NCBI GenBank assembly: GCA_013150915.1
Contig: JAADJE010000084.1
Location: forward strand, 136-64,135
Source of the DNA: Gammaproteobacteria bacterium
Lineage (GTDB): Bacteria > Pseudomonadota > Gammaproteobacteria > BMS3Bbin11
Direction of reading: 5' to 3'
Length of the DNA: 64,000 nucleotides
The notes under the pieces were generated by a model, which was not told the origin of the DNA, ran no database searches, and worked only from the letters and a program-made list of their open reading frames with translations. A program made the position numbers and the translations under genes. Of this stretch, positions 1-64,000 are shown in pieces; within the stretch, counting starts at the first letter, position 1; each line of letters begins with the position of its first letter.

Positions 1-231
1 TGGCATACGAAATAAGGCTCGGATGCGCAACGTACTTAGGGAGATTCTGATTTATTCGTCATTGTAGAGAAAGTCGTGACGAGGAAATCTCTAAGTGCCT
101 GATCATATTGTACACGCTTGCTATGCCTCGGTACTCGTGGCCATAAAGAAGGCGTAACCATTCTGCAAGAAATGCCTGAAGGGTGGCGTGACAAGTTTTT
201 TGAATTAATCAAAGATTCCTTGGTGTGATTC

Positions 232-281
232 GGGTCAGATTCCAGACCTTGCTTTTATTAGAGAAAAACAGAATCTGACCC
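232..281. repeat. 11-bp perfect inverted repeat (GGGTCAGATTC / GAATCTGACCC), REP-like hairpin or terminator
   Basis: Arms at 232-242 and 271-281, followed by a T run; lies just past the stop of the minus-strand cytochrome c gene. Confidence 0.6.
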
Positions 282-288
282 TATTTTT

Positions 289-756
289 TTACCGGGTCTG
301 AGTCCGCTTTGCTTCCTTGGGTGTACAACGCGCACTCATATGCTTAGGTCCCTGGCAAGAGAGTGTCTTTGGCCCCCACAAGCTCTTGATATATGAAACG
401 ATATATTGTGCATCCTTTTCTGAAATTGTACCCTTCCACGCTGGCATACGTTTCGTACTTGGCGTGCCATTAAGGATTGTATTCACCATCTGTTTATCGG
501 TATGGTGCCAGGCGTGTGATGTTTCATTCAGTGGCAAGGCCGGAATGTAGCCAGGCTTACGTAGCGCTGGCGGAACCGGCTTCTCGCCAACACCCTGTTT
601 TTGATGACAGGCCTGGCAGTATTGCCCGTATAATTCTTTCCCATTTGAAACGGATGTCGGGTCAGGCTTCTTACCTGTTTCTCCGTAGACAACAGCACTG
701 AACATTACAATAAAAGTAAACAATATAAATTTAAATCCGTAACTCATTATAGACAT
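289..756 (-). CDS. Periplasmic monoheme c-type cytochrome
   Basis: Signal peptide, CQACH heme motif, HAWHH segment, MPAW axial Met region. Confidence 0.88.
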   Translation of the reverse strand: MSIMSYGFKFILFTFIVMFSAVVYGETGKKPDPTSVSNGKELYGQYCQACHQKQGVGEKPVPPALRKPGYIPALPLNETSHAWHHTDKQMVNTILNGTPSTKRMPAWKGTISEKDAQYIVSYIKSLWGPKTLSCQGPKHMSARCTPKEAKRTQTR

Positions 757-1012
757 AGACTTAACTCCTCACAAAGATGTAGCGCTAAGCACTTATAAAT
801 TCAGGAGAATCACAGTACCTGCGGGATCAGACTCGATTGAACCTGGAAGCGATGAAAATATGATCAAACCACTGACCCGCATTATAGCATTATGCCCATG
901 AGGTGTTAAATGGCACGTGACCCAGAATGGTAATAATTATAGCGCTATTTACCTCCAGGCACTGACAGATATGTACGGACTAATACTCCTGGTGAGCTAA
1001 AAAAAAGGGGCG

Positions 1013-1420
1013 CTAGTGGCTAGAAACCACCAGAGGTTTATGCCTCACCTGCCCATCCTTCGGATCCATCATATCAACCTGCCCCCGATGCAGCTCCATC
1101 GTTGATACCTGGGTCGATTCCAGCGTATCGCGCAGACAGTTGAAGGCGGTTTCAGATGACACCGTATCCCCACAGGTGAACAGATCCACTGCAGCATATC
1201 CGTATTCGGGCCAGGTATGGATAGACAAATGACTTTCAGCAATGATTACTGCTCCGGAAACACCGTGTGGGGAAAAATGATGGAAGGTCTTTGCTACGAT
1301 CGTCGCACCGGCCTTTTCGGCTGCATCAACCATCACAGCACGAATGAAATTCACATCATTCAGCGAATCGCGATTGCAACCATAAAATTCAGCAACTATC
1401 TGATGCCCAAGTGAACGCAT
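1013..1420 (-). CDS. speD: S-adenosylmethionine decarboxylase proenzyme (class 1B)
   Basis: HHFSPHGVSG and IAESHLSIHTWPEYGYAAVDLFTCG motifs with the E-S autocleavage site. Confidence 0.9.
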   Translation of the reverse strand: MRSLGHQIVAEFYGCNRDSLNDVNFIRAVMVDAAEKAGATIVAKTFHHFSPHGVSGAVIIAESHLSIHTWPEYGYAAVDLFTCGDTVSSETAFNCLRDTLESTQVSTMELHRGQVDMMDPKDGQVRHKPLVVSSH

Positions 1421-1559
1421 TGGCCTGTACCTAAGAATATTTTGGGAATTTTGGGGCGCGAAGTGTAACGTTGACCCGGCCGTTGTGCAATAGGAGAAAA
1501 GATGTCTTGCGGGTCACGGGCAACGATTCCTGTTTCCCGTAAAACGGCGCCCGTCAGCC

Positions 1560-2156
1560 CTAATTCGCCTCTATTTTAAGGCGTAACGGTTTAATCCCCA
1601 AAACCCCCAGGCGCTTAACAACGTCTTTTTTCGTGCGTGTGCTGCTATAGGGGCCTAATCTGACACGATAATACTGGCCCTTGCCATCGACTGAAATCTT
1701 CTCTATGCGGGAGGACAGTCCATTCAGTGCCAGTTTAGCCTTAAGCTTATCTGCATCCTTGAATGAGGAATATGAGGCGGCCTGTAAGATATAGGTACTT
1801 TCAGTTTTCTGCTTCCTGGCTGGCTTCGGACCTTCACGGAAAAACTGTTTTTCATCAACCACTGTTTCATATTCTGGTAACACAGTGTAAAAATCAAAAA
1901 CCAGTTTTGGCTTATCGGGTATTTTTTTGTCTTTACGGGCGGTCTTTTCAGAATTAGCTGTACGACTATCGACCAGATTTTTGATGCCCGCACCCAGGCT
2001 CATCTTCATCCCGCTGGAGTAAATATACATGCCACCAAAACTAAACAATACACCGAGTAAAATGCCCGCAATTAAAGTTGGCCATCTGTGCACTGTAGAT
2101 GATGTGGATTTACGACTGGCTCCTTTATGTTTTCCAGACTTTTTTCTCGGTGGCAT
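1560..2156 (-). CDS. SPOR-domain cell division protein (FtsN-like)
   Basis: N-terminal TM helix, FDFYTVLP motif, C-terminal SPOR domain (YILQAAS...YRVRLGPY); directly downstream of argS. Confidence 0.85.
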   Translation of the reverse strand: MPPRKKSGKHKGASRKSTSSTVHRWPTLIAGILLGVLFSFGGMYIYSSGMKMSLGAGIKNLVDSRTANSEKTARKDKKIPDKPKLVFDFYTVLPEYETVVDEKQFFREGPKPARKQKTESTYILQAASYSSFKDADKLKAKLALNGLSSRIEKISVDGKGQYYRVRLGPYSSTRTKKDVVKRLGVLGIKPLRLKIEAN

Positions 2157-3916
2157 TACATACTCTCCGGTGCTGAAACACCCAGTAAACCAAGACCGTT
2201 GGCCAGCACCTGTCGCGTAGCCTGAATCAATGCCAGCCTTGCATCGCGAAGCCCCTTATCCTCAACCAGAAATTGACTGGCGTTGTAGTAGCTGTGGAAC
2301 CCATTGGCCAACTCTCGCAGATAGTAGGCTATCTGGTGCGGCTCATGGTTTGTCGCAGCCCATTCTATCACTTCAGGGTAACGGGATAATTCATTCATAA
2401 GATCCTTCTCATGTTGTTCGGTCAGCAATTCCAATTTTGCATCGGCAGGGTTGGCTAATTTCAACTTCTTTTCAGACAACTGGACCATCACACTGCAGAT
2501 CCGTGCATGCGCATACTGTACATAGTAAACGGGATTTTCACTGGAGCGGGACCTGGCCAGATCAAGGTCAAAATCCATGTGCTGCTCGCATTTTCGCATG
2601 ACATAAAAGAAACGTGCCGCATCATTCCCAACCTCACTGCGCAACTCTCGCAAGGTCACAAATTCACCTGAGCGGGTAGACATGGCGAGCTTTTTACCCC
2701 CCCTGTAGAGAACGGCGAACTGCACCAGCAGTACCTCAAAACGATCCCTGTCAGCATTCAGTGCCTGCAAAGCCGCCTTCACTCGGGCCACGTAGCCATG
2801 GTGGTCTGCACCCCAGACATCAATCAGCCGGTCAAAGCCCCTGTCCAGTTTGTCCAGATGGTAGGCTATATCGGAAGCAAAGTAGGTACTCTGACCATTA
2901 TCACGAACGATAACACGGTCTTTTTCATCACCGAAATCGGTGGAACGAAACCATTTTGCACCGTCTTTCTCATACAGATAACCCCCACTTTCCAGTGTTT
3001 GTATCGCTTTCTCCATTTCACCGCTATTGTGCAGACTGCGCTCAGAAAACCAGCGATCAAACTCAACACCGAACTCTACAAGGTCGCGCCGAATATTATC
3101 CGTAATCTCATTCAATCCCTGATCAAATACCCGTGCATAGTCGTCTGCCAACAATTTTTGTGCGCGCTCAATCAAGCCGTCAATATGGGATTCCCTGTCG
3201 CCACCGAGAGGCTCATCGGGGGGGACACCAACAAAAACATCACTGATCTTCCGGTACAACGCATCACCCTGGCTACGGTGTAGGCTGGCCGCAATGTCCC
3301 AGACGTAATCGCCCTGATAAGCATTCACTGGAAAGTCCATCTCTTCCCCGCACAACTCCAGGTAACGCAACCACACGCTGACCGCAAGTATATTCATCTG
3401 ACGACCGGCATCATTCACATAGTACTCGGTACAGACCTGGTAGCCAGCAGCACGTAACAAACGAGCCAGCGCATCACCATAGGCTGCACTACGACCGTGA
3501 CCGACATGCAAAGGGCCTGTCGGGTTAGCTGAAACAAATTCAACGATCACCTTCTGCCCGACTCCAATATCTGTCCTGCCAAATTCGCTGCCCTCAGAAA
3601 TAACATCTCTGATCGCCTGGTAAAGTGGCTCATCGGTGAGAAAAAAGTTGATAAACCCAGGCCCAGCCAGCTCTACCTTGTTGACGATACCCACTGCAGA
3701 CAGCCTGTCCAGGATTAATTTAGCCAGGTCGCGTGGGGCACAACGGACGTGTTTTGCCAGTAGCATGGCGATATTACAGGAAAAATCACCGTGCTCTTTT
3801 TGTCGGGTTCGATCTATGTTGATATCAGGCAAATCAATTTCAGGCAGGAGATTCTCTTCAACAAGCCGCTTAAGAGCATTACTCACAAGCGCCTGTAACT
3901 GTGGTTTCAGCTTCAT
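2156..3916 (-). CDS. argS: Arginine--tRNA ligase
   Basis: [22 protein letters not shown] motif, [20 protein letters not shown]-terminal APESM. Confidence 0.98.
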
Positions 3917-4003
3917 TTAATAAGTGTCTCTTCAGACGGGGAACCGGGATGCGGATTGTAGCATCTCTGAAAGCTCAGATTGAAGGGAGAATAATGTGAA
4001 CCT

Positions 4004-4024
4004 TGTAGGCGTGACGCTCCTACA
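4004..4024. repeat. Short GTAG-type REP-like palindrome
   Basis: TGTAGG-cgtgacgct-CCTACA dyad between priA and argS. Confidence 0.4.
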
Positions 4025-4058
4025 GCATATTATTCAACAACTATGCAATCATTACGTC

Positions 4059-6332
4059 TCAATACAAATCAACCGGGTCCACGTCCAGTGACCAGCGTAC
4101 ACGACGTGCGCTACGGTCGCTCTCAATCTCTCCGCGCCATTGATAAAGAAAATCATGCAGAGGTTTTCTACTTGCCGCCTGTACCAGGAGCTGGGCCCGA
4201 TAACGGCCGGCGCGTTTTTCCATAACCGAAGGTACCGGCTCGGATAAGTTGACAGGCCGCATCGCTGCACTGGATACAATCAACGATCTTGCCTTACAGT
4301 GCATGGCTTCTAAAAATTTCAGGGCTTCCTGCTGTTTTGTCGCCTCGGCACGCAGCAGGGCGATATGGGTGTAGGGGGGATAATCTGCACTTTTGCGTTC
4401 CTTCAATGCCATCCTGGCAAAGGCTTTATAGTCATGCTGTGCAATGGCCTGCAGCCAGGGACTATCAGGAAAACGCGTTTGGACCAGAACCGTACCCTGT
4501 TTATCCGCTCGCCCTGCTCTGCCAGCCACCTGCGTGATCAGCTGGAACAAACGCTCACTGGCACGAAAATCGGAGGAGAATAATAATTGATCACTGTCCA
4601 GTATGCCAACCAGACTTAGGTTCGGAAAGTCATGGCCCTTTGACAACATCTGTGTCCCCACCAACACATCTGCTTCTCCATTGTGTGCGCGCTTCAGACG
4701 CCGTTCAAGCTCACCTTTTCGTCGTGTGCTGTCTCGGTCAATGCGCTCTATTGATGCCCCAGGAACCATCTGCTGAATGGTCTGCTGAATATTCTCTGTA
4801 CCCTGTCCAAGGGTAACCATTTCACCGCCCCCGCAATCAGAGCAGTGCTCAGGCCATTGGCTGCTCTTGCCGCAATGATGGCACAGCAAACGGCCTGCCT
4901 TCTTGTGCCAGGTCATGCGCGCATCACATCGCGTACATTGCACGAGTGTATTGCATGACGTACAGCAGACAGCGGGCGCAAAACCCCTACGATTCACAAA
5001 TAACAGACTTTGTTCACCCCGCTCCAGGCCTTGCCTGACACCGTCACGCAAAGGGATACTGATACCGTTCTCTAGCGGCTGTTTTTCAATGTCCAATAGG
5101 TGAATTTCGGGTAGACCTCCGGCGGTCGCCCGTTGTTCCAGTCTCAATAATCCAAACCTGTTCTGGTTTGCATTGTGCCAGCTCTCCAGTGATGGTGTCG
5201 CACTGCCCATGACGACAGGAATGCCCTCCATACTTGCTCGCTTGATTGCCACATCTCGGGCATGGTATCGAAAGCCATCCTGCTGTTTAAACGAACTGTC
5301 GTGTTCTTCATCGAGAATAATAATCCCCGGACGTGCAAGCGGCACAAATACCGCAGAACGTGTCCCGATCAAAACTGCCGAGCTACCGCACCTTGCCCGC
5401 GCCCATGCCCGCATGCGTTGTGTGTCGTTCATGCCGGAGTGCAGCACATCGATTACAACCTCAAAACGCTGTCGAAAACGATCGACCAGCTGCGGTGTAA
5501 GGCTGATCTCCGGAACCAATATCAGGGCCTGCTGGTTTCTCTCCAGAACCGCACGAATACAACGCAGATAGACCTCGGTCTTGCCGCTGCCAGTGATGCC
5601 ATGTAACAGAAAGCATTTAAATCTGCCTAAGCTGGCGGTAATGCTGTCAATGGCCTGTTGCTGGTCTGGGGTTGTGCTCAGTGCGGGCAGGGAGGCTACC
5701 CGTTCGGTGGCAGGCGGCTCTGCTCTCTCAATCAGACCCTTCCCTTCAATTACTTCGATGGCTTTTTTCCAAGCCCTGGAGACGGCTTTACAGGCCTCAG
5801 ATCCCTGCGGCATTTCTGCTTCAGAAAACATTTCCAACAAACGATGCTGAATGGCAGCACGTCCCGGTCCCTGCTTCAATGCCTCCATGCCCAGCGCCGT
5901 AATTACCCAGAATGGCCTGTCCGGTAACTTTGCTGATTTTCCTTCACGCAACAACTTTGGTAGTGCAGAGAAAACCACCTCGCCCAGAGGGTGTATATAA
6001 TAATCAGCCACCCAACACAGGAGCTGAAGCATTTTACTGTCCAGTACGGGCTCAGAATCAAGCACTGCCCTGACCGCCTTTAATTTTTTTATATCAAGCC
6101 GTGATGAATTGCTCACCTCTATAACCAGCCCGGTCATGATCCTACTGCCAAAGCCAACCCGAACCCTGCAGCCCGGACAGGGCAATACCAAAGTCGCCGG
6201 AACAATGTAATCAAATATTTTACGTACTGGGACTGACAGGACAACTCGGACGACAATGTCCTGCTCTAGCCGTTCATCTGAAGTTTCTGACAGATTATCT
6301 GACAAGGTATCGGTATTTTTTTTATTTGACAT
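4059..6332 (-). CDS. priA: Primosomal protein N' (replication restart helicase)
   Basis: GITGSGKTEVY, DEEH, Cys-rich zinc region, GTQMLSKGHDFP, C-terminal DVDP. Confidence 0.97.
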   Translation of the reverse strand: MSNKKNTDTLSDNLSETSDERLEQDIVVRVVLSVPVRKIFDYIVPATLVLPCPGCRVRVGFGSRIMTGLVIEVSNSSRLDIKKLKAVRAVLDSEPVLDSKMLQLLCWVADYYIHPLGEVVFSALPKLLREGKSAKLPDRPFWVITALGMEALKQGPGRAAIQHRLLEMFSEAEMPQGSEACKAVSRAWKKAIEVIEGKGLIERAEPPATERVASLPALSTTPDQQQAIDSITASLGRFKCFLLHGITGSGKTEVYLRCIRAVLERNQQALILVPEISLTPQLVDRFRQRFEVVIDVLHSGMNDTQRMRAWARARCGSSAVLIGTRSAVFVPLARPGIIILDEEHDSSFKQQDGFRYHARDVAIKRASMEGIPVVMGSATPSLESWHNANQNRFGLLRLEQRATAGGLPEIHLLDIEKQPLENGISIPLRDGVRQGLERGEQSLLFVNRRGFAPAVCCTSCNTLVQCTRCDARMTWHKKAGRLLCHHCGKSSQWPEHCSDCGGGEMVTLGQGTENIQQTIQQMVPGASIERIDRDSTRRKGELERRLKRAHNGEADVLVGTQMLSKGHDFPNLSLVGILDSDQLLFSSDFRASERLFQLITQVAGRAGRADKQGTVLVQTRFPDSPWLQAIAQHDYKAFARMALKERKSADYPPYTHIALLRAEATKQQEALKFLEAMHCKARSLIVSSAAMRPVNLSEPVPSVMEKRAGRYRAQLLVQAASRKPLHDFLYQWRGEIESDRSARRVRWSLDVDPVDLY

Positions 6333-6383
6333 ACTTTCAAAAAAAGACTAGCACGGAAATATTCATCTCTAGCGCAAAGAACC

Positions 6384-6619
6384 TGTGGATAACTTTGTTG
6401 ATAAAGAGCAGAAAACGGCCAGTAGACACGCTTACAGGAAACGCTAGCCTAAAATGAAAAAATTTCAAGAAATCATTAATACATGAAAAAGATCAATATG
6501 TTAAATGATTTGCTTATATAGGCATCTTGCGGCGCCCCCAGTTTATTACATCTTTGTGACAGAATCCCAAAAATGTGAATAAGTGATCGCAGTCAAGCTC
6601 ATGAACTATCAATCACTTA
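6384..6619. promoter_or_regulatory. Cluster of DnaA boxes and IHF-like sites upstream of priA
   Basis: TGTGGATAA 6384-6392 (perfect box), TGTTGATAA 6396-6404, TGTGAATAA 6574-6582; IHF consensus WATCAANNNNTTR matched by TATCAATCACTTA 6607-6619 and near-matched by GATCAATATGTTA 6491-6503. Confidence 0.65.
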
Positions 6620-6743
6620 GGCTATATAGCTAATCCTGAAACGTTGTTTCACCTGTGAAATACGGCCTTTTGTCCTTAAGCCGTTACGGCTCCCCTGCAA
6701 AAAATCTTCAGGCGACTTCTATAAATGCCATAATCACACAAGC

Positions 6744-7637
6744 ATGAAAAACAACATTCCGCTGCAAAAAAATATTGCCACCTCCATTTCTGCCGCTATT
6801 CGTCAGAAATTTTCCATAACCAAACTAAACACCCTTGCTGGCGGTTGTATCAACACCGCCTACGCTGTAAATGATGGCGATCGTTACTTTTTCATCAAAT
6901 TAAATACGGCCAGATCTCTCTTCATGTTTGAAGCTGAATATCAGGCACTGCTTGAACTGGAGAACGCCAATACCCTCCACGTACCACATCCCATCAGCAC
7001 GGGCCATTACGACAAATACGCATGGCTGGCAATGGAGTACCTGCCTTTACAAAATGACGGCAACCACCACAAACTGGGCGAGCAACTGGCCGCCATGCAC
7101 AAGGTCACTCGAGACCGCTTTGGCTGGGACAGGGACAACACGATAGGGTCTACACTGCAAATAAATACCCCTGGCGATGACTGGCTAAAATTTTTCCGCC
7201 ACAACCGTCTGGAATATCAACTAAAGCTTGCTGCAGCAAAAGGCTATACCGGCTCACTGCAAAAAGCAGGTGCTACCCTGGTAGATTGTATGGATGATTT
7301 TTTCAGCGACTATACCCCCGTGCCATCATTGCTGCACGGTGACCTCTGGAGCGGTAATTACGCCTTTATCGAGAACGGTGACCCCGTCCTGTTTGACCCG
7401 GCTTTATACTATGGGGATCGTGAAGCCGACATCGCCATGACGGAACTATTTGGTGGTTTCAGTAACGATTTTCGCTCCTCATACGAGGCATGCTGGCCAC
7501 TTGATGACGGCTTTAAAACTCGCAGACATCTCTACAATTGCTATCATGTACTCAATCATCTTAATCTCTTCGGTGGGGGCTATGCTCGACAGGCTGAAGA
7601 TATGATGATGAGGCTACTGAGTGAACGAAATGCATAG
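6744..7637 (+). CDS. Fructosamine kinase family protein
   Basis: GGCIN, FFIK, FGWDRDNTIG, PSLLHGDLWSGN, DPALYYGDREAD. Confidence 0.93.
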   Translation: MKNNIPLQKNIATSISAAIRQKFSITKLNTLAGGCINTAYAVNDGDRYFFIKLNTARSLFMFEAEYQALLELENANTLHVPHPISTGHYDKYAWLAMEYLPLQNDGNHHKLGEQLAAMHKVTRDRFGWDRDNTIGSTLQINTPGDDWLKFFRHNRLEYQLKLAAAKGYTGSLQKAGATLVDCMDDFFSDYTPVPSLLHGDLWSGNYAFIENGDPVLFDPALYYGDREADIAMTELFGGFSNDFRSSYEACWPLDDGFKTRRHLYNCYHVLNHLNLFGGGYARQAEDMMMRLLSERNA

Positions 7638-7662
7638 AAAAAGTAATTGGTTAACAAATCTT

Positions 7663-8391
7663 TTATTCTTCTGAGTAGCTACCCGCCTCTTTCGGCAAGG
7701 TACCACGCAAGGCCTCTCGATCTACCCACCATTTATCGCCGACGATGACATCGAGCATCATGCCCAGTCTCGGCAGAAATTTATCGGGCTGATTCAATTC
7801 AAGCCTCTCTACCCACATATCAATCAGTTCGCGTTCTTTATATCCACTGTGCCGATAAGCCACACTTGCCAGTAAATTTCCGGTTAAAAACCCCAGACTT
7901 TCTCTTTGTGTATCATCGCTGGCACGCAGTTCGGCAAGGTAATGAGCGGCCGCAGCCGCGACGGCCCCGCCATCCGACTCTGCAGGTGTTTCTTCAATAA
8001 CATGATCCAGCATGTTGACACTCAATGTCGGATCAACCGGAAAGGTCACGGCAAGCCATACGCCATTACCCAGCGCAATAATCGAGTCATCCTGATCCGT
8101 TGCATACAGGATCTCGCTGGTTTCGACTGCATCCTGCCAGGCGGCCAGCCTTATAAAAGAATCAAATAACGGACGCGCAATATCCCAGGCCTCTTTTTTT
8201 CGTTCCATTGCAACCAGCAAGGTTGCGATATCTAACTGCAGCCTTTTCCCTGTCAGTTCATCACTGACTTTGGGGAGTTCTGCCAGCCTTTTCTGTAGGC
8301 GGCCAAGCTCCTGCTGCATCTGCTGTACTGCTTTTTCACCAGGTTCTAAAATATTATTACTGAGACCCATACCAATAAGATTATCTGTCAT
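7663..8391 (-). CDS. Hypothetical all-helical (TPR-like) protein
   Basis: Long ORF with helical, acidic composition; start chosen at ATG 8391 (ORF track extends to 8499). Confidence 0.7.
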   Translation of the reverse strand: MTDNLIGMGLSNNILEPGEKAVQQMQQELGRLQKRLAELPKVSDELTGKRLQLDIATLLVAMERKKEAWDIARPLFDSFIRLAAWQDAVETSEILYATDQDDSIIALGNGVWLAVTFPVDPTLSVNMLDHVIEETPAESDGGAVAAAAAHYLAELRASDDTQRESLGFLTGNLLASVAYRHSGYKERELIDMWVERLELNQPDKFLPRLGMMLDVIVGDKWWVDREALRGTLPKEAGSYSEE

Positions 8392-8519
8392 CGTACTAAA
8401 ACCGGTAGAATTGGTGGCAATACCCTTAAGGGCCACACTAAGTACAGCGGCATCAATTTTAATTGACTCAATGCAAACTTGCCACGTAATAACCACCAAA
8501 TATACAGGGTATTAACCTA

Positions 8520-8915
8520 ATGGATAATACTGGCCTGGGCATACTCCTGATCGTTGCGGTAGTTTTTACTGTTCCCTATCTATTAAAGCGCTTTTCATCA
8601 GGCCGCGCCGTTGGCAAGACCGCACCTTCCTTTGAACATCTGCTGCCTGAGGGCGCAGATGTCCATAAAACCCTCTATTTTTACTTTATGTCGAACAACT
8701 GTCCTATGTGCTCACCGATGAGTCTGCTAATAGAAGAACTGCAGACCCTGAATCCAAATATTATTACTATCAACGTGAACAAAATGCCCGATCTTGTCCG
8801 GGGATTTTACGTGCACGGCACGCCAACACTGCTGGCGGTAAAGAATAATATAATCTTAAAAGCAAAACTGGGCGGTTTGAGTGAAAAAAAACTAAGACAC
8901 TTTATTGATGGCTAA
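8520..8915 (+). CDS. Membrane-anchored thioredoxin-family protein
   Basis: N-terminal TM helix, CPMC motif, cis-Pro GTPT. Confidence 0.85.
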   Translation: MDNTGLGILLIVAVVFTVPYLLKRFSSGRAVGKTAPSFEHLLPEGADVHKTLYFYFMSNNCPMCSPMSLLIEELQTLNPNIITINVNKMPDLVRGFYVHGTPTLLAVKNNIILKAKLGGLSEKKLRHFIDG

Positions 8916-8918
8916 ATA

Positions 8919-8946
8919 AAAAAGGGCACCTTTCGGTGCCCTTTTT
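8919..8946. terminator. Bidirectional intrinsic terminator
   Basis: AAAAAGGGCACC-tttc-GGTGCCCTTTTT between convergent genes. Confidence 0.9.
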
Positions 8947-8983
8947 ACTTCGATATTCGAATCAACCGGTGTGCAAGAAGCCG

Positions 8984-9289
8984 TTACTTCGATTTATCCA
9001 TCATATACTGAACAACCCCTTTCAGGTCGTCAGCAGAGCAATCTGTACAGGTCCCTTTAGGTGGCATTGCGCCTTTACCTTTAATAACAATTACCATCAT
9101 TGCATCCATGCCAGCCGCAATACGTGGTGCCCAGGCAGCCTTATCACCAAACTTTGGTGCGCCCGCCACACCGGAAGCATGACAGGTGAAACATTTAGTG
9201 TCATAAATCTTTTTACCATCAGTGCTGGCATTGCCAGCAAATGCGAATAATAAAGAGGCAGCCATTACCAGGCTTGTGGTTAATTTCAT
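8984..9289 (-). CDS. Cytochrome c5
   Basis: Signal peptide, CFTCH, GVAGAPKFGD, GAMPPKG and the CxDC disulfide typical of c5. Confidence 0.92.
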   Translation of the reverse strand: MKLTTSLVMAASLLFAFAGNASTDGKKIYDTKCFTCHASGVAGAPKFGDKAAWAPRIAAGMDAMMVIVIKGKGAMPPKGTCTDCSADDLKGVVQYMMDKSK

Positions 9290-9447
9290 GTGAATTCTCC
9301 AGTTTTGTTTAAGATCCCCCCGAACAGACACGCGATCCGTCTCCCCAGGCTTTTAGACATATTATGCGGCTGAACCTGAATAAGGGCTGAACATTCTTAC
9401 AAAGACAGGCACTAAAAGAAAGGAAGTTTTTTTTATCGTAGCCCAAA

Positions 9448-9605
9448 TAGGGCGCCTCTTAATACATGAATAAGCATCTTGAGTCCAAAATCCGACATCT
9501 CTGCGTTAAGAATCTTCGCAATAGCCCACTATTGCGTGCGATTCTTGCCTGGATCTGACAGATTTTGAATCACAATCTGATTATCCAGTATTGAGAGGCG
9601 CCCTA
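9448..9605. mobile_element. MITE-like palindromic element, copy 1
   Basis: 18-nt terminal IR TAGGGCGCCTCTTAATAC / GTATTGAGAGGCGCCCTA (1 mismatch); central hairpin CGCAATAG-ccca-CTATTGCG; homologous to 46091-46257 and 49472-49639. Confidence 0.8.
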
Positions 9606-10511
9606 TATTTTTACATCAAGCAAAAATTCAATTAAGGCCTTCTGGGCGTGCAGGCGGTTTTCGGCTTCGTCCCAGACCGCGCTCTGTGGGCCTTCCAGTA
9701 CTTCTTTCGTTACTTCATAGCCGCGATAGGCAGGCAAACAATGCAGAAAAATAGCATCCGGCATGGCATTCTCCATTAGCTTCGCATCAACTGTAAAGCT
9801 CTCGAATACCTGCTTACGCTGCTGTTGCTCATCCTCCTGGCCCATACTTATCCAGGTATCGGTAACCACCACATCGGCATCACGAATCGCCTCTAGCGGC
9901 AGATTCGTGAGTGTTACTTTGTCTTTACAGGCCTCCAGCAAATCAGCCTCAGGCTCAAAGCCTTTTGGTACCGCAATCTTGATATTAAAGCCAAACTGCC
10001 GGGCTGCGATCATCCAGGAATGGCACATATTGTTGCCATCGCCAACATAGGCGACATCAATATCATCAAGCCTCCCCAGTCTTTCCCGCACTGTCATCAT
10101 GTCAGCCAATAACTGACAGGGGTGATTAAAATCTGTCAGGGCATTAATCACTGGCACCTTGCTGTACTCGGTAAAACGGATAATATTGCCGTGGGAACCG
10201 GTGCGTATGGCGATGATGTCCACCATGCTGGAAATCACTCTTGCCGTATCCTCTATCGGCTCACCACGACCGATTTGTGCATCGGCAGGAGACAGAAACA
10301 GGGCATTGCCACCCATTTGATTCATACCAACTTCGAAGGATACACGTGTGCGTGTAGAAGACTTATCAAACAATAGTGCCAGTGTTTTACCCTGCATGGC
10401 CTGTGATGTCTGGCCAGATTTGATCTCTTTTTTAAGTTGATCTGCACGATCCAGCAGAGACAGCAACTCATTTGGAGAAAGGTCCAGCAGGCTGATAAAG
10501 TGTCGTGTCAT
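9603..10511 (-). CDS. argF: Ornithine carbamoyltransferase
   Basis: SSTRTRVSF, HPCQ, DTWISMG, FLHCLP, AENRLHAQK. Confidence 0.96.
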   Translation of the reverse strand: MTRHFISLLDLSPNELLSLLDRADQLKKEIKSGQTSQAMQGKTLALLFDKSSTRTRVSFEVGMNQMGGNALFLSPADAQIGRGEPIEDTARVISSMVDIIAIRTGSHGNIIRFTEYSKVPVINALTDFNHPCQLLADMMTVRERLGRLDDIDVAYVGDGNNMCHSWMIAARQFGFNIKIAVPKGFEPEADLLEACKDKVTLTNLPLEAIRDADVVVTDTWISMGQEDEQQQRKQVFESFTVDAKLMENAMPDAIFLHCLPAYRGYEVTKEVLEGPQSAVWDEAENRLHAQKALIEFLLDVKI

Positions 10512-11680
10512 TGGACAAAAAACTCTTCAATAAGAGGATTCAGACGGTTCACAATCTCGCGGATATCTGCTTCATTGCAGATCAAGGGTGGCAGCAGACG
10601 GATTACATTCTCTGCCGTAACATTGATCAACAACCCCTTGTCAGCGGCCTTCATTACCAATTCCCCACAGGGACGATCCAGCTCGATGGCAAATAACAGA
10701 CCCATGCCACGAATGTCTTTAACATGAGCATTACCACTTAGCGCGTCGTTAAACAATTTCTGTAGCAACTCACCCGATCTTGCGGCCTGTTCAGCAAGAT
10801 TATCACGCTCAAGGACATTTAGGACGGCCAGAGCGGTCGCACTGGCTAATGGATTGCCACCAAAGGTAGACCCATGGTTTCCGGGCTCGAAAACATTCGC
10901 CGCCTTGCTGCCCACCACACATGCCCCTATCGGGAATCCATTGCCCAACGCTTTAGCCAGTGTCATGACGTCAGGTACGATCCCGGCATATTGATGACAG
11001 AACCATTTGCCGCTACGGCACAGACCTGTCTGTATTTCATCCAGCATCAGCAACCATCCATTTTCATCACAAATCTCACGAAGTGAAGTCAGGTAATCCT
11101 TATTCGGGACAATTATTCCGCCTTCACCCTGTACTGGTTCGACCAGTATGGCGACCACATTGGGATCATTTCTTACCGCGTCACGTACGGCATCCAGATC
11201 ATTGTAGGGGATGCGACTAAAGCCTCTTAACAGGGGCTCGAAGCCTGCCCTGACTTTGCGACTACCGGTTGCACTCAGCGTCGCCATGGTGCGGCCATGA
11301 AAACTGCCTTCACAGACCAGAATTGATGGTGTGTTTATGCCCTTTTTGTGCCCATACAGACGGGCAATTTTGATTGCTGCCTCATTGGCCTCTGCACCGG
11401 AATTTGCAAAAAAAACCTTGTCCATCCCTGTCAGCTCTGCAAGCCTCTCTGCAAGTTGTGCCTGTAACGGGACCTCATACAGATTTGAGGTATGCAACAG
11501 TATTGATGCCTGCTCACAAATCACCCTGCTGATATCCGGGTGACAATGCCCGAGCCCACATACAGCTATACCGGAAATCGCATCGAGATATTTTTTACCC
11601 TCGATGTCTTCCAGCCATACGCCCTCACCGCGTGAAAACGTCAGGGGTAACCGATTGTATGTCGACATAAGATGCTGCAT
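10508..11680 (-). CDS. argD: Acetylornithine aminotransferase
   Basis: NSGAEANE, FHGRT, DEIQTG, TLAKALG (PLP Lys), HGSTFGGNP; overlaps the argF start. Confidence 0.93.
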   Translation of the reverse strand: MQHLMSTYNRLPLTFSRGEGVWLEDIEGKKYLDAISGIAVCGLGHCHPDISRVICEQASILLHTSNLYEVPLQAQLAERLAELTGMDKVFFANSGAEANEAAIKIARLYGHKKGINTPSILVCEGSFHGRTMATLSATGSRKVRAGFEPLLRGFSRIPYNDLDAVRDAVRNDPNVVAILVEPVQGEGGIIVPNKDYLTSLREICDENGWLLMLDEIQTGLCRSGKWFCHQYAGIVPDVMTLAKALGNGFPIGACVVGSKAANVFEPGNHGSTFGGNPLASATALAVLNVLERDNLAEQAARSGELLQKLFNDALSGNAHVKDIRGMGLLFAIELDRPCGELVMKAADKGLLINVTAENVIRLLPPLICNEADIREIVNRLNPLIEEFFVQ

Positions 11681-11787
11681 GTTAGGCCCATAAAACACAA
11701 AAACGCCCTTTTTTGGGCGCGAAACAGAACCTTATATCACAATATTATCGGCTGGAAAAGAAAAAACCCGGACGTAGCCAGGAAAAA

Positions 11788-11973
11788 TCAGTAAGAAACC
11801 ATGGTACTCATGTGTGCCGTACTGCCTGCAACCATGAAAAACAACATGGGAATGGACAACAGAGTATTGGTGCGAGATGCCAGCAGCGCAACCCGCCCGG
11901 CCTTCGACTTGATTTCATCACTGGTTTCAACTATTCCCAGAACCTTTTTCTGGTTCGGCCCTATCAGTACCCA
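11788..11973 (-). pseudogene. C-terminal remnant of a urate hydroxylase PuuD-like (Urate_ox_N) membrane protein
   Basis: WVLIGPNQKKVLG...ASRTNTLLSIPMLFFM resembles the C-terminal WPNQKK...SRTNTLLSIPM of that family; no N-terminal part; overlapped by the pyrC tail. Confidence 0.65.
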
Positions 11974-12997
11974 GTCGCCAGCGCAGTATTTCACCTGCAC
12001 ACAACGGGACGATTTCTTCAGTACCTGCCTGGATTATCGTTGGCACCTGCCAGGCCTCATTTTTTAAGGTGATACGCTCCTGATTAACGGGCAAACCATA
12101 AAACTCGGGGCCATACAGGCTGGCAAAGCCCTCCAGTTTATCCAGGGCATTATTGTCTTCAAAAATCTGTGCGTACAACTCAAGCGCAACAGGAGCGGAA
12201 AAGATACCCCCGCAACCGCAGGATGATTCCTTACGGGCCCGGTCGTGTGGAGCGCTGTCTGTACCGAGAAAAAACTTGTGATTACCGCTGACGGCCACGG
12301 CGAGCAGGGCCTGACGATGTTCTTCTCTTTTTAATACCGGCAGGCAATAGTGATGAGGGCAAATTCCTTGATTGAACATTGCATTACGGTTGAGCAACAA
12401 ATGGTGCGCAGTCAACGTGGCGGCAACATTGTCTCCAGCATCTATAACGAACTCCACGCCCTGTCGTGTTGTCAGGTGTTCAAATACCACCTTTAGTCCC
12501 GGCACGGCATCCAGTAACGGCGACATCACATGCTCAATGAACACGGCCTCCCGATCAAACACATCGATCGTGGGGTCTGTCACCTCGCCATGCACCAGTA
12601 GGGGTAGCTGGTATTCCGCCATCGCCTCCAGCGTAGGCATCAGGTCGGGCAGGCTGGTCACGCCCGACGCTGAATTGGTTGTTACGCCTACCGGGTATAG
12701 TTTGAATGCATGGATATGCGGATTTTCTGCCGCGGCCTGTACCTCTGCAGGTAAGGTATGATCGGTAAGATACAGTGTCATCAGCGGTTCAAATACACAG
12801 TCAGCAGGACAGACATTGAGTATGTCCTGCCGATAAGTCATTGCCATTTCGACATTTGTTACCGGCGGAATCAGGTTTGGCATGACGATAGCACGCCTGA
12901 ATGAATTTATCGTTGCAGGCAGAACAGCCTCAAGAATTTGGCCTTCACGCAAATGCAAATGCCAGTCGTCCGGTTTAATGATACTTATAGATTTCAT
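11927..12997 (-). CDS. pyrC: Dihydroorotase (type II)
   Basis: PDDWHLHLR, VMPNL, KLYP, FLGTDSAPH. Confidence 0.96.
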   Translation of the reverse strand: MKSISIIKPDDWHLHLREGQILEAVLPATINSFRRAIVMPNLIPPVTNVEMAMTYRQDILNVCPADCVFEPLMTLYLTDHTLPAEVQAAAENPHIHAFKLYPVGVTTNSASGVTSLPDLMPTLEAMAEYQLPLLVHGEVTDPTIDVFDREAVFIEHVMSPLLDAVPGLKVVFEHLTTRQGVEFVIDAGDNVAATLTAHHLLLNRNAMFNQGICPHHYCLPVLKREEHRQALLAVAVSGNHKFFLGTDSAPHDRARKESSCGCGGIFSAPVALELYAQIFEDNNALDKLEGFASLYGPEFYGLPVNQERITLKNEAWQVPTIIQAGTEEIVPLCAGEILRWRLGTDRAEPEKGSGNS

Positions 12998-13298
12998 CAA
13001 AATAATAATTAACTCTATGAATAGATTGAATAAATAAGCTATACCATACGCCTTACAAGCTTTATTTCCCTTGACCCTGAGGGTCAAAATAACGATTATA
13101 CGCGTTTGAAATCACAAATTTATCATATTCAGGTTGTTGTACGCTCATAGGCCATGCCCGCTCGAGCAATAATGATCCCAGGGCCGCTTGTACTAACACA
13201 GCATTATCCGTTTACAGAACTCATTGCCTGACCGCAATCGCAGTTTGCAGGACACGCAGGGTCATGCACCATATAGACACCTGCATCAAGGGGAAGCA

Positions 13299-15953
13299 AT
13301 GTCGACAGAAAAAGATTCTGATCCACGCGAAACCAGAGAATGGTTGGAAGCGCTGGATTCGGTAATAGAATTTGAGGGCACCGACAGAGCACACTATCTA
13401 ATTGAGAGACTGGTCGACAAGGCACGTCGCGCCGGTGCCTATCTGCCTTTCAGTGGCAACACAGCATACGTCAATACCATTCCTGCCAATAAACAGATCC
13501 GTAAACCTGGCGATATGGCTATTGAAAATCGACTGAAATCCTATATACGCTGGAATGCCATGGCCATGGTGGTTAAAGCGAACCTTAAACCGGGTTCGGT
13601 CGGCGGGCATATCGCAAGTTTTGCCTCAGCGGCCACACTCTATGAAGTGGGTTTCTGTGATTTCTTTCACGGACATGATGCTGAAAAGGGTTGTGACCTG
13701 GTATTTTTTCAGGGCCATATTTCGCCTGGCATTTATGCCCGCGCCTATATGGAAGGGCGGATCACAGAAGAACAAATGCTTAACTTCCGCTTTGAAACTG
13801 ACGGCAAGGGCCTCTCTTCCTATCCACACCCGTGGTTAATGCGTGATTTCTGGCAGTTCCCAACGGTCTCGATGGGCCTGGGGCCGATCATGGCCATCTA
13901 CCAGGCACGCTTCATGAAATACCTGCATGACCGTGAGATGCTCGATACCGATGGTCGCAAGGTTTGGGCCTTCTGTGGTGACGGTGAAATGGATGAGCCG
14001 GAGTCCATTGGTGCAATCGGTCTTGCCGGCCGTGAAAAACTTGATGATCTGATATTTGTCATCAACTGTAATCTACAACGCCTTGATGGCCCGGTACGCG
14101 GTAACGGAAAAATTATCCAGGAACTGGAATCCCTGTTTCGGGGTGCCGGCTGGAATGTCATCAAGGTGATCTGGGGCTCGGGCTGGGATCGCCTGCTCGC
14201 ACGTGACAAGGACGGGTTGCTGTTAAAGCGCATGGAAGAAGCCGTTGATGGCGATTACCAGGCCTATAAATCCAAAGACGGTGCCTTTGTCCGCAAACAT
14301 TTCTTCGGCAAATATCCCGAACTACTGGAAATGGTCTCAGACATGACCGATGAGGACATCTGGCATCTATTGAGAGGTGGCCATGACCCACGCAAGGTTT
14401 ATGCAGCCTATCACGCTGCCGTTAACCACAAAGGCCAGCCCACTGTAATCCTCGCGAAGACAGTCAAGGGCTACGGAATGGGGACCGCCGGTGAAGCGCA
14501 AAACACCACCCATTCGCAAAAAAAAATCAACCAGGAACAGATCAGACGCTTCCGCGACCGTTTTGGCCTGCCGATATCCGATGAAGAACTGGAGCATATT
14601 CCCTTTATCAAGCCCGAGGAAGACAGCGAAGAAATGCGCTATCTCCACGAACGCCGCAAGGAGCTTGGTGGCTATCTGCCCCTGCGTAAAACAGAAGTAC
14701 CTGTGCTGGATGTGCCCGGCCTGGATGTCTTCGACGCCTTAATCAAAAGCAGTGGCGACAGAGCGCTGTCCACGACCATGGTATTCGTCCGCATGCTGTC
14801 TATCCTGATCCGCGACAAGAATCTGGGTAAACGGCTGGTGCCGATCATTCCTGATGAAGCCCGCACATTTGGTATGGAAGGACTGTTCCGTCAGCTCGGT
14901 ATCTATTCCTCTTCCGGCCAATTGTATGAACCGGAGGATCACGACAAGATTATGTGGTATCGCGAAGACACGAAAGGTCAAATTCTCCAGGAAGGCATCA
15001 ATGAGGCCGGGGCCATGTCTGACTGGATTGCCGCGGCCACGGCCTATACCAATCATGGTATCAGCATGATTCCCTTCTACATCTATTATTCGATGTTCGG
15101 CTTCCAGCGCGTTGGAGATCTGATCTGGGCCGCCGGCGACCTGCAGGCACGGGGCTTTCTACTCGGTGGAACCGCTGGTCGTACAACACTAAACGGTGAA
15201 GGTCTACAGCACCAGGACGGCCACAGCCTGCTGGCCTCCGGCGGTATACCGAACTGTATTTCCTACGATCCGACCTATGCCTATGAGCTGGCTGTCATCA
15301 TCCAGGACGGCATACGCCGCATGTATCATGAACAGGAAAATATTTTCTACTACATCACCCTGATGAATGAAAATTACACCCATCCTGATATGCCAAAGGG
15401 AGCAGAAAAGAACATCCTGCGTGGTCTGTATTTACTGAAAAAAGGCGGCCGGAAAAAAAGGCACGTACAACTGCTCGGCAGCGGCACTATCCTGCGCGAA
15501 GTGGAAGCGGCCGCTGAACTGCTGGAAAAAGACTGGGACGTTTCAGCCGATGTCTGGAGTGCTACCAGTTTTAATGAACTGCGCCGTGATATGGCTGACT
15601 GCGAACGCTGGAATCGTCTCAATCCCGGGAAGAAGGCCAGGATCTGCCATGTGGCCAAAAGCCTGTCGGAGAAAAATGGTCCGGTTATCGCCGCCACAGA
15701 CTATGTGCGTCTGTATGCCGATCAAATCCGTGCCGCTGTGCCCGGTAGCTATCGCGTACTGGGTACTGACGGCTTTGGCCGCAGCGACACCCGCGAAGCC
15801 CTGCGTGACTTTTTTGAGATCAGCAGTGCACATATCGTGGTTGCCGCGCTGCAGTCGCTGGCCGAACAGGGAGGGCTCCCCGTGAAAAAGGTCAGCGAAG
15901 CGATAAAAAATTACGGCATTGACAGTACCAAACCCAATCCTGTCACTGTTTAA
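13299..15953 (+). CDS. aceE: Pyruvate dehydrogenase E1 (homodimeric)
   Basis: DPRETREWL, GDGEMDEPES ThDP motif, YIYYSMFGFQR; SD GGGG(A) before ATG 13299. Confidence 0.97.
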   Translation: MSTEKDSDPRETREWLEALDSVIEFEGTDRAHYLIERLVDKARRAGAYLPFSGNTAYVNTIPANKQIRKPGDMAIENRLKSYIRWNAMAMVVKANLKPGSVGGHIASFASAATLYEVGFCDFFHGHDAEKGCDLVFFQGHISPGIYARAYMEGRITEEQMLNFRFETDGKGLSSYPHPWLMRDFWQFPTVSMGLGPIMAIYQARFMKYLHDREMLDTDGRKVWAFCGDGEMDEPESIGAIGLAGREKLDDLIFVINCNLQRLDGPVRGNGKIIQELESLFRGAGWNVIKVIWGSGWDRLLARDKDGLLLKRMEEAVDGDYQAYKSKDGAFVRKHFFGKYPELLEMVSDMTDEDIWHLLRGGHDPRKVYAAYHAAVNHKGQPTVILAKTVKGYGMGTAGEAQNTTHSQKKINQEQIRRFRDRFGLPISDEELEHIPFIKPEEDSEEMRYLHERRKELGGYLPLRKTEVPVLDVPGLDVFDALIKSSGDRALSTTMVFVRMLSILIRDKNLGKRLVPIIPDEARTFGMEGLFRQLGIYSSSGQLYEPEDHDKIMWYREDTKGQILQEGINEAGAMSDWIAAATAYTNHGISMIPFYIYYSMFGFQRVGDLIWAAGDLQARGFLLGGTAGRTTLNGEGLQHQDGHSLLASGGIPNCISYDPTYAYELAVIIQDGIRRMYHEQENIFYYITLMNENYTHPDMPKGAEKNILRGLYLLKKGGRKKRHVQLLGSGTILREVEAAAELLEKDWDVSADVWSATSFNELRRDMADCERWNRLNPGKKARICHVAKSLSEKNGPVIAATDYVRLYADQIRAAVPGSYRVLGTDGFGRSDTREALRDFFEISSAHIVVAALQSLAEQGGLPVKKVSEAIKNYGIDSTKPNPVTV

Positions 15954-15976
15954 GCGTAACCCACACAAAAAATATC

Positions 15977-17293
15977 ATGGCAAATATAATAGAAATACCG
16001 GTTCCGGATATTGGTGACTTCGACGAGGTCGAAGTCATAGAGATTCTGGTGAGTGCCGGTGACCGTGTCGAGGCGGAAGACTCGCTGATCTCACTGGAAA
16101 GTGATAAGGCAACAATGGAAATTCCATCACCCGTCTCCGGTGTGGTGAAAGAGGTCAAAGTCGCAATCGGCGACAAGGTTTCTCAAGGCGCTGTCATACT
16201 GCTGCTGGAAAGCAGTGAGCCAGTAGCCTCTACTGCTGATGATACGGTTGAAGAGGCAAAAATAGACGACCAAACGTCTGACATAACCGAGATATCTACT
16301 GATACACCCGCAGCGGAGGGGCCCTCTATTTCAGCAACACAAAGCGTTGATGTCGTTCCCTATGCACCGGACACCGTAGCCGGTATGGTTCGCGCTCATG
16401 CATCGCCTTCCGTGCGCCGTCTTGCCTTTGATCTCGGTGTCAACCTGAACCAGGTGAGCGGCAGTGGCCCGAAGGCCCGCATCCTGAAGGAGGATGTGCA
16501 GAACTTTGTAAAACGGGCCATGCAGCAGGGTGCTAGCACCCCATCGTCTACCGGCGGTGCTATTCCACCCATCCCCAAAGTTGATTTTGCCAAATTCGGT
16601 GACATTGAAACCCGCCCATTATCACGCATCAAGAAAATTGCCGGCAAACACCTGCATGCCTGCTGGCTGAATATCCCACATGTTACCCAGTTCGACGAAG
16701 CAGATATCACCGACCTGGAAGAATTTCGGCAAACCATGAAGGATGAGGCCGCGCACAAGGGTGTCCGGCTGACACCTTTGGTCTTCATTATGAAAGCCGT
16801 GATCTCGGCACTTAAAGAGCACCCGCAGTTCAATGCATCGCTTGACGAAACGAAAGAAAACCTGGTCATCAAAAACTATTACAATATTGGGGTAGCTGTT
16901 GATACGCCCGAGGGCTTGATGGTGCCTGTCATTCGTGATGTCGACAGTAAGGGCTATTACGAACTGGCGGAGGAGTTGATGGATATTAGCGCCCGTGCAC
17001 GTGAGGGTTCGCTAATGCCGACTGACCTACAGGGCGGCACTTTTTCAATCTCCAGCCTTGGCGGTATCGGTGGCACCAACTTCACACCGATCGTGAATGC
17101 ACCAGAAGTGGCGATACTGGGCGTGGCACGTTCACAGATGAAACCCGTGTGGAAGGGTGAAAATTTTGAACCCCGTTTGATGCTGCCACTGGCGCTTTCC
17201 TATGATCACCGAGTCATTGATGGCGCGGATGGCGCGCGCTTTATTATCTATCTGAGTAAAATACTCACGGACATTCGCAAGGTCCTCCTCTAA
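15977..17293 (+). CDS. aceF: Dihydrolipoamide acetyltransferase E2 (one lipoyl domain)
   Basis: ESDKATME lipoyl Lys, HASPSVRR E3-binding domain, DHRVIDG. Confidence 0.97.
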   Translation: MANIIEIPVPDIGDFDEVEVIEILVSAGDRVEAEDSLISLESDKATMEIPSPVSGVVKEVKVAIGDKVSQGAVILLLESSEPVASTADDTVEEAKIDDQTSDITEISTDTPAAEGPSISATQSVDVVPYAPDTVAGMVRAHASPSVRRLAFDLGVNLNQVSGSGPKARILKEDVQNFVKRAMQQGASTPSSTGGAIPPIPKVDFAKFGDIETRPLSRIKKIAGKHLHACWLNIPHVTQFDEADITDLEEFRQTMKDEAAHKGVRLTPLVFIMKAVISALKEHPQFNASLDETKENLVIKNYYNIGVAVDTPEGLMVPVIRDVDSKGYYELAEELMDISARAREGSLMPTDLQGGTFSISSLGGIGGTNFTPIVNAPEVAILGVARSQMKPVWKGENFEPRLMLPLALSYDHRVIDGADGARFIIYLSKILTDIRKVLL

Positions 17294-17420
17294 CCCGGAT
17301 ATTTCAAAAGACCGCTCAAAATTCTATCTACGAGTAAAATATAATGAGAAATATTAGTATATTAGGAAGACGCATTATGTGCCCACGATCGCTATGCAGT
17401 TTTTGGAAATGTCCGGGCTA
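17291..17420. repeat. ~130-bp element with terminal inverted repeats (MITE-like)
   Basis: TAACCCGGATATTTCAAAA vs reverse complement TAGCCCGGACATTTCCAAA; fills almost the whole aceF-lpdA spacer. Confidence 0.6.
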
Positions 17421-17431
17421 TGGAACAACAG

Positions 17432-19222
17432 ATGAGTAAACTGACTGAAGTTCGCCTGCCCGATATCGGTGATTTTGACGAGGTTGAAGTTATTGAAATA
17501 CTGGTTGCTGTCGGCGATACCGTGGAACAGGAAAACTCGTTGATCACCCTGGAAAGTGACAAAGCAACGATGGAAATCCCGTCACCTGCTGCGGGCCTGG
17601 TTAAAGAAATTCTAGTCTCGGTAGGAGATAAAATAGCCGAAGGCGCAGCTATACTGATGCTGGAAGAGCCGGTTGGCGCAGCCGCTGACTCCCCCCCGGC
17701 GACGGAAACAAAGGATTCAGCAGAAATACATCCGGTAAAACCGGCTCAGGCACAAGCCAACAGACCGGTATCCGCCTCTTCTGTACCGACTGACATTGAA
17801 AAAGGCGACAAACATGCCGAGCTGCTGATACTTGGCTCTGGTCCGGGTGGCTATACTGCCGCCTTCCGGGCAGCTGACCTCGGCAGACAGGTCATCATGA
17901 TTGAACGCCATGAGCGTATCGGCGGTGTCTGCCTGAATGTGGGCTGTATCCCCTCCAAGGCGCTTTTGCATATTGCTACGGTTATCACCGATACAGAAGA
18001 AATAGAGGACTGCGGTATCCGTTATGGTAAGCCAACGATCGACATTAAAAAAATCGTCAGTTGGAAGAACGCTGTCGTTGAACGCCTCACGGGCGGCCTG
18101 AAAATGCTTGCCAAACAGCGCAAGGTGGAAATCGTCACCGGTGAAGGAAAATTCACCTCGGCTAATCACATTACCGTCACGACTTCTGATGGCGAGCTAA
18201 ACATCTCATTTGATCACTGCATCATTGCTGCCGGCTCGAGGGTAACAAAAATTCCAGGTTTTCCACATGATGATCCACGTATGATGGATTCGACTGACGC
18301 ACTTAAACTGGAAGAGATACCCCGGCGACTGCTGGTCATCGGTGGCGGCATTATCGGCCTGGAAATGGCCACGGTCTATGATGCCCTGGGATCAAAAATT
18401 ACCGTTGTGGAAATGCAAGATGGCCTGATACTCGGTGCGGACAAAGATATTACCCGCCCACTGACAAAGCGTTTAAAGTCGCGGTATGAAAATATTTATC
18501 TGAAGACCGCTGTCACCCAGATCAAGCCCTTAAAAAAGGGGCTTAAGGTAAGCTTTGACGGAAAGGATGCCCCCAAAACCGATACATTCGACCACATCCT
18601 CGTTGCTGTCGGCCGCAATCCTAACGGCCTACTGATTCATGCCGATAAAGCGGGTATCAATGTGGATAAATTCGGTTTCATTACTGTCGATAATCAGCAG
18701 CGCACCAATGTCCCACATATCTATGCTATCGGCGACATTGTTGGCCAGCCGATGCTGGCACATAAAGCCACCCATGAAGCGAAAGTTGCCGCCGAAGTAA
18801 TCTCCGGCATAAAATCCACCTTTGATCCGATGACTATACCCTCTGTCGCCTACACCGACCCGGAAGTAGCCTGGATGGGGCTGACCGAAGCACAGGCAAA
18901 AGCCGAAGGCGTACAGGTAGAGAAGAGCACTTTCCCCTGGGCCGCCAGTGGGCGTAGCCTGTCCATCGGTCGCGACGAAGGTTTAACCAAGGTATTATTT
19001 GATAAAGAGTCTGGCAGAATTGTCGGTGCTGGAATCGTTGGAACCCATGCAGGGGAACTGATAGCAGAAGCCGTACTGGCGCTTGAGATGGGTGCGGATG
19101 CCGAAGACCTGGGGCTAACGATACATCCGCATCCAACTTTGTCCGAGACGCTTTGCTTTGCGGCGGAAATGAGGGAGGGGACGATTACGGATTTGATGTC
19201 GAAAAAGAAAGGGAAAAGTTGA
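17432..19222 (+). CDS. lpdA: Dihydrolipoamide dehydrogenase with N-terminal lipoyl domain
   Basis: ESDKATME lipoyl domain, [21 protein letters not shown]. Confidence 0.97.
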
Positions 19223-19331
19223 AAGTGAAAAGTGAAAAGTGAAAAGCTTAAAGTAGAAGATCAAATTCCCGTGGCCCTTAAGCTTAGGTATTAGCTTTGA
19301 GCTTTAAACTTTGAGCTTTGAGCTTTAAACT
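19221..19331. repeat. Opposed heptamer tandem arrays
   Basis: (GTGAAAA)3 GCTTAAA at 19225-19252 and GCTTTGA/GCTTTAA/ACTTTGA x5 at 19294-19328. Confidence 0.8.
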
Positions 19332-19340
19332 GATAAAAGA

Positions 19341-19366
19341 ATTCACCGCGAGATGCGCCTCCCACA
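19341..19366 (-). repeat. GTGG-type REP-like sequence
   Basis: Minus strand TGTGGGAGGCGCATCTCGCGGTGAAT resembles gammaproteobacterial GTGGGAG REPs. Confidence 0.5.
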
Positions 19367-19409
19367 TAAGTAATATACTCTGTAACAATAACCATGCACG
19401 GAAAAACCC

Positions 19410-20627
19410 ATGTCTGAAGTAAAAAAAGTTGTCCTCGCCTATTCCGGCGGTCTTGATACTTCCATTATCCTGCGCTGGTTACAGGAAGAATATCAGTGTG
19501 AGGTAGTTACCTTTACTGCCGATATCGGCCAGGGCGAAGAGCTAGAACCTGCCCGCGCCAAAGCCGAGGCCGCCAACATCAAGGAAATTTATATCGAAGA
19601 CCTGCGTGAGGAATTTGCCCGTGACTATGTCTTTCCGATGTTTCGTGCCAATGCCATTTATGAAGGGGAGTACTTACTGGGCACTTCCATAGCACGCCCG
19701 CTAATCGCTAAACGCCTGGTTGAAATCGCGCGCGAAACGGGTGCCGATGCAATTTCTCACGGTGCCACGGGAAAAGGCAATGATCAGGTGCGCTTCGAAC
19801 TGGGCGCCTATGCTCTGATGCCGGATGTGAAAATTATTGCGCCATGGCGTGAATGGGCACTTGTGTCACGTGACAAATTGATGAAGTATGCCGATGAGAA
19901 GGGTATTGCGGTGGAAAAAAAGCGCGGCACCAAATCCCCATACTCGATGGATGCAAATCTGCTACACATCTCCTATGAAGGCAACATCCTGGAAGACCCG
20001 TGGAATCAGCCGGAAGACGATATGTGGCTGTGGACGGTGTCTCCAGAACAGGCACCGGACAACCCACTCTACATCGAACTCGAATTTAACAACGGCGATA
20101 TCATCGCTGTCGATGGAAAAGCCATGTCACCCGCCGGCGTAATGGAATACCTGAACAAGATCGGTGGTGAAAATGGTATCGGTCGTGATGATATCGTTGA
20201 AAACCGCTATGTCGGTATGAAAGCCCGTGGGTGCTATGAAACCCCTGCCGGAACGATCATGCTAAAAGCCCATCGCGCAATGGAGTCCCTGACACTGGAT
20301 CGCGAAGTCATGCACCTGAAAGACGAGCTGATGCCACGCTATGCCAAACTGATCTATAACGGTTACTGGTGGAGTCCGGAGCGGGAAATGCTACAGACCA
20401 TGATTGATCAATCTCAACAAAACGTAACCGGGAACGTAAGGCTGAAGCTCTATAAAGGAAGCATAATGGTTGCAGGAAGAAAATCGGAAACCAACAGTCT
20501 GTTTGACAAGAGTATCGCTACCTTTGAGGATGACGCAGGGGCCTACAATCAGGCAGATGCGACCGGATTTATTCGTCTTAATGCCTTACGCCTGCGGATT
20601 GCTGCAAGCAGGAAAGCCCTCAAGTAG
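19410..20627 (+). CDS. argG: Argininosuccinate synthase
   Basis: [31 protein letters not shown]. Confidence 0.98.
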
Positions 20628-20641
20628 GAGGGTCTCTAACG

Positions 20642-21025
20642 ATGCGCATACTGCACACCATGTTGCGTGTGGGCAACCTTGATCGCTCGATCGATTTCTA
20701 TACCGGTATCCTGGGTATGCAATTACTGCGCCGCAAGGACTATCCTGGTGGAAGATTTACCCTTGCCTTTGTTGGCTACGGAGATGAAGTGGATCATACC
20801 GTCATTGAGCTTACCCACAACTGGGGGACCGACAGCTATGACCTTGGCAACGGCTACGGTCATATCGCCCTGGCTGTCGACGATGTGGCGGCAGCCTGTG
20901 AATCTATTCGCCGGCAAGGTGGTAATATTGTTCGTGAGGCCGGCCCAATGAAGCATGGCAGCACAGTGATTGCATTTGTTGAAGATCCGGATGGTTATAA
21001 AATCGAACTGATTGAGGGCAGGTGA
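20642..21025 (+). CDS. gloA: Lactoylglutathione lyase (glyoxalase I)
   Basis: [31 protein letters not shown]. Confidence 0.96.
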
Positions 21026-21187
21026 TGACATAGAGATCCTGCGGTTCGTTGCCTTACGGCACATTATCGACCGATTATTGACATGTAGGCGTGAATTCAT
21101 TTTCAAAGAGGCGCCCGGTAGTTTTGTCCGATGTTGTCAGATTGACAGAACAAAACGGGTAATGCGTATACAAACTTTAACTATCAT

Positions 21188-21221
21188 CTGTCATCAAACT
21201 GTAACATTCACTCTCTAGAGT
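21188..21221 (+). promoter_or_regulatory. Pho box plus -10 element of phoBR
   Basis: CTGTCAT-caaa-CTGTAAC (21188-21205) with TAGAGT 10 nt downstream, the canonical geometry. Confidence 0.88.
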
Positions 21222-21251
21222 TGAAAATCTTTGCTATAAATAAGGCTGAAC

Positions 21252-21950
21252 ATGCAGAAAAAAATCCTGGTCATCGAAGACGAAGCCGCAATACTCGGCA
21301 TGATAACCTTTACCCTGGAAAACGAAGACTTTCTGGTGGTCGGTGTTGAAAATGGCCAGGATGCCCAACAGGCCGTTGCAAAATCCATTCCTGACCTGAT
21401 GCTGGTGGACTGGATGCTGCCTGGTATCAGTGGCCTGGAGTTGGTACGTGGGTTTCGTCGATCAGCGGCCACACGCACTGTCCCTATCATTATGTTGACC
21501 GCACGTAGCGAAGAAAATGACCGGATTGATGGCCTCGATTCCGGTGCCGATGATTATATTACGAAACCTTTTTCTACACGTGAGTTGCTGTCACGTATCT
21601 CTGCTTTATTGCGGCGTGCAGAAGCCTTCGAGGGTTCTACACAGCCTCTACTGGCAGGAGAGATAAAACTTGACCCGCTGGCACATGAACTAACGATAGC
21701 AGGAAAACCGGTAAAGCCCGGCCCCACCGAGTACCGGCTGCTCTTTTTCCTCATGCAGCACCCCAACCGTGTGTACTCACGGGGTCAGCTGCTGGATTAT
21801 GTCTGGGGCGAAAACATCTACATTGAAGAAAGAACGGTGGATGTCCATATTTTGCGTCTGCGCAAACTTCTTAAACGGTTCGCCGTTGATCATATGTTAC
21901 AGACAGTTCGAGGTATCGGTTACCGTTTTAGTATTTCGGTTGGACAATGA
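21252..21950 (+). CDS. phoB: Phosphate regulon response regulator
   Basis: VDWMLPG receiver domain, GADDYITKPFS, ERTVDVHILRLRK. Confidence 0.95.
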   Translation: MQKKILVIEDEAAILGMITFTLENEDFLVVGVENGQDAQQAVAKSIPDLMLVDWMLPGISGLELVRGFRRSAATRTVPIIMLTARSEENDRIDGLDSGADDYITKPFSTRELLSRISALLRRAEAFEGSTQPLLAGEIKLDPLAHELTIAGKPVKPGPTEYRLLFFLMQHPNRVYSRGQLLDYVWGENIYIEERTVDVHILRLRKLLKRFAVDHMLQTVRGIGYRFSISVGQ

Positions 21951-23263
21951 ACAAAAATTTATCCCTGGAGGCCTGGCGCCTGTTCTGGGTTCTTGTTGCC
22001 GGAATTATTGCTGGCTTGATGACATCACGGCTTTGGCCAACTATTGTCCTGGCTCTCCTGGCGTACTGCATCTGGCAGATGAACCAGCTCTTCAGGCTCG
22101 ATCGCTGGATACAGCAGGGCCTTAAGCGTTCACAAACACCGAATGCAGGGGGGTTACTGGAAAATATAATTTCCAATATCTACCGCCTTAAAACCAGCAG
22201 GAAGCGCGGTAAAAAACAGCTGGCCCTGTTACTGGGTCAATACAGAGCCTCTGCGGAAGCACTGCCTGATGCCACGGTTATCCTTACCAGCACCGGTGAA
22301 ATCCAGTGGTTCAATGAAGCGGCCGAAATCTTGCTGCGCCTGCAGACACCGAGAGACTTGGGTCAACGTATTGATAATCTGTTACGCGACCCCAAGTTTC
22401 GTAAATTCCTGCGAGCGACAAAACGGCAACAGGAACTACGCCTCACATCTCCGTTGGATAATGAAGTCATTTTATCCTGTCGCCTGATCAATTATGGCCA
22501 GGATAAGCTTTTACTGACAGTACGTGATGTCAGCATCCGCGAACAGCTCAATCGTGTCAGGCGTGAATTTGTTTCGAATGCTTCACATGAGCTACGTACT
22601 CCACTCACGGTGATTCGGGGTTATCTTGAGATGATGTCTGCCGACAACGGGGGGGAGGATGAGTTGCGAGACAAGATACACATCTTGCTTGAACAAACGG
22701 CACAGATGGAGAATATAATCAACGAAATGCTGACACTTTCCCGACTGGAAAGTTCTACGCTGGAAGCCAGCGAAGGAGAGGCCCTCAGCGTTGCACAAAT
22801 ATTACGGCAACTGGTATCGGATGCCGTTCGGTCCGGCAAAGCCGAGAGCGATCAAATCACAGTTACTGTGGATGACAGCCTTTGTCTAATTGGCATACGG
22901 GCAGAGATAATGAGCCTTTGCAATAATCTTCTGTACAACGCTCTGCAGCACAATCCTGCGCAAACACCCATAGAGCTACAATGGTTCCGCAGTGGTTCCG
23001 ATGCGCCATGCCTGGCCGTAAATGACGATGGTGAGGGCATTGAGCAGCAGCATCTGAGCCGCCTGACGGAACGATTCTACCGTGTTGATTCCAGCCGCTC
23101 ACGAGAATCCGGCGGCACCGGCCTGGGACTGGCCATCGTCAAACACATTGTTCAGCGCCATGGCGGGCATATTGATATTTCCAGTACGCCTACTGTCGGC
23201 TCATCCTTTACCTGCTGTTTTGCAACATCGCGGGCCGTTGAATGTGTCGGTGATGAAGTCTAA
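21947..23263 (+). CDS. phoR: Phosphate regulon sensor kinase
   Basis: N-terminal TM, PAS domain, FVSNASHELRTPL, ERFYRVD, GGTGLGL. Confidence 0.95.
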   Translation: MNKNLSLEAWRLFWVLVAGIIAGLMTSRLWPTIVLALLAYCIWQMNQLFRLDRWIQQGLKRSQTPNAGGLLENIISNIYRLKTSRKRGKKQLALLLGQYRASAEALPDATVILTSTGEIQWFNEAAEILLRLQTPRDLGQRIDNLLRDPKFRKFLRATKRQQELRLTSPLDNEVILSCRLINYGQDKLLLTVRDVSIREQLNRVRREFVSNASHELRTPLTVIRGYLEMMSADNGGEDELRDKIHILLEQTAQMENIINEMLTLSRLESSTLEASEGEALSVAQILRQLVSDAVRSGKAESDQITVTVDDSLCLIGIRAEIMSLCNNLLYNALQHNPAQTPIELQWFRSGSDAPCLAVNDDGEGIEQQHLSRLTERFYRVDSSRSRESGGTGLGLAIVKHIVQRHGGHIDISSTPTVGSSFTCCFATSRAVECVGDEV

Positions 23264-23331
23264 TAATCGCCACTATATAATCCGTAACACCCCTCTTGGG
23301 GCGACATTTACAGCGGCTGGTTGAATGGCCA

Positions 23332-23403
23332 TGCGATCCCCATGCCTTGTGATGACAGATTTTTAATCACAATCTGACATATCCAGAATTACCGGATATC
23401 CCA
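23332..23403. repeat. Partial (right-half) copy of the MITE-like palindromic family
   Basis: TGACAGATTTTTAATCACAATCTGACATATCCAG aligns with TGACAGATTTTGAATCACAATCTGATTATCCAG of copy 1. Confidence 0.65.
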
Positions 23404-23413
23404 AAAAAAGGTT

Positions 23414-23447
23414 TTGTCATAATCCTGTAACAATAGGTTTCTAGAAT
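23414..23447 (+). promoter_or_regulatory. Pho box plus -10 element of pstS
   Basis: TTGTCAT-aatc-CTGTAAC (23414-23431) with TAGAAT 10 nt downstream. Confidence 0.88.
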
Positions 23448-23554
23448 CTTGTCCAGTAACAGAGGCCCTGATGCTGAAGCTAAGGATTATTAAAGGTTCC
23501 CTTAACTCAGACCCGGCCTGATCATAAGTAAACTTAAACTTCGGGACAATCAAC

Positions 23555-24697
23555 ATGAAAAAATTTATTCTGCACAGCGTTGTCATTGTGGCCGCCATGG
23601 GTAGCATTAATACCGCCCATGCCATAGGCCGTGATACCATAAACATTGTCGGGTCTTCGACAGTGTATCCCTTTGCCACAGTTGTTGCTGAGCGTTTTGG
23701 ACGTTCCAGTAATTTCAAAACACCCAAGATTGAATCAACCGGTTCCGGTGGTGGACTCAAGTTATTCTGCAAAGGCGCAGGGGCCAACACACCGGATATT
23801 ACCAATGCCTCACGCCGTATCAAGAAAAGTGAGTATGATAAATGCCAGAAGAATGGGGTCACCAGCATAACCGAAGTACTGGTCGGTTACGACGGTATCG
23901 TCATTGCAAACTCAAAAAAAGCAATTCGCTTAAACCTGACACGCAAGGACTTATACATGGCACTGGCCAAAATAGTGCCCGGTCCTGATGGTAAACTGAT
24001 TCCCAACCCCAATACTACCTGGAAAGACGTCAACGCCAAGTTACCCGCGATAAAAATTGAAGTGCTCGGACCACCACCAACATCTGGAACCCGTGATGCC
24101 TTTGCTGAACTGGCTCTTGGCGGTGGTGCAAAAACGATTCCTGATCTCAAGGCATTGCGTGGCATGAAGGCCTCTCAGGCTGATGAGATCAAAGCCATGA
24201 TGACCAAACTGGGTATTCCGTTGACTGTTTATGACAGCATGAAGAAGAAAAAAGGCAAGGCGCCTAAGGGAAAGAAAATCTTCAAGGCGGTTGTCTATGC
24301 GGTACGCGAAGACGGTGCCTATATTGAGGCAGGCGAGAACGATAACCTTATCGTACAAAAACTGCAGACCAACCCAAATGCGCTGGGTATCTTCGGCTTC
24401 AGCTATCTAGAGGAAAATGCTGACAAGGTACAGGGGTCTATAATTGATGGTATTGAGCCAAGCTTTGATACAATCGCCAGTGGTGACTACCCGGTATCAC
24501 GTCCGCTATACTTCTATATCAAGAATGCGCACGTGGGTAAAATCCCCGGTATTCTGGAATACGCCCTGGCATTCGCCTCAAAAAAGGCTATGGGCGAGGA
24601 CGGTTACCTGCCCGAAAGAGGGCTAATCCCATTAAACAGTAATGAATTGCTACAAGTTCAGAAAAACATAAAAAATCTTAAAGTACTGAAAATGTAG
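23555..24697 (+). CDS. pstS: Phosphate ABC transporter substrate-binding protein
   Basis: Signal peptide, VGSSTVYPF, STGSGGG, SGTRDAF, YPVSRPLYFY. Confidence 0.95.
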   Translation: MKKFILHSVVIVAAMGSINTAHAIGRDTINIVGSSTVYPFATVVAERFGRSSNFKTPKIESTGSGGGLKLFCKGAGANTPDITNASRRIKKSEYDKCQKNGVTSITEVLVGYDGIVIANSKKAIRLNLTRKDLYMALAKIVPGPDGKLIPNPNTTWKDVNAKLPAIKIEVLGPPPTSGTRDAFAELALGGGAKTIPDLKALRGMKASQADEIKAMMTKLGIPLTVYDSMKKKKGKAPKGKKIFKAVVYAVREDGAYIEAGENDNLIVQKLQTNPNALGIFGFSYLEENADKVQGSIIDGIEPSFDTIASGDYPVSRPLYFYIKNAHVGKIPGILEYALAFASKKAMGEDGYLPERGLIPLNSNELLQVQKNIKNLKVLKM

Positions 24698-24731
24698 TTA
24701 TTTCCTGATTGTTGAGTCGTTTTTTATACGC

Positions 24732-26120
24732 ATGCAGACATCTACAATCTTTCTCGCACTGATCATCCTAACGGTGATCAGTTTTGCGCTGGGATACAAA
24801 CGTTCGCATGCTGTAGCAGCCGGGCACGGCGGCATCAAGTCGCTGCACTCTTTGCCCCGGCATTACGGCTATATGACAGCACTGTGGGCCGGCTTGCCGG
24901 CCTTACTCATTCTACTCCTGTGGATGGGGTTTGAACAAAGGGTACTCCACAGCCTTGTGTTGGCCAGCCTGCCGGAAAGTGTGCAAAGCATGCAGGAAAG
25001 CCAGCTCGGGCTCTACTACAATCAAATCGTCAGTTTTGCCACTGGCAATATAGACAGTTCACAACTCAATGCAGATCAAATTGGAGCCGCTTCCTATTTT
25101 AACTCATTGCTAGCTTCAGGCCGTATAATCAAGAGCGCCCTGGTCTTTGTCATAATCGTCTTTGGTGCAGGGTTGGCCATGCAGCGAATCAGGCCTTCAT
25201 TCCGTGCCCGCAATAATGTTGAGAATATTTTCAAGTGGGTACTCTTCGCCTGTTCATTTATTGCGGTACTGACGACAGCCGGTATCGTCCTGTCTGTGTT
25301 ATTTGAAGCCGTGCGTTTTTTTCAGGTTATTCCCCTTACAGACTTTCTGTTCGGGCTGGAATGGAGTCCACAGATGGCCATTCGTGCCGACCAGGTGGCA
25401 GCATCCGGTTCATTTGGCTTTGTGCCTTTGTTTGTCGGCACAATGCTGATTACCCTGGTTGCCATGTTGATTGCCGTACCTGTCGGCCTGATGTCCGCCA
25501 TCTATATGTCGGAATATGCCACTAAGCGTTTTCGCACTATAAGTAAACCGATGCTGGAAATACTGGCCGGGGTGCCCACAGTCGTTTATGGTTTCTTTGC
25601 CGCACTCACTGTGGCACCTTTTATCCGCAATTTGGGCGAGTCCTTTGGTCTCAACGTATCTTCCGAGAGTGCCCTGGCCGCCGGTCTGGTTATGGGAATC
25701 ATGATTATTCCTTTCGTCATGTCATTGTCAGATGATATTATCACTGCAGTACCCGATGCCATGCGTGAAGCCTCGCTGGGCCTGGGCGCAACGATGAATG
25801 AGACGATACGAAAGGTCGTGTTGCCTGCTGCCCTACCGGGCATCATTGGGGGTATATTACTCGCTGTGTCACGCGCCATTGGCGAGACCATGATTGTTGT
25901 CATGGCCGCCGGGCTATCGGCAAAACTGACCATCAATCCGCTGGAGGCGGTGACCACGGTCACAGTACAAATCGTTACCCTGCTAGTTGGTGACCAGGAA
26001 TTCGACAGTCCAAAAACACTGGCCGCCTTTGCCCTGGGTTTGTCGCTTTTCTTCGTGACGCTACTGCTCAACGTCATCGCCCTCTATGTGGTCAGAAAAT
26101 ACCGTGAGCAATATGAATAA
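24732..26120 (+). CDS. pstC: Phosphate ABC transporter permease
   Basis: Multi-TM, LAGVPTVVYG, EAA loop, SRAIGETM. Confidence 0.95.
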   Translation: MQTSTIFLALIILTVISFALGYKRSHAVAAGHGGIKSLHSLPRHYGYMTALWAGLPALLILLLWMGFEQRVLHSLVLASLPESVQSMQESQLGLYYNQIVSFATGNIDSSQLNADQIGAASYFNSLLASGRIIKSALVFVIIVFGAGLAMQRIRPSFRARNNVENIFKWVLFACSFIAVLTTAGIVLSVLFEAVRFFQVIPLTDFLFGLEWSPQMAIRADQVAASGSFGFVPLFVGTMLITLVAMLIAVPVGLMSAIYMSEYATKRFRTISKPMLEILAGVPTVVYGFFAALTVAPFIRNLGESFGLNVSSESALAAGLVMGIMIIPFVMSLSDDIITAVPDAMREASLGLGATMNETIRKVVLPAALPGIIGGILLAVSRAIGETMIVVMAAGLSAKLTINPLEAVTTVTVQIVTLLVGDQEFDSPKTLAAFALGLSLFFVTLLLNVIALYVVRKYREQYE

Positions 26121-27423
26121 ACAGATAGACAGCAATACAGATAGAAGCACAAACCGGAATACCGCCGTAATAGCGGCATCATTAAAGAAGCGCTATGCGC
26201 GAGAGAAACGCTTCCAGTGGTATGGCCGGCTGGCTGTGTTAACAGGCTTTATCTTTTTGTTTCTGTTGCTTGCAGATATCGTCAGCAAAGGGACGCCTGC
26301 CTTTACTCAAAGCTTTATCAAGCTCTCCATTAATCTAGATCCTGAGAAGCTCGGCGTAGACGCTAATTCAACGGAAAATGAATTACGGCAGGCGAATTAT
26401 GCCGCGGTGATTAAACGCAGCTTGCGTAAAAAATTTCCTGAAGTCTCCGGACGAAAAGAGAAGCGCCGGCTATACCGACTAATTAGTATCGGGGCCGAAT
26501 ATAAGCTGCGTGATTATATTGTCGCCCACCCTGAGGATATCGGGAAGCGTAAAGAATTCTGGCTGCGGGCACATTCCGAGGCAGACAGTTACCTGAAGGG
26601 GCAGGTGGATAAAAACACCCCGGAAGCTGACCGGCGTGTAAAAGACAATCAAGTAAACTGGCTAAATCAGCTACACAAAGAAGGCCTTACCGATACTCGC
26701 TTCAACACCACATTCTTTACTGCCGGCGATTCCCGTGAGCCTGAACTGGCGGGGATAAAAGCCGCCTTGTTTGGATCCTTCTTCACCCTGTCGGTTACCT
26801 TTCTGCTTTCTTTCCCGATCGGTGTCTTTGCCGCAATTTATTTACAGGAATTTGCACCACGCAACCGCCTCACCGATCTAATTGAAATAAATATCAATAA
26901 TCTGGCCGCCGTGCCTTCCATCGTTTTTGGTCTACTGGGGCTGGCTGTTTTCATCAATTTTTTTGGGCTGCCGCGCTCTGCGCCGCTGGTTGGTGGTATC
27001 GTGCTGGCGCTGATAACATTACCAACTATCATCATTACATCGCGCACCGCGATTCAGGCCGTTTCACCTTCCATCCGTGAGGCCGCCCTCGCCATAGGTG
27101 CGTCAAAGTTACAGACCATATTTCACCATGTCCTGCCAGTCGCCATGCCCGGTATTTTTACCGGGGCGATAATTGGTATGGCCCAGGCACTGGGTGAATC
27201 CGCGCCTTTGCTAATGATCGGCATGGTCGCCTTTATCATGGATGTACCTGGCAGCATAATGGACTCGTCGACAGTACTGCCAATACAGGTTTATTTGTGG
27301 GCCGACAACCCAGAACACGGGTTTATGGAAAAGACCTCGGCAGCCATTATGGTACTGCTACTCTTTTTGATCATAATGAATGCGCTTGCTATTTATCTGC
27401 GTAAACGCTTCGAATTAAAATAG
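26113..27423 (+). CDS. pstA: Phosphate ABC transporter permease
   Basis: [28 protein letters not shown]; start overlaps the pstC stop. Confidence 0.95.
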
Positions 27424-27434
27424 GGTCTGATAAG

Positions 27435-28379
27435 ATGCAGACGGTAACAATGATAAAGGACAATTCCGCAGTGACTGACAAGAACACAACTGACGAGGGT
27501 ACGCTTGCATATGTCACTGCAAACAAGCCTGTAAACGAAACGCTGCAGGGCCTGCGTGAATTTGATATCCACGAGTCGGGGGATAACGAAAAACATGAGA
27601 CAGTCGGTCAGCCTTTCATCGACAATGCCAGGATTTCTGCGCGTAATGTCAATGTCTACTATGGTGATAAACAGGCTATTATAGATGTATCACTGGACAT
27701 CGCTGGGAATCAGATTATTGCCATGATTGGCCCCTCAGGCTGTGGTAAATCCACCTTTTTACGGACCATCAACCGGATGAATGACATCATTCCCGGCTGC
27801 CGCTTTGAAGGTAATATCAAGCTTGACGGTGAGGATATTTATGATACAGAAATGGATATCGTACTGCTGCGTGCACGTGTCGGCATGGTATTCCAGAAAC
27901 CGAATCCGTTTCCAAAGTCAATCTTTGAAAATGTAGCATACGGGCCGCGCATCCATGGCCTGGCGCACAATAAGGCCGAACTGGATGACATCGTCGAAAA
28001 GAGTCTGCGTCGTGCCAGCCTGTTTGATGAAGTGAAAGATCAGCTGGATAAACCGGGCACCGGTCTGTCAGGCGGCCAGCAACAACGCCTGTGCATCGCA
28101 CGTGCCATAGCGGTCAGCCCCGAGGTTATACTGATGGACGAACCCTGCTCAGCACTGGATCCGATCGCCACCGCACGCATTGAAGAGCTGATGGATGAGT
28201 TAAAGGAGAAATACACCATAGTTATCGTCACCCATTCCATGCAGCAGGCCGCTCGCGTGTCGCAGCGTACGGCCTATTTCCATCTCGGAAAGCTGATGGA
28301 GGTCGGTAATACACGAGAGATATTCACCACGCCCAAGCACCAGATGACGGAAAATTATATTACCGGACGATTCGGTTAG
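27435..28379 (+). CDS. pstB: Phosphate ABC transporter ATPase
   Basis: [31 protein letters not shown]. Confidence 0.97.
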
Positions 28380-28394
28380 GCTAAGGAAAATACC

Positions 28395-29105
28395 ATGGAA
28401 AACCTGCAAATTGATCAACATATTTCAAGAAAATATAATGAAGAACTCGAAGAATTGCGCAGTAAAGTTATGACCATGGGCGGTATGGTTGAGAAACAGT
28501 GTAAGAATGCATTACAGGCCCTGATCAAGGGCGACAGCAGCCTGGCAGAAACAGTCGCCACATCGGACTATCTGATTAATGGCCTGGAAGTCGAAATCGA
28601 TGCGGAATGCACTAATATTCTTGCTCGTAGACAGCCTGCTGCCAGTGATTTACGTATGATTCTGACCGTTATCAAAACCATATCGGATCTTGAACGGATT
28701 GGTGATGAAGCAGAAAAGATTGGTCGTTTCGCTCTAAAACTGGCCAATAGTCAGGAGCCTCAATCCTATTATTCAGACTTACTGCACCTGGGTGAACATG
28801 TCATCGAGATGCTACACGGTGCGCTCGATGCCTTTGCCCGTATGGACGTGGAGGCTGCAGTCAGAGTGGCGGGGCGTGACCCCGAGATCGATCAGGAATT
28901 TGAGTCGCTTACCCGTATGCTCATTACCCACATGATGGAAGACTCTCGTGAGGTAAAAAATGTATTGCGCCTGAACTGGTGCGCACGCTCACTGGAGCGA
29001 ATCGGTGATCACTCTACCAATATCTGTGAATACGTGATCTATCTGGTGAAGGGGCATGATGTACGACATGTCAGTCTGGAGCAGATACAGCAACAGTATA
29101 GTTAG
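28395..29105 (+). CDS. phoU: Phosphate signalling protein PhoU
   Basis: ARRQPAASDLR, two DLERIGD/SLERIGD repeats. Confidence 0.96.
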   Translation: MENLQIDQHISRKYNEELEELRSKVMTMGGMVEKQCKNALQALIKGDSSLAETVATSDYLINGLEVEIDAECTNILARRQPAASDLRMILTVIKTISDLERIGDEAEKIGRFALKLANSQEPQSYYSDLLHLGEHVIEMLHGALDAFARMDVEAAVRVAGRDPEIDQEFESLTRMLITHMMEDSREVKNVLRLNWCARSLERIGDHSTNICEYVIYLVKGHDVRHVSLEQIQQQYS

Positions 29106-29270
29106 AAAGATCACCGTCACACAAAATCGGTATTCCGGCGTATTGCACGGCCCCTGGCTAAGTGGGTTAAATATCCAGAAACCCTTGATGTGTGAGGATG
29201 AAGTAGACTGTGATAAAAATATTCAGATCCCCGCCGTAAATGTCGAGTTCGTAGCTTGATCAACCGTTCC

Positions 29271-30254
29271 CTAGAGATAGCCTTCGCTCCGATACCATTC
29301 AGCCGTTTTGGCCAGACCTTCATCAAGACCCACTTTTGGCTCATATCCCAGCTCTTTTTTGGCCCGGGTTATGTCAAAGGCGCGGTTCTGCCGATACCAG
29401 TCGACTCGCCTGGGAAATATTGGCGGTGTAATTTTGAACGGTTTGCATACTTTTTCGAATATGTGCCCTGCAACAATAAGGGGCCATAGAGGGAAATACT
29501 GAATTTTTACATCCACACCCAGGGCATTGCCGACTCTTCTGACCAGATCATTAATGGAAACATATTCTTCATCACCAATGAGGAATGTCTGACCATCACC
29601 CTTGCCTGGCTCCATAGCCAGCATATGTGCATCCACAAGGTTTTCCACATAGAGAGGGTGATACAGGGTTTTACCGCTACCGAACATCGGAAATCGACCA
29701 TTGTTCACGCGTTTAAAAATCATATAAAAACGTTCCGGATCCCCAGGCCCATAGATGGCGGTGGGTCTTAATACGACTGTTTTGAGCCCCCTGTTTGCAA
29801 ACTCATACACCACCGGCTCAGCCGCATATTTGGTCTGTTGATAGTAGTCCGCTGCATTGATGGGCGCATCTTCATTTGCAGGTGGATTTTCAACATCACC
29901 GTGTACCCCACAGGTACTGCAGTAAATAAATTTACTCACCCCCTGTTTTTCGGCGGCCTCCAGAACATTTCGAGTTCCACCAACATTGATTTCATCATAA
30001 TAGCTATTAGGTACATTGAGCTCCCTGAATGCCGCTGCCAGATGCTGAACCACATCGACCCCCTGCATGCATTTTTCGACCACATCCTTATCCACCACAC
30101 TGCCAATAACCACATCGGCCCCCATATTGCGGAGCTCATCGGTCGCCAGTCCCTCCTTATAATCAAGTGCTACGACCTCATGGCCTTCATTAATCAGGCG
30201 CCTGACCAACGCTTTGCCCGTAAACCCCGTCCCACCAGTAACCAATATTTTCAT
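29271..30254 (-). CDS. NAD-dependent epimerase/dehydratase (extended SDR)
   Basis: GGTGFTG, YQQTK (YxxxK), LRPTAIYGPGD. Confidence 0.92.
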   Translation of the reverse strand: MKILVTGGTGFTGKALVRRLINEGHEVVALDYKEGLATDELRNMGADVVIGSVVDKDVVEKCMQGVDVVQHLAAAFRELNVPNSYYDEINVGGTRNVLEAAEKQGVSKFIYCSTCGVHGDVENPPANEDAPINAADYYQQTKYAAEPVVYEFANRGLKTVVLRPTAIYGPGDPERFYMIFKRVNNGRFPMFGSGKTLYHPLYVENLVDAHMLAMEPGKGDGQTFLIGDEEYVSINDLVRRVGNALGVDVKIQYFPLWPLIVAGHIFEKVCKPFKITPPIFPRRVDWYRQNRAFDITRAKKELGYEPKVGLDEGLAKTAEWYRSEGYL

Positions 30255-30535
30255 TTTATACCCTCTAAAAAAACAGTCTCGTCGTTGATTGTCTTTCCAA
30301 CGTCAAACAGGAATTATAGACACCCAGGTAACCTCCAATCAATTAGCATTTTTCAAAATTACCGTTTTGAGTTTTGCTAAAACACTTCTCCCTGTTTTGA
30401 ATGAATGATTTTCCAGCACTGCCTGTCATTATTTGGTGAATTATTCATCAAATCACCTGTTTTAGGTCACTGCTACCCCATAAAAAACGATATTATCTGC
30501 CCTGGTGTTTTGGTCTGCACAGGTAGAAGAGAAAG

Positions 30536-32482
30536 ATGAACGTAGTGATATTTTCTGGAGGACGTGGTTCAACAGTGCTATCGAAGCGACTGGTCAGGCA
30601 ACCGGGGCTTTCGCTAACGGTGTTGATCAATGGTTACGATGACGGCGCATCAACGGGTGAGGTCCGCCGTTTTCTGGGGGATTGCCTGGGGCCCTCGGAT
30701 TTCCGTAAGAATGCTTCCCGCTTCGCCAGCGAACTGAATACCTGCGAGTGCGCGCTGATAGACTTATTTGATCTGCGCCTCCCCATGGGGCTGTCTGATC
30801 AGGATGGTATAAGCACCGTCAAACTGCTGGTAGCGCAGCACATCGATAAATTGCCCCCTGCGGTTAATGCTGTCAGATCTGTGGCACAACGGTTGAGTGC
30901 GGAAACACTGGCAAGGGTTGCGGACAGGCTGGGACACTTTCTCTCAATAGTCAAATCAGGTGGCTTTGCATTTGCTGATTGTGCCATTGGCAACCTGGTA
31001 TTTGCAGGTTGTTATCTGTCAGAAGGGCGAAATTTTAACCGAGCAGTCAATAATTATTGTGGCCTCATGGGCCTGCCTGATGGATTGATCGTTAATGTTA
31101 CCAATGGTGAAAATCTCTTCCTGGTAGCACTGGACAGGAGCAACCATTTCCTTGCCAGTGAAGAAGCCATTGTTGATTCGGCCCGAAAAAATCATATTGA
31201 AGATATCTACCTGATTGCTCACCCCATCGGGGAATCAGAAAAGACCTTATTGGAAAAAATGGACAAAGTGGCCGTTATGGAATGGTTGCAGCAACGCTCC
31301 ATTGCCCCAGTAGCGAATCCGGCTGCGCTGGAGGTGCTGGAAAGGGCTGATCTGATTATTTATTCTCCCGGTACACAGCACTCAAGTCTTTACCCCTCCT
31401 ACATGACCCCTAAAATTGGTCTTGCAATCACGGCCAACTTCAAGGCGATCAAGCTATTGATCACCAACATCTACGAAGATGCAGAGATTACGAACTATCA
31501 GGCCGTTGATATCGCCGATCGTGCTCGGTTCTATCTGCGCGAAAAAGACAGGAGGGATTATCCAGATCCACTGCTGGTGACACATTCGCTGATCAATTAC
31601 CCGGACCAGGCCCGAAGCAGTACTGCTCATATTGCACCCGGTGACCTCGGCCTGATTGATGACCCACGTGCTATTCGTATTGGGGAATACGAAGATGCTT
31701 CTTCTGGATTTCATGATGCAGATAAAGCGCTGACGCCATTTATCAATACTATCTTCCGCCAGAGGCAGAGCCTGAAATTGGCGGTTTTGATGCAGGAAGC
31801 GATATCTGCCGATAAAATCACCCAGAGTGTGTTGCAAATGCTCCGTCATGGCACAGCGGAACAACTGCAGAAGATAGACCTCCTCAGCGAATTGGAATCG
31901 CCCTTGCCGAGCTCATTGCAAGAGCGCCTGCCTTTCCAGACTATTCATGTTCTGCCTGAGGATATCCAGCAATTCCTGTCAGAATCAGATTATGACTATG
32001 TCGTACTTTTTGAATCCTCCGGGATGTATCACGGCGGTGATATCATGAAGCTGATTAGTGTCCTTGAATCCAGTGACCTGGATGCAGTGTGGGGAAGTCG
32101 GAGGCTGTCAGTAAATGATATTCATGATTCCTACCGTCTACGTTTCCAGCATCGGCACATTATTGGTGCAATCAGTTATCTTGGCAGCCATTTACTCAGC
32201 CTGGTCTATCTGTTTTTATTCGGCCGCTACATCTCCGATTCGTTGTCGGGGGTACGCGTAATCCGTAAAAACCTGTTGGTAGAGATCCCCTTTAATCAGG
32301 AACCAACGATTTATAACCAGCAATTGCTCTCCGGTATCTTAAGAAAAAGAGGTGAAGTACTGGAAATGCCCGTACGTTTTTTTTCCCAGTCTCCGAAAAA
32401 GGTCAAGCGGACGACGATAATAGACGGACTGAAAGCTCTAGGGGTAATCCTGAAGAATCGCCTGTTTGGCCAACACGGATGA
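30536..32482 (+). CDS. YvcK/CofD (UPF0052)-like domain fused to a degenerate GT2 (DPM-synthase-like) domain
   Basis: FSGGRG, GYDDGASTG, PSDFRK, IGNL, ADLIIYSPGT..SSLYPS (YvcK-type motifs); C-terminal AVWGSR, ISDSLSG, EMPVRF (GT2-type) with FESSG in place of DxD. Confidence 0.8.
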   Translation: MNVVIFSGGRGSTVLSKRLVRQPGLSLTVLINGYDDGASTGEVRRFLGDCLGPSDFRKNASRFASELNTCECALIDLFDLRLPMGLSDQDGISTVKLLVAQHIDKLPPAVNAVRSVAQRLSAETLARVADRLGHFLSIVKSGGFAFADCAIGNLVFAGCYLSEGRNFNRAVNNYCGLMGLPDGLIVNVTNGENLFLVALDRSNHFLASEEAIVDSARKNHIEDIYLIAHPIGESEKTLLEKMDKVAVMEWLQQRSIAPVANPAALEVLERADLIIYSPGTQHSSLYPSYMTPKIGLAITANFKAIKLLITNIYEDAEITNYQAVDIADRARFYLREKDRRDYPDPLLVTHSLINYPDQARSSTAHIAPGDLGLIDDPRAIRIGEYEDASSGFHDADKALTPFINTIFRQRQSLKLAVLMQEAISADKITQSVLQMLRHGTAEQLQKIDLLSELESPLPSSLQERLPFQTIHVLPEDIQQFLSESDYDYVVLFESSGMYHGGDIMKLISVLESSDLDAVWGSRRLSVNDIHDSYRLRFQHRHIIGAISYLGSHLLSLVYLFLFGRYISDSLSGVRVIRKNLLVEIPFNQEPTIYNQQLLSGILRKRGEVLEMPVRFFSQSPKKVKRTTIIDGLKALGVILKNRLFGQHG

Positions 32483-33135
32483 TTTCACTTCAGCCCCCTA
32501 TTGAATACCTTATATTCGACCTGGACGGCGTGTTAATCGACTCATCCCCCTGCCATCGGGCGGCCTATCAGAAACTCTGGGATAAACTTGGAATCCACGG
32601 GCCAAAATATAGCAGTATTGCCGGTAAAAGGACGGCTGATGTTGTTTCAGCCATCACTCAGTCTCTGGCGCCCACAGAAACAGAAATCAACGAATGGGTG
32701 ATATTCAAGCAGAAAATGGCGCGACAGGAGATGGAACACGACCTTAAGGTTTGTTCGGGTGCAGTGGAGATCATTAATAGACTTCATGCTGAGGGTTGGC
32801 GCATGTCTGTCGCAACGGGGGCATCACGGACATCCGCACTTCTGGCGCTAGGAAGCCTGGGCCTTACGGCGTGTTTCGACTTTATTGTAACGGCCGATGA
32901 AGTGATCCAGGGCAAACCCGACCCTTTGGTGTTTAATGAAGTACTGAGAGGATCCAGGGTTCCTGCGGAAAAAGCCCTGGTCCTGGAAGACAGTCAATCG
33001 GGTGTAGACGCTGCTATAGCGGCGGGCATTCGGGTCTGTACGGTTCACACTGGCGTGCGTTCAGATGCTGACTTGTTCATGGGCGCCTACGCTAATTTGA
33101 ATGAAGGGTTGATCGAGCTGGGGGTATTTCAGTGA
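32479..33135 (+). CDS. HAD-superfamily phosphatase (beta-PGM-like)
   Basis: FDLDGVLID, ATG, GKPDP, LEDSQSG; ATGA overlap with the upstream gene. Confidence 0.92.
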   Translation: MISLQPPIEYLIFDLDGVLIDSSPCHRAAYQKLWDKLGIHGPKYSSIAGKRTADVVSAITQSLAPTETEINEWVIFKQKMARQEMEHDLKVCSGAVEIINRLHAEGWRMSVATGASRTSALLALGSLGLTACFDFIVTADEVIQGKPDPLVFNEVLRGSRVPAEKALVLEDSQSGVDAAIAAGIRVCTVHTGVRSDADLFMGAYANLNEGLIELGVFQ

Positions 33136-33875
33136 AGATACTGATCGTTCCAGCGGCAGGGCGTGGGTCGCGTCTGGGTTACGATAAGCCGAAGTTTCTC
33201 TATCCATTATGTGGCAAACCCTTGATTGATCATGTGCTGAATTTACACTGTCGTTTTGTTGATGAGGCCGTGGTTGTGGTGAGTGGTGATGCGTTTGAAC
33301 TGGCGCAGGAATATTTCAGAAACGCAGAATTGCCCATCAGGCTCGTCGTTCAGGATAAGCCTACCGGTATGCTGGATGCAATTCTTGAGGCCGGGAAAGC
33401 CGTGCGCAAAATCCATCCCGATAGAATATGGATTACATGGTGTGATCAAATCGCCATACAAACTGAGACCCTGGACCGTATGAAGGGGCTTGAGGAGAAA
33501 AGCGATCCGGCCATGATTGTTCCGATAATCCGGAAGACATCACCTTATATTCATTTTGATATGGATGATAAAGGACAGATATGTCGTGTCCTGCAACGTC
33601 GAGAAGGGGATGAGATGCCGGATGTCGGCAATAATGACATGGGACTATTTTCCCTGTCGCTCACCGCTTTTCAGCAGCTGGAAAATGATTTTTCATCCTC
33701 CCCGGAAATCGGTGGAGCAACCGGAGAGCGTAATTTTCTACCCTTTATTCCCTGGCTTGCCGGGCGGGAAAGGGTGATGCTAATGAGGGGAACGGACGAA
33801 ATGGAGACTGTCGGTGTCAACACTCCTGATGATGTATGCCGGCTAGCGCAACAGTTATGTGGTGAGAATTACTAA
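33132..33875 (+). CDS. Sugar-phosphate nucleotidyltransferase (GlmU N-domain-like, stand-alone)
   Basis: PAAGRGSRLG..PK, QDKPTG, WCDQ, GVNT; GTGA overlap with the upstream gene. Confidence 0.88.
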   Translation: MKILIVPAAGRGSRLGYDKPKFLYPLCGKPLIDHVLNLHCRFVDEAVVVVSGDAFELAQEYFRNAELPIRLVVQDKPTGMLDAILEAGKAVRKIHPDRIWITWCDQIAIQTETLDRMKGLEEKSDPAMIVPIIRKTSPYIHFDMDDKGQICRVLQRREGDEMPDVGNNDMGLFSLSLTAFQQLENDFSSSPEIGGATGERNFLPFIPWLAGRERVMLMRGTDEMETVGVNTPDDVCRLAQQLCGENY

Positions 33876-33909
33876 AAAATTAAAAAGAAACTTTTTGTAG
33901 CCCGGCGAC

Positions 33910-35949
33910 TCAACAACCCGTCTGGCCTTTACACGGGGTGCCAAATTCTAACTGACTCATTCTCCACAGTCTCCCTTTCCTCGGGACAACGATCTCTATT
34001 TTTATCGCATCAAGCTGGACAGGTTCAAACCAGAAAGTCTGGTGCATACCGCCGTAGACCGGGTGTTTTTTTCGGAACCGGACCCTGTCAAAATGCTGCA
34101 CCCTCTTGTCTACAATAACTGTCCAGGAGTCCCCTCTTCGACCGAGTATTCTGATTGACCTGGCGGTCTCGTCGGGAAGGTCTGGATAGATAAAGGGATA
34201 AACCAGTGTCACCCGCTGGACGGTACGCAGGGGTTTAAACTCTGCCTGTAACCACATGCCCGCCTTCTGCTCAGAGCCACTACTCCAGGAACTGCGCACA
34301 TTACCGTCACCGAGGTTTTCCAGGCCCGACCCCTGAGTGCTGCTGTTTAGCGAATAGGCCCGGCTGGAAATTCGGGTATCCACATCGCCCTGTTTATGGT
34401 GAAAATCCTCGTAGGTATAGAATGGCCCAACATTCCACCTCGAATAGGAGATATTCTGTTCTTTCATGTGCCGCTCAAATGCGGTAATGGGTAACCTTGT
34501 ATCGTAGCCGTGTGTGAGGACATAGCGGGCGTTTGGTGATTTATCGACAACATCCTTGTATGGAATCGGCCAGCCGAGAAAGCGCTCATTGTAGGGTGGT
34601 GCACATACAATTTTCTCATCCGTTCGAAAGATTATTCGATACCCCAGCCAGAACGAGGCATAACAACGGTCAATGCCTTTCTTCTTCAGCGCCTCGATTA
34701 AGGGAATGATTCCGGGTGTTTTTGCTATCTCCCCTGCAAACTGTGGTGTACGCCAGGAACGTATTACCTCTATAGAGCTTGCTATATTGAACAGCCCCAG
34801 GCCCACGGCGACCGTACCCACAACATAGCGTAATTTTCTCCCGGCAATTGAAAAGGCATAGCCAAACAAAAAGGGAAAGAAGATTACCGGAACCAGCAGA
34901 TACCTGTACGACTCCGGACCCGCACGCTCACTGAAGGCAAACAGGACAATGGCAATGAGACTGGAGCCCAGAAAGAAATCCTGGGTATCAAGATAAGGCC
35001 AACGACCCTGTTTAACATGGCGAACAAACCGGATCAGTCTATGAAAAAATACAACAAGGACCAGTAGCGAATAAGCGACGGCAAAAATATTCCTCAATAG
35101 GGGTAATTGCCCCAGGTGGGCGGTAAAATCGGGAAACAGCACCGGGTTGACGCCCATCGCGCCAGGCAGTACCTGACTGAGAGCTGGGTCCCACAGACGC
35201 TGGATCACTTCAAGGATTGGTCGGGTTTTTGAGACGGCTTCCTGTGCGTGGGGGTAGAGCACAATAGAAAGAATAAAGGGGACAAGTCCTATCAATGCCC
35301 CAAACAGAAAGCTGCCCGTACGCTTCGCAGCATCCACCAGACTTCGACCCAGCAGTATCAAAATAAAAGCGGGAAGTATGTAGGAAATTGCCAGCATGTG
35401 TACGCTAAAGGCCGTCCCGGCTACGATTCCGATAACCAGGAACAGACGGTAAGCTTGAGAGGAATTGAAAGACGCGGCCAACAGATAAGAGGTTACCCAG
35501 GCAAAGGTAATACTGGTCGCATAATTTGGTGGCACATATCCCGACTGGAGGATCAGGAAGTAGGCAGAGGGGAAAAGAACCAGGAGAAACGCCGGCCATT
35601 GGCTGTCTTTGGGCAGGACCTTTTTAACGAGGAAAAAAAATCCGCCCAGGGAGAGCAGGCCAAGGAACAAGGTTAGATAGCGGGCACCGACAACGTTTCT
35701 GGGCATCCACTCCACCAGGGGCGCCATTAAATAACCCTCTATCGGGAACAGATAGGGTGTTCCACTGATCAATAGCGGCCACTCGCCTCGGGCCACCTGC
35801 TTGGCGATCAAAACGGTCAGGGCCTCGTCTCCGGTAACAGGCAGGTGGGTGATGCTGGTCCAGATAAAGAATACGCGCAGGCCCAGTGCCATCAACAAAA
35901 CCGCGCCGAAGACGAGAATTACAGATCGCTTTTCAGATAAAAAACGCAT
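33910..35949 (-). CDS. GT-C (ArnT/PMT-like) membrane glycosyltransferase with C-terminal discoidin/F5-8-like domain
   Basis: First loop TGDEA, about 10-12 TM helices, YRYLL; C-terminal DG...SWSS..QKAGMWLQAEF and IKIEI..WRMSQL discoidin pattern. Confidence 0.75.
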   Translation of the reverse strand: MRFLSEKRSVILVFGAVLLMALGLRVFFIWTSITHLPVTGDEALTVLIAKQVARGEWPLLISGTPYLFPIEGYLMAPLVEWMPRNVVGARYLTLFLGLLSLGGFFFLVKKVLPKDSQWPAFLLVLFPSAYFLILQSGYVPPNYATSITFAWVTSYLLAASFNSSQAYRLFLVIGIVAGTAFSVHMLAISYILPAFILILLGRSLVDAAKRTGSFLFGALIGLVPFILSIVLYPHAQEAVSKTRPILEVIQRLWDPALSQVLPGAMGVNPVLFPDFTAHLGQLPLLRNIFAVAYSLLVLVVFFHRLIRFVRHVKQGRWPYLDTQDFFLGSSLIAIVLFAFSERAGPESYRYLLVPVIFFPFLFGYAFSIAGRKLRYVVGTVAVGLGLFNIASSIEVIRSWRTPQFAGEIAKTPGIIPLIEALKKKGIDRCYASFWLGYRIIFRTDEKIVCAPPYNERFLGWPIPYKDVVDKSPNARYVLTHGYDTRLPITAFERHMKEQNISYSRWNVGPFYTYEDFHHKQGDVDTRISSRAYSLNSSTQGSGLENLGDGNVRSSWSSGSEQKAGMWLQAEFKPLRTVQRVTLVYPFIYPDLPDETARSIRILGRRGDSWTVIVDKRVQHFDRVRFRKKHPVYGGMHQTFWFEPVQLDAIKIEIVVPRKGRLWRMSQLEFGTPCKGQTGC

Positions 35950-35969
35950 TAAATTGAGGGATCAACAGA

Positions 35970-36707
35970 TCAGGGAAGTCTACGGAATCTGAACCTGAGA
36001 AAGGTGATCAAGGCAATAAAAAAGTCCGTGGCCTTTATCTTTTTTCCATCTTCTACACTCCTGGGATAGTAGTGGATCGGCAGCTCTATGATTTTGATAT
36101 TGCTCCTGACCAGGAAGGTCGTCAATTCATGATCTGTCTCAAATCCGCTGGTTACGATCTTATATGAGCGAATCAACTTACCGGGATAAAGTTTATAGGC
36201 CGTTAAGGTATCGGTAATCCACTTACCCAGTAGCATAAAGGCAAAGACCGTAAGCACGCGGTTGGCAAACCAGTTGACGAACTTCTGATCCCTGTGCTTG
36301 CTCTTGATGAGCTTTCCCTCCGGAGAGAACACACACTGGCCTAGCAGGCGGCTACCATAAATGGACGTGTGCTCAGGGTCATGGCTCGCCGCCTCAATCA
36401 TAGGAATGTAGTCGTTTGGCTCATACTCAAGATCCGCGTCCTGCACCAGCACCCAGTCGCCTGTAGAAACCGATATCCCCCGCTTGACCGCTGAACCCTT
36501 TCCACGGTTTTCCGGCTGCAGGTAATAGGACACATTCTTGTGTTGTTTGACTATCTCACCGGTTCGATCGCTGGAACAGTCGTCAACGACAATCACTTCC
36601 TTATTCACTCCGACAGATTCCAGATCCACCCGGCCAATCTTCTCCAACAGCGTTCCAATAGAGGCTTCTTCATTATAGGCAGGAATGACTATAGAAAGTA
36701 TTCTCAT
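35970..36707 (-). CDS. GT2 polyprenol-phosphate glycosyltransferase (DPM1-like)
   Basis: IVIPAYNEE, VDDCSSD, NRGKG, QDADLEY, YGSR, GKKI. Confidence 0.92.
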   Translation of the reverse strand: MRILSIVIPAYNEEASIGTLLEKIGRVDLESVGVNKEVIVVDDCSSDRTGEIVKQHKNVSYYLQPENRGKGSAVKRGISVSTGDWVLVQDADLEYEPNDYIPMIEAASHDPEHTSIYGSRLLGQCVFSPEGKLIKSKHRDQKFVNWFANRVLTVFAFMLLGKWITDTLTAYKLYPGKLIRSYKIVTSGFETDHELTTFLVRSNIKIIELPIHYYPRSVEDGKKIKATDFFIALITFLRFRFRRLP

Positions 36708-36864
36708 GGTGTCTTTCTGCTCAGTGATAAGAAAATCCGTCTGACACAACCCCTGCACGTGCTACCAGGTAGGTAGACAGCATTCTCCGTAGCCACGAAA
36801 AAGTGGAATTATGGAATGCTTCAACACATCATTTCATAGGGCATTAAAATGCATTACAAACACA

Positions 36865-39060
36865 CTAGAACCTGAGTCCAACTGTCGTAAACACGGACAG
36901 TCCTTTCCCAATATAACTGGTATTTTCCGGGGTATCGCGATAGGTCAACGTCGTGCCGACCTGGGTACGACGGTTCAGATTCATCCTATAAAAGGCTTCA
37001 AAATCGATTTCCCTGCCCTCTGGGGCAAGCGAAACACGTGTTCGGCTATTAATAACATTGCGCTGACTGTCGAGTGACTGTGGCACAAGGAGATCAGCAC
37101 TGCCGTTGCTAATACGCAGAGGGCTGGACACAGCGAATCCTGCACGGTCATTATAACGGAACAGGCTCTTGCCGATTATCCCGGTTCCCCATGAATAGCT
37201 TCTTAACGTTGTAAAACTCTGCAGGAATGAGCCTCGCTGCTGCTTTACGCCGGTAAATCCTTCGGTAAAGCTACCAAACAGGGAAAATTTATCAAATATT
37301 CGGTACTGCCCGGTCAGGCCAATTGCAGTGGTGTTGGCATTCGCGACACTGAAGGCGCCACTCGACGCGCCACCAAGCAGGTTCCCGTCTTCAAAAAGGT
37401 TGTTTACACGTAATGAAACACTCATTTTTTCAGTTGGGGAATAACTGCCCTGCAGCATCACCGCCTCACTGCTTAGTCTGTTTTGCTTATTATTATTTAG
37501 ACGATTGGCGCCAAACTGGAACGAAAGTTTTTTACTGGCCTTATAGCCCATGCTGACATTATCGGAACGATTGCCGAAACCCATATACTGTAAGCCATAT
37601 GAGCTGGCCCAGATAAAGTTCTCACTTAATGATAAATTCCCGACCTTATCGAACCCGCTTGAAGGCGTATAGTTATGCTGAAGATTGAATGAAAAACCAC
37701 TGTTAAAACTTCCCGCCACTTTCATTGAAAGATCGCGGTCCCTTACCTCATCGTAGTTCTCAAGGAAAGGATCTGAATCCTTCAAAAAAACATAATCTGC
37801 CGGGTTAGTCGCCCGTGTGTGTAGAGACATTGAAAGATTATCAGACATGATGACATCTACAGTACGTGTCTGACGATCAAACATATTCATAACATTGAAC
37901 AATGTTGGTGCGCTGTTTTGTACATTTAAGGTCTGGTTCAAATTCATGATATACGGACGGTTGTACTTATCAAAAACCAGTGTCTTTTCAAGGTCTTTTT
38001 CTGCTTTTTTATTCTCGCTCCAGAAATATGCCAGCCCACCACCAACAGCCAGGGCGGCTATTCCTACGCCCAGTCCGCCGCTGGAGCCACTTGAGGATGC
38101 TCCAACACCGCCCTGTGCTGCAAGTGCCGCACCGACGTTCAACATGCCGTGCCCGTAGATCGCATCAACACCCGGCGCGCCAAGATCCGTAGCACTGTTA
38201 AACAGAATTTCCACCACCTGCTGGCTAGTAAGCTCAGGGTTTTGTGCCAGTATCAATGCTGCCGCACCGGCCACATGTGGTGTTGCAACGGATGTGCCTG
38301 TCCAGGTTACATAGCTCGTATTGCCACGATTACCCGGCGCATAAATACTCAGGCCCGGCGCCACCATATAGACAGCTGCAGCACCGCCCGCACGATTTGA
38401 CATATCAAGAAGGGTGTTATTTTGTCCTGTTCCGCCCACAATGATGCCACCCCCATTAAACTGGCCATAGACTGAGGGAGGAATATCCGGGTTTGCCTGA
38501 CTGTCATTTCCAGCTCTAATTATCACGAGCTTCCCGGCTTTTGTGGCATTTATGATTGCGCTATTCTGAGGCTCGGAAAAAATGGTGCCTGCGGTAAATG
38601 TGATTACACGCACATCACTGCGGGCAGCGGCCCGGTTAAATCCTGCTGCCGCGGCATCTGAACCGGCAAAGCGGTTTGAATCTGTGACACGTATCGGCAG
38701 GATTGATGCATCATAAGCGACACCGATAATACCCTGGCCATTAAAATTCGAGGCGATAATTCCCGCGACAGATGTGCCATGGCCACCACCCGTATCCACA
38801 TCACCGACATCACCCCCTGCAGCTATTCTCCCAAGCAACTCAACGTGAGTAACATTCACCCCAGAGTCCAGCGTAGCAATGGTAATCCCACTGCCTGTTG
38901 TATTGCTCCAGGCGGGAAACACGTTAACGAAACGGAGACCGTATTGCTTGAGGAATTCCTCCGAAGCGGGATCAGGTAATGCCTGTGCCAGTGCGCGACC
39001 GGATAAAGTAAGCAAACAGGCCATAAAAATTACCCTGGAGGGAGCAGATTTAAACGTCAT
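36865..39060 (-). CDS. Subtilisin-like S8 serine protease with C-terminal beta-barrel-like region
   Basis: Signal peptide; triad LDSG / HGTSVAG / GTSVATPHVAG; AGN oxyanion; amphipathic beta C-terminus ending in Phe. Confidence 0.88.
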   Translation of the reverse strand: MTFKSAPSRVIFMACLLTLSGRALAQALPDPASEEFLKQYGLRFVNVFPAWSNTTGSGITIATLDSGVNVTHVELLGRIAAGGDVGDVDTGGGHGTSVAGIIASNFNGQGIIGVAYDASILPIRVTDSNRFAGSDAAAAGFNRAAARSDVRVITFTAGTIFSEPQNSAIINATKAGKLVIIRAGNDSQANPDIPPSVYGQFNGGGIIVGGTGQNNTLLDMSNRAGGAAAVYMVAPGLSIYAPGNRGNTSYVTWTGTSVATPHVAGAAALILAQNPELTSQQVVEILFNSATDLGAPGVDAIYGHGMLNVGAALAAQGGVGASSSGSSGGLGVGIAALAVGGGLAYFWSENKKAEKDLEKTLVFDKYNRPYIMNLNQTLNVQNSAPTLFNVMNMFDRQTRTVDVIMSDNLSMSLHTRATNPADYVFLKDSDPFLENYDEVRDRDLSMKVAGSFNSGFSFNLQHNYTPSSGFDKVGNLSLSENFIWASSYGLQYMGFGNRSDNVSMGYKASKKLSFQFGANRLNNNKQNRLSSEAVMLQGSYSPTEKMSVSLRVNNLFEDGNLLGGASSGAFSVANANTTAIGLTGQYRIFDKFSLFGSFTEGFTGVKQQRGSFLQSFTTLRSYSWGTGIIGKSLFRYNDRAGFAVSSPLRISNGSADLLVPQSLDSQRNVINSRTRVSLAPEGREIDFEAFYRMNLNRRTQVGTTLTYRDTPENTSYIGKGLSVFTTVGLRF

Positions 39061-39291
39061 AGAACACACCATAATTTAGGTTTTGGACTGATATTTTTTA
39101 TTATGCGAACGTAAAAAAGTGGCTCATTATAAGCACTTTACCCCTTAAACTCCATTACTAATCCAAACCTTGTTTTGTCGATATACAGCTAACCGGGTCC
39201 CGTACACGCTGTTTATACCCACGACTCTAAACTGCCGTATTTTTTATCACGACAGACGTTTGTATGGAGACATAAGCCAGCTGGCCCCAAC

Positions 39292-40935
39292 CTATCCATG
39301 ACGGTACGCTCTGGTACTTTCCACACGGCTGATTTCCTTGCTCACACGCGTCTTGCTCCAGCCAAGTTCAGCGGCCATGATGTTCGCGCATCGTTTGAGG
39401 GTCTCACGGACGGGAATACCGGTACTTCCCAGGCCCGTTCGTCTGTAGACCACATCTGGCAACGTGACCGCCATCTCTTCGCGAACCGCGTAGATGACCT
39501 CCGCAATAATCGTGTCGCGGTCAGTTCCGACGAGGTCTCGTAATCCACTCACATTTTTAGCACTTTCCAGCACATCACGGCCATGACAGCCATATCGATG
39601 GTACAGCCTCGAGTCGTAGACCCGCTCAGTCCCAATGCCTTCTTTCTCTGCACCGTACAAAACAGGCTCAACATCCGGTCTCGCTGCGCGGACATCCAGC
39701 CTGGCCAATACCCTGTCGATCACACCAATAACCACCTGCGGGGCAACCGTATACTTGATGCCCGTTACTGTAAACAGGCCCCGTGTGCCGGCGCTTGTTT
39801 CATGGTCGACAACTCTGGTGTGTTTGAGCAGGCGAGAGGCGGCATCGGTCGCTGGATCTGCACTGTTTGCCGGCAACAGGCCGACGTGGCAAAAGCCGAT
39901 ATCCTTCCTGCTTATGCCTGCACAGGGATACAGCATATTTATCTCATCAATGACAGCTTCCAGCTCCGGACGGCTAAGGTTTGTTGAATCATCACCTGGA
40001 CTAGCCGTCACATACTCTGTGCCTATCAGAGTCCCTCCCTTCCAGGGTACGAAAAAATAGAACCGCTTACCCCGGTTGATGACGGCATCCCTGTCAATGT
40101 GCCGGGTCGCACTGCTCAGCCCCACCGCCATATCGTCGAAGAGCGGGCGTTTGAGAAATACATTAAATGCCTTGACCCATGCCTGAGGCATATCACCGGG
40201 CTGCCGGCTTAAATCCGCATCCAGCGCAGCCGCCCCGGGGCCGGCTGCATTAATAACCATGCGAGACCGTACATTAATGGCTTTACCGTCCAGCTTGTCT
40301 CGGGCATGAACACCGGTTACTCGATTGCCATCCAGGGTGTAAGCTTCGGCTGTAACATAATTGGCCGCGACGGCTCCCTGCTGTACAGCAGTATGAATAA
40401 TGGCGAGCATCAACCGCTCTGTGTCCTCGATAAATCCATCCTGCCACTGGGCTGCGCCGGTTAACCCGTCCTGATCGATGCAGGGCGATATGGCCAGACA
40501 TTGTCGCCGCGAAATAATCCTGCCCGCAGGTATTCGCTTGCCAGTATCGACACCCCTGTTACGGTCTACGCTGATTAAGTCATTCAGCAGTAGTGCAGCA
40601 CGCATGATCCATTTACCTTGCATACCATAGCCATAAGTCGGCACTAGAAATCGTTGTGGTCGCACTAAATAGGGGGCAATGGTAAGCAATTGCCGTCGGG
40701 CACGGATCGACTCCCGCATTCGCACAAGGTTCAGGTGTTGCAAATAGCGGAGGCCGCCGTGAACAATTTTCTGACTGTTTGCAGACGTTGCGGACCCAAA
40801 ATCACCCTGCTCAATCAAGGCTACACTCAGTCCACGCATGGCGGCCTCACGCGCGAGAAATGCACCGTATATGCCGCTGCCGACAATCAGTACATCAAAG
40901 GTATTCTCAGCAAGCAGCCGGAGGTCACGCTTCAT
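39292..40935 (-). CDS. FAD-dependent glycerol-3-phosphate dehydrogenase/oxidase-like protein
   Basis: GSGIYG, TSANSQKIVHGGLRYL, NAAGP, GIKYT, C-terminal EMAVTLPDVVYRRT. Confidence 0.88.
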   Translation of the reverse strand: MKRDLRLLAENTFDVLIVGSGIYGAFLAREAAMRGLSVALIEQGDFGSATSANSQKIVHGGLRYLQHLNLVRMRESIRARRQLLTIAPYLVRPQRFLVPTYGYGMQGKWIMRAALLLNDLISVDRNRGVDTGKRIPAGRIISRRQCLAISPCIDQDGLTGAAQWQDGFIEDTERLMLAIIHTAVQQGAVAANYVTAEAYTLDGNRVTGVHARDKLDGKAINVRSRMVINAAGPGAAALDADLSRQPGDMPQAWVKAFNVFLKRPLFDDMAVGLSSATRHIDRDAVINRGKRFYFFVPWKGGTLIGTEYVTASPGDDSTNLSRPELEAVIDEINMLYPCAGISRKDIGFCHVGLLPANSADPATDAASRLLKHTRVVDHETSAGTRGLFTVTGIKYTVAPQVVIGVIDRVLARLDVRAARPDVEPVLYGAEKEGIGTERVYDSRLYHRYGCHGRDVLESAKNVSGLRDLVGTDRDTIIAEVIYAVREEMAVTLPDVVYRRTGLGSTGIPVRETLKRCANIMAAELGWSKTRVSKEISRVESTRAYRHG

Positions 40936-42088
40936 GCTTATCGGCTTCCAGTTGCCGGTAGACGCTCAGTAATTTATTCTTGAAGACGCCGTAGGTGTGA
41001 CGGCCTTCGGCAAGTTCCCGAGCGGCATGTCCCAGTGTTTCGCGCAGGCTGGCATCCTTACACAATATAGCCAGTCCAGCTGCAAAGGCTGCCGGTTCAC
41101 CTGCTACCAGCACTGCGGAGTTTTCGTCCAGAACCTGCGTATGTGAGGGTATATCTGTTGTAATAATAGCCTTGCCTGCTCCCATATAGGAGTAGATCTT
41201 CATTGGGGTATTGACACCCTTGATACGCGGCGAAATGAGGATGTCCGCTTGCTCAAGGTATAACATCAGATCGGCAACGGGTCTCGAACCGAGGAAAATG
41301 CACAGTGCCGACACCCCTGCCGTTTCCGCCATGTCTTTATATCGTTCAATGTCCTCATCATTGCCACCGATAAACACGACGCGCAGTGCATCACAATCGT
41401 CGAGTTCAGCCAACGAATGGATAAGCAGATCGATACCCTGATAATGTTCAAGGTTACCGACATACATCGCCACAACAGTATTGTCGGGGACCCGTTTGTG
41501 AATATCGTCAATCGGTTCACCGCTTGGCTGAAGATCCATTGCGACATCTTCCAGAACACACAGGGGTAGTTCGGGGGCATAATCCTGTACGCGGACGGCC
41601 AGTGCATCACAGACAGGCAACACGACATCTGAGCGTCTTATCGCCAGGCGTTCAAAACCGTACATCACTGGGGCCACAACACGCAGGAAAGACCACTTTT
41701 CGAGGAGCTGGTCAGGCATGGACGAATCCATATCATAGACGATTACCCGTTTACCCCTGGGAATAAACAATGTGAAAAATATACTTTCCTCGCCGGCGTG
41801 CAACACATCATACGACCCTTTCCTGAGCATGTTGAGTGTCTTGAAGAACAACAGTACATCGTATAGCAGCTTGCCGAAAGAGAACCCTATTGGTATCTTT
41901 TTGACGAAAGGCAGGGATCGGGTACGAAAAATTCGCAGCCCTTCAATTGCGACATCATCACCAGGATGAAAGGTCAGCATGTCAACCGAATGGCCAGCGC
42001 CACACAGAGCCCTGACCAACATACGGGTAGCAATGGGCGTACCACGCTCCTGATAAAAGGGTTGTGGTACGAGCAGTAAGATCTTCAT
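40925..42088 (-). CDS. GT4 glycosyltransferase
   Basis: YVGNLEHYQG, NTPMKIYSYMGAGKAI. Confidence 0.9.
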   Translation of the reverse strand: MKILLLVPQPFYQERGTPIATRMLVRALCGAGHSVDMLTFHPGDDVAIEGLRIFRTRSLPFVKKIPIGFSFGKLLYDVLLFFKTLNMLRKGSYDVLHAGEESIFFTLFIPRGKRVIVYDMDSSMPDQLLEKWSFLRVVAPVMYGFERLAIRRSDVVLPVCDALAVRVQDYAPELPLCVLEDVAMDLQPSGEPIDDIHKRVPDNTVVAMYVGNLEHYQGIDLLIHSLAELDDCDALRVVFIGGNDEDIERYKDMAETAGVSALCIFLGSRPVADLMLYLEQADILISPRIKGVNTPMKIYSYMGAGKAIITTDIPSHTQVLDENSAVLVAGEPAAFAAGLAILCKDASLRETLGHAARELAEGRHTYGVFKNKLLSVYRQLEADKHEA

Positions 42089-42098
42089 CGTTGTGGTT

Positions 42099-42821
42099 TC
42101 ACTGCTTCTGAATAACTCTGTCTGCACGGAGAACGACGGGCGAACCAAACAGGGAGGTAATGCCGGTGATCAGAAACAACTTTTCTAATACCTGAAGAAA
42201 CTTTGCACCATTCAATCCACGGTGCAAAAACATAGGTAGCATGAACTGGGAAATATGCGCAGTAATTTTGTATCCATGCTTTGCCAGCTCAGCTTTCAAT
42301 TGACGTTTTGAAAAACTCAAGTAGGTTCGGGTGTTCTTTTCAATACCTTTTTTCAAACCAAACATTAGTGGCGTTAGTGCATTTGCACTAAACAAACTCG
42401 GGTAATCGAATACCACGGTCTGTCTGGATATACGGCAGGATTCTGCAATTAGTGCAGGCCAATTGTCGATGTGCGAGATGAGTCGAACGAAAATTACCAG
42501 ATCGACAGACTGGTCTGCAAACGGTAATTCAAGCATATCGCCTGTCACCTTATGCAGTTCAGCTTCAGGATGACGTTGGCCAAGCATTTTGTGGCAGCTG
42601 GCATCACTCCCGTACTCGATGATGTCACAGCCTGTCTGTTCGAGTACAGGGATCAACTGCCCATGGCCACCGCCAAGATCGATGACAGTCCCCTTACAAT
42701 CTCTGCCAAGAACACGCTCTACAGCTGAATTTTGAGTATCCAGAAAATACACGCCAGCCGCCCCGGAAAAGCGGCTGGCGTAATCATCAGATGCCGTTTC
42801 TATATCAGGGGTTTCACGCAT
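42099..42821 (-). CDS. Class I SAM-dependent methyltransferase
   Basis: VIDLGGGHG motif I, LPFADQSVD. Confidence 0.85.
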   Translation of the reverse strand: MRETPDIETASDDYASRFSGAAGVYFLDTQNSAVERVLGRDCKGTVIDLGGGHGQLIPVLEQTGCDIIEYGSDASCHKMLGQRHPEAELHKVTGDMLELPFADQSVDLVIFVRLISHIDNWPALIAESCRISRQTVVFDYPSLFSANALTPLMFGLKKGIEKNTRTYLSFSKRQLKAELAKHGYKITAHISQFMLPMFLHRGLNGAKFLQVLEKLFLITGITSLFGSPVVLRADRVIQKQ

Positions 42822-42888
42822 TCTTGATCATGTCCTTAAATTCCACAGATCTTTACACAATACATTATTGTACTACGACAGAAGCGGC

Positions 42889-43707
42889 CTATGTTCTGAT
42901 TGCGCGCTGCCGGGAAAGGAACTGCCAGACTCCCTGCGGCCGGCCAAAGCGGGTCATTACAAGCTGCTGATTTTTGAGTATGATGCGCATCGAACGAGAC
43001 GGCCTTTCCGGATCCCAGGGTGCAATAGTAGAAAAACCGAAGCTCCCGGTACGGCATGCTTCGGTGGATATGGGCAGAGGATCTGTCCCTGCAATAACGC
43101 GTGGGCCCGAGTTGAATAACCCTGATCTGGGCCACACCCACGGGCGGATGCCAGAATCACTGAGCAATACACCTGCCTGCACAAACTGGCGGCTCATGGA
43201 AGTCAGAACCTTGCCACGCCGTCCCAGCCATTTGCCTGTCCCCCATGGCACGGCAGCTACTCCCCCGCTACGATTTATTGCCTCGATCAGTTCCAGCAGA
43301 GGCCTGCCTTCATCAAATAATGCATCCGTCGCCAACGCATGTACCTCAAGGCCCTCATGGCTGACTATTTGCCTGCCCGCAATAACATATAACACTTTTC
43401 CTGAGCGATTCCTCAGACTAACAGAGCCCGTTTCTTCCGTTGCATGGCTATACCAGCTCTCGCTCCCTGTACATATTGGCTGTGCCAGGTCTTCGCTGGC
43501 ATCCAGCAGTCGTAGAAAGCCCTTCTCACCGGGGGTTTCTGTCAGAAGCAGGACTTTAACAGAGATCTCATTATCCATCGCGGCCTCTGTCGTAGGTGAC
43601 AGGTTGGCATACGCAGAACCAAAAAAGGTACAGGGATCGAAACAATCGTAAAAATGCACATGGGCGTCGACAAACAGCCTTGTCTCTCTCATCGTCGGTT
43701 CGTTCAT
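42889..43707 (-). CDS. PHP-domain-like putative metallo-phosphoesterase
   Basis: FVDAHVH N-terminal motif, LEVHAL, AGTD near the C-terminus. Confidence 0.6.
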   Translation of the reverse strand: MNEPTMRETRLFVDAHVHFYDCFDPCTFFGSAYANLSPTTEAAMDNEISVKVLLLTETPGEKGFLRLLDASEDLAQPICTGSESWYSHATEETGSVSLRNRSGKVLYVIAGRQIVSHEGLEVHALATDALFDEGRPLLELIEAINRSGGVAAVPWGTGKWLGRRGKVLTSMSRQFVQAGVLLSDSGIRPWVWPRSGLFNSGPRVIAGTDPLPISTEACRTGSFGFSTIAPWDPERPSRSMRIILKNQQLVMTRFGRPQGVWQFLSRQRAIRT

Positions 43708-43805
43708 AGCTTTTATTAACCCTGCTGGGATACGCCGCCCAAGTGCCTATCACAGCACCTTTAAACACCGCTTACGATCAACCCCAACGGCGCACACTTG
43801 ATCCT

Positions 43806-44348
43806 TTACGGTACAGGTATAAAAACAATCCTGTGCCACTTGGCATAGGCGCCATTACCACTACAGGCAAATTGTTCTTTTCCATAAAATTGTATGACAT
43901 CACCGGTATTGACCTGATGGATGCCTGCGTCAAAATCCACGTCTATATCGGGACATACCGACCGCCAGTCTTTAGGGCAACTGCACCCTAAAGAACTGGA
44001 CACAGGATATGTTCCTGATTTCACAACGACACCATTTATTGACACACTATAAGGCGGTCGGCCATCAAACTCCGTTTGAACCGTTAGTGTTAATCTGTAC
44101 TTACCCGAAACGCCTGGAAATTTAGCTTGACAGGTGCCGCTTCCAGAATACGCTTTCAACCCGAGGGCGCCGTCCCGGTTTGTCCAGTTGCTGGTACAGG
44201 AAAAATCTTTAAACGCGCCCAATGTGACTGCCGTGGCAACCGCTCCACCTCCACTGCTGGTCGTTTCTACCTCGGTACTGCTGTTGCATGCCGATAATAT
44301 TCCCAGCAACGCCCCGGCCACAAGAACCATAAATACCTTTCGCATCAA
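43806..44348 (-). CDS. Cys-rich lipoprotein, beta-sandwich (CBM-like)
   Basis: Lipobox ILSA-C, Ser/Gly linker, 6 further Cys. Confidence 0.7.
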   Translation of the reverse strand: MMRKVFMVLVAGALLGILSACNSSTEVETTSSGGGAVATAVTLGAFKDFSCTSNWTNRDGALGLKAYSGSGTCQAKFPGVSGKYRLTLTVQTEFDGRPPYSVSINGVVVKSGTYPVSSSLGCSCPKDWRSVCPDIDVDFDAGIHQVNTGDVIQFYGKEQFACSGNGAYAKWHRIVFIPVP

Positions 44349-44524
44349 CTCAACCCCTGTAATCTCATGTTAAAAGGGCCGAGTATAGACACAATTTTCC
44401 CCGCAATCCATTTGGCATTGACCAGGCACCTGTTCTCTCTCTTCCCTGAGTGATGAGAAATGAAGGTATTGTTTAAGGGGGTCCCAAAGGCGACCTGTAG
44501 ACAAAAATGTGCTCAAGCGAACAC

Positions 44525-45883
44525 TTAGTGCAATAGCACCAGTTCTTCAGAGGCCGTTGGATGAATAGCCACCGTACCGTCCAGGTCTGATTTACAGGCG
44601 CCCATTTTGATTGCCACGGCGAAACCCTGCATCATTTCATCGGCACCTTCGCCAATGACATGGATACCGACAACTTTTTCTCTGGCGCCGACTGTAATCA
44701 TTTTTATTGATGATCGTTTCTTATGGTTCGACAGGGCATGAACTATATTCGTATAGCGTGACTGGTGGACTTTTACCTCACCATAGTATTCGCGCGCTTC
44801 GCCTTCAGTCATGCCAACCGTGCCGATAGGCGGGTGACTGAAGATCACACTGGGAATGTTATTGTAATCGAGTTTTGCCTTCGGCTGATTATTAAACAAG
44901 CGCTCCGCAAGGTGACGCCCGGCGGCAATAGCCACCGGGGTCAGGGCCGCTCTACCGGTAATATCGCCCACCGCATAAATGCCTTGAATAGACGTATTCT
45001 GGTACTCGTCAGTTTCTATAAAGCCCTCTTTTGTCACCTCCAAACCAACAGTATCCAGACCAATATTCTCCGTGTTGGGGCGACGTCCTATGGCCCATAT
45101 AAGGCAATTATTATCCGAGATTTTCTGATTATTACTGCTTACAATTTCAATCAGACCATTGGCCGACTTTTCTACACAACTGACCTGTGTGCTGCCAAGG
45201 ATGTTAACCCCGTTATTCAACATCTCTTCCATCAAACATTCCCGCAGACTGGCATCAAAATTCCGTAAAAAAATCTCTTTGCGCAGCATCATCGTTACCC
45301 TGCTACCGAGCATATTCAAGACACCGGCAAGCTCGACGGCGATATAACCTGCACCGATGACGACGACACGTTTCGGTAAATCTTCAAGCTCAAAAAATCC
45401 GTCACTGGTAATTCCGTACTCAGCCCCCGGGATGTCCGGCACGACCGGTCTGCCGCCGGTCGCAATCAGTATATGTTTTCCTTCAATTAACTGTTTTTCA
45501 TTTTCACAAATGACTTCGATCCTGCCTGTGTCAACAAGGCGCCCGTGCCCCTGAAAAATTTTTATATTATCCAGATCAAGATTGCGCTGATAAATACCGT
45601 TCAGGCGGGCTATATACGCATCACGTTTTTTCTTCATCAGCGACCAGTCATAGCCGTGGCGCGTGATATCGAAGCCATAATCTGCCGCCATCTCCAGACC
45701 ATGTGCCAGTGCCGCAGCGTTCCACATTACCTTTTTGGGCACGCAGCCGACATTGACACAAGTGCCGCCGAGTCGCCCACTTTCAATAATAGCAACGCGG
45801 GCGCCATAAGATGCGGCCCGCCTGGCGGTTGCAATGCCACCGCTTCCGGCGCCAAGGACGAGCAAGTCATATCTCTCTTTCAT
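44525..45883 (-). CDS. gor: Glutathione-disulfide reductase
   Basis: [38 protein letters not shown]. Confidence 0.96.
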
Positions 45884-46090
45884 TGTGTCTACTTCATTTG
45901 TGGTGAGTAATAAATAGTCTTAGATGGCCGCCATTACGAGGAATGAAGCAAGCTCCTGCTGACCGTTTTAACCTCTCGAGATTACCACGCTATGTTCACA
46001 CAGGCGACATCCTGGTTTTTCCAGACTACGATTCACAGTATTATCAACTGTTAGCTGATACAGTAAAACCTTTATTTACTGCACCGAAGC

Positions 46091-46257
46091 TTAAGGAACC
46101 TCTGATTGATTCTGGACGAAGTAGATTGCGATCTAAAATATTCAGGTTTGAGGCGCAAATCGCACGTAATAGCGAGCTATTGCGAAGGTTTGCAACGAAA
46201 AAACTGAGTATTTTAGGCGTAAGATACGCGTTCATGAATTGATCAGAGGTTCCTTAA
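46091..46257. mobile_element. MITE-like palindromic element, copy 2
   Basis: Perfect 16-nt terminal IR TTAAGGAACCTCTGAT / ATCAGAGGTTCCTTAA; central hairpin CGTAATAGC-ga-GCTATTGCG; core homologous (inverted) to copy 1. Confidence 0.82.
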
Positions 46258-46283
46258 ATAACCGACACCCAGAGGTCTCCACT

Positions 46284-48314
46284 TTGGCAAAAGATAACCC
46301 CCTATTGATGCCACACGATATGCCGCCATTTTCTTCAATTAAGGCAAAGCATATCCGTCCTGCACTTGAATCTATCATCGCTGACAACCAGCGAACCATT
46401 GATGCCCTGGTAAAAATAGAGGACCCTGACTGGGATATTTTTATCCAGCCACTCGAAGAACTTGATGAACGTCTGTCAAAAATGTGGGATACCGTCTCTC
46501 TCCTGAACGCAGTACTGGATGATGAAGTATTCAGGGAGAACTATCGGCTATGCCTGCCAATCCTCTCCGACTATACCACCCGTCTGACACAGAATAAGCA
46601 ACTTTACCGGCGGTACCAATCCGTACGGGACAGTTCCTCTTTTGCTGATTTTGATCTGGCACAGCAGACACTGATAGAAAATGCACTTCGTGACTTTCGG
46701 CTCTCCGGTGTTGCACTGCCTGAGGCTAAAAAAGAAAGCTTCAGGGCAATACAGTCTGAACTCTCAATATTGAGTAACCGTTTTGAAAAAAACGTGCTTG
46801 ATGCAACGGACCACTGGTTCCTGCACATCCTTGATGAGAAAAAACTCTCCGGTCTTCCCGACACAGCGATTAGCCTTGCCAGAGAACAGGCCACTCATAA
46901 AGCACTTGATGGTTGGGTATTCAGCCTGCAGGCGCCGTACTATATTCCCTTTATTATGTTTGCCGATGATCGTGTCCTACGCCGACAGATGTATGAGGCC
47001 CATGTTACACGTGCCAGTGATGCAGGACCAGATGCCGGTCGCTGGGATAATTCTACAATTATTGACAATATACTTAAGCTGCGGCGGGAAAAAGCGGCTT
47101 TACTGGGCTTTGATGATTATGTCGATTATGCGCTACAGACACGTATGGCCGAAAATAGTCATACGGTAAGCGCGTTTCTCTCGCAGCTTTCAGCTGCCGC
47201 CAAACCCGCGGCTCAACGGGAACTTCTTGAGCTAAGTGCCTTTGCCTCGCAGGAGGGAATTTCGGAACTTCAGGCCTGGGATCTGCCCTATTACAGTGAA
47301 AAACTGCGCCAACGGCTTTATGACATCTCGCAGGAGGATGTGCGCCCCTGGTTTCCACTGGATAGCGTTCTGCATGGACTTTTTGAGGTCATTAATCGTC
47401 TTTTTGGGCTCACCGTCAAACGAAACAATAATGTCGAAATATGGCACACAGATGTGCGTTACTACGAGATTTGTGACAACGCAGGGGCGGTACGCGGGCG
47501 TTTTTTTCTTGATCTTTTCGCTCGCAAAGGAAAGCGCGGCGGGGCCTGGATGGGTGACGGCATTAGCTACAAAAAAACATCTAAAGGGGTACAGAAACCC
47601 CTTGCCTGGCTGGTAACAAACTTCAGCCCGCCAGCGCCAGACAAGCCATCGCTGTTAAGCCATGATGAAGTCATCACCCTGTTCCATGAATTTGGCCATG
47701 GTCTGCATCATCTGCTGACGCGCGTTGCCTATCCGGCCGTCTCCGGGATCAATGGCGTCCCCTGGGATGCGGTTGAATTACCCAGCCAGATGATGGAAAA
47801 CTGGGCCTGGCAAAATGAAGTATTGAAAATGATTTCTGGTCATTTCGAAACAGGTGAACCGCTGCCTGTAAAAATGGTCACCCGCCTAAATGAGACAAAA
47901 ATTTTCCAGGCCGGGATGTTGTTGCTGCGCCAGCTTGAATTCGCCCTGTTTGATTTGACTATCCATCAGGGAACGGTTTCTGTAGACGTACAGCAGACTC
48001 TCGATCAGGTTCGTGCTGAGGTTTGCGTCTTTATCCCGCCTGAGTTCAATCGCTTTCAAAATAGTTTCTCTCACATATTTTCTGGCGGTTATGCCTCTGG
48101 CTACTATAGCTATAGCTGGGCAGAAGTGCTTTCAGCTGATGCCTTCAGCCTGTTTGAGGAAAAAGGAATATTTGACTCAGATACGGCCCTGTCTTTCCTT
48201 AAAAATATATTGGAAAAAGGCGGTAGTCAGGATACTCTGACATTGTTCAGGGCCTTTCGCGGTCGTGACCCTGTGATTGATGCACTTTTGCGACACCGGG
48301 GGCTAACGGCCTAA
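46284..48314 (+). CDS. prlC: Oligopeptidase A (M3 family)
   Basis: NPLL, KRGGAWM, FHEFGHGLHH, WDAVELPSQ, GYYSYSWAEVL; TTG start after GAGG. Confidence 0.95.
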   Translation: MAKDNPLLMPHDMPPFSSIKAKHIRPALESIIADNQRTIDALVKIEDPDWDIFIQPLEELDERLSKMWDTVSLLNAVLDDEVFRENYRLCLPILSDYTTRLTQNKQLYRRYQSVRDSSSFADFDLAQQTLIENALRDFRLSGVALPEAKKESFRAIQSELSILSNRFEKNVLDATDHWFLHILDEKKLSGLPDTAISLAREQATHKALDGWVFSLQAPYYIPFIMFADDRVLRRQMYEAHVTRASDAGPDAGRWDNSTIIDNILKLRREKAALLGFDDYVDYALQTRMAENSHTVSAFLSQLSAAAKPAAQRELLELSAFASQEGISELQAWDLPYYSEKLRQRLYDISQEDVRPWFPLDSVLHGLFEVINRLFGLTVKRNNNVEIWHTDVRYYEICDNAGAVRGRFFLDLFARKGKRGGAWMGDGISYKKTSKGVQKPLAWLVTNFSPPAPDKPSLLSHDEVITLFHEFGHGLHHLLTRVAYPAVSGINGVPWDAVELPSQMMENWAWQNEVLKMISGHFETGEPLPVKMVTRLNETKIFQAGMLLLRQLEFALFDLTIHQGTVSVDVQQTLDQVRAEVCVFIPPEFNRFQNSFSHIFSGGYASGYYSYSWAEVLSADAFSLFEEKGIFDSDTALSFLKNILEKGGSQDTLTLFRAFRGRDPVIDALLRHRGLTA

Positions 48315-48430
48315 TGTAAACCACCCTGTAAGCAAGAGATATGGCATAATCGGCCAAAGGCAACCTGGAATTAGCTGCTGATCAATTCTGTGCATACAGA
48401 CAGGGTGCCTCCATTAAATAGAACGTGCCA

Positions 48431-48513
48431 TCACGGTGAGCGAAGCGCGGCAATCTCTTTGCTTGAAATCAGTCAGTTAGACATTGCTTCGTCACGACGT
48501 TCCTCGCCATGAC
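48431..48513. repeat. Palindromic element of the GCGAGCGAAGCG.GGCAATCT / AGATTGCTTCG..CTCGCAATGAC type with central IHF-like site
   Basis: GAGCGAAGCGCGGCAATCT pairs imperfectly with ACATTGCTTCGTCACGACGTTCCTCGCCATGAC; AATCAGTCAGTTA at 48467-48479. Confidence 0.6.
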
Positions 48514-48574
48514 AACGCAAAGAGGAGTCCAAAAAAAGGCCTGTCTGGTCTATCCATTTCTGGAGAATTATTAT

Positions 48575-49498
48575 ATGCAAACGTGCAAAGTAGCACTCAT
48601 ACAATTACTGACCGGAATTTTCGTCGTCCTTTTTCTGGTGTTTCTAAATTACAATTTTCTGCATGAATTTTATATTGAAAACCAGGAAACACTTGCCGGC
48701 CCTATCATCAATGGTTTCATACTTGTTCTGTTCTTTTCCGGGCTAATACGAATTATCCAGGGTTATCGTTTTTATTCACGTGAAGAGGCTGCCTTAAAAA
48801 AATTTCGCAAGAACCTGACCCGTGATATTGATGAACTGGATGAAGGAATCTCCAGCCAGAGCATAATCGCACAGAGGTACCAGCGCGTCAGAGAGCTGCA
48901 GAAAGCGGGCACAAATGTAGACCAAAATGCACTGGCCGCCACTTTAATTGCACAACAAAGCCTGAGAACCAGTTATCCCATTTTCATTAATAATATTCTT
49001 ATTCTGGCAGGGGTATTCGGCACTATTATCTCTCTGTCGATTTCACTGGTCGGTGCCAATGAAATGATTTCCAGTGGTGGTAGCATCACTGGCATGACCA
49101 CGGTTATACATGGCATGTCTACAGCATTATCTACCACCATGACGGCCATTTTCTGCTATGTGTTTTTCCATTTTTTCTATAGCAAGCTGACAGATATCCA
49201 GACAAACATTCTAAGCCAGATCGAAGAAATCACTCAAAGCCTGCTAGACGGTCACAATGTTACCGAATCAGATGTTTTGAGAAATACAGATAATATTCTT
49301 CAGCAGTTGCAATCATTGATTACCGAAATGAAAAACACCCAGGTGGAAAATAGCCATGCCGCCATACAGCTTGCAAACGTTATTAAAATTTCCCAGCAAA
49401 ACAATGGCAGTATTAATCACCATATGGACAGACTGGAAACCTTGCTACGCGACGGCTTTCGTTTACCGAAATTAAAGGGACCCTCTGATAATTCATGA
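48575..49498 (+). CDS. MotA/TolQ/ExbB proton-channel family protein
   Basis: Four TM segments; LAGVFGTIISL and GMSTALSTT motifs; C-terminal coiled coil; SD GGAG before ATG 48575. Confidence 0.75.
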   Translation: MQTCKVALIQLLTGIFVVLFLVFLNYNFLHEFYIENQETLAGPIINGFILVLFFSGLIRIIQGYRFYSREEAALKKFRKNLTRDIDELDEGISSQSIIAQRYQRVRELQKAGTNVDQNALAATLIAQQSLRTSYPIFINNILILAGVFGTIISLSISLVGANEMISSGGSITGMTTVIHGMSTALSTTMTAIFCYVFFHFFYSKLTDIQTNILSQIEEITQSLLDGHNVTESDVLRNTDNILQQLQSLITEMKNTQVENSHAAIQLANVIKISQQNNGSINHHMDRLETLLRDGFRLPKLKGPSDNS

Positions 49499-49639
49499 AG
49501 AACGCTCTTATGCCCAAAGACTGCCATCTCTTTATTAAGACGCTTCACAACAGTGCACCACTGTGTGCGCAGCTTAGCTTGATATGACAACACATGAATC
49601 ACCCTCTGGATTATCCATGATTATTGGAGGAACCCTTAA
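49472..49639. mobile_element. MITE-like palindromic element, copy 3 (degenerate)
   Basis: Ends TTAAAGGGACCCTCTGATAAT / ATTATTGGAGGAACCCTTAA; core aligns with copy 1 (CATGAA..TCTT..CATCTCT..TTAAGA..CTTC.CAA..GTGCG..TGACA..GAATCAC..GATTATCCA). Confidence 0.7.
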
Positions 49640-50569
49640 ATGAGTGGCTTTGTGGATCTACGGCTTAATCGCCGTCGTGGTGAAGATGAGGGCTTCTGGC
49701 CCAGCTTTACTGACATTATGACGGTTGTCGTGATGATCTTTCTGATGGGGATGGTCGTGGTGATGCTACAAAATATAGAAGTCACCAATAACATGAAATC
49801 CGCTTTGCTGGAAAAACAGAAAGCTACTCGGCTGGCAGAATCGACCTCACAGGAAAAGAACCTCGTAAGCAGCCAGCTATCTGAGGCAGAAGAAGAGCTG
49901 GCACGTCTGCGTATGTTGATAATTCTTGCCAACGACCGACGAAAAACTATGGAAGGCCAACTATCAACGGCTCAAAAGGAGCTACAATCCTTAGGCGATC
50001 TTTATTCTGCCCTGCAGGAATCGCATGACGCCGTAAGGCTTGAAAAAGAAAATGTTGATAAGCAGCTTGAAGACAAATCACGAATTCTGGCACGAATTGA
50101 AGCCCAGCTGAAAAAACTGATTCAACAGCAGTCGGTATTAACATCAGACCTTGCGCGCAGTAAAGAAGCTCAGAAGCTCTCCGAAAACAAACTTGCTATT
50201 ATTACCTTACAGGCCACCGGTACCGACCAGGAACTGGCCAGTATCCGTGGTGAATTCAGCACGCTGCAGGTGAAATATGACAAACTGATAAAACCTGCCA
50301 GAACATCAAAAGGAAAACATGTTGTTGAAGTTTATTACACAAAGAAAGGTTCGGCAGATCTCTACAAGATTAAGAACACAGGCCAGACTTCAATGACGAC
50401 CGTTAATTATAAACAACTTCACAGCCGGCTTTCCAAATTGAAAAAAAAATACGGTAAGAATCTCTATATTCGTTTAATCTTCCCGGAAGACAGTCGGCTT
50501 TCCTACAATGAAGCCTGGAAATTCTCAAAAGATATCCTGGGTAAATATGATTACTACCATACGAATTAG
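49640..50569 (+). CDS. Single-TM protein with MotB/ExbD-like Asp-containing helix and long coiled coil
   Basis: FWPSFTDIMTVVVMIFL TM, about 190 aa heptad-rich region, basic C-terminal globular domain. Confidence 0.72.
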   Translation: MSGFVDLRLNRRRGEDEGFWPSFTDIMTVVVMIFLMGMVVVMLQNIEVTNNMKSALLEKQKATRLAESTSQEKNLVSSQLSEAEEELARLRMLIILANDRRKTMEGQLSTAQKELQSLGDLYSALQESHDAVRLEKENVDKQLEDKSRILARIEAQLKKLIQQQSVLTSDLARSKEAQKLSENKLAIITLQATGTDQELASIRGEFSTLQVKYDKLIKPARTSKGKHVVEVYYTKKGSADLYKIKNTGQTSMTTVNYKQLHSRLSKLKKKYGKNLYIRLIFPEDSRLSYNEAWKFSKDILGKYDYYHTN

Positions 50570-50634
50570 TTTGATGGGAGAAGGAATAAGCATGAAAGCA
50601 TAGATCAACGGTAGAGTTCGAGATACCCAAAACC

Positions 50635-50896
50635 ATGCCGAAAAAGTTCAAAGATCTCCTTTCACACAATTCTGTTTCCTATTCGAGACATCGTCCAGAT
50701 TATCCTGACTTACTGTTCAAATATTTATCGTCTGTTTGCCGACAGCACCGGCTGGCATGGGGCTGCGCGACCGGCTCTGGGGAAACCCAGAAACAAGGGC
50801 GTGTATGCAATGGCCGCTTTCCGTAAGGGCCTGGAAAAAACCTGAACGAGCATCCGCACGATGATCGCTTCACTGTTATACTTCATTAACAGGTGA
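50635..50896 (+). pseudogene. Truncated class I SAM methyltransferase remnant
   Basis: FKD..S...Y...RPDYP..LF.YL...C..H.LAWGCATGSG matches the family N-terminus (normally WDCATG), then diverges; AWKKPE resembles the family C-terminus in another frame. Confidence 0.65.
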
Positions 50897-50903
50897 ATAT
50901 TTA

Positions 50904-51455
50904 GTGGCTAAACAATATCCGGGTATAACCGATGAATTGTCTGCTTTCATTGCAGATCAAAAAATATTTTTTGTTGGCACCGCCGCAGAAAGGGGCCGGG
51001 TGAATATCTCACCGAAGGGCATGGACTCATTACGTGTGATAAATGAAAACCGTGTCGTCTGGCTTAATCTTACCGGCAGTGGCAATGAAACGTCGGCACA
51101 CATTCAACAGATCAACCGTATGACGATCATGTTTTGTTCCTTTTCAGGGAAACCGGTAATTCTTCGTCTCTATGGCGGCGCCCGGGAAATTACGTCTGAG
51201 GACGAAGAATGGCGTGAGCTCTATTCATTATTTTCGCCTATACCAGGAAGCCGTCAGATATTCGATATTGATGTAGACCTGGTTCAAACCTCCTGTGGGA
51301 TGGGCGTCCCTCTTTTTGATTATTCTGATGACCGAGACCTGCTTAATGACTGGGCACGTCAAAAAGGTAAAGAGGGGATAAAAAAATACTGGGAGGAGAA
51401 TAATCAGCTAAGTATTGATGGTTTTCAGACAAATATACTGAAAAAAAATACCTGA
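50904..51455 (+). CDS. Pyridoxamine 5'-phosphate oxidase-like FMN-binding protein
   Basis: FFVGTA, NISPKG, LTGSGNETSAH, VQTSCG. Confidence 0.88.
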   Translation: MAKQYPGITDELSAFIADQKIFFVGTAAERGRVNISPKGMDSLRVINENRVVWLNLTGSGNETSAHIQQINRMTIMFCSFSGKPVILRLYGGAREITSEDEEWRELYSLFSPIPGSRQIFDIDVDLVQTSCGMGVPLFDYSDDRDLLNDWARQKGKEGIKKYWEENNQLSIDGFQTNILKKNT

Positions 51456-51751
51456 AGCGTCCCCGGCTAATGATATGGGATACGGTGACCTGGCGATACA
51501 CCAGGGAATCTCTGATTTATTCATCCTTGCACCCGTCACGAAAGCCAGCGCCGCCCGAGTCAATTTTTGGGGTACTACGCGGACATCTCACGACAATTGT
51601 TTGCGGGACCGTATTGCTTCCTGGGGCATGGCCTGTGCCTGTCGCGCCCCCATTCGTGACAGGCAAGCAACTTTTCTTATTTAAACCTGTGTGCCAATAC
51701 GTCAAATAGCGACATTTTACATCTCTAGCCGGGCTCCTTAATATCATCCCT

Positions 51752-54649
51752 ATGAATCAGGATTCAATTAATCACTTCAACAAACGGCTTTTTCAGCTCC
51801 CAGATGAACTCCGGCAGAACGTGACCACCATCTTTGATGAAATCGCCGATCAATTACCTAATGAATCAAGCAACACCACAGATTGGCTCGGTGCTTTGCC
51901 AGCAGTCCTCAGCGGCAGCCCTTTTATTGTCAGCCTTATCCGCAGAGACTCGACATATTTAACTGAACTGATAGACAATGGCAGCCTCTTTGCACCATTG
52001 GATACAAATGCCTTATTCTCCACCGTGGAGGCCTCCCTTGCCGCCACAGAGAATGAGCAGGAAAGGATGCACTGCCTGCGCTATGCACGTAATCAGGCCA
52101 TGCTGCATATTGCCTTTCGTGACCTTGCCGGCTGGACAACACTCAACGAAGTAATGACCAGCCTGACGAACACTGCCGTTGCCCTTCTTTCAGCAACGCT
52201 GGCACAGTCATACGATCTGATCGCGGCGAGGTATGGCACACCCCTCGGCTCTGAATCTGGCAGTGCTCAACGCTTGATCATTCTGGGTATGGGCAAACTG
52301 GGTGGCGGTGAACTAAATTTTTCTTCCGATGTCGATCTGATTTTCTGCTTCCCTGAAAATGGCCAGAGCTCTGCCCGGAGGCCACTTTCAAACCAGGATT
52401 TCTTTAGCCGTCAGGCAAAATTATTTATAAAGTTGCTGACAACACAGACGGCCGATGGCTTCGTCTACCGTGTCGACACACGTCTGCGGCCAAACGGTAA
52501 CAGTGGCCCCTTATGTCTATCATTCAATGCCATGGAAAATTACTACCAACTGCACGGCAGAGACTGGGAGCGGTACGCCTATATCAAAGCCAGCGTGGTT
52601 GCTGGTGATCGGGGAAAGGGGCAGCAGCTTTTATCCCTCCTTCGCCCATTTATCTATCGCAAGTATCTGGATTTTTCCGCAATTGAATCAATCCGTGATA
52701 TGAAAGAAAAGATAGAACGCGAACTGCAACGTAAACAGGCGGCACAATGCAACATAAAACTTGGCCCTGGCGGCATCCGTGAGGTCGAGTTTATCGCTCA
52801 GGCTCATCAATTAATTCGTGGGGGGAGAACCCCGCAATTGCAGCAACAAAGCCTGCTACCAACTCTCGACCGGCTTCGTGCCTCCGCCTTAATCTCAAAA
52901 AAAGAATTTATCACTCTAACTGACGGTTATAAATTTTTACGCCGTTGTGAAAACCGCCTACAGATGTATGCTGACCAACAAACCCATACCCTACCACAAA
53001 GCTCATTACAGCAGCTTATCCTTGCCTTCGTTATGAACTATGTCGACTGGCCGACCTTTCACCATCACCTACAATGTCACATGCAGGACATCCATGAAAT
53101 TTTTCATCGGCTTTTCATCTCTACAGCAGACCCGGAAGCGAGCTCTCCAATGCGGATCCTGAGCCACTTATGGAACAACGAACTTGATGAGAAAACAACC
53201 GGCCAGACATTGCTAGACAATCATTATAAAAAACCTGACGTGCTGTTTTCACGCCTGCAGGCCTTTCGTAAGGGCTCCCTCTATAACAGCCTCAGTGCCT
53301 CAGCAAGAAGTCGCCTCGATCGTTTACTGCCCGTTCTGTTGTATGAAGTGGGCCATGTCGCTACGAATACAGATGAAACTGTTTTTCGTTGCCTCGACCT
53401 GCTTACTTCAATCGTCAGGCGCCCGGTCTATCTCTCCCTGTTGCTGGATAATAAAGCGGTACGACATCAGCTAATACATCTTACTTCTGCCAGCCCTTAT
53501 GCGTCAGTATTAATTCAGCGCTATCCAATCCTCCTTGATGACCTGCTTACCGGTTATTCCCTGAGTGACTTTTCCTGTGAAGCATTATCAGCCGATCTTG
53601 GGCGGCGATTACAAACGACTGAACCGGGTGACCTGGAGCAACAGATGGGTCTACTCAGGGAGTTTAATCACAGCAAACTGCTTGCCGTGGTCTCACTGGA
53701 TGTATCAACCCGGTTGACTGCAAGAGAAACGGGCAGAGCGCTTTCTGCAATTGCAGAAGCCTGTATTAGAGAAAGCCTGAGAGTAAGCATAGAAGGCATC
53801 ATTGCCAGGCACGGTACACTTGAGAATAGCGATCCAGCTAACGTGCCTTTCTGCATCATCGCCTATGGAAAATTAGGCAGTCAGGAACTTGGCTTTGGTT
53901 CAGACCTGGATCTGGTCTTTGTTTCTGCCAGCCTGGCCGATTCAGTAAAAACGTCGGGCCCAAGAAAGGTCTTTGCCACACAATTTTTCGCTCGCATCGG
54001 TCAGCGCCTGGTTCATATAATATCGACCCGCACACCCGCCGGTCAATTGTACGAAATAGACATGCGGCTACGGCCAAGTGGAAATTCCGGGCCCCTGGTT
54101 ACAAGCATCAGCCGATTACAGCGCTATCAGAGAGAAAAGGCCTGGACCTGGGAGCACCAGGCCCTGGTCAGGGCCCGCGTCATTGCCGGTGACCCGGTGC
54201 TTGCACAGGCCTTCAGCACCCTGCGTGAGGAAATTCTTTGCCGCAGGCGTGATGAAGAAAAGCTGCGGATTGATGTTATCGACATGCGTGAAAAGATGCG
54301 GCAGGCAAAAAATACGGTTAATGGCAATAAATTTGACCTTAAAGAAGGCCATGGAGGTATTGTTGACATCGAATTTATGGTGCAATATATGGTTCTGCGC
54401 TGGGCCCATAAGTATCCGCAGTTGACAATGCACACGGAAACAATGTCTCTGCTTGATGCCCTTAAGGATCTTGAGCTGCTTGAGCCGGAAACTCACCAGG
54501 CTTTGACCGGCGCATTTTCGAGCTGGCTGGAAAAAAGCTATCGGCTTAAATTAAATGAACACCAGGCAATAATACCTGTTGCGGCCGCGAGGACCCTGTC
54601 ACGACAAGTAACTGAAATCTGGAACACACTGCTTTCTGGAAAGCAATAA
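51752..54649 (+). CDS. glnE: Glutamine synthetase adenylyltransferase/adenylyl-removing enzyme
   Basis: Two NT domains (GMGKLGGGELNFSSDVD; YGKLGSQELGFGSDLD), KLGPGGIREVEF, WTWEHQAL. Confidence 0.96.
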   Translation: MNQDSINHFNKRLFQLPDELRQNVTTIFDEIADQLPNESSNTTDWLGALPAVLSGSPFIVSLIRRDSTYLTELIDNGSLFAPLDTNALFSTVEASLAATENEQERMHCLRYARNQAMLHIAFRDLAGWTTLNEVMTSLTNTAVALLSATLAQSYDLIAARYGTPLGSESGSAQRLIILGMGKLGGGELNFSSDVDLIFCFPENGQSSARRPLSNQDFFSRQAKLFIKLLTTQTADGFVYRVDTRLRPNGNSGPLCLSFNAMENYYQLHGRDWERYAYIKASVVAGDRGKGQQLLSLLRPFIYRKYLDFSAIESIRDMKEKIERELQRKQAAQCNIKLGPGGIREVEFIAQAHQLIRGGRTPQLQQQSLLPTLDRLRASALISKKEFITLTDGYKFLRRCENRLQMYADQQTHTLPQSSLQQLILAFVMNYVDWPTFHHHLQCHMQDIHEIFHRLFISTADPEASSPMRILSHLWNNELDEKTTGQTLLDNHYKKPDVLFSRLQAFRKGSLYNSLSASARSRLDRLLPVLLYEVGHVATNTDETVFRCLDLLTSIVRRPVYLSLLLDNKAVRHQLIHLTSASPYASVLIQRYPILLDDLLTGYSLSDFSCEALSADLGRRLQTTEPGDLEQQMGLLREFNHSKLLAVVSLDVSTRLTARETGRALSAIAEACIRESLRVSIEGIIARHGTLENSDPANVPFCIIAYGKLGSQELGFGSDLDLVFVSASLADSVKTSGPRKVFATQFFARIGQRLVHIISTRTPAGQLYEIDMRLRPSGNSGPLVTSISRLQRYQREKAWTWEHQALVRARVIAGDPVLAQAFSTLREEILCRRRDEEKLRIDVIDMREKMRQAKNTVNGNKFDLKEGHGGIVDIEFMVQYMVLRWAHKYPQLTMHTETMSLLDALKDLELLEPETHQALTGAFSSWLEKSYRLKLNEHQAIIPVAAARTLSRQVTEIWNTLLSGKQ

Positions 54650-54669
54650 ACAATCCTACAGGAGATACA

Positions 54670-55599
54670 ATGATGTCGATGGCTGACCGTGACGGTGTCA
54701 TCTGGTATGACGGTCAACTGGTTCCCTGGCGTGAAGCCACTACCCACGTTTTGACCCACACCCTGCACTATGGGCTGGGTGTTTTCGAAGGCGTTCGCGC
54801 CTACGATGCGAAGGGCGGAGCGGCGATCTTCCGTCTGGGAGATCACACCAACCGATTATTCCAGTCTGCGCATATTCTGAAAATGGATATTCCTTACAGC
54901 AAACAGGAACTAAATGATGCTCAGCGAATAACCGTGCGCGAGAACGGCCTCAAGAATGCCTACCTGAGGCCCATGTGTTTCTATGGTGCAGAAGGCATGG
55001 GGCTGCGTGCAGACAATCTGAAAACCCACACCATCATCGCGGCCTGGGACTGGGGCTCATATTTTGGTGGGGAAGTAATGGAAACGGGTATTCGCATACA
55101 CACATCGTCCTTTACCCGTCACCATGTCAACGTCACGATGTGCAAGGCAAAGTCGAATGGAAATTATATCAATTCGATACTTGCGCTACAGGAGGCCCGT
55201 GCCAATGGTTATGATGAAGCCCTGCTGCTTGATACGGAAGGATTTGTTGCTGAGGGCAGCGGTGAAAACATATTTATCGTCCGGGATAATATCATCTATA
55301 CCCCAGAGCTGACTTCTGCACTGGAAGGAATTACTCGCGACACCATAATTTATTTCATTGAAGAGCTGGGCCTCCGGTTGATCGAAAAACGCATCACCCG
55401 CGATGAGGTCTATATTGCCGATGAGGCCTTTTTTACCGGCTCTGCGGCAGAAGTTACGCCAATCCGTGAACTGGATAATCGACAGATCGGTGAGGGCAAC
55501 AGGGGGCCAATAACGACGAGGCTTCAGGCGATGTACTTCGATCAAATACATGGCCGTAAAGACGGGCATGATGAATGGCTAACCCGAGTCTACGATTGA
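54670..55599 (+). CDS. ilvE: Branched-chain amino acid aminotransferase
   Basis: HTLHYGLGVFEG, KAKSNGNY, EGSGENIF, LEGITR. Confidence 0.96.
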   Translation: MMSMADRDGVIWYDGQLVPWREATTHVLTHTLHYGLGVFEGVRAYDAKGGAAIFRLGDHTNRLFQSAHILKMDIPYSKQELNDAQRITVRENGLKNAYLRPMCFYGAEGMGLRADNLKTHTIIAAWDWGSYFGGEVMETGIRIHTSSFTRHHVNVTMCKAKSNGNYINSILALQEARANGYDEALLLDTEGFVAEGSGENIFIVRDNIIYTPELTSALEGITRDTIIYFIEELGLRLIEKRITRDEVYIADEAFFTGSAAEVTPIRELDNRQIGEGNRGPITTRLQAMYFDQIHGRKDGHDEWLTRVYD

Positions 55600-55625
55600 A
55601 GGCGCGCTAAAGCAGGAGAAAAACT

Positions 55626-55841
55626 ATGCACAATTCTACTCGTGAGCAGGCGAATACCACAACAACAAAACCGTCCATACGCGTTCATTCTATCACCCAA
55701 AATGATCTACCCCTGTGCTGCCCGCTACCCAGCGCCAGCCAGTGGAATGCCCATCCCCGTGTCTTTCTGAGACTGGATGAGGAGGGCAGGGCCACCTGCC
55801 CTTATTGCAGTATGGTCTATGTCCTGCAGCAGGAAGACTAA
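55626..55841 (+). CDS. Small zf-CHCC zinc-finger protein
   Basis: LPLCCP...WNAHPRVFL...CPYC. Confidence 0.85.
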   Translation: MHNSTREQANTTTTKPSIRVHSITQNDLPLCCPLPSASQWNAHPRVFLRLDEEGRATCPYCSMVYVLQQED

Positions 55842-55854
55842 AGAGCCGCTCTAC

Positions 55855-56888
55855 GTGACCACCCAATACCGGATCCTTGTCATCGGACCATCCTGGATTG
55901 GCGACATGATGATGGCACAATCTCTTTTTATGCTACTAAAAAAGAACAACCCTGATTGCCACATTGATGTCCTCGCCCCTGGCTGGTCACTGCCACTGCT
56001 TGCACATATGCCGGAGGTGTCCGGGGCAATATCATCGCCGTTTCAACACGGTGAAATGGCTTTCTACCAACGTTATCGGCTGGGAAAATCACTCCGCGTC
56101 CATCATTATGACCAGACGATAATTTTACCGAATTCAATGAAGTCCGCACTGATCCCTTACTGGGCGCGTATTCCTCTTCGTACGGGTTTTGTTGGAGAAA
56201 TGCGCTATGGTCTGGTCAACGACACCAGAAAACTAGACAAAGCAAGCTTGCCCAAAACAGTCATGCAATTTACTTCTCTGGGCCTTCCTGCCAGACAAGC
56301 ACTGCCAGACAATATACCCATACCGCGTTTAGCAAGCAATGAACTCGATATTTCTGCCAGTCTCAATGCATTAAACCTGGCGGATGCGGAGACCCCAGTT
56401 CTTGGATTGTGCCCCGGTGCGGAATTTGGCCCGGCAAAACAGTGGCCCGCCCGCCACCTGGCAACCCTTGCAAATGACCGTCTTGATCAGGGCTGGCAGG
56501 TCTGGCTACTGGGTTCAAATAATGATCTGGACGTCTGCAGCGACATCAATACCTCGACCAGGGCTGTAAAAACCTGGCATGCAAAACAGAGCTGGGACAG
56601 GTGATTGATTTAATGTCTCGGGCAACGGCTATCGTCTCCAATGACTCGGGACTGATGCATATTGCTGCTGCACTGAATAAGCCCCTGGTGGCTATCTATG
56701 GCTCATCAGACCCAGACTTTACGCCGCCCTTGTCCGATAAGGTAAAAATTCTAAGCCTGCATCTTTCCTGTTCCCCCTGTTTTAAAAGGAAATGCCCGCT
56801 GGGTCACCTCGATTGCCTGAATAAGCTGGAACCGGAAAGGGTGGCCAGGGCAATTGACTCATTGTTGGAAGAAGAAAATAATGGCTGA
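55855..56888 (+). pseudogene. waaF: LPS heptosyltransferase II, split by a single frameshift near 56560-56572 (pseudogene or sequencing error)
   Basis: GPSWIGDMMM, LCPGAEFGPAKQWP in frame 1; NLACKTEL..IDLM, VSNDSGLMH, FTPPL, CSPCFKRKCP in frame 3. Confidence 0.85.
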
Positions 56889-57573
56889 CTGGCAGACTAT
56901 TCCCCTTGAGGAAATTCGGCAACATGTTACGGCCACCCATCGTAAAGCACACGGTTCCAGGCCCGATGTGCTACAAATAAATATTGGGGGCGATGAAGCA
57001 GTACTAAAAGATTATACTCATAGCGATACCTGGTTCAGACGTTTACTGGCCCCTTTACTGGTCATTCGGGAGCTTCGTTCCCTTAAAAAGCTCAATACTG
57101 TCGCAGGCGTACCTCGCCTGTATCATGTCTATAATCGACATACCTTTCTTATTGAATCCATTCGCTGTACCCCCGCCAGTCAAATACAAAAAGGGGTGTT
57201 GGCCAATGACTTTTTTGAACGCATGGTTTCAACGCTTGATGAGATTCACGAAAGGGGGGTGGCCCATTGTGATCTTCGTAGCGCCGCAAATACCCTGGTA
57301 ACCGAAGACCACCAGCCCTGGCTGGTTGATTTTGTTGCCAGTATTCACCAAAGCAGTCACTGGAATATAATCGGACGCTGGATATTCGAGCAATTTGTTG
57401 ATGCTGATTATGGTGCAGTGCTAAAACTCAAAAAACGCCTTGCACCACAACTGTTGACTAGCGATGAACGGGAACGGCTTGAACACCCTCGATCAGTGGT
57501 TGAACGAGTAGGGAGAAAAATGGGTCGGTCCGTGCGGTTTATTACCAGGAATCTTTTTCCCAGTAAGAAATAG
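56881..57573 (+). CDS. Kdo/WaaP/RIO-like small kinase
   Basis: VLKDY, GVPRL, HCDLRSAAN catalytic loop, LVDF. Confidence 0.75.
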   Translation: MADWQTIPLEEIRQHVTATHRKAHGSRPDVLQINIGGDEAVLKDYTHSDTWFRRLLAPLLVIRELRSLKKLNTVAGVPRLYHVYNRHTFLIESIRCTPASQIQKGVLANDFFERMVSTLDEIHERGVAHCDLRSAANTLVTEDHQPWLVDFVASIHQSSHWNIIGRWIFEQFVDADYGAVLKLKKRLAPQLLTSDERERLEHPRSVVERVGRKMGRSVRFITRNLFPSKK

Positions 57574-57631
57574 TATTTCAATAACGGGTGCCATCGATAC
57601 TTGTAAGAAAAAACAAAAGAACTAAAAACTG

Positions 57632-57751
57632 TTTTCTCTCGCTGGGCTCGCAAAGTACGCAGGAAAGTCAACATAATAAAACATCTAAGGAAAATCTGAA
57701 GAAAAAGAAGATGTTGATCTCCCTGCGTACTTAGCGAATCCTGTGAGAAAA
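57632..57751. repeat. ~40-bp imperfect inverted repeat between convergent genes
   Basis: TTTTCTC..GG.TCGCAAAGTACGCAGG..TCAACAT vs ATGTTGA..CCTGCGTACTTAGCGA.CC..GAGAAAA. Confidence 0.7.
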
Positions 57752-57790
57752 TAAGAGATAGGCGTTGCCGCCCTTGTTATGGGGTGTTAT

Positions 57791-59146
57791 TTATTTTCCA
57801 ATACAAAATGAACTGAATATTTTTCCAAGCAGATCTTCACTGCCAAATTCACCGGTGATCTCATTCAATGAATTCTGTGCCCGTCGACAGTCTTCTGCAA
57901 ACAACTCCAGTTGTACCGATGCTGAAATGTGCCTGCCTGCATCTTGTAATGAAACATCCGCTTTTTGCAGGGCCTCAACGTGCCTGCGCCGGGCAGTATA
58001 AACACCTTCGCTCAGGGTATCTGACGACGTGATTTCTTTCAGGTGTCGATAGAGCAAATCGAGTCCGGCGCCTGATTTTATAGATAACAAAATTTCGACC
58101 CATCGTTCCCGATATTTTATTTCTGGCTCTCTGTTCTGTAGATCTATCTTGTTTCTAATAATTGTCACGGGAATATCATGTTCAAGGTATGACATCAGGG
58201 CATTCCTGGATGCTTCTGAGTAATCTGCCTCGTCAATTATCAGCAAAACCCTGTCTGCACTTTCCAGTTCATTTTTTGTTCGTCTGATACCCTCTGATTC
58301 TATCGTATCTGATGCCTGTCTAAGGCCCGCTGTATCAGAGATGTCTATCACGATCCCATCAAGATCTATTCGGTCCCGAATGATGTCTCGTGTCGTGCCT
58401 GGCTGCTCGCTGACAATGGCCGTATCATTTTTTGTCAGCACGTTGAGTAAGCTTGATTTTCCTGCATTTGGCCTGCCTACAAGTACCAGGTGAAAACCAT
58501 CCCTTAATAAACTGCCGTTTCGTGCAAAACGCAGCAACGGTTTGATTTTCTCTTGCACAGATAAAAGTCTCTGTTCAACCTCCTTAACCGGAAGCTCGTC
58601 GATTTCCTCATCTGGAAAGTCTAAACAGGCTTCTGCCAGCATTCGTAGATGTATAAGACCTTCTAAGAGCGCGTATATTTCTTTAGAGAAATCACCCTGT
58701 AAGGAACGCATGGCACCGCGCACAGCAGAACGCGTCTGTCCTTCGATTAGATCAGCAATTGCTTCCGCCTGGCTAAGGTCAATCTTACCGTTTAAAAATG
58801 CACGTTCTGAAAACTCGCCTGCCCTTGCCTGACGGCATCCAAGCGAAAGAATATGCTCAAGCAGCATATCTTGTAACACCATCCCTCCATGTCCCTGCAC
58901 CTCAAGAACGTCTTCGCCGGTAAAGGAATTTGGTGCGGGAAAGAATATCAGCAATACCCGATCAATCAGACGCTGTTGCTGATCATAAATTTTGACCAGT
59001 GTTGCCTTGCGAGGCTCCAGCTTCCCAGCAAATAACTGCCGCTGGATATCACAGACAGCAGGACCTGACAGTCGGATTATCCCGATGCCCGCATTGCCAC
59101 GTGCTGTGGCAATGGCGGCGATGGTGTCAGAGTTACCTGTTGTCAA
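57791..59146 (-). CDS. mnmE: tRNA modification GTPase MnmE
   Basis: DTIAAIAT, SFTGED, GRPNAGKSS, DTAG, NKID, FCIGK. Confidence 0.97.
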   Translation of the reverse strand: MTTGNSDTIAAIATARGNAGIGIIRLSGPAVCDIQRQLFAGKLEPRKATLVKIYDQQQRLIDRVLLIFFPAPNSFTGEDVLEVQGHGGMVLQDMLLEHILSLGCRQARAGEFSERAFLNGKIDLSQAEAIADLIEGQTRSAVRGAMRSLQGDFSKEIYALLEGLIHLRMLAEACLDFPDEEIDELPVKEVEQRLLSVQEKIKPLLRFARNGSLLRDGFHLVLVGRPNAGKSSLLNVLTKNDTAIVSEQPGTTRDIIRDRIDLDGIVIDISDTAGLRQASDTIESEGIRRTKNELESADRVLLIIDEADYSEASRNALMSYLEHDIPVTIIRNKIDLQNREPEIKYRERWVEILLSIKSGAGLDLLYRHLKEITSSDTLSEGVYTARRRHVEALQKADVSLQDAGRHISASVQLELFAEDCRRAQNSLNEITGEFGSEDLLGKIFSSFCIGK

Positions 59147-59169
59147 CGAAACGAGTCAAGGGGAGGGGC

Positions 59170-60834
59170 CTAAACACCCATTTTTTTGTTAATCGTATAT
59201 TGCTGGGCGATCGTCAACAAATTGTTTACGGTCCAGTACAATACCAGGCCCGACGGGAAAAACAGGAAGAAGAAAGTAAAGACAATTGGCATCGCCATCA
59301 TAATCTTCTTCTGCAGGGGATCCATCGCAACAGCACTGAGCAGTTGTTGCCCCAGCATGGATGCTCCCATCAGTATTGGCAGGACAAAATAAGGGTCCGG
59401 TGCTGACAGATCCTTGATCCAGAAAATCCAGGGGGCCTGGCGTAACTCGACGCTCTCCAGCAGGGCCCAGTACAGGGCAATAAAAACAGGGATCTGAATC
59501 AGTACTGGCAGACAGCCACCCAGAGGGTTTATCTTTTCCTCCTTATACAGCTTCATCATTGCTTGATTCAGCTTCTGCTTGTCATCACTAAAACGCTCTT
59601 TCAGGGTTTTTATCCTGGGCGTCATTTTCCGCATGTTGGCCATTGATTTATGGCTGGCAGCAGAAAGTGGATAAAACATGAGCTTAATCAGAATGGTCAG
59701 AATAATAATTGCCCAGCCCCAGTTACCCACCACTAGATGGATCTTGTCGAGTAACCAGTAAAGGGGTGACGAAATAGGCGTTAACCAGCCATAATCTACG
59801 GTAAGCTCCAGGCCCGGAGCCGCCTTAGCGAGCCTTCTTGTTTCTTTTGGTCCTATGTATATGCGGGTTGAAAGCTCCCCGGCCGCACCAGGCTGTATGC
59901 TTAATGGCTCCAGCGTCTTATATCCAATAAAATATCGGCTGCCGTCTAATTCATTGGTAAATATTTCATAGTCCCCGTCATCTTCAAGCAACCAGGCACC
60001 GACAAAGTAGTGTTGCAACATACCTACCCAGCCATTTGTTGTCAGAATAGACAGGTCCTCATCCTGCATGTCTGAAAATTTGATTTTTCTGTACTTGTCC
60101 TGCTTGTTATAGATTGCTCCACCTGTATAGCTTGGTACCATTCCCGCTGGATTAAATGTCTTCTTGCCTTTATTCTGCGACCTCAGAAATTGATGGTATT
60201 GAAAACCATTCCAAATCGTTGAACTCCTGTTAAACACCTTGAATATTATGTCTACTGTGTAGCTGTTGCGATGAAACCTGTAGATCTTCTTGTAGCTAAT
60301 GCCGTCCGGTGAATTCCAGACAAACTCGACGTCCAGTGTGTCCTGCCCATCGGGCAGACGGTACGATTTTTTTGACACCGTAAACAGTGTTTTGTGGGTT
60401 GGGAATTCTCTTCCTTGCACAAGTAACCCACCCTGTGTTGTATAAATATCTTTTCCGGCATCATTCATAAGCTGAAACAGCTCATCGGGATGATTTATAT
60501 CAACAGTGTATTTTCTCAGCCATACTTTATTGAAACCAGCCCCATAGGTATTTAGCTCAACCTTAAGGAGATCGGTTTCGATTGTTACCGCTTCACCGGA
60601 ACGTACAGGATTCGACAATAATTCTGTTTTAGGGGTTCCCTGTGCCGACACAGAGACGTCAGAGCCTGTCTTTGGTGTAGCTGGAATGGCTCCCTTATCA
60701 ACAACCTTGTCGGTGACTGTTTTCTGTTTTTCCTGTGCCGGCTGTTGTGGTGTACTGTATTCTACCCATGACTGCCAAAGTATTAAGGAAAGAAGGCCCA
60801 GTACCACAAAAAGTATTAATCTTTGATTATCCAT
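59170..60834 (-). CDS. yidC: Membrane protein insertase
   Basis: [28 protein letters not shown]. Confidence 0.97.
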
Positions 60835-61072
60835 CTACATGTTCCTTGTGCTTACAGGGCACATAATCCAGGCCACCTTCATTCCACGGGTTGCAGCGGA
60901 AGACCCGTTGTATTGACATCCAGCCGCCCCGAAGAACGCCGTATTCCGCTATTGCCGTTGCAGCATATTCCGAACATGTGGGGTAAAAACGGCAGTGTTG
61001 GCCTAATAACGGGCTGATCCAGCGCTTATAAAACCTCAGTATACTTACAGGAATGTTACTCATCCGAACCAT
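60827..61072 (-). CDS. yidD: Membrane protein insertion efficiency factor
   Basis: [15 protein letters not shown]. Confidence 0.93.
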
Positions 61073-61074
61073 AA

Positions 61075-61425
61075 TTAGTACACATTGTCTGAATTTTTCC
61101 GCCAGTATGATTCAAGTGATGAGCGTAGAGTGAGCCGATCGATTCCTGCGGCCGCATTTTTTGCAACAACCACAAAATCGAGACCCTTGAGTAAATTTTT
61201 CTTACGTCTGAATGATTCCCGTATCTGTCTTTTAATCTGATTTCTCACAACGGCCCTTGGTGACACTTTACGGGAGACGACAACCCCCACTCTTGCCGTT
61301 TCAAGTTCGTTTGGGCAAACGATAACTAGAAAATATTTTCCATGGTGTCGCAGGCCTTTTTTGAACACGTGTTCATAATCGGCTTTCTCCAGCAGTCTGC
61401 TGGTTTTTTTTAAAGCCTCTGACAC
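61075..61425 (-). CDS. rnpA: Ribonuclease P protein component
   Basis: [22 protein letters not shown]; synteny with rpmH and yidD. Confidence 0.93.
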
Positions 61426-61440
61426 GAAAAGGCTTAAATG

Positions 61441-61575
61441 TCAGGCGCTTAGTGAAGCACGGCCTCTAGCGCGTCGAGCATTGATAATTGCTCGACCACT
61501 ACGGGTTTTCATTCTTGCGCGAAAACCGTGACGACGTTTACGTTTTAACACACTGGGTTGAAATGTTCTTTTCAT
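61441..61575 (-). CDS. rpmH: 50S ribosomal protein L34 (missing from the ORF track)
   Basis: Manual translation [44 protein letters not shown]. Confidence 0.97.
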
Positions 61576-61742
61576 GGTCTCGTCTTCGATATGTACCCCG
61601 AAAAACTTTTTCAGGCCACAGCCAGCAAAGAAGTTCGGTCAAAATGTAAAAGGGCGGAAAATGTACTTTTTGTTGGCTTTCATGTCAACCTGTATTTGGC
61701 TTTTCCGAAAAATCAGCCCCTGGAAAGATAAGTGCTTTTACC

Positions 61743-61751
61743 TGTGGATAA
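61743..61751 (-). promoter_or_regulatory. DnaA box in the rpmH-dnaA intergenic region
   Basis: TGTGGATAA = TTATCCACA, perfect consensus. Confidence 0.8.
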
Positions 61752-61875
61752 CTATAATTCTATTGGTTAAACTAGTAGGCCGCACATGCTGGTATTTTCT
61801 AAACATGCTGCAACGCTTAAATAATACATAATAATATAACTATATGATTATATTATATAAAACCAGGGAACTACT

Positions 61876-63231
61876 TTGCCTAGAAAAAGCTTATGGAATG
61901 ACTGTCTGTCGCACCTGGAAGGAGAGCTGTCCAGTAACCACTTTAATACCTGGATCCGTCCCCTACAGGCTGAAAAGGATCACAACAAATTATCCTTACT
62001 GGCACCAAATCGTTTTGTCAAGGACTGGGTAGAGACGCACTACCTGGATCGTATCACAGAAATTGCCAGTTCTGTTGGCAATACCGATTTTATTGTTAAT
62101 CTGAAAATCGGCAGTAAACATGTCATAAATGCTGATCGACCAATAGAAAAAAAAACGTTCGGCAATGGTGCGCGGAATAATGTCGGCAGAAAAAAAATAT
62201 GGCAGGATTTCCCCACCGCCCTAAATCCAAAATTTACATTCCACAGCCATGTTGCTGGCAAATCCAATCAACTGGCACGTGCGGCCGCGTTACAGGTTGG
62301 TGAAAATCCAGGTCAAACGTATAATCCATTATTCATCTATGGCGGCTCTGGTGTCGGTAAAACACACCTGATGCAGTCTGCCGGAAATATGATCCTCCAG
62401 CAAAAACCCACCGCAACGGTTGCTTATGTGCGGTCAGAATTTTTTGTTCAAGGGTTTGTTAAGGCCCTGCAACATGGAACCATTGCAGATTTTAAACTCC
62501 ACTATCGTTCTGTAGATGCCTTGCTAATTGATGATATTCATTTTTTTGCACGTAAAAATCAATCCCAGGAAGAGTTTTTCCATACCTTTAACTCCCTGTT
62601 GGATCTGAACCATCAGATTGTTATGACCAGCGATAGAATGCCGCAGGAAATTGAAGGGCTGGAAGAGCGCCTGGTTTCCCGATTCGGATCCGGCCTGACT
62701 GTTCCCATTGAGCCACCCGAACTTGAAACCAGAGTGGCGATTCTAATCACCAAAGCAGCAGAAATGGGGATCAACCTGGCACAGGAAGTTGCCTTTTTTA
62801 TTGCAAGACAAATTCGCTCTAATGTTCGTGAGCTTGAAGGGGGCCTGAACCGAATAGTTGCCAGTATGCGCTTCACAGGCCGTGAGATTGACCTCGACCT
62901 GGCAAAAGAGGCCCTCAAGGACATCGTCGGTTTTCAACAACGCATGATTAGCCTGGAAAACATACAGAAAACGGTTGCCGATTATTACAAGATCAGGGTC
63001 TCAGATATTCGATCAAAAAAACGGACCCGGAATATTACACGGCCCAGACAGATCGCAATGACCCTGTCAAAAGAATTAACAAACCATTCATTACCCGAGA
63101 TTGGAGACGCTTTTGGCGGTAGAGACCATACAACGGTCATCCATGCCTGCAAAAAAGTGAAAGAGCTGACTGATGATATACCTCAACTGAACGAGGATTA
63201 TGAAAACCTGTTAAAAATTCTCAGTAGTTGA
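61876..63231 (+). CDS. dnaA: Chromosomal replication initiator DnaA
   Basis: YNPLFIYGGSGVGKTHL, LLIDDI, QEEFFHTFN, NVRELEG, FGGRDHTTV. Confidence 0.98.
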   Translation: MPRKSLWNDCLSHLEGELSSNHFNTWIRPLQAEKDHNKLSLLAPNRFVKDWVETHYLDRITEIASSVGNTDFIVNLKIGSKHVINADRPIEKKTFGNGARNNVGRKKIWQDFPTALNPKFTFHSHVAGKSNQLARAAALQVGENPGQTYNPLFIYGGSGVGKTHLMQSAGNMILQQKPTATVAYVRSEFFVQGFVKALQHGTIADFKLHYRSVDALLIDDIHFFARKNQSQEEFFHTFNSLLDLNHQIVMTSDRMPQEIEGLEERLVSRFGSGLTVPIEPPELETRVAILITKAAEMGINLAQEVAFFIARQIRSNVRELEGGLNRIVASMRFTGREIDLDLAKEALKDIVGFQQRMISLENIQKTVADYYKIRVSDIRSKKRTRNITRPRQIAMTLSKELTNHSLPEIGDAFGGRDHTTVIHACKKVKELTDDIPQLNEDYENLLKILSS

Positions 63232-63440
63232 TGAATAAATTGGGGATAAATCAGAAATACGCTTATGATTACATACTTATGCACATTAACACACATTGTT
63301 TCCCCGCTATACCAAGCCGTTATCAACAGGGATATATTTTTTATAACCAATTGAATTAATAGAGAAATTTTGGCTTTTGCACAATGATTCTATGACTAAA
63401 CAGCAGTAGAAGTAATATATATATATAATAAGGTAATACT
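63232..63440. other. Probable oriC (dnaA-dnaN intergenic region)
   Basis: DnaA-box matches TGGGGATAA 63241, TTATGCACA 63277, TTATCAACA 63320, TTTTGCACA 63375; IHF-like 63344-63356; CAGCAGTAGAAGTAA trinucleotide run followed by an (AT)n tract. Confidence 0.75.
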
Positions 63441-64000
63441 ATGAAAATAACATTATCCAGAAGTGGGTTGCTCAAACCACTTACTTATGTAAGCAGTGTT
63501 GTAGAAAAGCGTCAAACATTACCCATACTATCAAATGTATTGCTGCAATTTGATGGTAAAAGCAGACTAAACCTTACGGGTACTGATCTTGAAGTTGAAG
63601 TCATTACATATTGTGATCAAGCAACAGGCGAAGCGGGTGAATTATCAATCAATGCCAGAAAATTGTTTGATATTACTCGAGCGTTGCCTGAAGATTCAAA
63701 AATATCAATTTCCACAGAAGAAAATGGCAGAGCCGTAATTCGCTCTGGGAAAAGCCGGTTTACCGTTCAAACACTGCCCGTTGATGATTTTCCTAAAATC
63801 GAAACAGAACAATGGAGCCAGGTCTGGAAATTACCCGCCCGCACGTTTAAGCAAGCACTTACTCGAACGGCATTTGCAATGGCGCAACAAGACGTACGAT
63901 TTTATCTAAATGGCCTGTTACTGGTTTCAGAAGGCGAAAAATTAAAAACCGTTGCAACCGATGGGCACAGGCTTGCGAAAACGGAATGCCCACTTACATC
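63441..64000 (+). CDS. dnaN: DNA polymerase III beta clamp (truncated by the window end)
   Basis: VVEKRQTLPILSNVL, GTDLEVE, AMAQQDVRFYLNG, ATDGHRLA. Confidence 0.97.
   Translation, partial: MKITLSRSGLLKPLTYVSSVVEKRQTLPILSNVLLQFDGKSRLNLTGTDLEVEVITYCDQATGEAGELSINARKLFDITRALPEDSKISISTEENGRAVIRSGKSRFTVQTLPVDDFPKIETEQWSQVWKLPARTFKQALTRTAFAMAQQDVRFYLNGLLLVSEGEKLKTVATDGHRLAKTECPLT

Follow-up and report, generated by a model that had tools for sequence, protein, structure and literature searches.

The stretch of DNA analysed here (the window) comprises 64,000 nt of a Gammaproteobacteria bacterium (BMS3Bbin11; assembly GCA_013150915.1, JAADJE010000084.1 positions 136 to 64,135). By ORF positions and strands, a cassette at 30536-36707 contains a forward-strand trio encoding a fusion of a YvcK/GlmR-like domain (CofD superfamily) with a degenerate GT-A domain (648 aa; 30536..32482), a HAD-IA hydrolase (218 aa; 32479..33135) and a nucleotidyltransferase (247 aa; 33132..33875). 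The trio faces two reverse-strand genes, for a GT-C-fold glycosyltransferase with a periplasmic domain (679 aa; 33910..35949) and an intact, soluble DPM1/ArnC-type GT2 (35970..36707). These genes are real, and every one has many homologues. The GT2 reading frame stays open to a GTG at 36758 (35970-36758), and its true start is likely the ATG at 36707 (~245 aa) because alignment A4 begins there. Read directly in the sequence, the fusion stop and the HAD start share an ATGA (32479-32482), and the HAD and nucleotidyltransferase genes overlap in a GTGA (33132-33135); the translational coupling claimed in the original prediction is therefore borne out, as is the convergence of the coupled trio on the GT2 and GT-C genes. 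Flanking the cassette on the reverse strand are an SDR of the HpnA/3beta-HSD-like epimerase/dehydratase family (Pfam, NCBIfam), divergent from the fusion (29271..30254), and a secreted S8 subtilase of 735 aa (Peptidase_S8, E 3.3e-37), downstream of the GT2 gene along the window (36865..39072).

The N-domain of the fusion (residues 1-354, 30536..31597) matches Pfam CofD (PF01933) over residues 3-354 (E 1.4e-18, 67.6 bits versus a cut-off of 30), and the fusion is the sole PF01933 protein of this genome. The AF2 model (pLDDT 73.6) finds Foldseek matches for each of its two halves, which together with the Pfam match confirms the proposed fusion architecture; the N half matches the YvcK/UPF0052 structures 2ppv and 2hzb at E ~1e-9. 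Among 8000 proteins scored, 2011 are homologues at E <= 1e-3, the full-length ones being 645-716 aa long, and alignment A1 shows the invariant motifs GGRGS, NGYDDG-STG, GPSD-RKN and PGTQHSSL-PSY, with alignments to 2ppv, 2hzb and 2o2z also supporting the fold. At E <= 1 the profile of the N-domain family picked out no CofD structure, whereas five structures of the YvcK type were matched with E 6e-13 to 1e-6; for the fusion model, Foldseek gave 1e-9 for YvcK versus 3e-4 for CofD (3c3e). On these profile and model comparisons YvcK/GlmR, and not CofD, is the nearer relative of the N-domain. Of the CofD/YvcK fold originally predicted, the YvcK/UPF0052 part thus stands, while CofD kinship is the weaker one. 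Moreover, no F420 ligase was found in the genome (97.7% complete), so the cassette does not serve F420 chemistry. With TIGR01826, the YvcK family, the N-domain scores 51.9 bits versus a cut-off of 196. Its top NCBIfam match is the GAK-system CofD-like protein TIGR04357 (E 6.4e-17), in which membership was rejected at 62 bits versus a cut-off of 340.

The C half (residues ~410-648, 31763..32479) adopts a GT-A fold in the model and matches ArnC, DPMS and GpgS by Foldseek (E 3e-7 to 1e-5). Comparison with the profile of the partner GT2 by hhalign gave a probability of 98.8 (E 1.1e-16), and Pfam PF00535 was not reached in this half at E <= 0.01. E-S-S (493-495) stands in place of the DXD motif, and neither NE nor DD is preserved; the motif table, hydropathy and alignment show that GSR, D-T, a hydrophobic helix (541-562) and several invariant Arg are retained. 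Judged by its motifs, the C half, a paralogue of the adjoining GT2, is degenerate and has lost the donor-side motifs. It is therefore no ordinary GT2, as which it had been taken. Hydropathy indicated no TM anchor in either the fusion or the partner GT2.

The HAD protein belongs to the beta-phosphoglucomutase/YqaB-like group (Pfam HAD_2, E 1.9e-29; NCBIfam PGMB-YQAB-SF, 2.4e-31, under the family cut-off). The nucleotidyltransferase (NTP_transf_3, E 1.7e-17) resembles the N-domain of GlmU, a sugar-1-phosphate nucleotidyltransferase: residues 5-240 match NCBIfam GlmU (7e-17), no match to the CofC model was obtained, and the alignment with H. influenzae GlmU (2v0h) shows retention of K25, Q76 and D105, which are required in GlmU as quoted in PMC10128056. 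The intact GT2 (PF00535, E 1.9e-29) conserves PAYNE, VVDDCS, QDADLEY and YGSR in alignment A4. Its closest solved structures in the PDB are DPMS (7.8e-13) and ArnC (1.2e-12), with GpgS behind at 1.6e-5. The curated NCBIfam equivalog cut-offs for AglJ, ArnC, DPM-type enzymes, GlmU and YvcK were all missed by the cassette proteins.

Conserved synteny outside this genome, another element of the original prediction, was found by tblastn in 80 loci of other phyla, among them Acidobacteriota, Gemmatimonadota, Proteobacteria and Nitrospirales: beside fusion homologues there is a nucleotidyltransferase in 74/80, a GT2 in 75/80 and a HAD in 28/80, the HAD being absent, and hence dispensable, in 52/80. 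In the top 150 N-domain representatives, the domain is joined to a degenerate GT-A in 46 cases and to a partner-type GT2 in 45, and in 24 it stands alone (380-440 aa). Architectures in this survey include NTP+YvcK+GT2 (6), YvcK+HAD (3), YvcK paired with NTP (2) and, in a single protein of 1148 aa with the motif QDADLEYDP (P0226), HAD+NTP+YvcK+GT2. In other lineages, YvcK-like, nucleotidyltransferase, GT2 and HAD domains, the four found in the cassette, are joined in such Rosetta-stone fusions. A GT-C-like polytopic protein of some kind occurs at 54 of the 80 loci, and at 39 of the 49 flanked by 5 kb or more on each side (A2/DUF2298-like 29, GT87-like 18, PMT_2-like 13 and 9, DUF2298 7). As a crude control, Kyte-Doolittle counts at the same loci gave 1.4-1.9 large polytopic ORFs per 10 kb within 3 kb of the fusion versus 0.4-1.1 at 3-9 kb. 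DedA/VTT proteins (13), MprF-type flippase-like TM domains (17) and Wzx-like proteins (8) were also found in the 80 loci. Our literature search revealed no description of an architecture of YvcK/CofD::GT-A, HAD, nucleotidyltransferase and GT2/GT-C, in agreement with the novelty claimed for it; the gene set is real, widely conserved and unstudied.

The GT-C protein of the window, with ~11-13 TM helices and invariant D41 and E42, stays below the Pfam PMT_2 threshold (18.1 bits versus 26.1); PMT_2 is found in 5 of 26 homologues (best E 2.3e-9). Its AF2 model (pLDDT 89.8) matches AftD (5e-8), ArnT (3e-6) and also AglB, EmbC and STT3 by Foldseek. The C-terminal part (residues ~530-672, 33934..34362) matches the CBM32 2v72 (TM 0.82), and F5_F8_type_C is present in 18/26 homologues. 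This GT-C family was detected by tblastn in none of the 80 cassette loci, and its distant homologues (<= 49% identity) sit without the cassette, their neighbours at 42 loci including SDR (5/42), methyltransferase (6/42) and GT4 (2/42) genes. The window's GT-C is thus lineage-specific rather than the conserved cassette partner it had been thought to be, and it may belong to a second module in the same island. At one related locus (L096), GT2, GT-C, fusion, HAD and nucleotidyltransferase genes all share a strand, separated by 15-110 bp; identity to the window's proteins is 88% for its GT2, 81% for its GT-C and only 37-45% for the trio, a pattern suggestive of a module swap in which the two parts stayed together.

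Within the genus the cassette is part of a variable island. It occurs in 2/11 genomes, and gene order in G003 is colinear with the window. The SDR shares this genus-level indel and has homologues (39-40% identity) adjoining the cassette in 3/80 loci, making it a possible accessory sugar-nucleotide modifier. The subtilase also shares the indel, is missing from G010 and G001 along with the cassette, and has a homologue (36% identical) beside the cassette in L096; it was found in 0/80 distant cassette loci, and its link to the cassette is unproven. Inspection of ORFs in the window's island revealed no flippase gene, ArnE/F- or GtrA-like ones included.

The observed folds, motifs, synteny, domain fusions and island structure suggest that the cassette probably serves to produce an activated sugar and to charge a membrane lipid carrier with it, whereupon the GT-C would decorate the cell envelope. 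On balance we lean towards reading the locus as the cytoplasmic loading and periplasmic transfer ends of an envelope glycosylation pathway based on polyprenyl-phosphate-linked sugar, for which we infer all chemical steps, the lipid carrier, the sugar and the acceptor. The GlmU-like enzyme would convert a sugar-1-phosphate to an NDP-sugar, the HAD, where present, would prepare or trim the sugar phosphate, and the YvcK/GlmR-like domain would bind and handle the NDP-sugar, its exact reaction being the least certain part. The degenerate GT-A half, with its donor site lost and its membrane-interface helix and basic motifs kept, may hold the fusion at the membrane beside the intact paralogue, which would transfer the sugar to polyprenyl phosphate. 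After flipping, the GT-C would move the sugar to a glycan acceptor recognised by the CBM32. Points in favour of this pathway are the four-part coupling, the GlmU residues, the ranking of DPMS and ArnC above GpgS, the GT-C-like neighbours (54/80) with the denser polytopic ORFs, DedA/VTT and flippase-like proteins near the fusion, the GT-C fold with CBM32 in the window, and the gene arrangements in L096 and G003; points against it are the distribution of the GT-C family (0/80), the lack of an island flippase and of a TM anchor, and the missed equivalog cut-offs. Foldseek matches extend to GpgS and MpgS, soluble enzymes that act together with phosphatases. Overall, the earlier interpretation is partly supported: it holds for architecture, coupling, conservation and novelty, but close CofD kinship, an ordinary GT2 half and a conserved GT-C partner are not supported.

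An unlikely alternative, the one put forward in the original prediction, is the logic of CofC/CofD, in which the nucleotidyltransferase would make NDP-X from X-P and the CofD-like domain would transfer phospho-X, releasing NMP, to an acceptor at the membrane. This acceptor would be polyprenyl phosphate or else a lipid-linked sugar bound to the degenerate GT-A half; the GT-C would deliver the phosphodiester- or diphosphate-linked product and the HAD would strip leftover phosphate. The N-domain does fall into superfamily PF01933 with a Foldseek match to CofD (3c3e, 3e-4), yet in sequence and fold it is nearer YvcK/GlmR. Likewise, its pairing or fusion with a MobA/CofC-like NTP_transf_3 domain is conserved, but this enzyme aligns full length with the GlmU sugar-1-P uridylyltransferase domain, keeps the UTP residues and does not match the CofC model. 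The invariance of the N-domain motifs among proteins 46-50% identical suggests catalysis over mere binding, and the invariant Arg and interface helix of a GT-A without donor site would suit such a scheme, in which, however, the intact GT2 (75/80) is superfluous and the HAD is missing from 52/80 loci.

Pseudoenzymes are typically paired with an active copy, and the C-domain, its donor motifs lost, has its paralogue in the partner GT2. This would fit a YvcK-like domain that, like GlmR of B. subtilis, senses UDP-sugars or acts as a scaffold without catalysis, and gates or localises the GT2 and nucleotidyltransferase by the sugar-nucleotide level while the dead GT-A only binds its active paralogue. 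UDP-Glc and UDP-GlcNAc are ligands of B. subtilis YvcK (PMC5482804), and GlmR partners shift with UDP-GlcNAc (PMC7525490). Against this, D40 and D41 of L. monocytogenes GlmR, a putatively catalytic pair (PMC10128056), are invariant in the family as D35-D36; the B. subtilis UDP-GlcNAc-binding residues Y265 and R301 gave no mapping onto the N-domain, and fusion to a partner-type GT2 in 45/150 proteins, plus a nucleotidyltransferase in 7, resembles consecutive enzymes. We regard such a role as quite unlikely. Very improbable is a soluble route in the style of GpgS/MpgS, where the GT2 would transfer the sugar to a phosphorylated small acceptor, the HAD would then remove the phosphate to leave a compatible solute or cofactor-like glycoside, and the GT-C would be unrelated. 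The lack of TM helices in GT2 and fusion, the GpgS and MpgS matches (Foldseek; NCBIfam GpgS 1.1e-13), the HAD phosphatase within the operon and the different neighbours of the GT-C family elsewhere agree with this route; however, DPMS and ArnC are far ahead of GpgS by sequence, the HAD is gone from 52/80 loci, GT-C-like, DedA and flippase-like neighbours are enriched, and the fusion contains a hydrophobic interface-type helix.

Compared with known systems, the N-domain shares its fold (Foldseek ~1e-9) with YvcK/GlmR/CuvA (UPF0052, TIGR01826; 2hzb, 2o2z, 2ppv, 2q7x), the motifs GGxG, DDG-S-(S/T)G, P-x-D-x-R-N and PG(S/T)xxxSxxP, and the Asp pair for which a catalytic role is proposed in GlmR of L. 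monocytogenes (PMC10128056). It differs in being fused to a GT-A, in ~100 extra inserted residues, in Ser288 replacing the Asn of the 'LPN' motif (the putative equivalent of GlmR N198), and in its context of a glycan cassette versus the yvcJ-glmR-yvcL operon (so named in PMC10986989). The GAK-system CofD-like protein (TIGR04357) is its top NCBIfam match, though far under the cut-off (62 versus 340). As in CofC/CofD of F420 synthesis, a PF01933 protein lies beside a MobA-like nucleotidyltransferase, but the genome lacks the F420 ligase, the nucleotidyltransferase is GlmU-like, and CofD profile or Foldseek matches are absent or weaker. The cassette GT2 comes obligatorily with a YvcK-like::pseudo-GT-A protein and its own nucleotidyltransferase; two-step GT2/GT-C systems of such make-up were not found in the literature, and in contrast to ArnC/ArnT, GtrB/GtrC and Ppm1/PimE the cassette GT2 is short, without TM anchor, and the island has no ArnE/F- or GtrA-like flippase gene. 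In common with these systems, an intact DPMS/ArnC-related GT2 lies directly upstream of an ArnT/AftD-like GT-C, and GT87 (PimE-family) or PMT_2-like proteins adjoin the cassette elsewhere.

The fusion protein (648 aa; 30536-32482, forward strand) matches Pfam CofD over residues 3-354 (E 1.4e-18) and is followed on the same strand by a HAD hydrolase (32479-33135; HAD_2, E 1.9e-29) and a nucleotidyltransferase (33132-33875; NTP_transf_3, E 1.7e-17; GlmU-like in NCBIfam over residues 5-240, 7e-17), with an ATGA overlap between the first two genes and a GTGA overlap between the second and the third seen in the sequence. On the reverse strand lie an SDR (29271-30254), a polytopic GT-C-like protein of 679 aa (33910-35949; PMT_2 and F5/8-type-C in Pfam/NCBIfam, both sub-threshold), a GT2 glycosyltransferase (35970-36758; Glycos_transf_2, E 1.9e-29) and an S8 subtilase (36865-39072). 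The true start of the GT2 is probably the ATG at 36707, because the alignment of its family begins there. The open reading frames, domain matches and overlaps bear out what the original prediction had described, namely a fusion, translational coupling, and a GT2 with a polytopic neighbour. Predicted promoters and terminators in 28.9-39.4 kb were no more frequent than expected from shuffled sequence, and the 12 sequencing runs found were all of DNA or unknown type, mostly from hydrothermal-vent and marine-sediment metagenomes.

The strongest evidence that the fusion, the HAD hydrolase, the nucleotidyltransferase and the GT2 would represent steps of one pathway comes from proteins in which these domains are joined. 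A search with residues 1-395 of the fusion against 1.84 billion representatives returned 1382 matches at E <= 1e-3, 817 at <= 1e-10 and 305 at <= 1e-30 (the latter being clusters at 50% identity), and the best 150 matches were classified with profiles from our own alignments. The YvcK-like domain was combined with a degenerate GT-A domain in 46 of these 150 proteins, with a partner-type GT2 in 45 and with HAD in three; three others pair it with the nucleotidyltransferase (one of them partial), six are triple fusions of nucleotidyltransferase, YvcK-like domain and GT2 (one weak), and one comprises all four domains. None of the four profiles was found in the remaining 46, of which 24 are stand-alone proteins of 380-440 aa and 18 shorter fragments. 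Pfam bears out the multi-domain proteins: the four-domain protein P0226 (1148 aa) matches HAD_2 (5e-39), NTP_transf_3 (2e-16), CofD (1e-34) and GT2 (3e-33), and its GT2 domain reads QDADLEYDP. The forms in which the most domains are joined carry source labels of reduced-genome lineages: P0226 that of a Nanoarchaeota MAG and P0204, a triple fusion, that of a Candidatus Moraniibacteriota MAG. The DXD column of the fused partner-type GT2 domains reads P-x-D in 44 of 52 cases and D-x-D in six.

Unfused, the same genes travel together across phyla. Among 8000 scored sequences 2011 fusion homologues were found at E <= 1e-3, and the best 120 of these are all 645-716 aa long with at least 97% of the query covered. 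In a species-level set with one genome per species, 430 of 467 pattern matches encode a relative of the fusion; the best 80 of the 430 loci, all from MAGs of Acidobacteriota, Gemmatimonadota, several Proteobacteria, Nitrospirales and others, were used for synteny analysis by tblastn with the window proteins as queries (E <= 1e-5, at least 50% coverage). Conserved synteny, which the original prediction had named as a test, held for the cassette, with the nucleotidyltransferase detected at 74, the GT2 at 75 and the HAD hydrolase at 28 of the 80 loci, commonly on a single strand in the order fusion, (HAD), nucleotidyltransferase, GT2. The SDR was detected at 10 loci, at just three of them with 39-40% identity, and the GT-C protein and the S8 subtilase of the window at none. 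A radical SAM/SPASM protein of about 386 aa lies within about 5 kb of the cassette at 16 of the 80 loci, mostly in Acidobacteriota (L006, L074 and 14 others). The original prediction knew of no described system with this architecture, and our full-text literature search, with supplements outside its scope, likewise found no paper describing it.

The N-domain of the fusion passes the Pfam gathering score of the CofD superfamily (67.6 bits versus 30, residues 3-354), and an AlphaFold2 model built from 20 homologues (pLDDT 73.6) shows two folded halves, of which the first adopts a YvcK/CofD-type fold as the original prediction had supposed. Its CofD-like label does not stand in the same way: the closest structures in Foldseek are of YvcK/UPF0052 type (2ppv, 2hzb and 2o2z, E about 1e-9, versus 3e-4 for Methanosarcina mazei CofD), and the family profile matched five YvcK-type sequences in the PDB (6e-13 to 1e-6) and no CofD at E <= 1. 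The YvcK motifs GGxG, DDG-S-(S/T)G, PxDxRN and PG(S/T)xxxSxxP are visible in the alignments, and NGYDDGASTG of the fusion aligns with VADDGGSSG of YvcK, its D35-D36 being invariant in the family. The N-domain is nevertheless best placed, on sequence grounds, as a sister clade of YvcK/GlmR and not as a member, because all curated family cut-offs are missed (TIGR01826, YvcK/GlmR, 51.9 bits versus 196; TIGR04357, GAK-system CofD-like, 62 versus 340). The C-terminal third of YvcK, with the UDP-GlcNAc residues Y265 and R301 of Bacillus subtilis, did not align with the family profile, and residues 338-395 of the model have a pLDDT below 50. Conservation is strong in this stretch linking the two halves (DPR, YEE, G-x-HDA-K), which stand-alone 419-aa forms also keep; it may become ordered only on binding of a ligand or partner. 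A role in F420 synthesis was rejected on the basis of the YvcK-type matches, the absence of F420 ligase (PF01996, the one other pathway enzyme searched for; no match in the 97.7%-complete genome, controls matching in three archaea) and the fusion being the sole PF01933 protein of its genome.

The C half of the fusion is a degenerate paralogue of the adjoining GT2. In profile-profile comparison, residues 400-648 (61 sequences) matched the partner GT2 family with a probability of 98.8 and E 1.1e-16, and this half of the model retrieved ArnC (3e-7), DPMS (1e-5) and GpgS (1.4e-5) in Foldseek; no PF00535 match was found in this domain at E <= 0.01. The partner GT2 family keeps the donor motifs PAYNE, VVDDCS and QDADLEY without change in 21 sequences. 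In the C-domain, QDADLEY corresponds to LFESSGMY, so that DAD becomes E-S-S, and PAYNE and VVDD are without counterpart, being unalignable in 45 of 46 representatives of the type with YvcK-like and degenerate GT-A domains. The C-domain retains GSR and a D-T motif, together with a hydrophobic helix at 541-562 and a basic motif near its C-terminus.

The 679-aa membrane protein is a GT-C enzyme with a carbohydrate-binding module, judging from its AlphaFold2 model (pLDDT 89.8), which in Foldseek matched AftD (5e-8), ArnT (3e-6; TM 0.57 by target), AglB, EmbC and STT3, and whose C-terminal part matched CBM32 modules (2v72, TM 0.82); an Atlas feature search was concordant. PMT_2 scores 18.1 bits in this protein, below the gathering score of 26.1. 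Homologues number 44 at E <= 1e-5, and of 26 aligned ones five have a PMT_2 match at E <= 0.01 (best 2.3e-9), whereas 18 match F5/8 type C. GT-C enzymes have a conserved acidic pair just after TM1 in the first extracytoplasmic loop; D41-E42, invariant in the 26 sequences, lies between model helices 4-35 and 40-53. The CBM32 module argues for a glycan acceptor. As a conserved partner of the cassette, the part the original prediction gave it, this protein fails: it is missing from all 80 cassette loci, and a metagenome scan from the GT-C side recovered 42 loci with cassette genes only in the two nearest (97% and 81% identity). More distant homologues adjoin the SDR (five loci), methyltransferase o240 (six) or GT4 o407 (two) instead. 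At metagenome locus L096, GT2 (88% identity) and GT-C (81%) are followed on one strand, with gaps of 15-110 bp, by the fusion (45%), HAD (37%) and nucleotidyltransferase (41%), which suggests a module swap in which a different allele of this trio was joined to the same GT2/GT-C pair. The window holds a second gene set (39292-43707) of a GlpD-like FAD oxidoreductase (39292-40935), a GT4 (40925-42148), a methyltransferase (42099-42821) and an unknown 272-aa protein. The latter three and the SDR recur near distant GT-C homologues without a YvcK-like cassette (L104, L112, L114, L117, L119, L124). This second set may form a glycolipid or glycan module of its own and be the true partner of the window's GT-C family.

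Other polytopic proteins accompany the cassette elsewhere, as seen by clustering ORFs within 9 kb of the fusion at the 80 loci. One family (A2; 12 TM segments, about 690 aa) occurs at 29 loci, convergent and directly behind the GT2, an arrangement also seen in the window. Its Pfam matches are only weak (DUF6798 in 6 of 22, best 2.7e-3; DUF2298 and Dpy19 in one each), but for one member the Atlas model resembles a DUF2298 cluster (TM 0.80/0.77). DUF2298 belongs to the GT-C clan, and by this structural match the A2 family is probably GT-C kin. No kinship of the window's GT-C protein with A2 was found (BLASTP against two A2-type proteins, E > 3; hhalign of A2 against protein P0121, probability 0.2). 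A GT87-like family is present at 18 loci, PMT_2-like proteins at 9 and 13, and DUF2298 at seven. At least one GT-C-like polytopic protein occurs at 54 of the 80 loci, and at 39 of the 49 whose two flanks each extend at least 5 kb; hydropathy, counted crudely, places an ORF of at least 380 aa with at least seven TM segments within 6 kb at 61 of the 80. Large polytopic ORFs are denser within 3 kb of the fusion (1.87 and 1.40 per 10 kb) than at 3-9 kb (0.44-1.11). Recurrent neighbours further include MprF-type TM domains (17 loci), radical SAM/SPASM (16), DedA/VTT (13) and Wzx-like flippases (8).

Within the genus the cassette belongs to a replaceable island spanning about 15 kb (29271-44348). 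The fusion is present in two of 41 related genomes, the window's own and one of 10 others of the genus. Genome G003 is colinear with the window from pstA to o452 (81-96% identity). We consider the island replaceable because genomes G010 and G001 lack the block from SDR through fusion, HAD, nucleotidyltransferase, GT-C and GT2 to S8 between phoU and the GlpD-like gene, and their inner genes are divergent (GlpD-like, GT4 and o272, 33-50% identity; the first two, next to phoU, 40-50%) while the flanks phoU and o452 are alike (87-90%). The N-terminus of the S8 subtilase is signal-like, its C-terminal stretch of about 400 residues has no Pfam match, and a homologue (36% identity) again adjoins the cassette at L096 (13891-16008); it may be a substrate or partner of the cassette. 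Directly upstream of the island lies a pst phosphate-transport operon (24732-29105) with pstA (DUF3333), pstB, phoU and, in the pstC position, a 462-aa ORF without annotation (24732-26120); no link between operon and cassette was seen.

We regard as somewhat probable a module leading from an NDP-sugar via a polyprenyl-phosphate sugar to a GT-C enzyme, every chemical step of which we infer. The nucleotidyltransferase would make the NDP-sugar, the YvcK-like domain would handle this sugar nucleotide and would itself be held at the membrane, beside the active paralogue, by the dead GT-A half, the intact GT2 would load the sugar on polyprenyl phosphate, and the sugar would be handed to the GT-C enzyme. 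The intact GT2 (35970-36707; PF00535, 103 bits) has as best solved relatives DPMS (7.8e-13) and ArnC (1.2e-12 to 3.9e-11), at the top of 26 and matched mostly over residues 19-127, and both are polyprenyl phosphate users. The GpgS match is far weaker (1.6e-5), and a soluble GpgS-like pathway appears very unlikely, even if hydropathy found no TM segment in the GT2. The GT2 misses the equivalog cut-offs of AglJ (76.5 versus 325), ArnC (50.3 versus 529) and dolichyl-P hexose transferase (50.6 versus 375).

A non-catalytic sensor or scaffold, a role to which the eroded donor motifs of the C half would be suited, seems distinctly unlikely beside the invariant D35-D36. Complex prediction for the full fusion with the partner GT2 scored 0.00 in two runs made without controls, a result that speaks neither for nor against their association. 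For the YvcK/GlmR superfamily itself the biochemical role is in dispute, with regulation of GlmS, binding of UDP-sugars and an accessory uridyltransferase activity all proposed (PMC6171935, PMC7525490, PMC10128056). CofD-style phospho-transfer is conceivable, given the shared superfamily fold, and unlikely, given the YvcK-type matches. Stated fully, and held with equal doubt, it would make the YvcK/CofD-like domain a phosphotransferase of a new class, with lipid-linked intermediates as its substrates: an NDP-activated compound from the adjacent, sometimes fused, nucleotidyltransferase would donate its phospho-moiety to polyprenyl phosphate or a polyprenyl-phosphate sugar with release of NMP, the acceptor occupying the surviving site of the degenerate GT-A half. 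If true, the domain would add a third type, a soluble one, to the phosphoglycosyl or phospho-substituent transferases and would set a catalytic precedent for the whole YvcK/GlmR superfamily.

A sister clade of YvcK is tied into one pathway both by its synteny, seen across several phyla, and by fusions that join it to sugar nucleotidyltransferase, HAD hydrolase and lipid-carrier-type GT2 domains; for this pathway we favour the sequence from NDP-sugar to polyprenyl-linked sugar. The cassette offers a defined three- or four-protein set for reconstitution and poses the question of the fate of a sugar nucleotide between synthesis and lipid transfer. The family is large (305 clusters at E <= 1e-30; 430 of 467 pattern matches) and concentrated in Acidobacteriota and Gemmatimonadota, abundant soil phyla of whose envelope glycans, to our knowledge, almost none are known. 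This analysis adds that the two GT-A domains are paralogous, that the YvcK-like domain occurs in a four-domain protein and in further fusions, that the block is an indel within the genus, that modules were probably swapped at L096, and that modelling confirms a GT-C and CBM32 fold for the membrane protein, whose family has a neighbourhood of its own.

Compared with three-component systems of Gtr/Arn type, the window locus shows no candidate for a small flippase of its own such as GtrA or ArnE/F, since no unassigned ORF of at least 80 aa lies in the stretch searched, 29-39 kb. The Asn of the YvcK/GlmR 'LPN' motif reads Ser288 in the fusion, a residue that would map to N198 of GlmR. The fold and the N-terminal nucleotide-site motifs are common to both, and D40 and D41 of Listeria monocytogenes GlmR, the Asp pair proposed as catalytic by Pensinger et al. 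(PMC10128056), correspond to D35 and D36 of the fusion.
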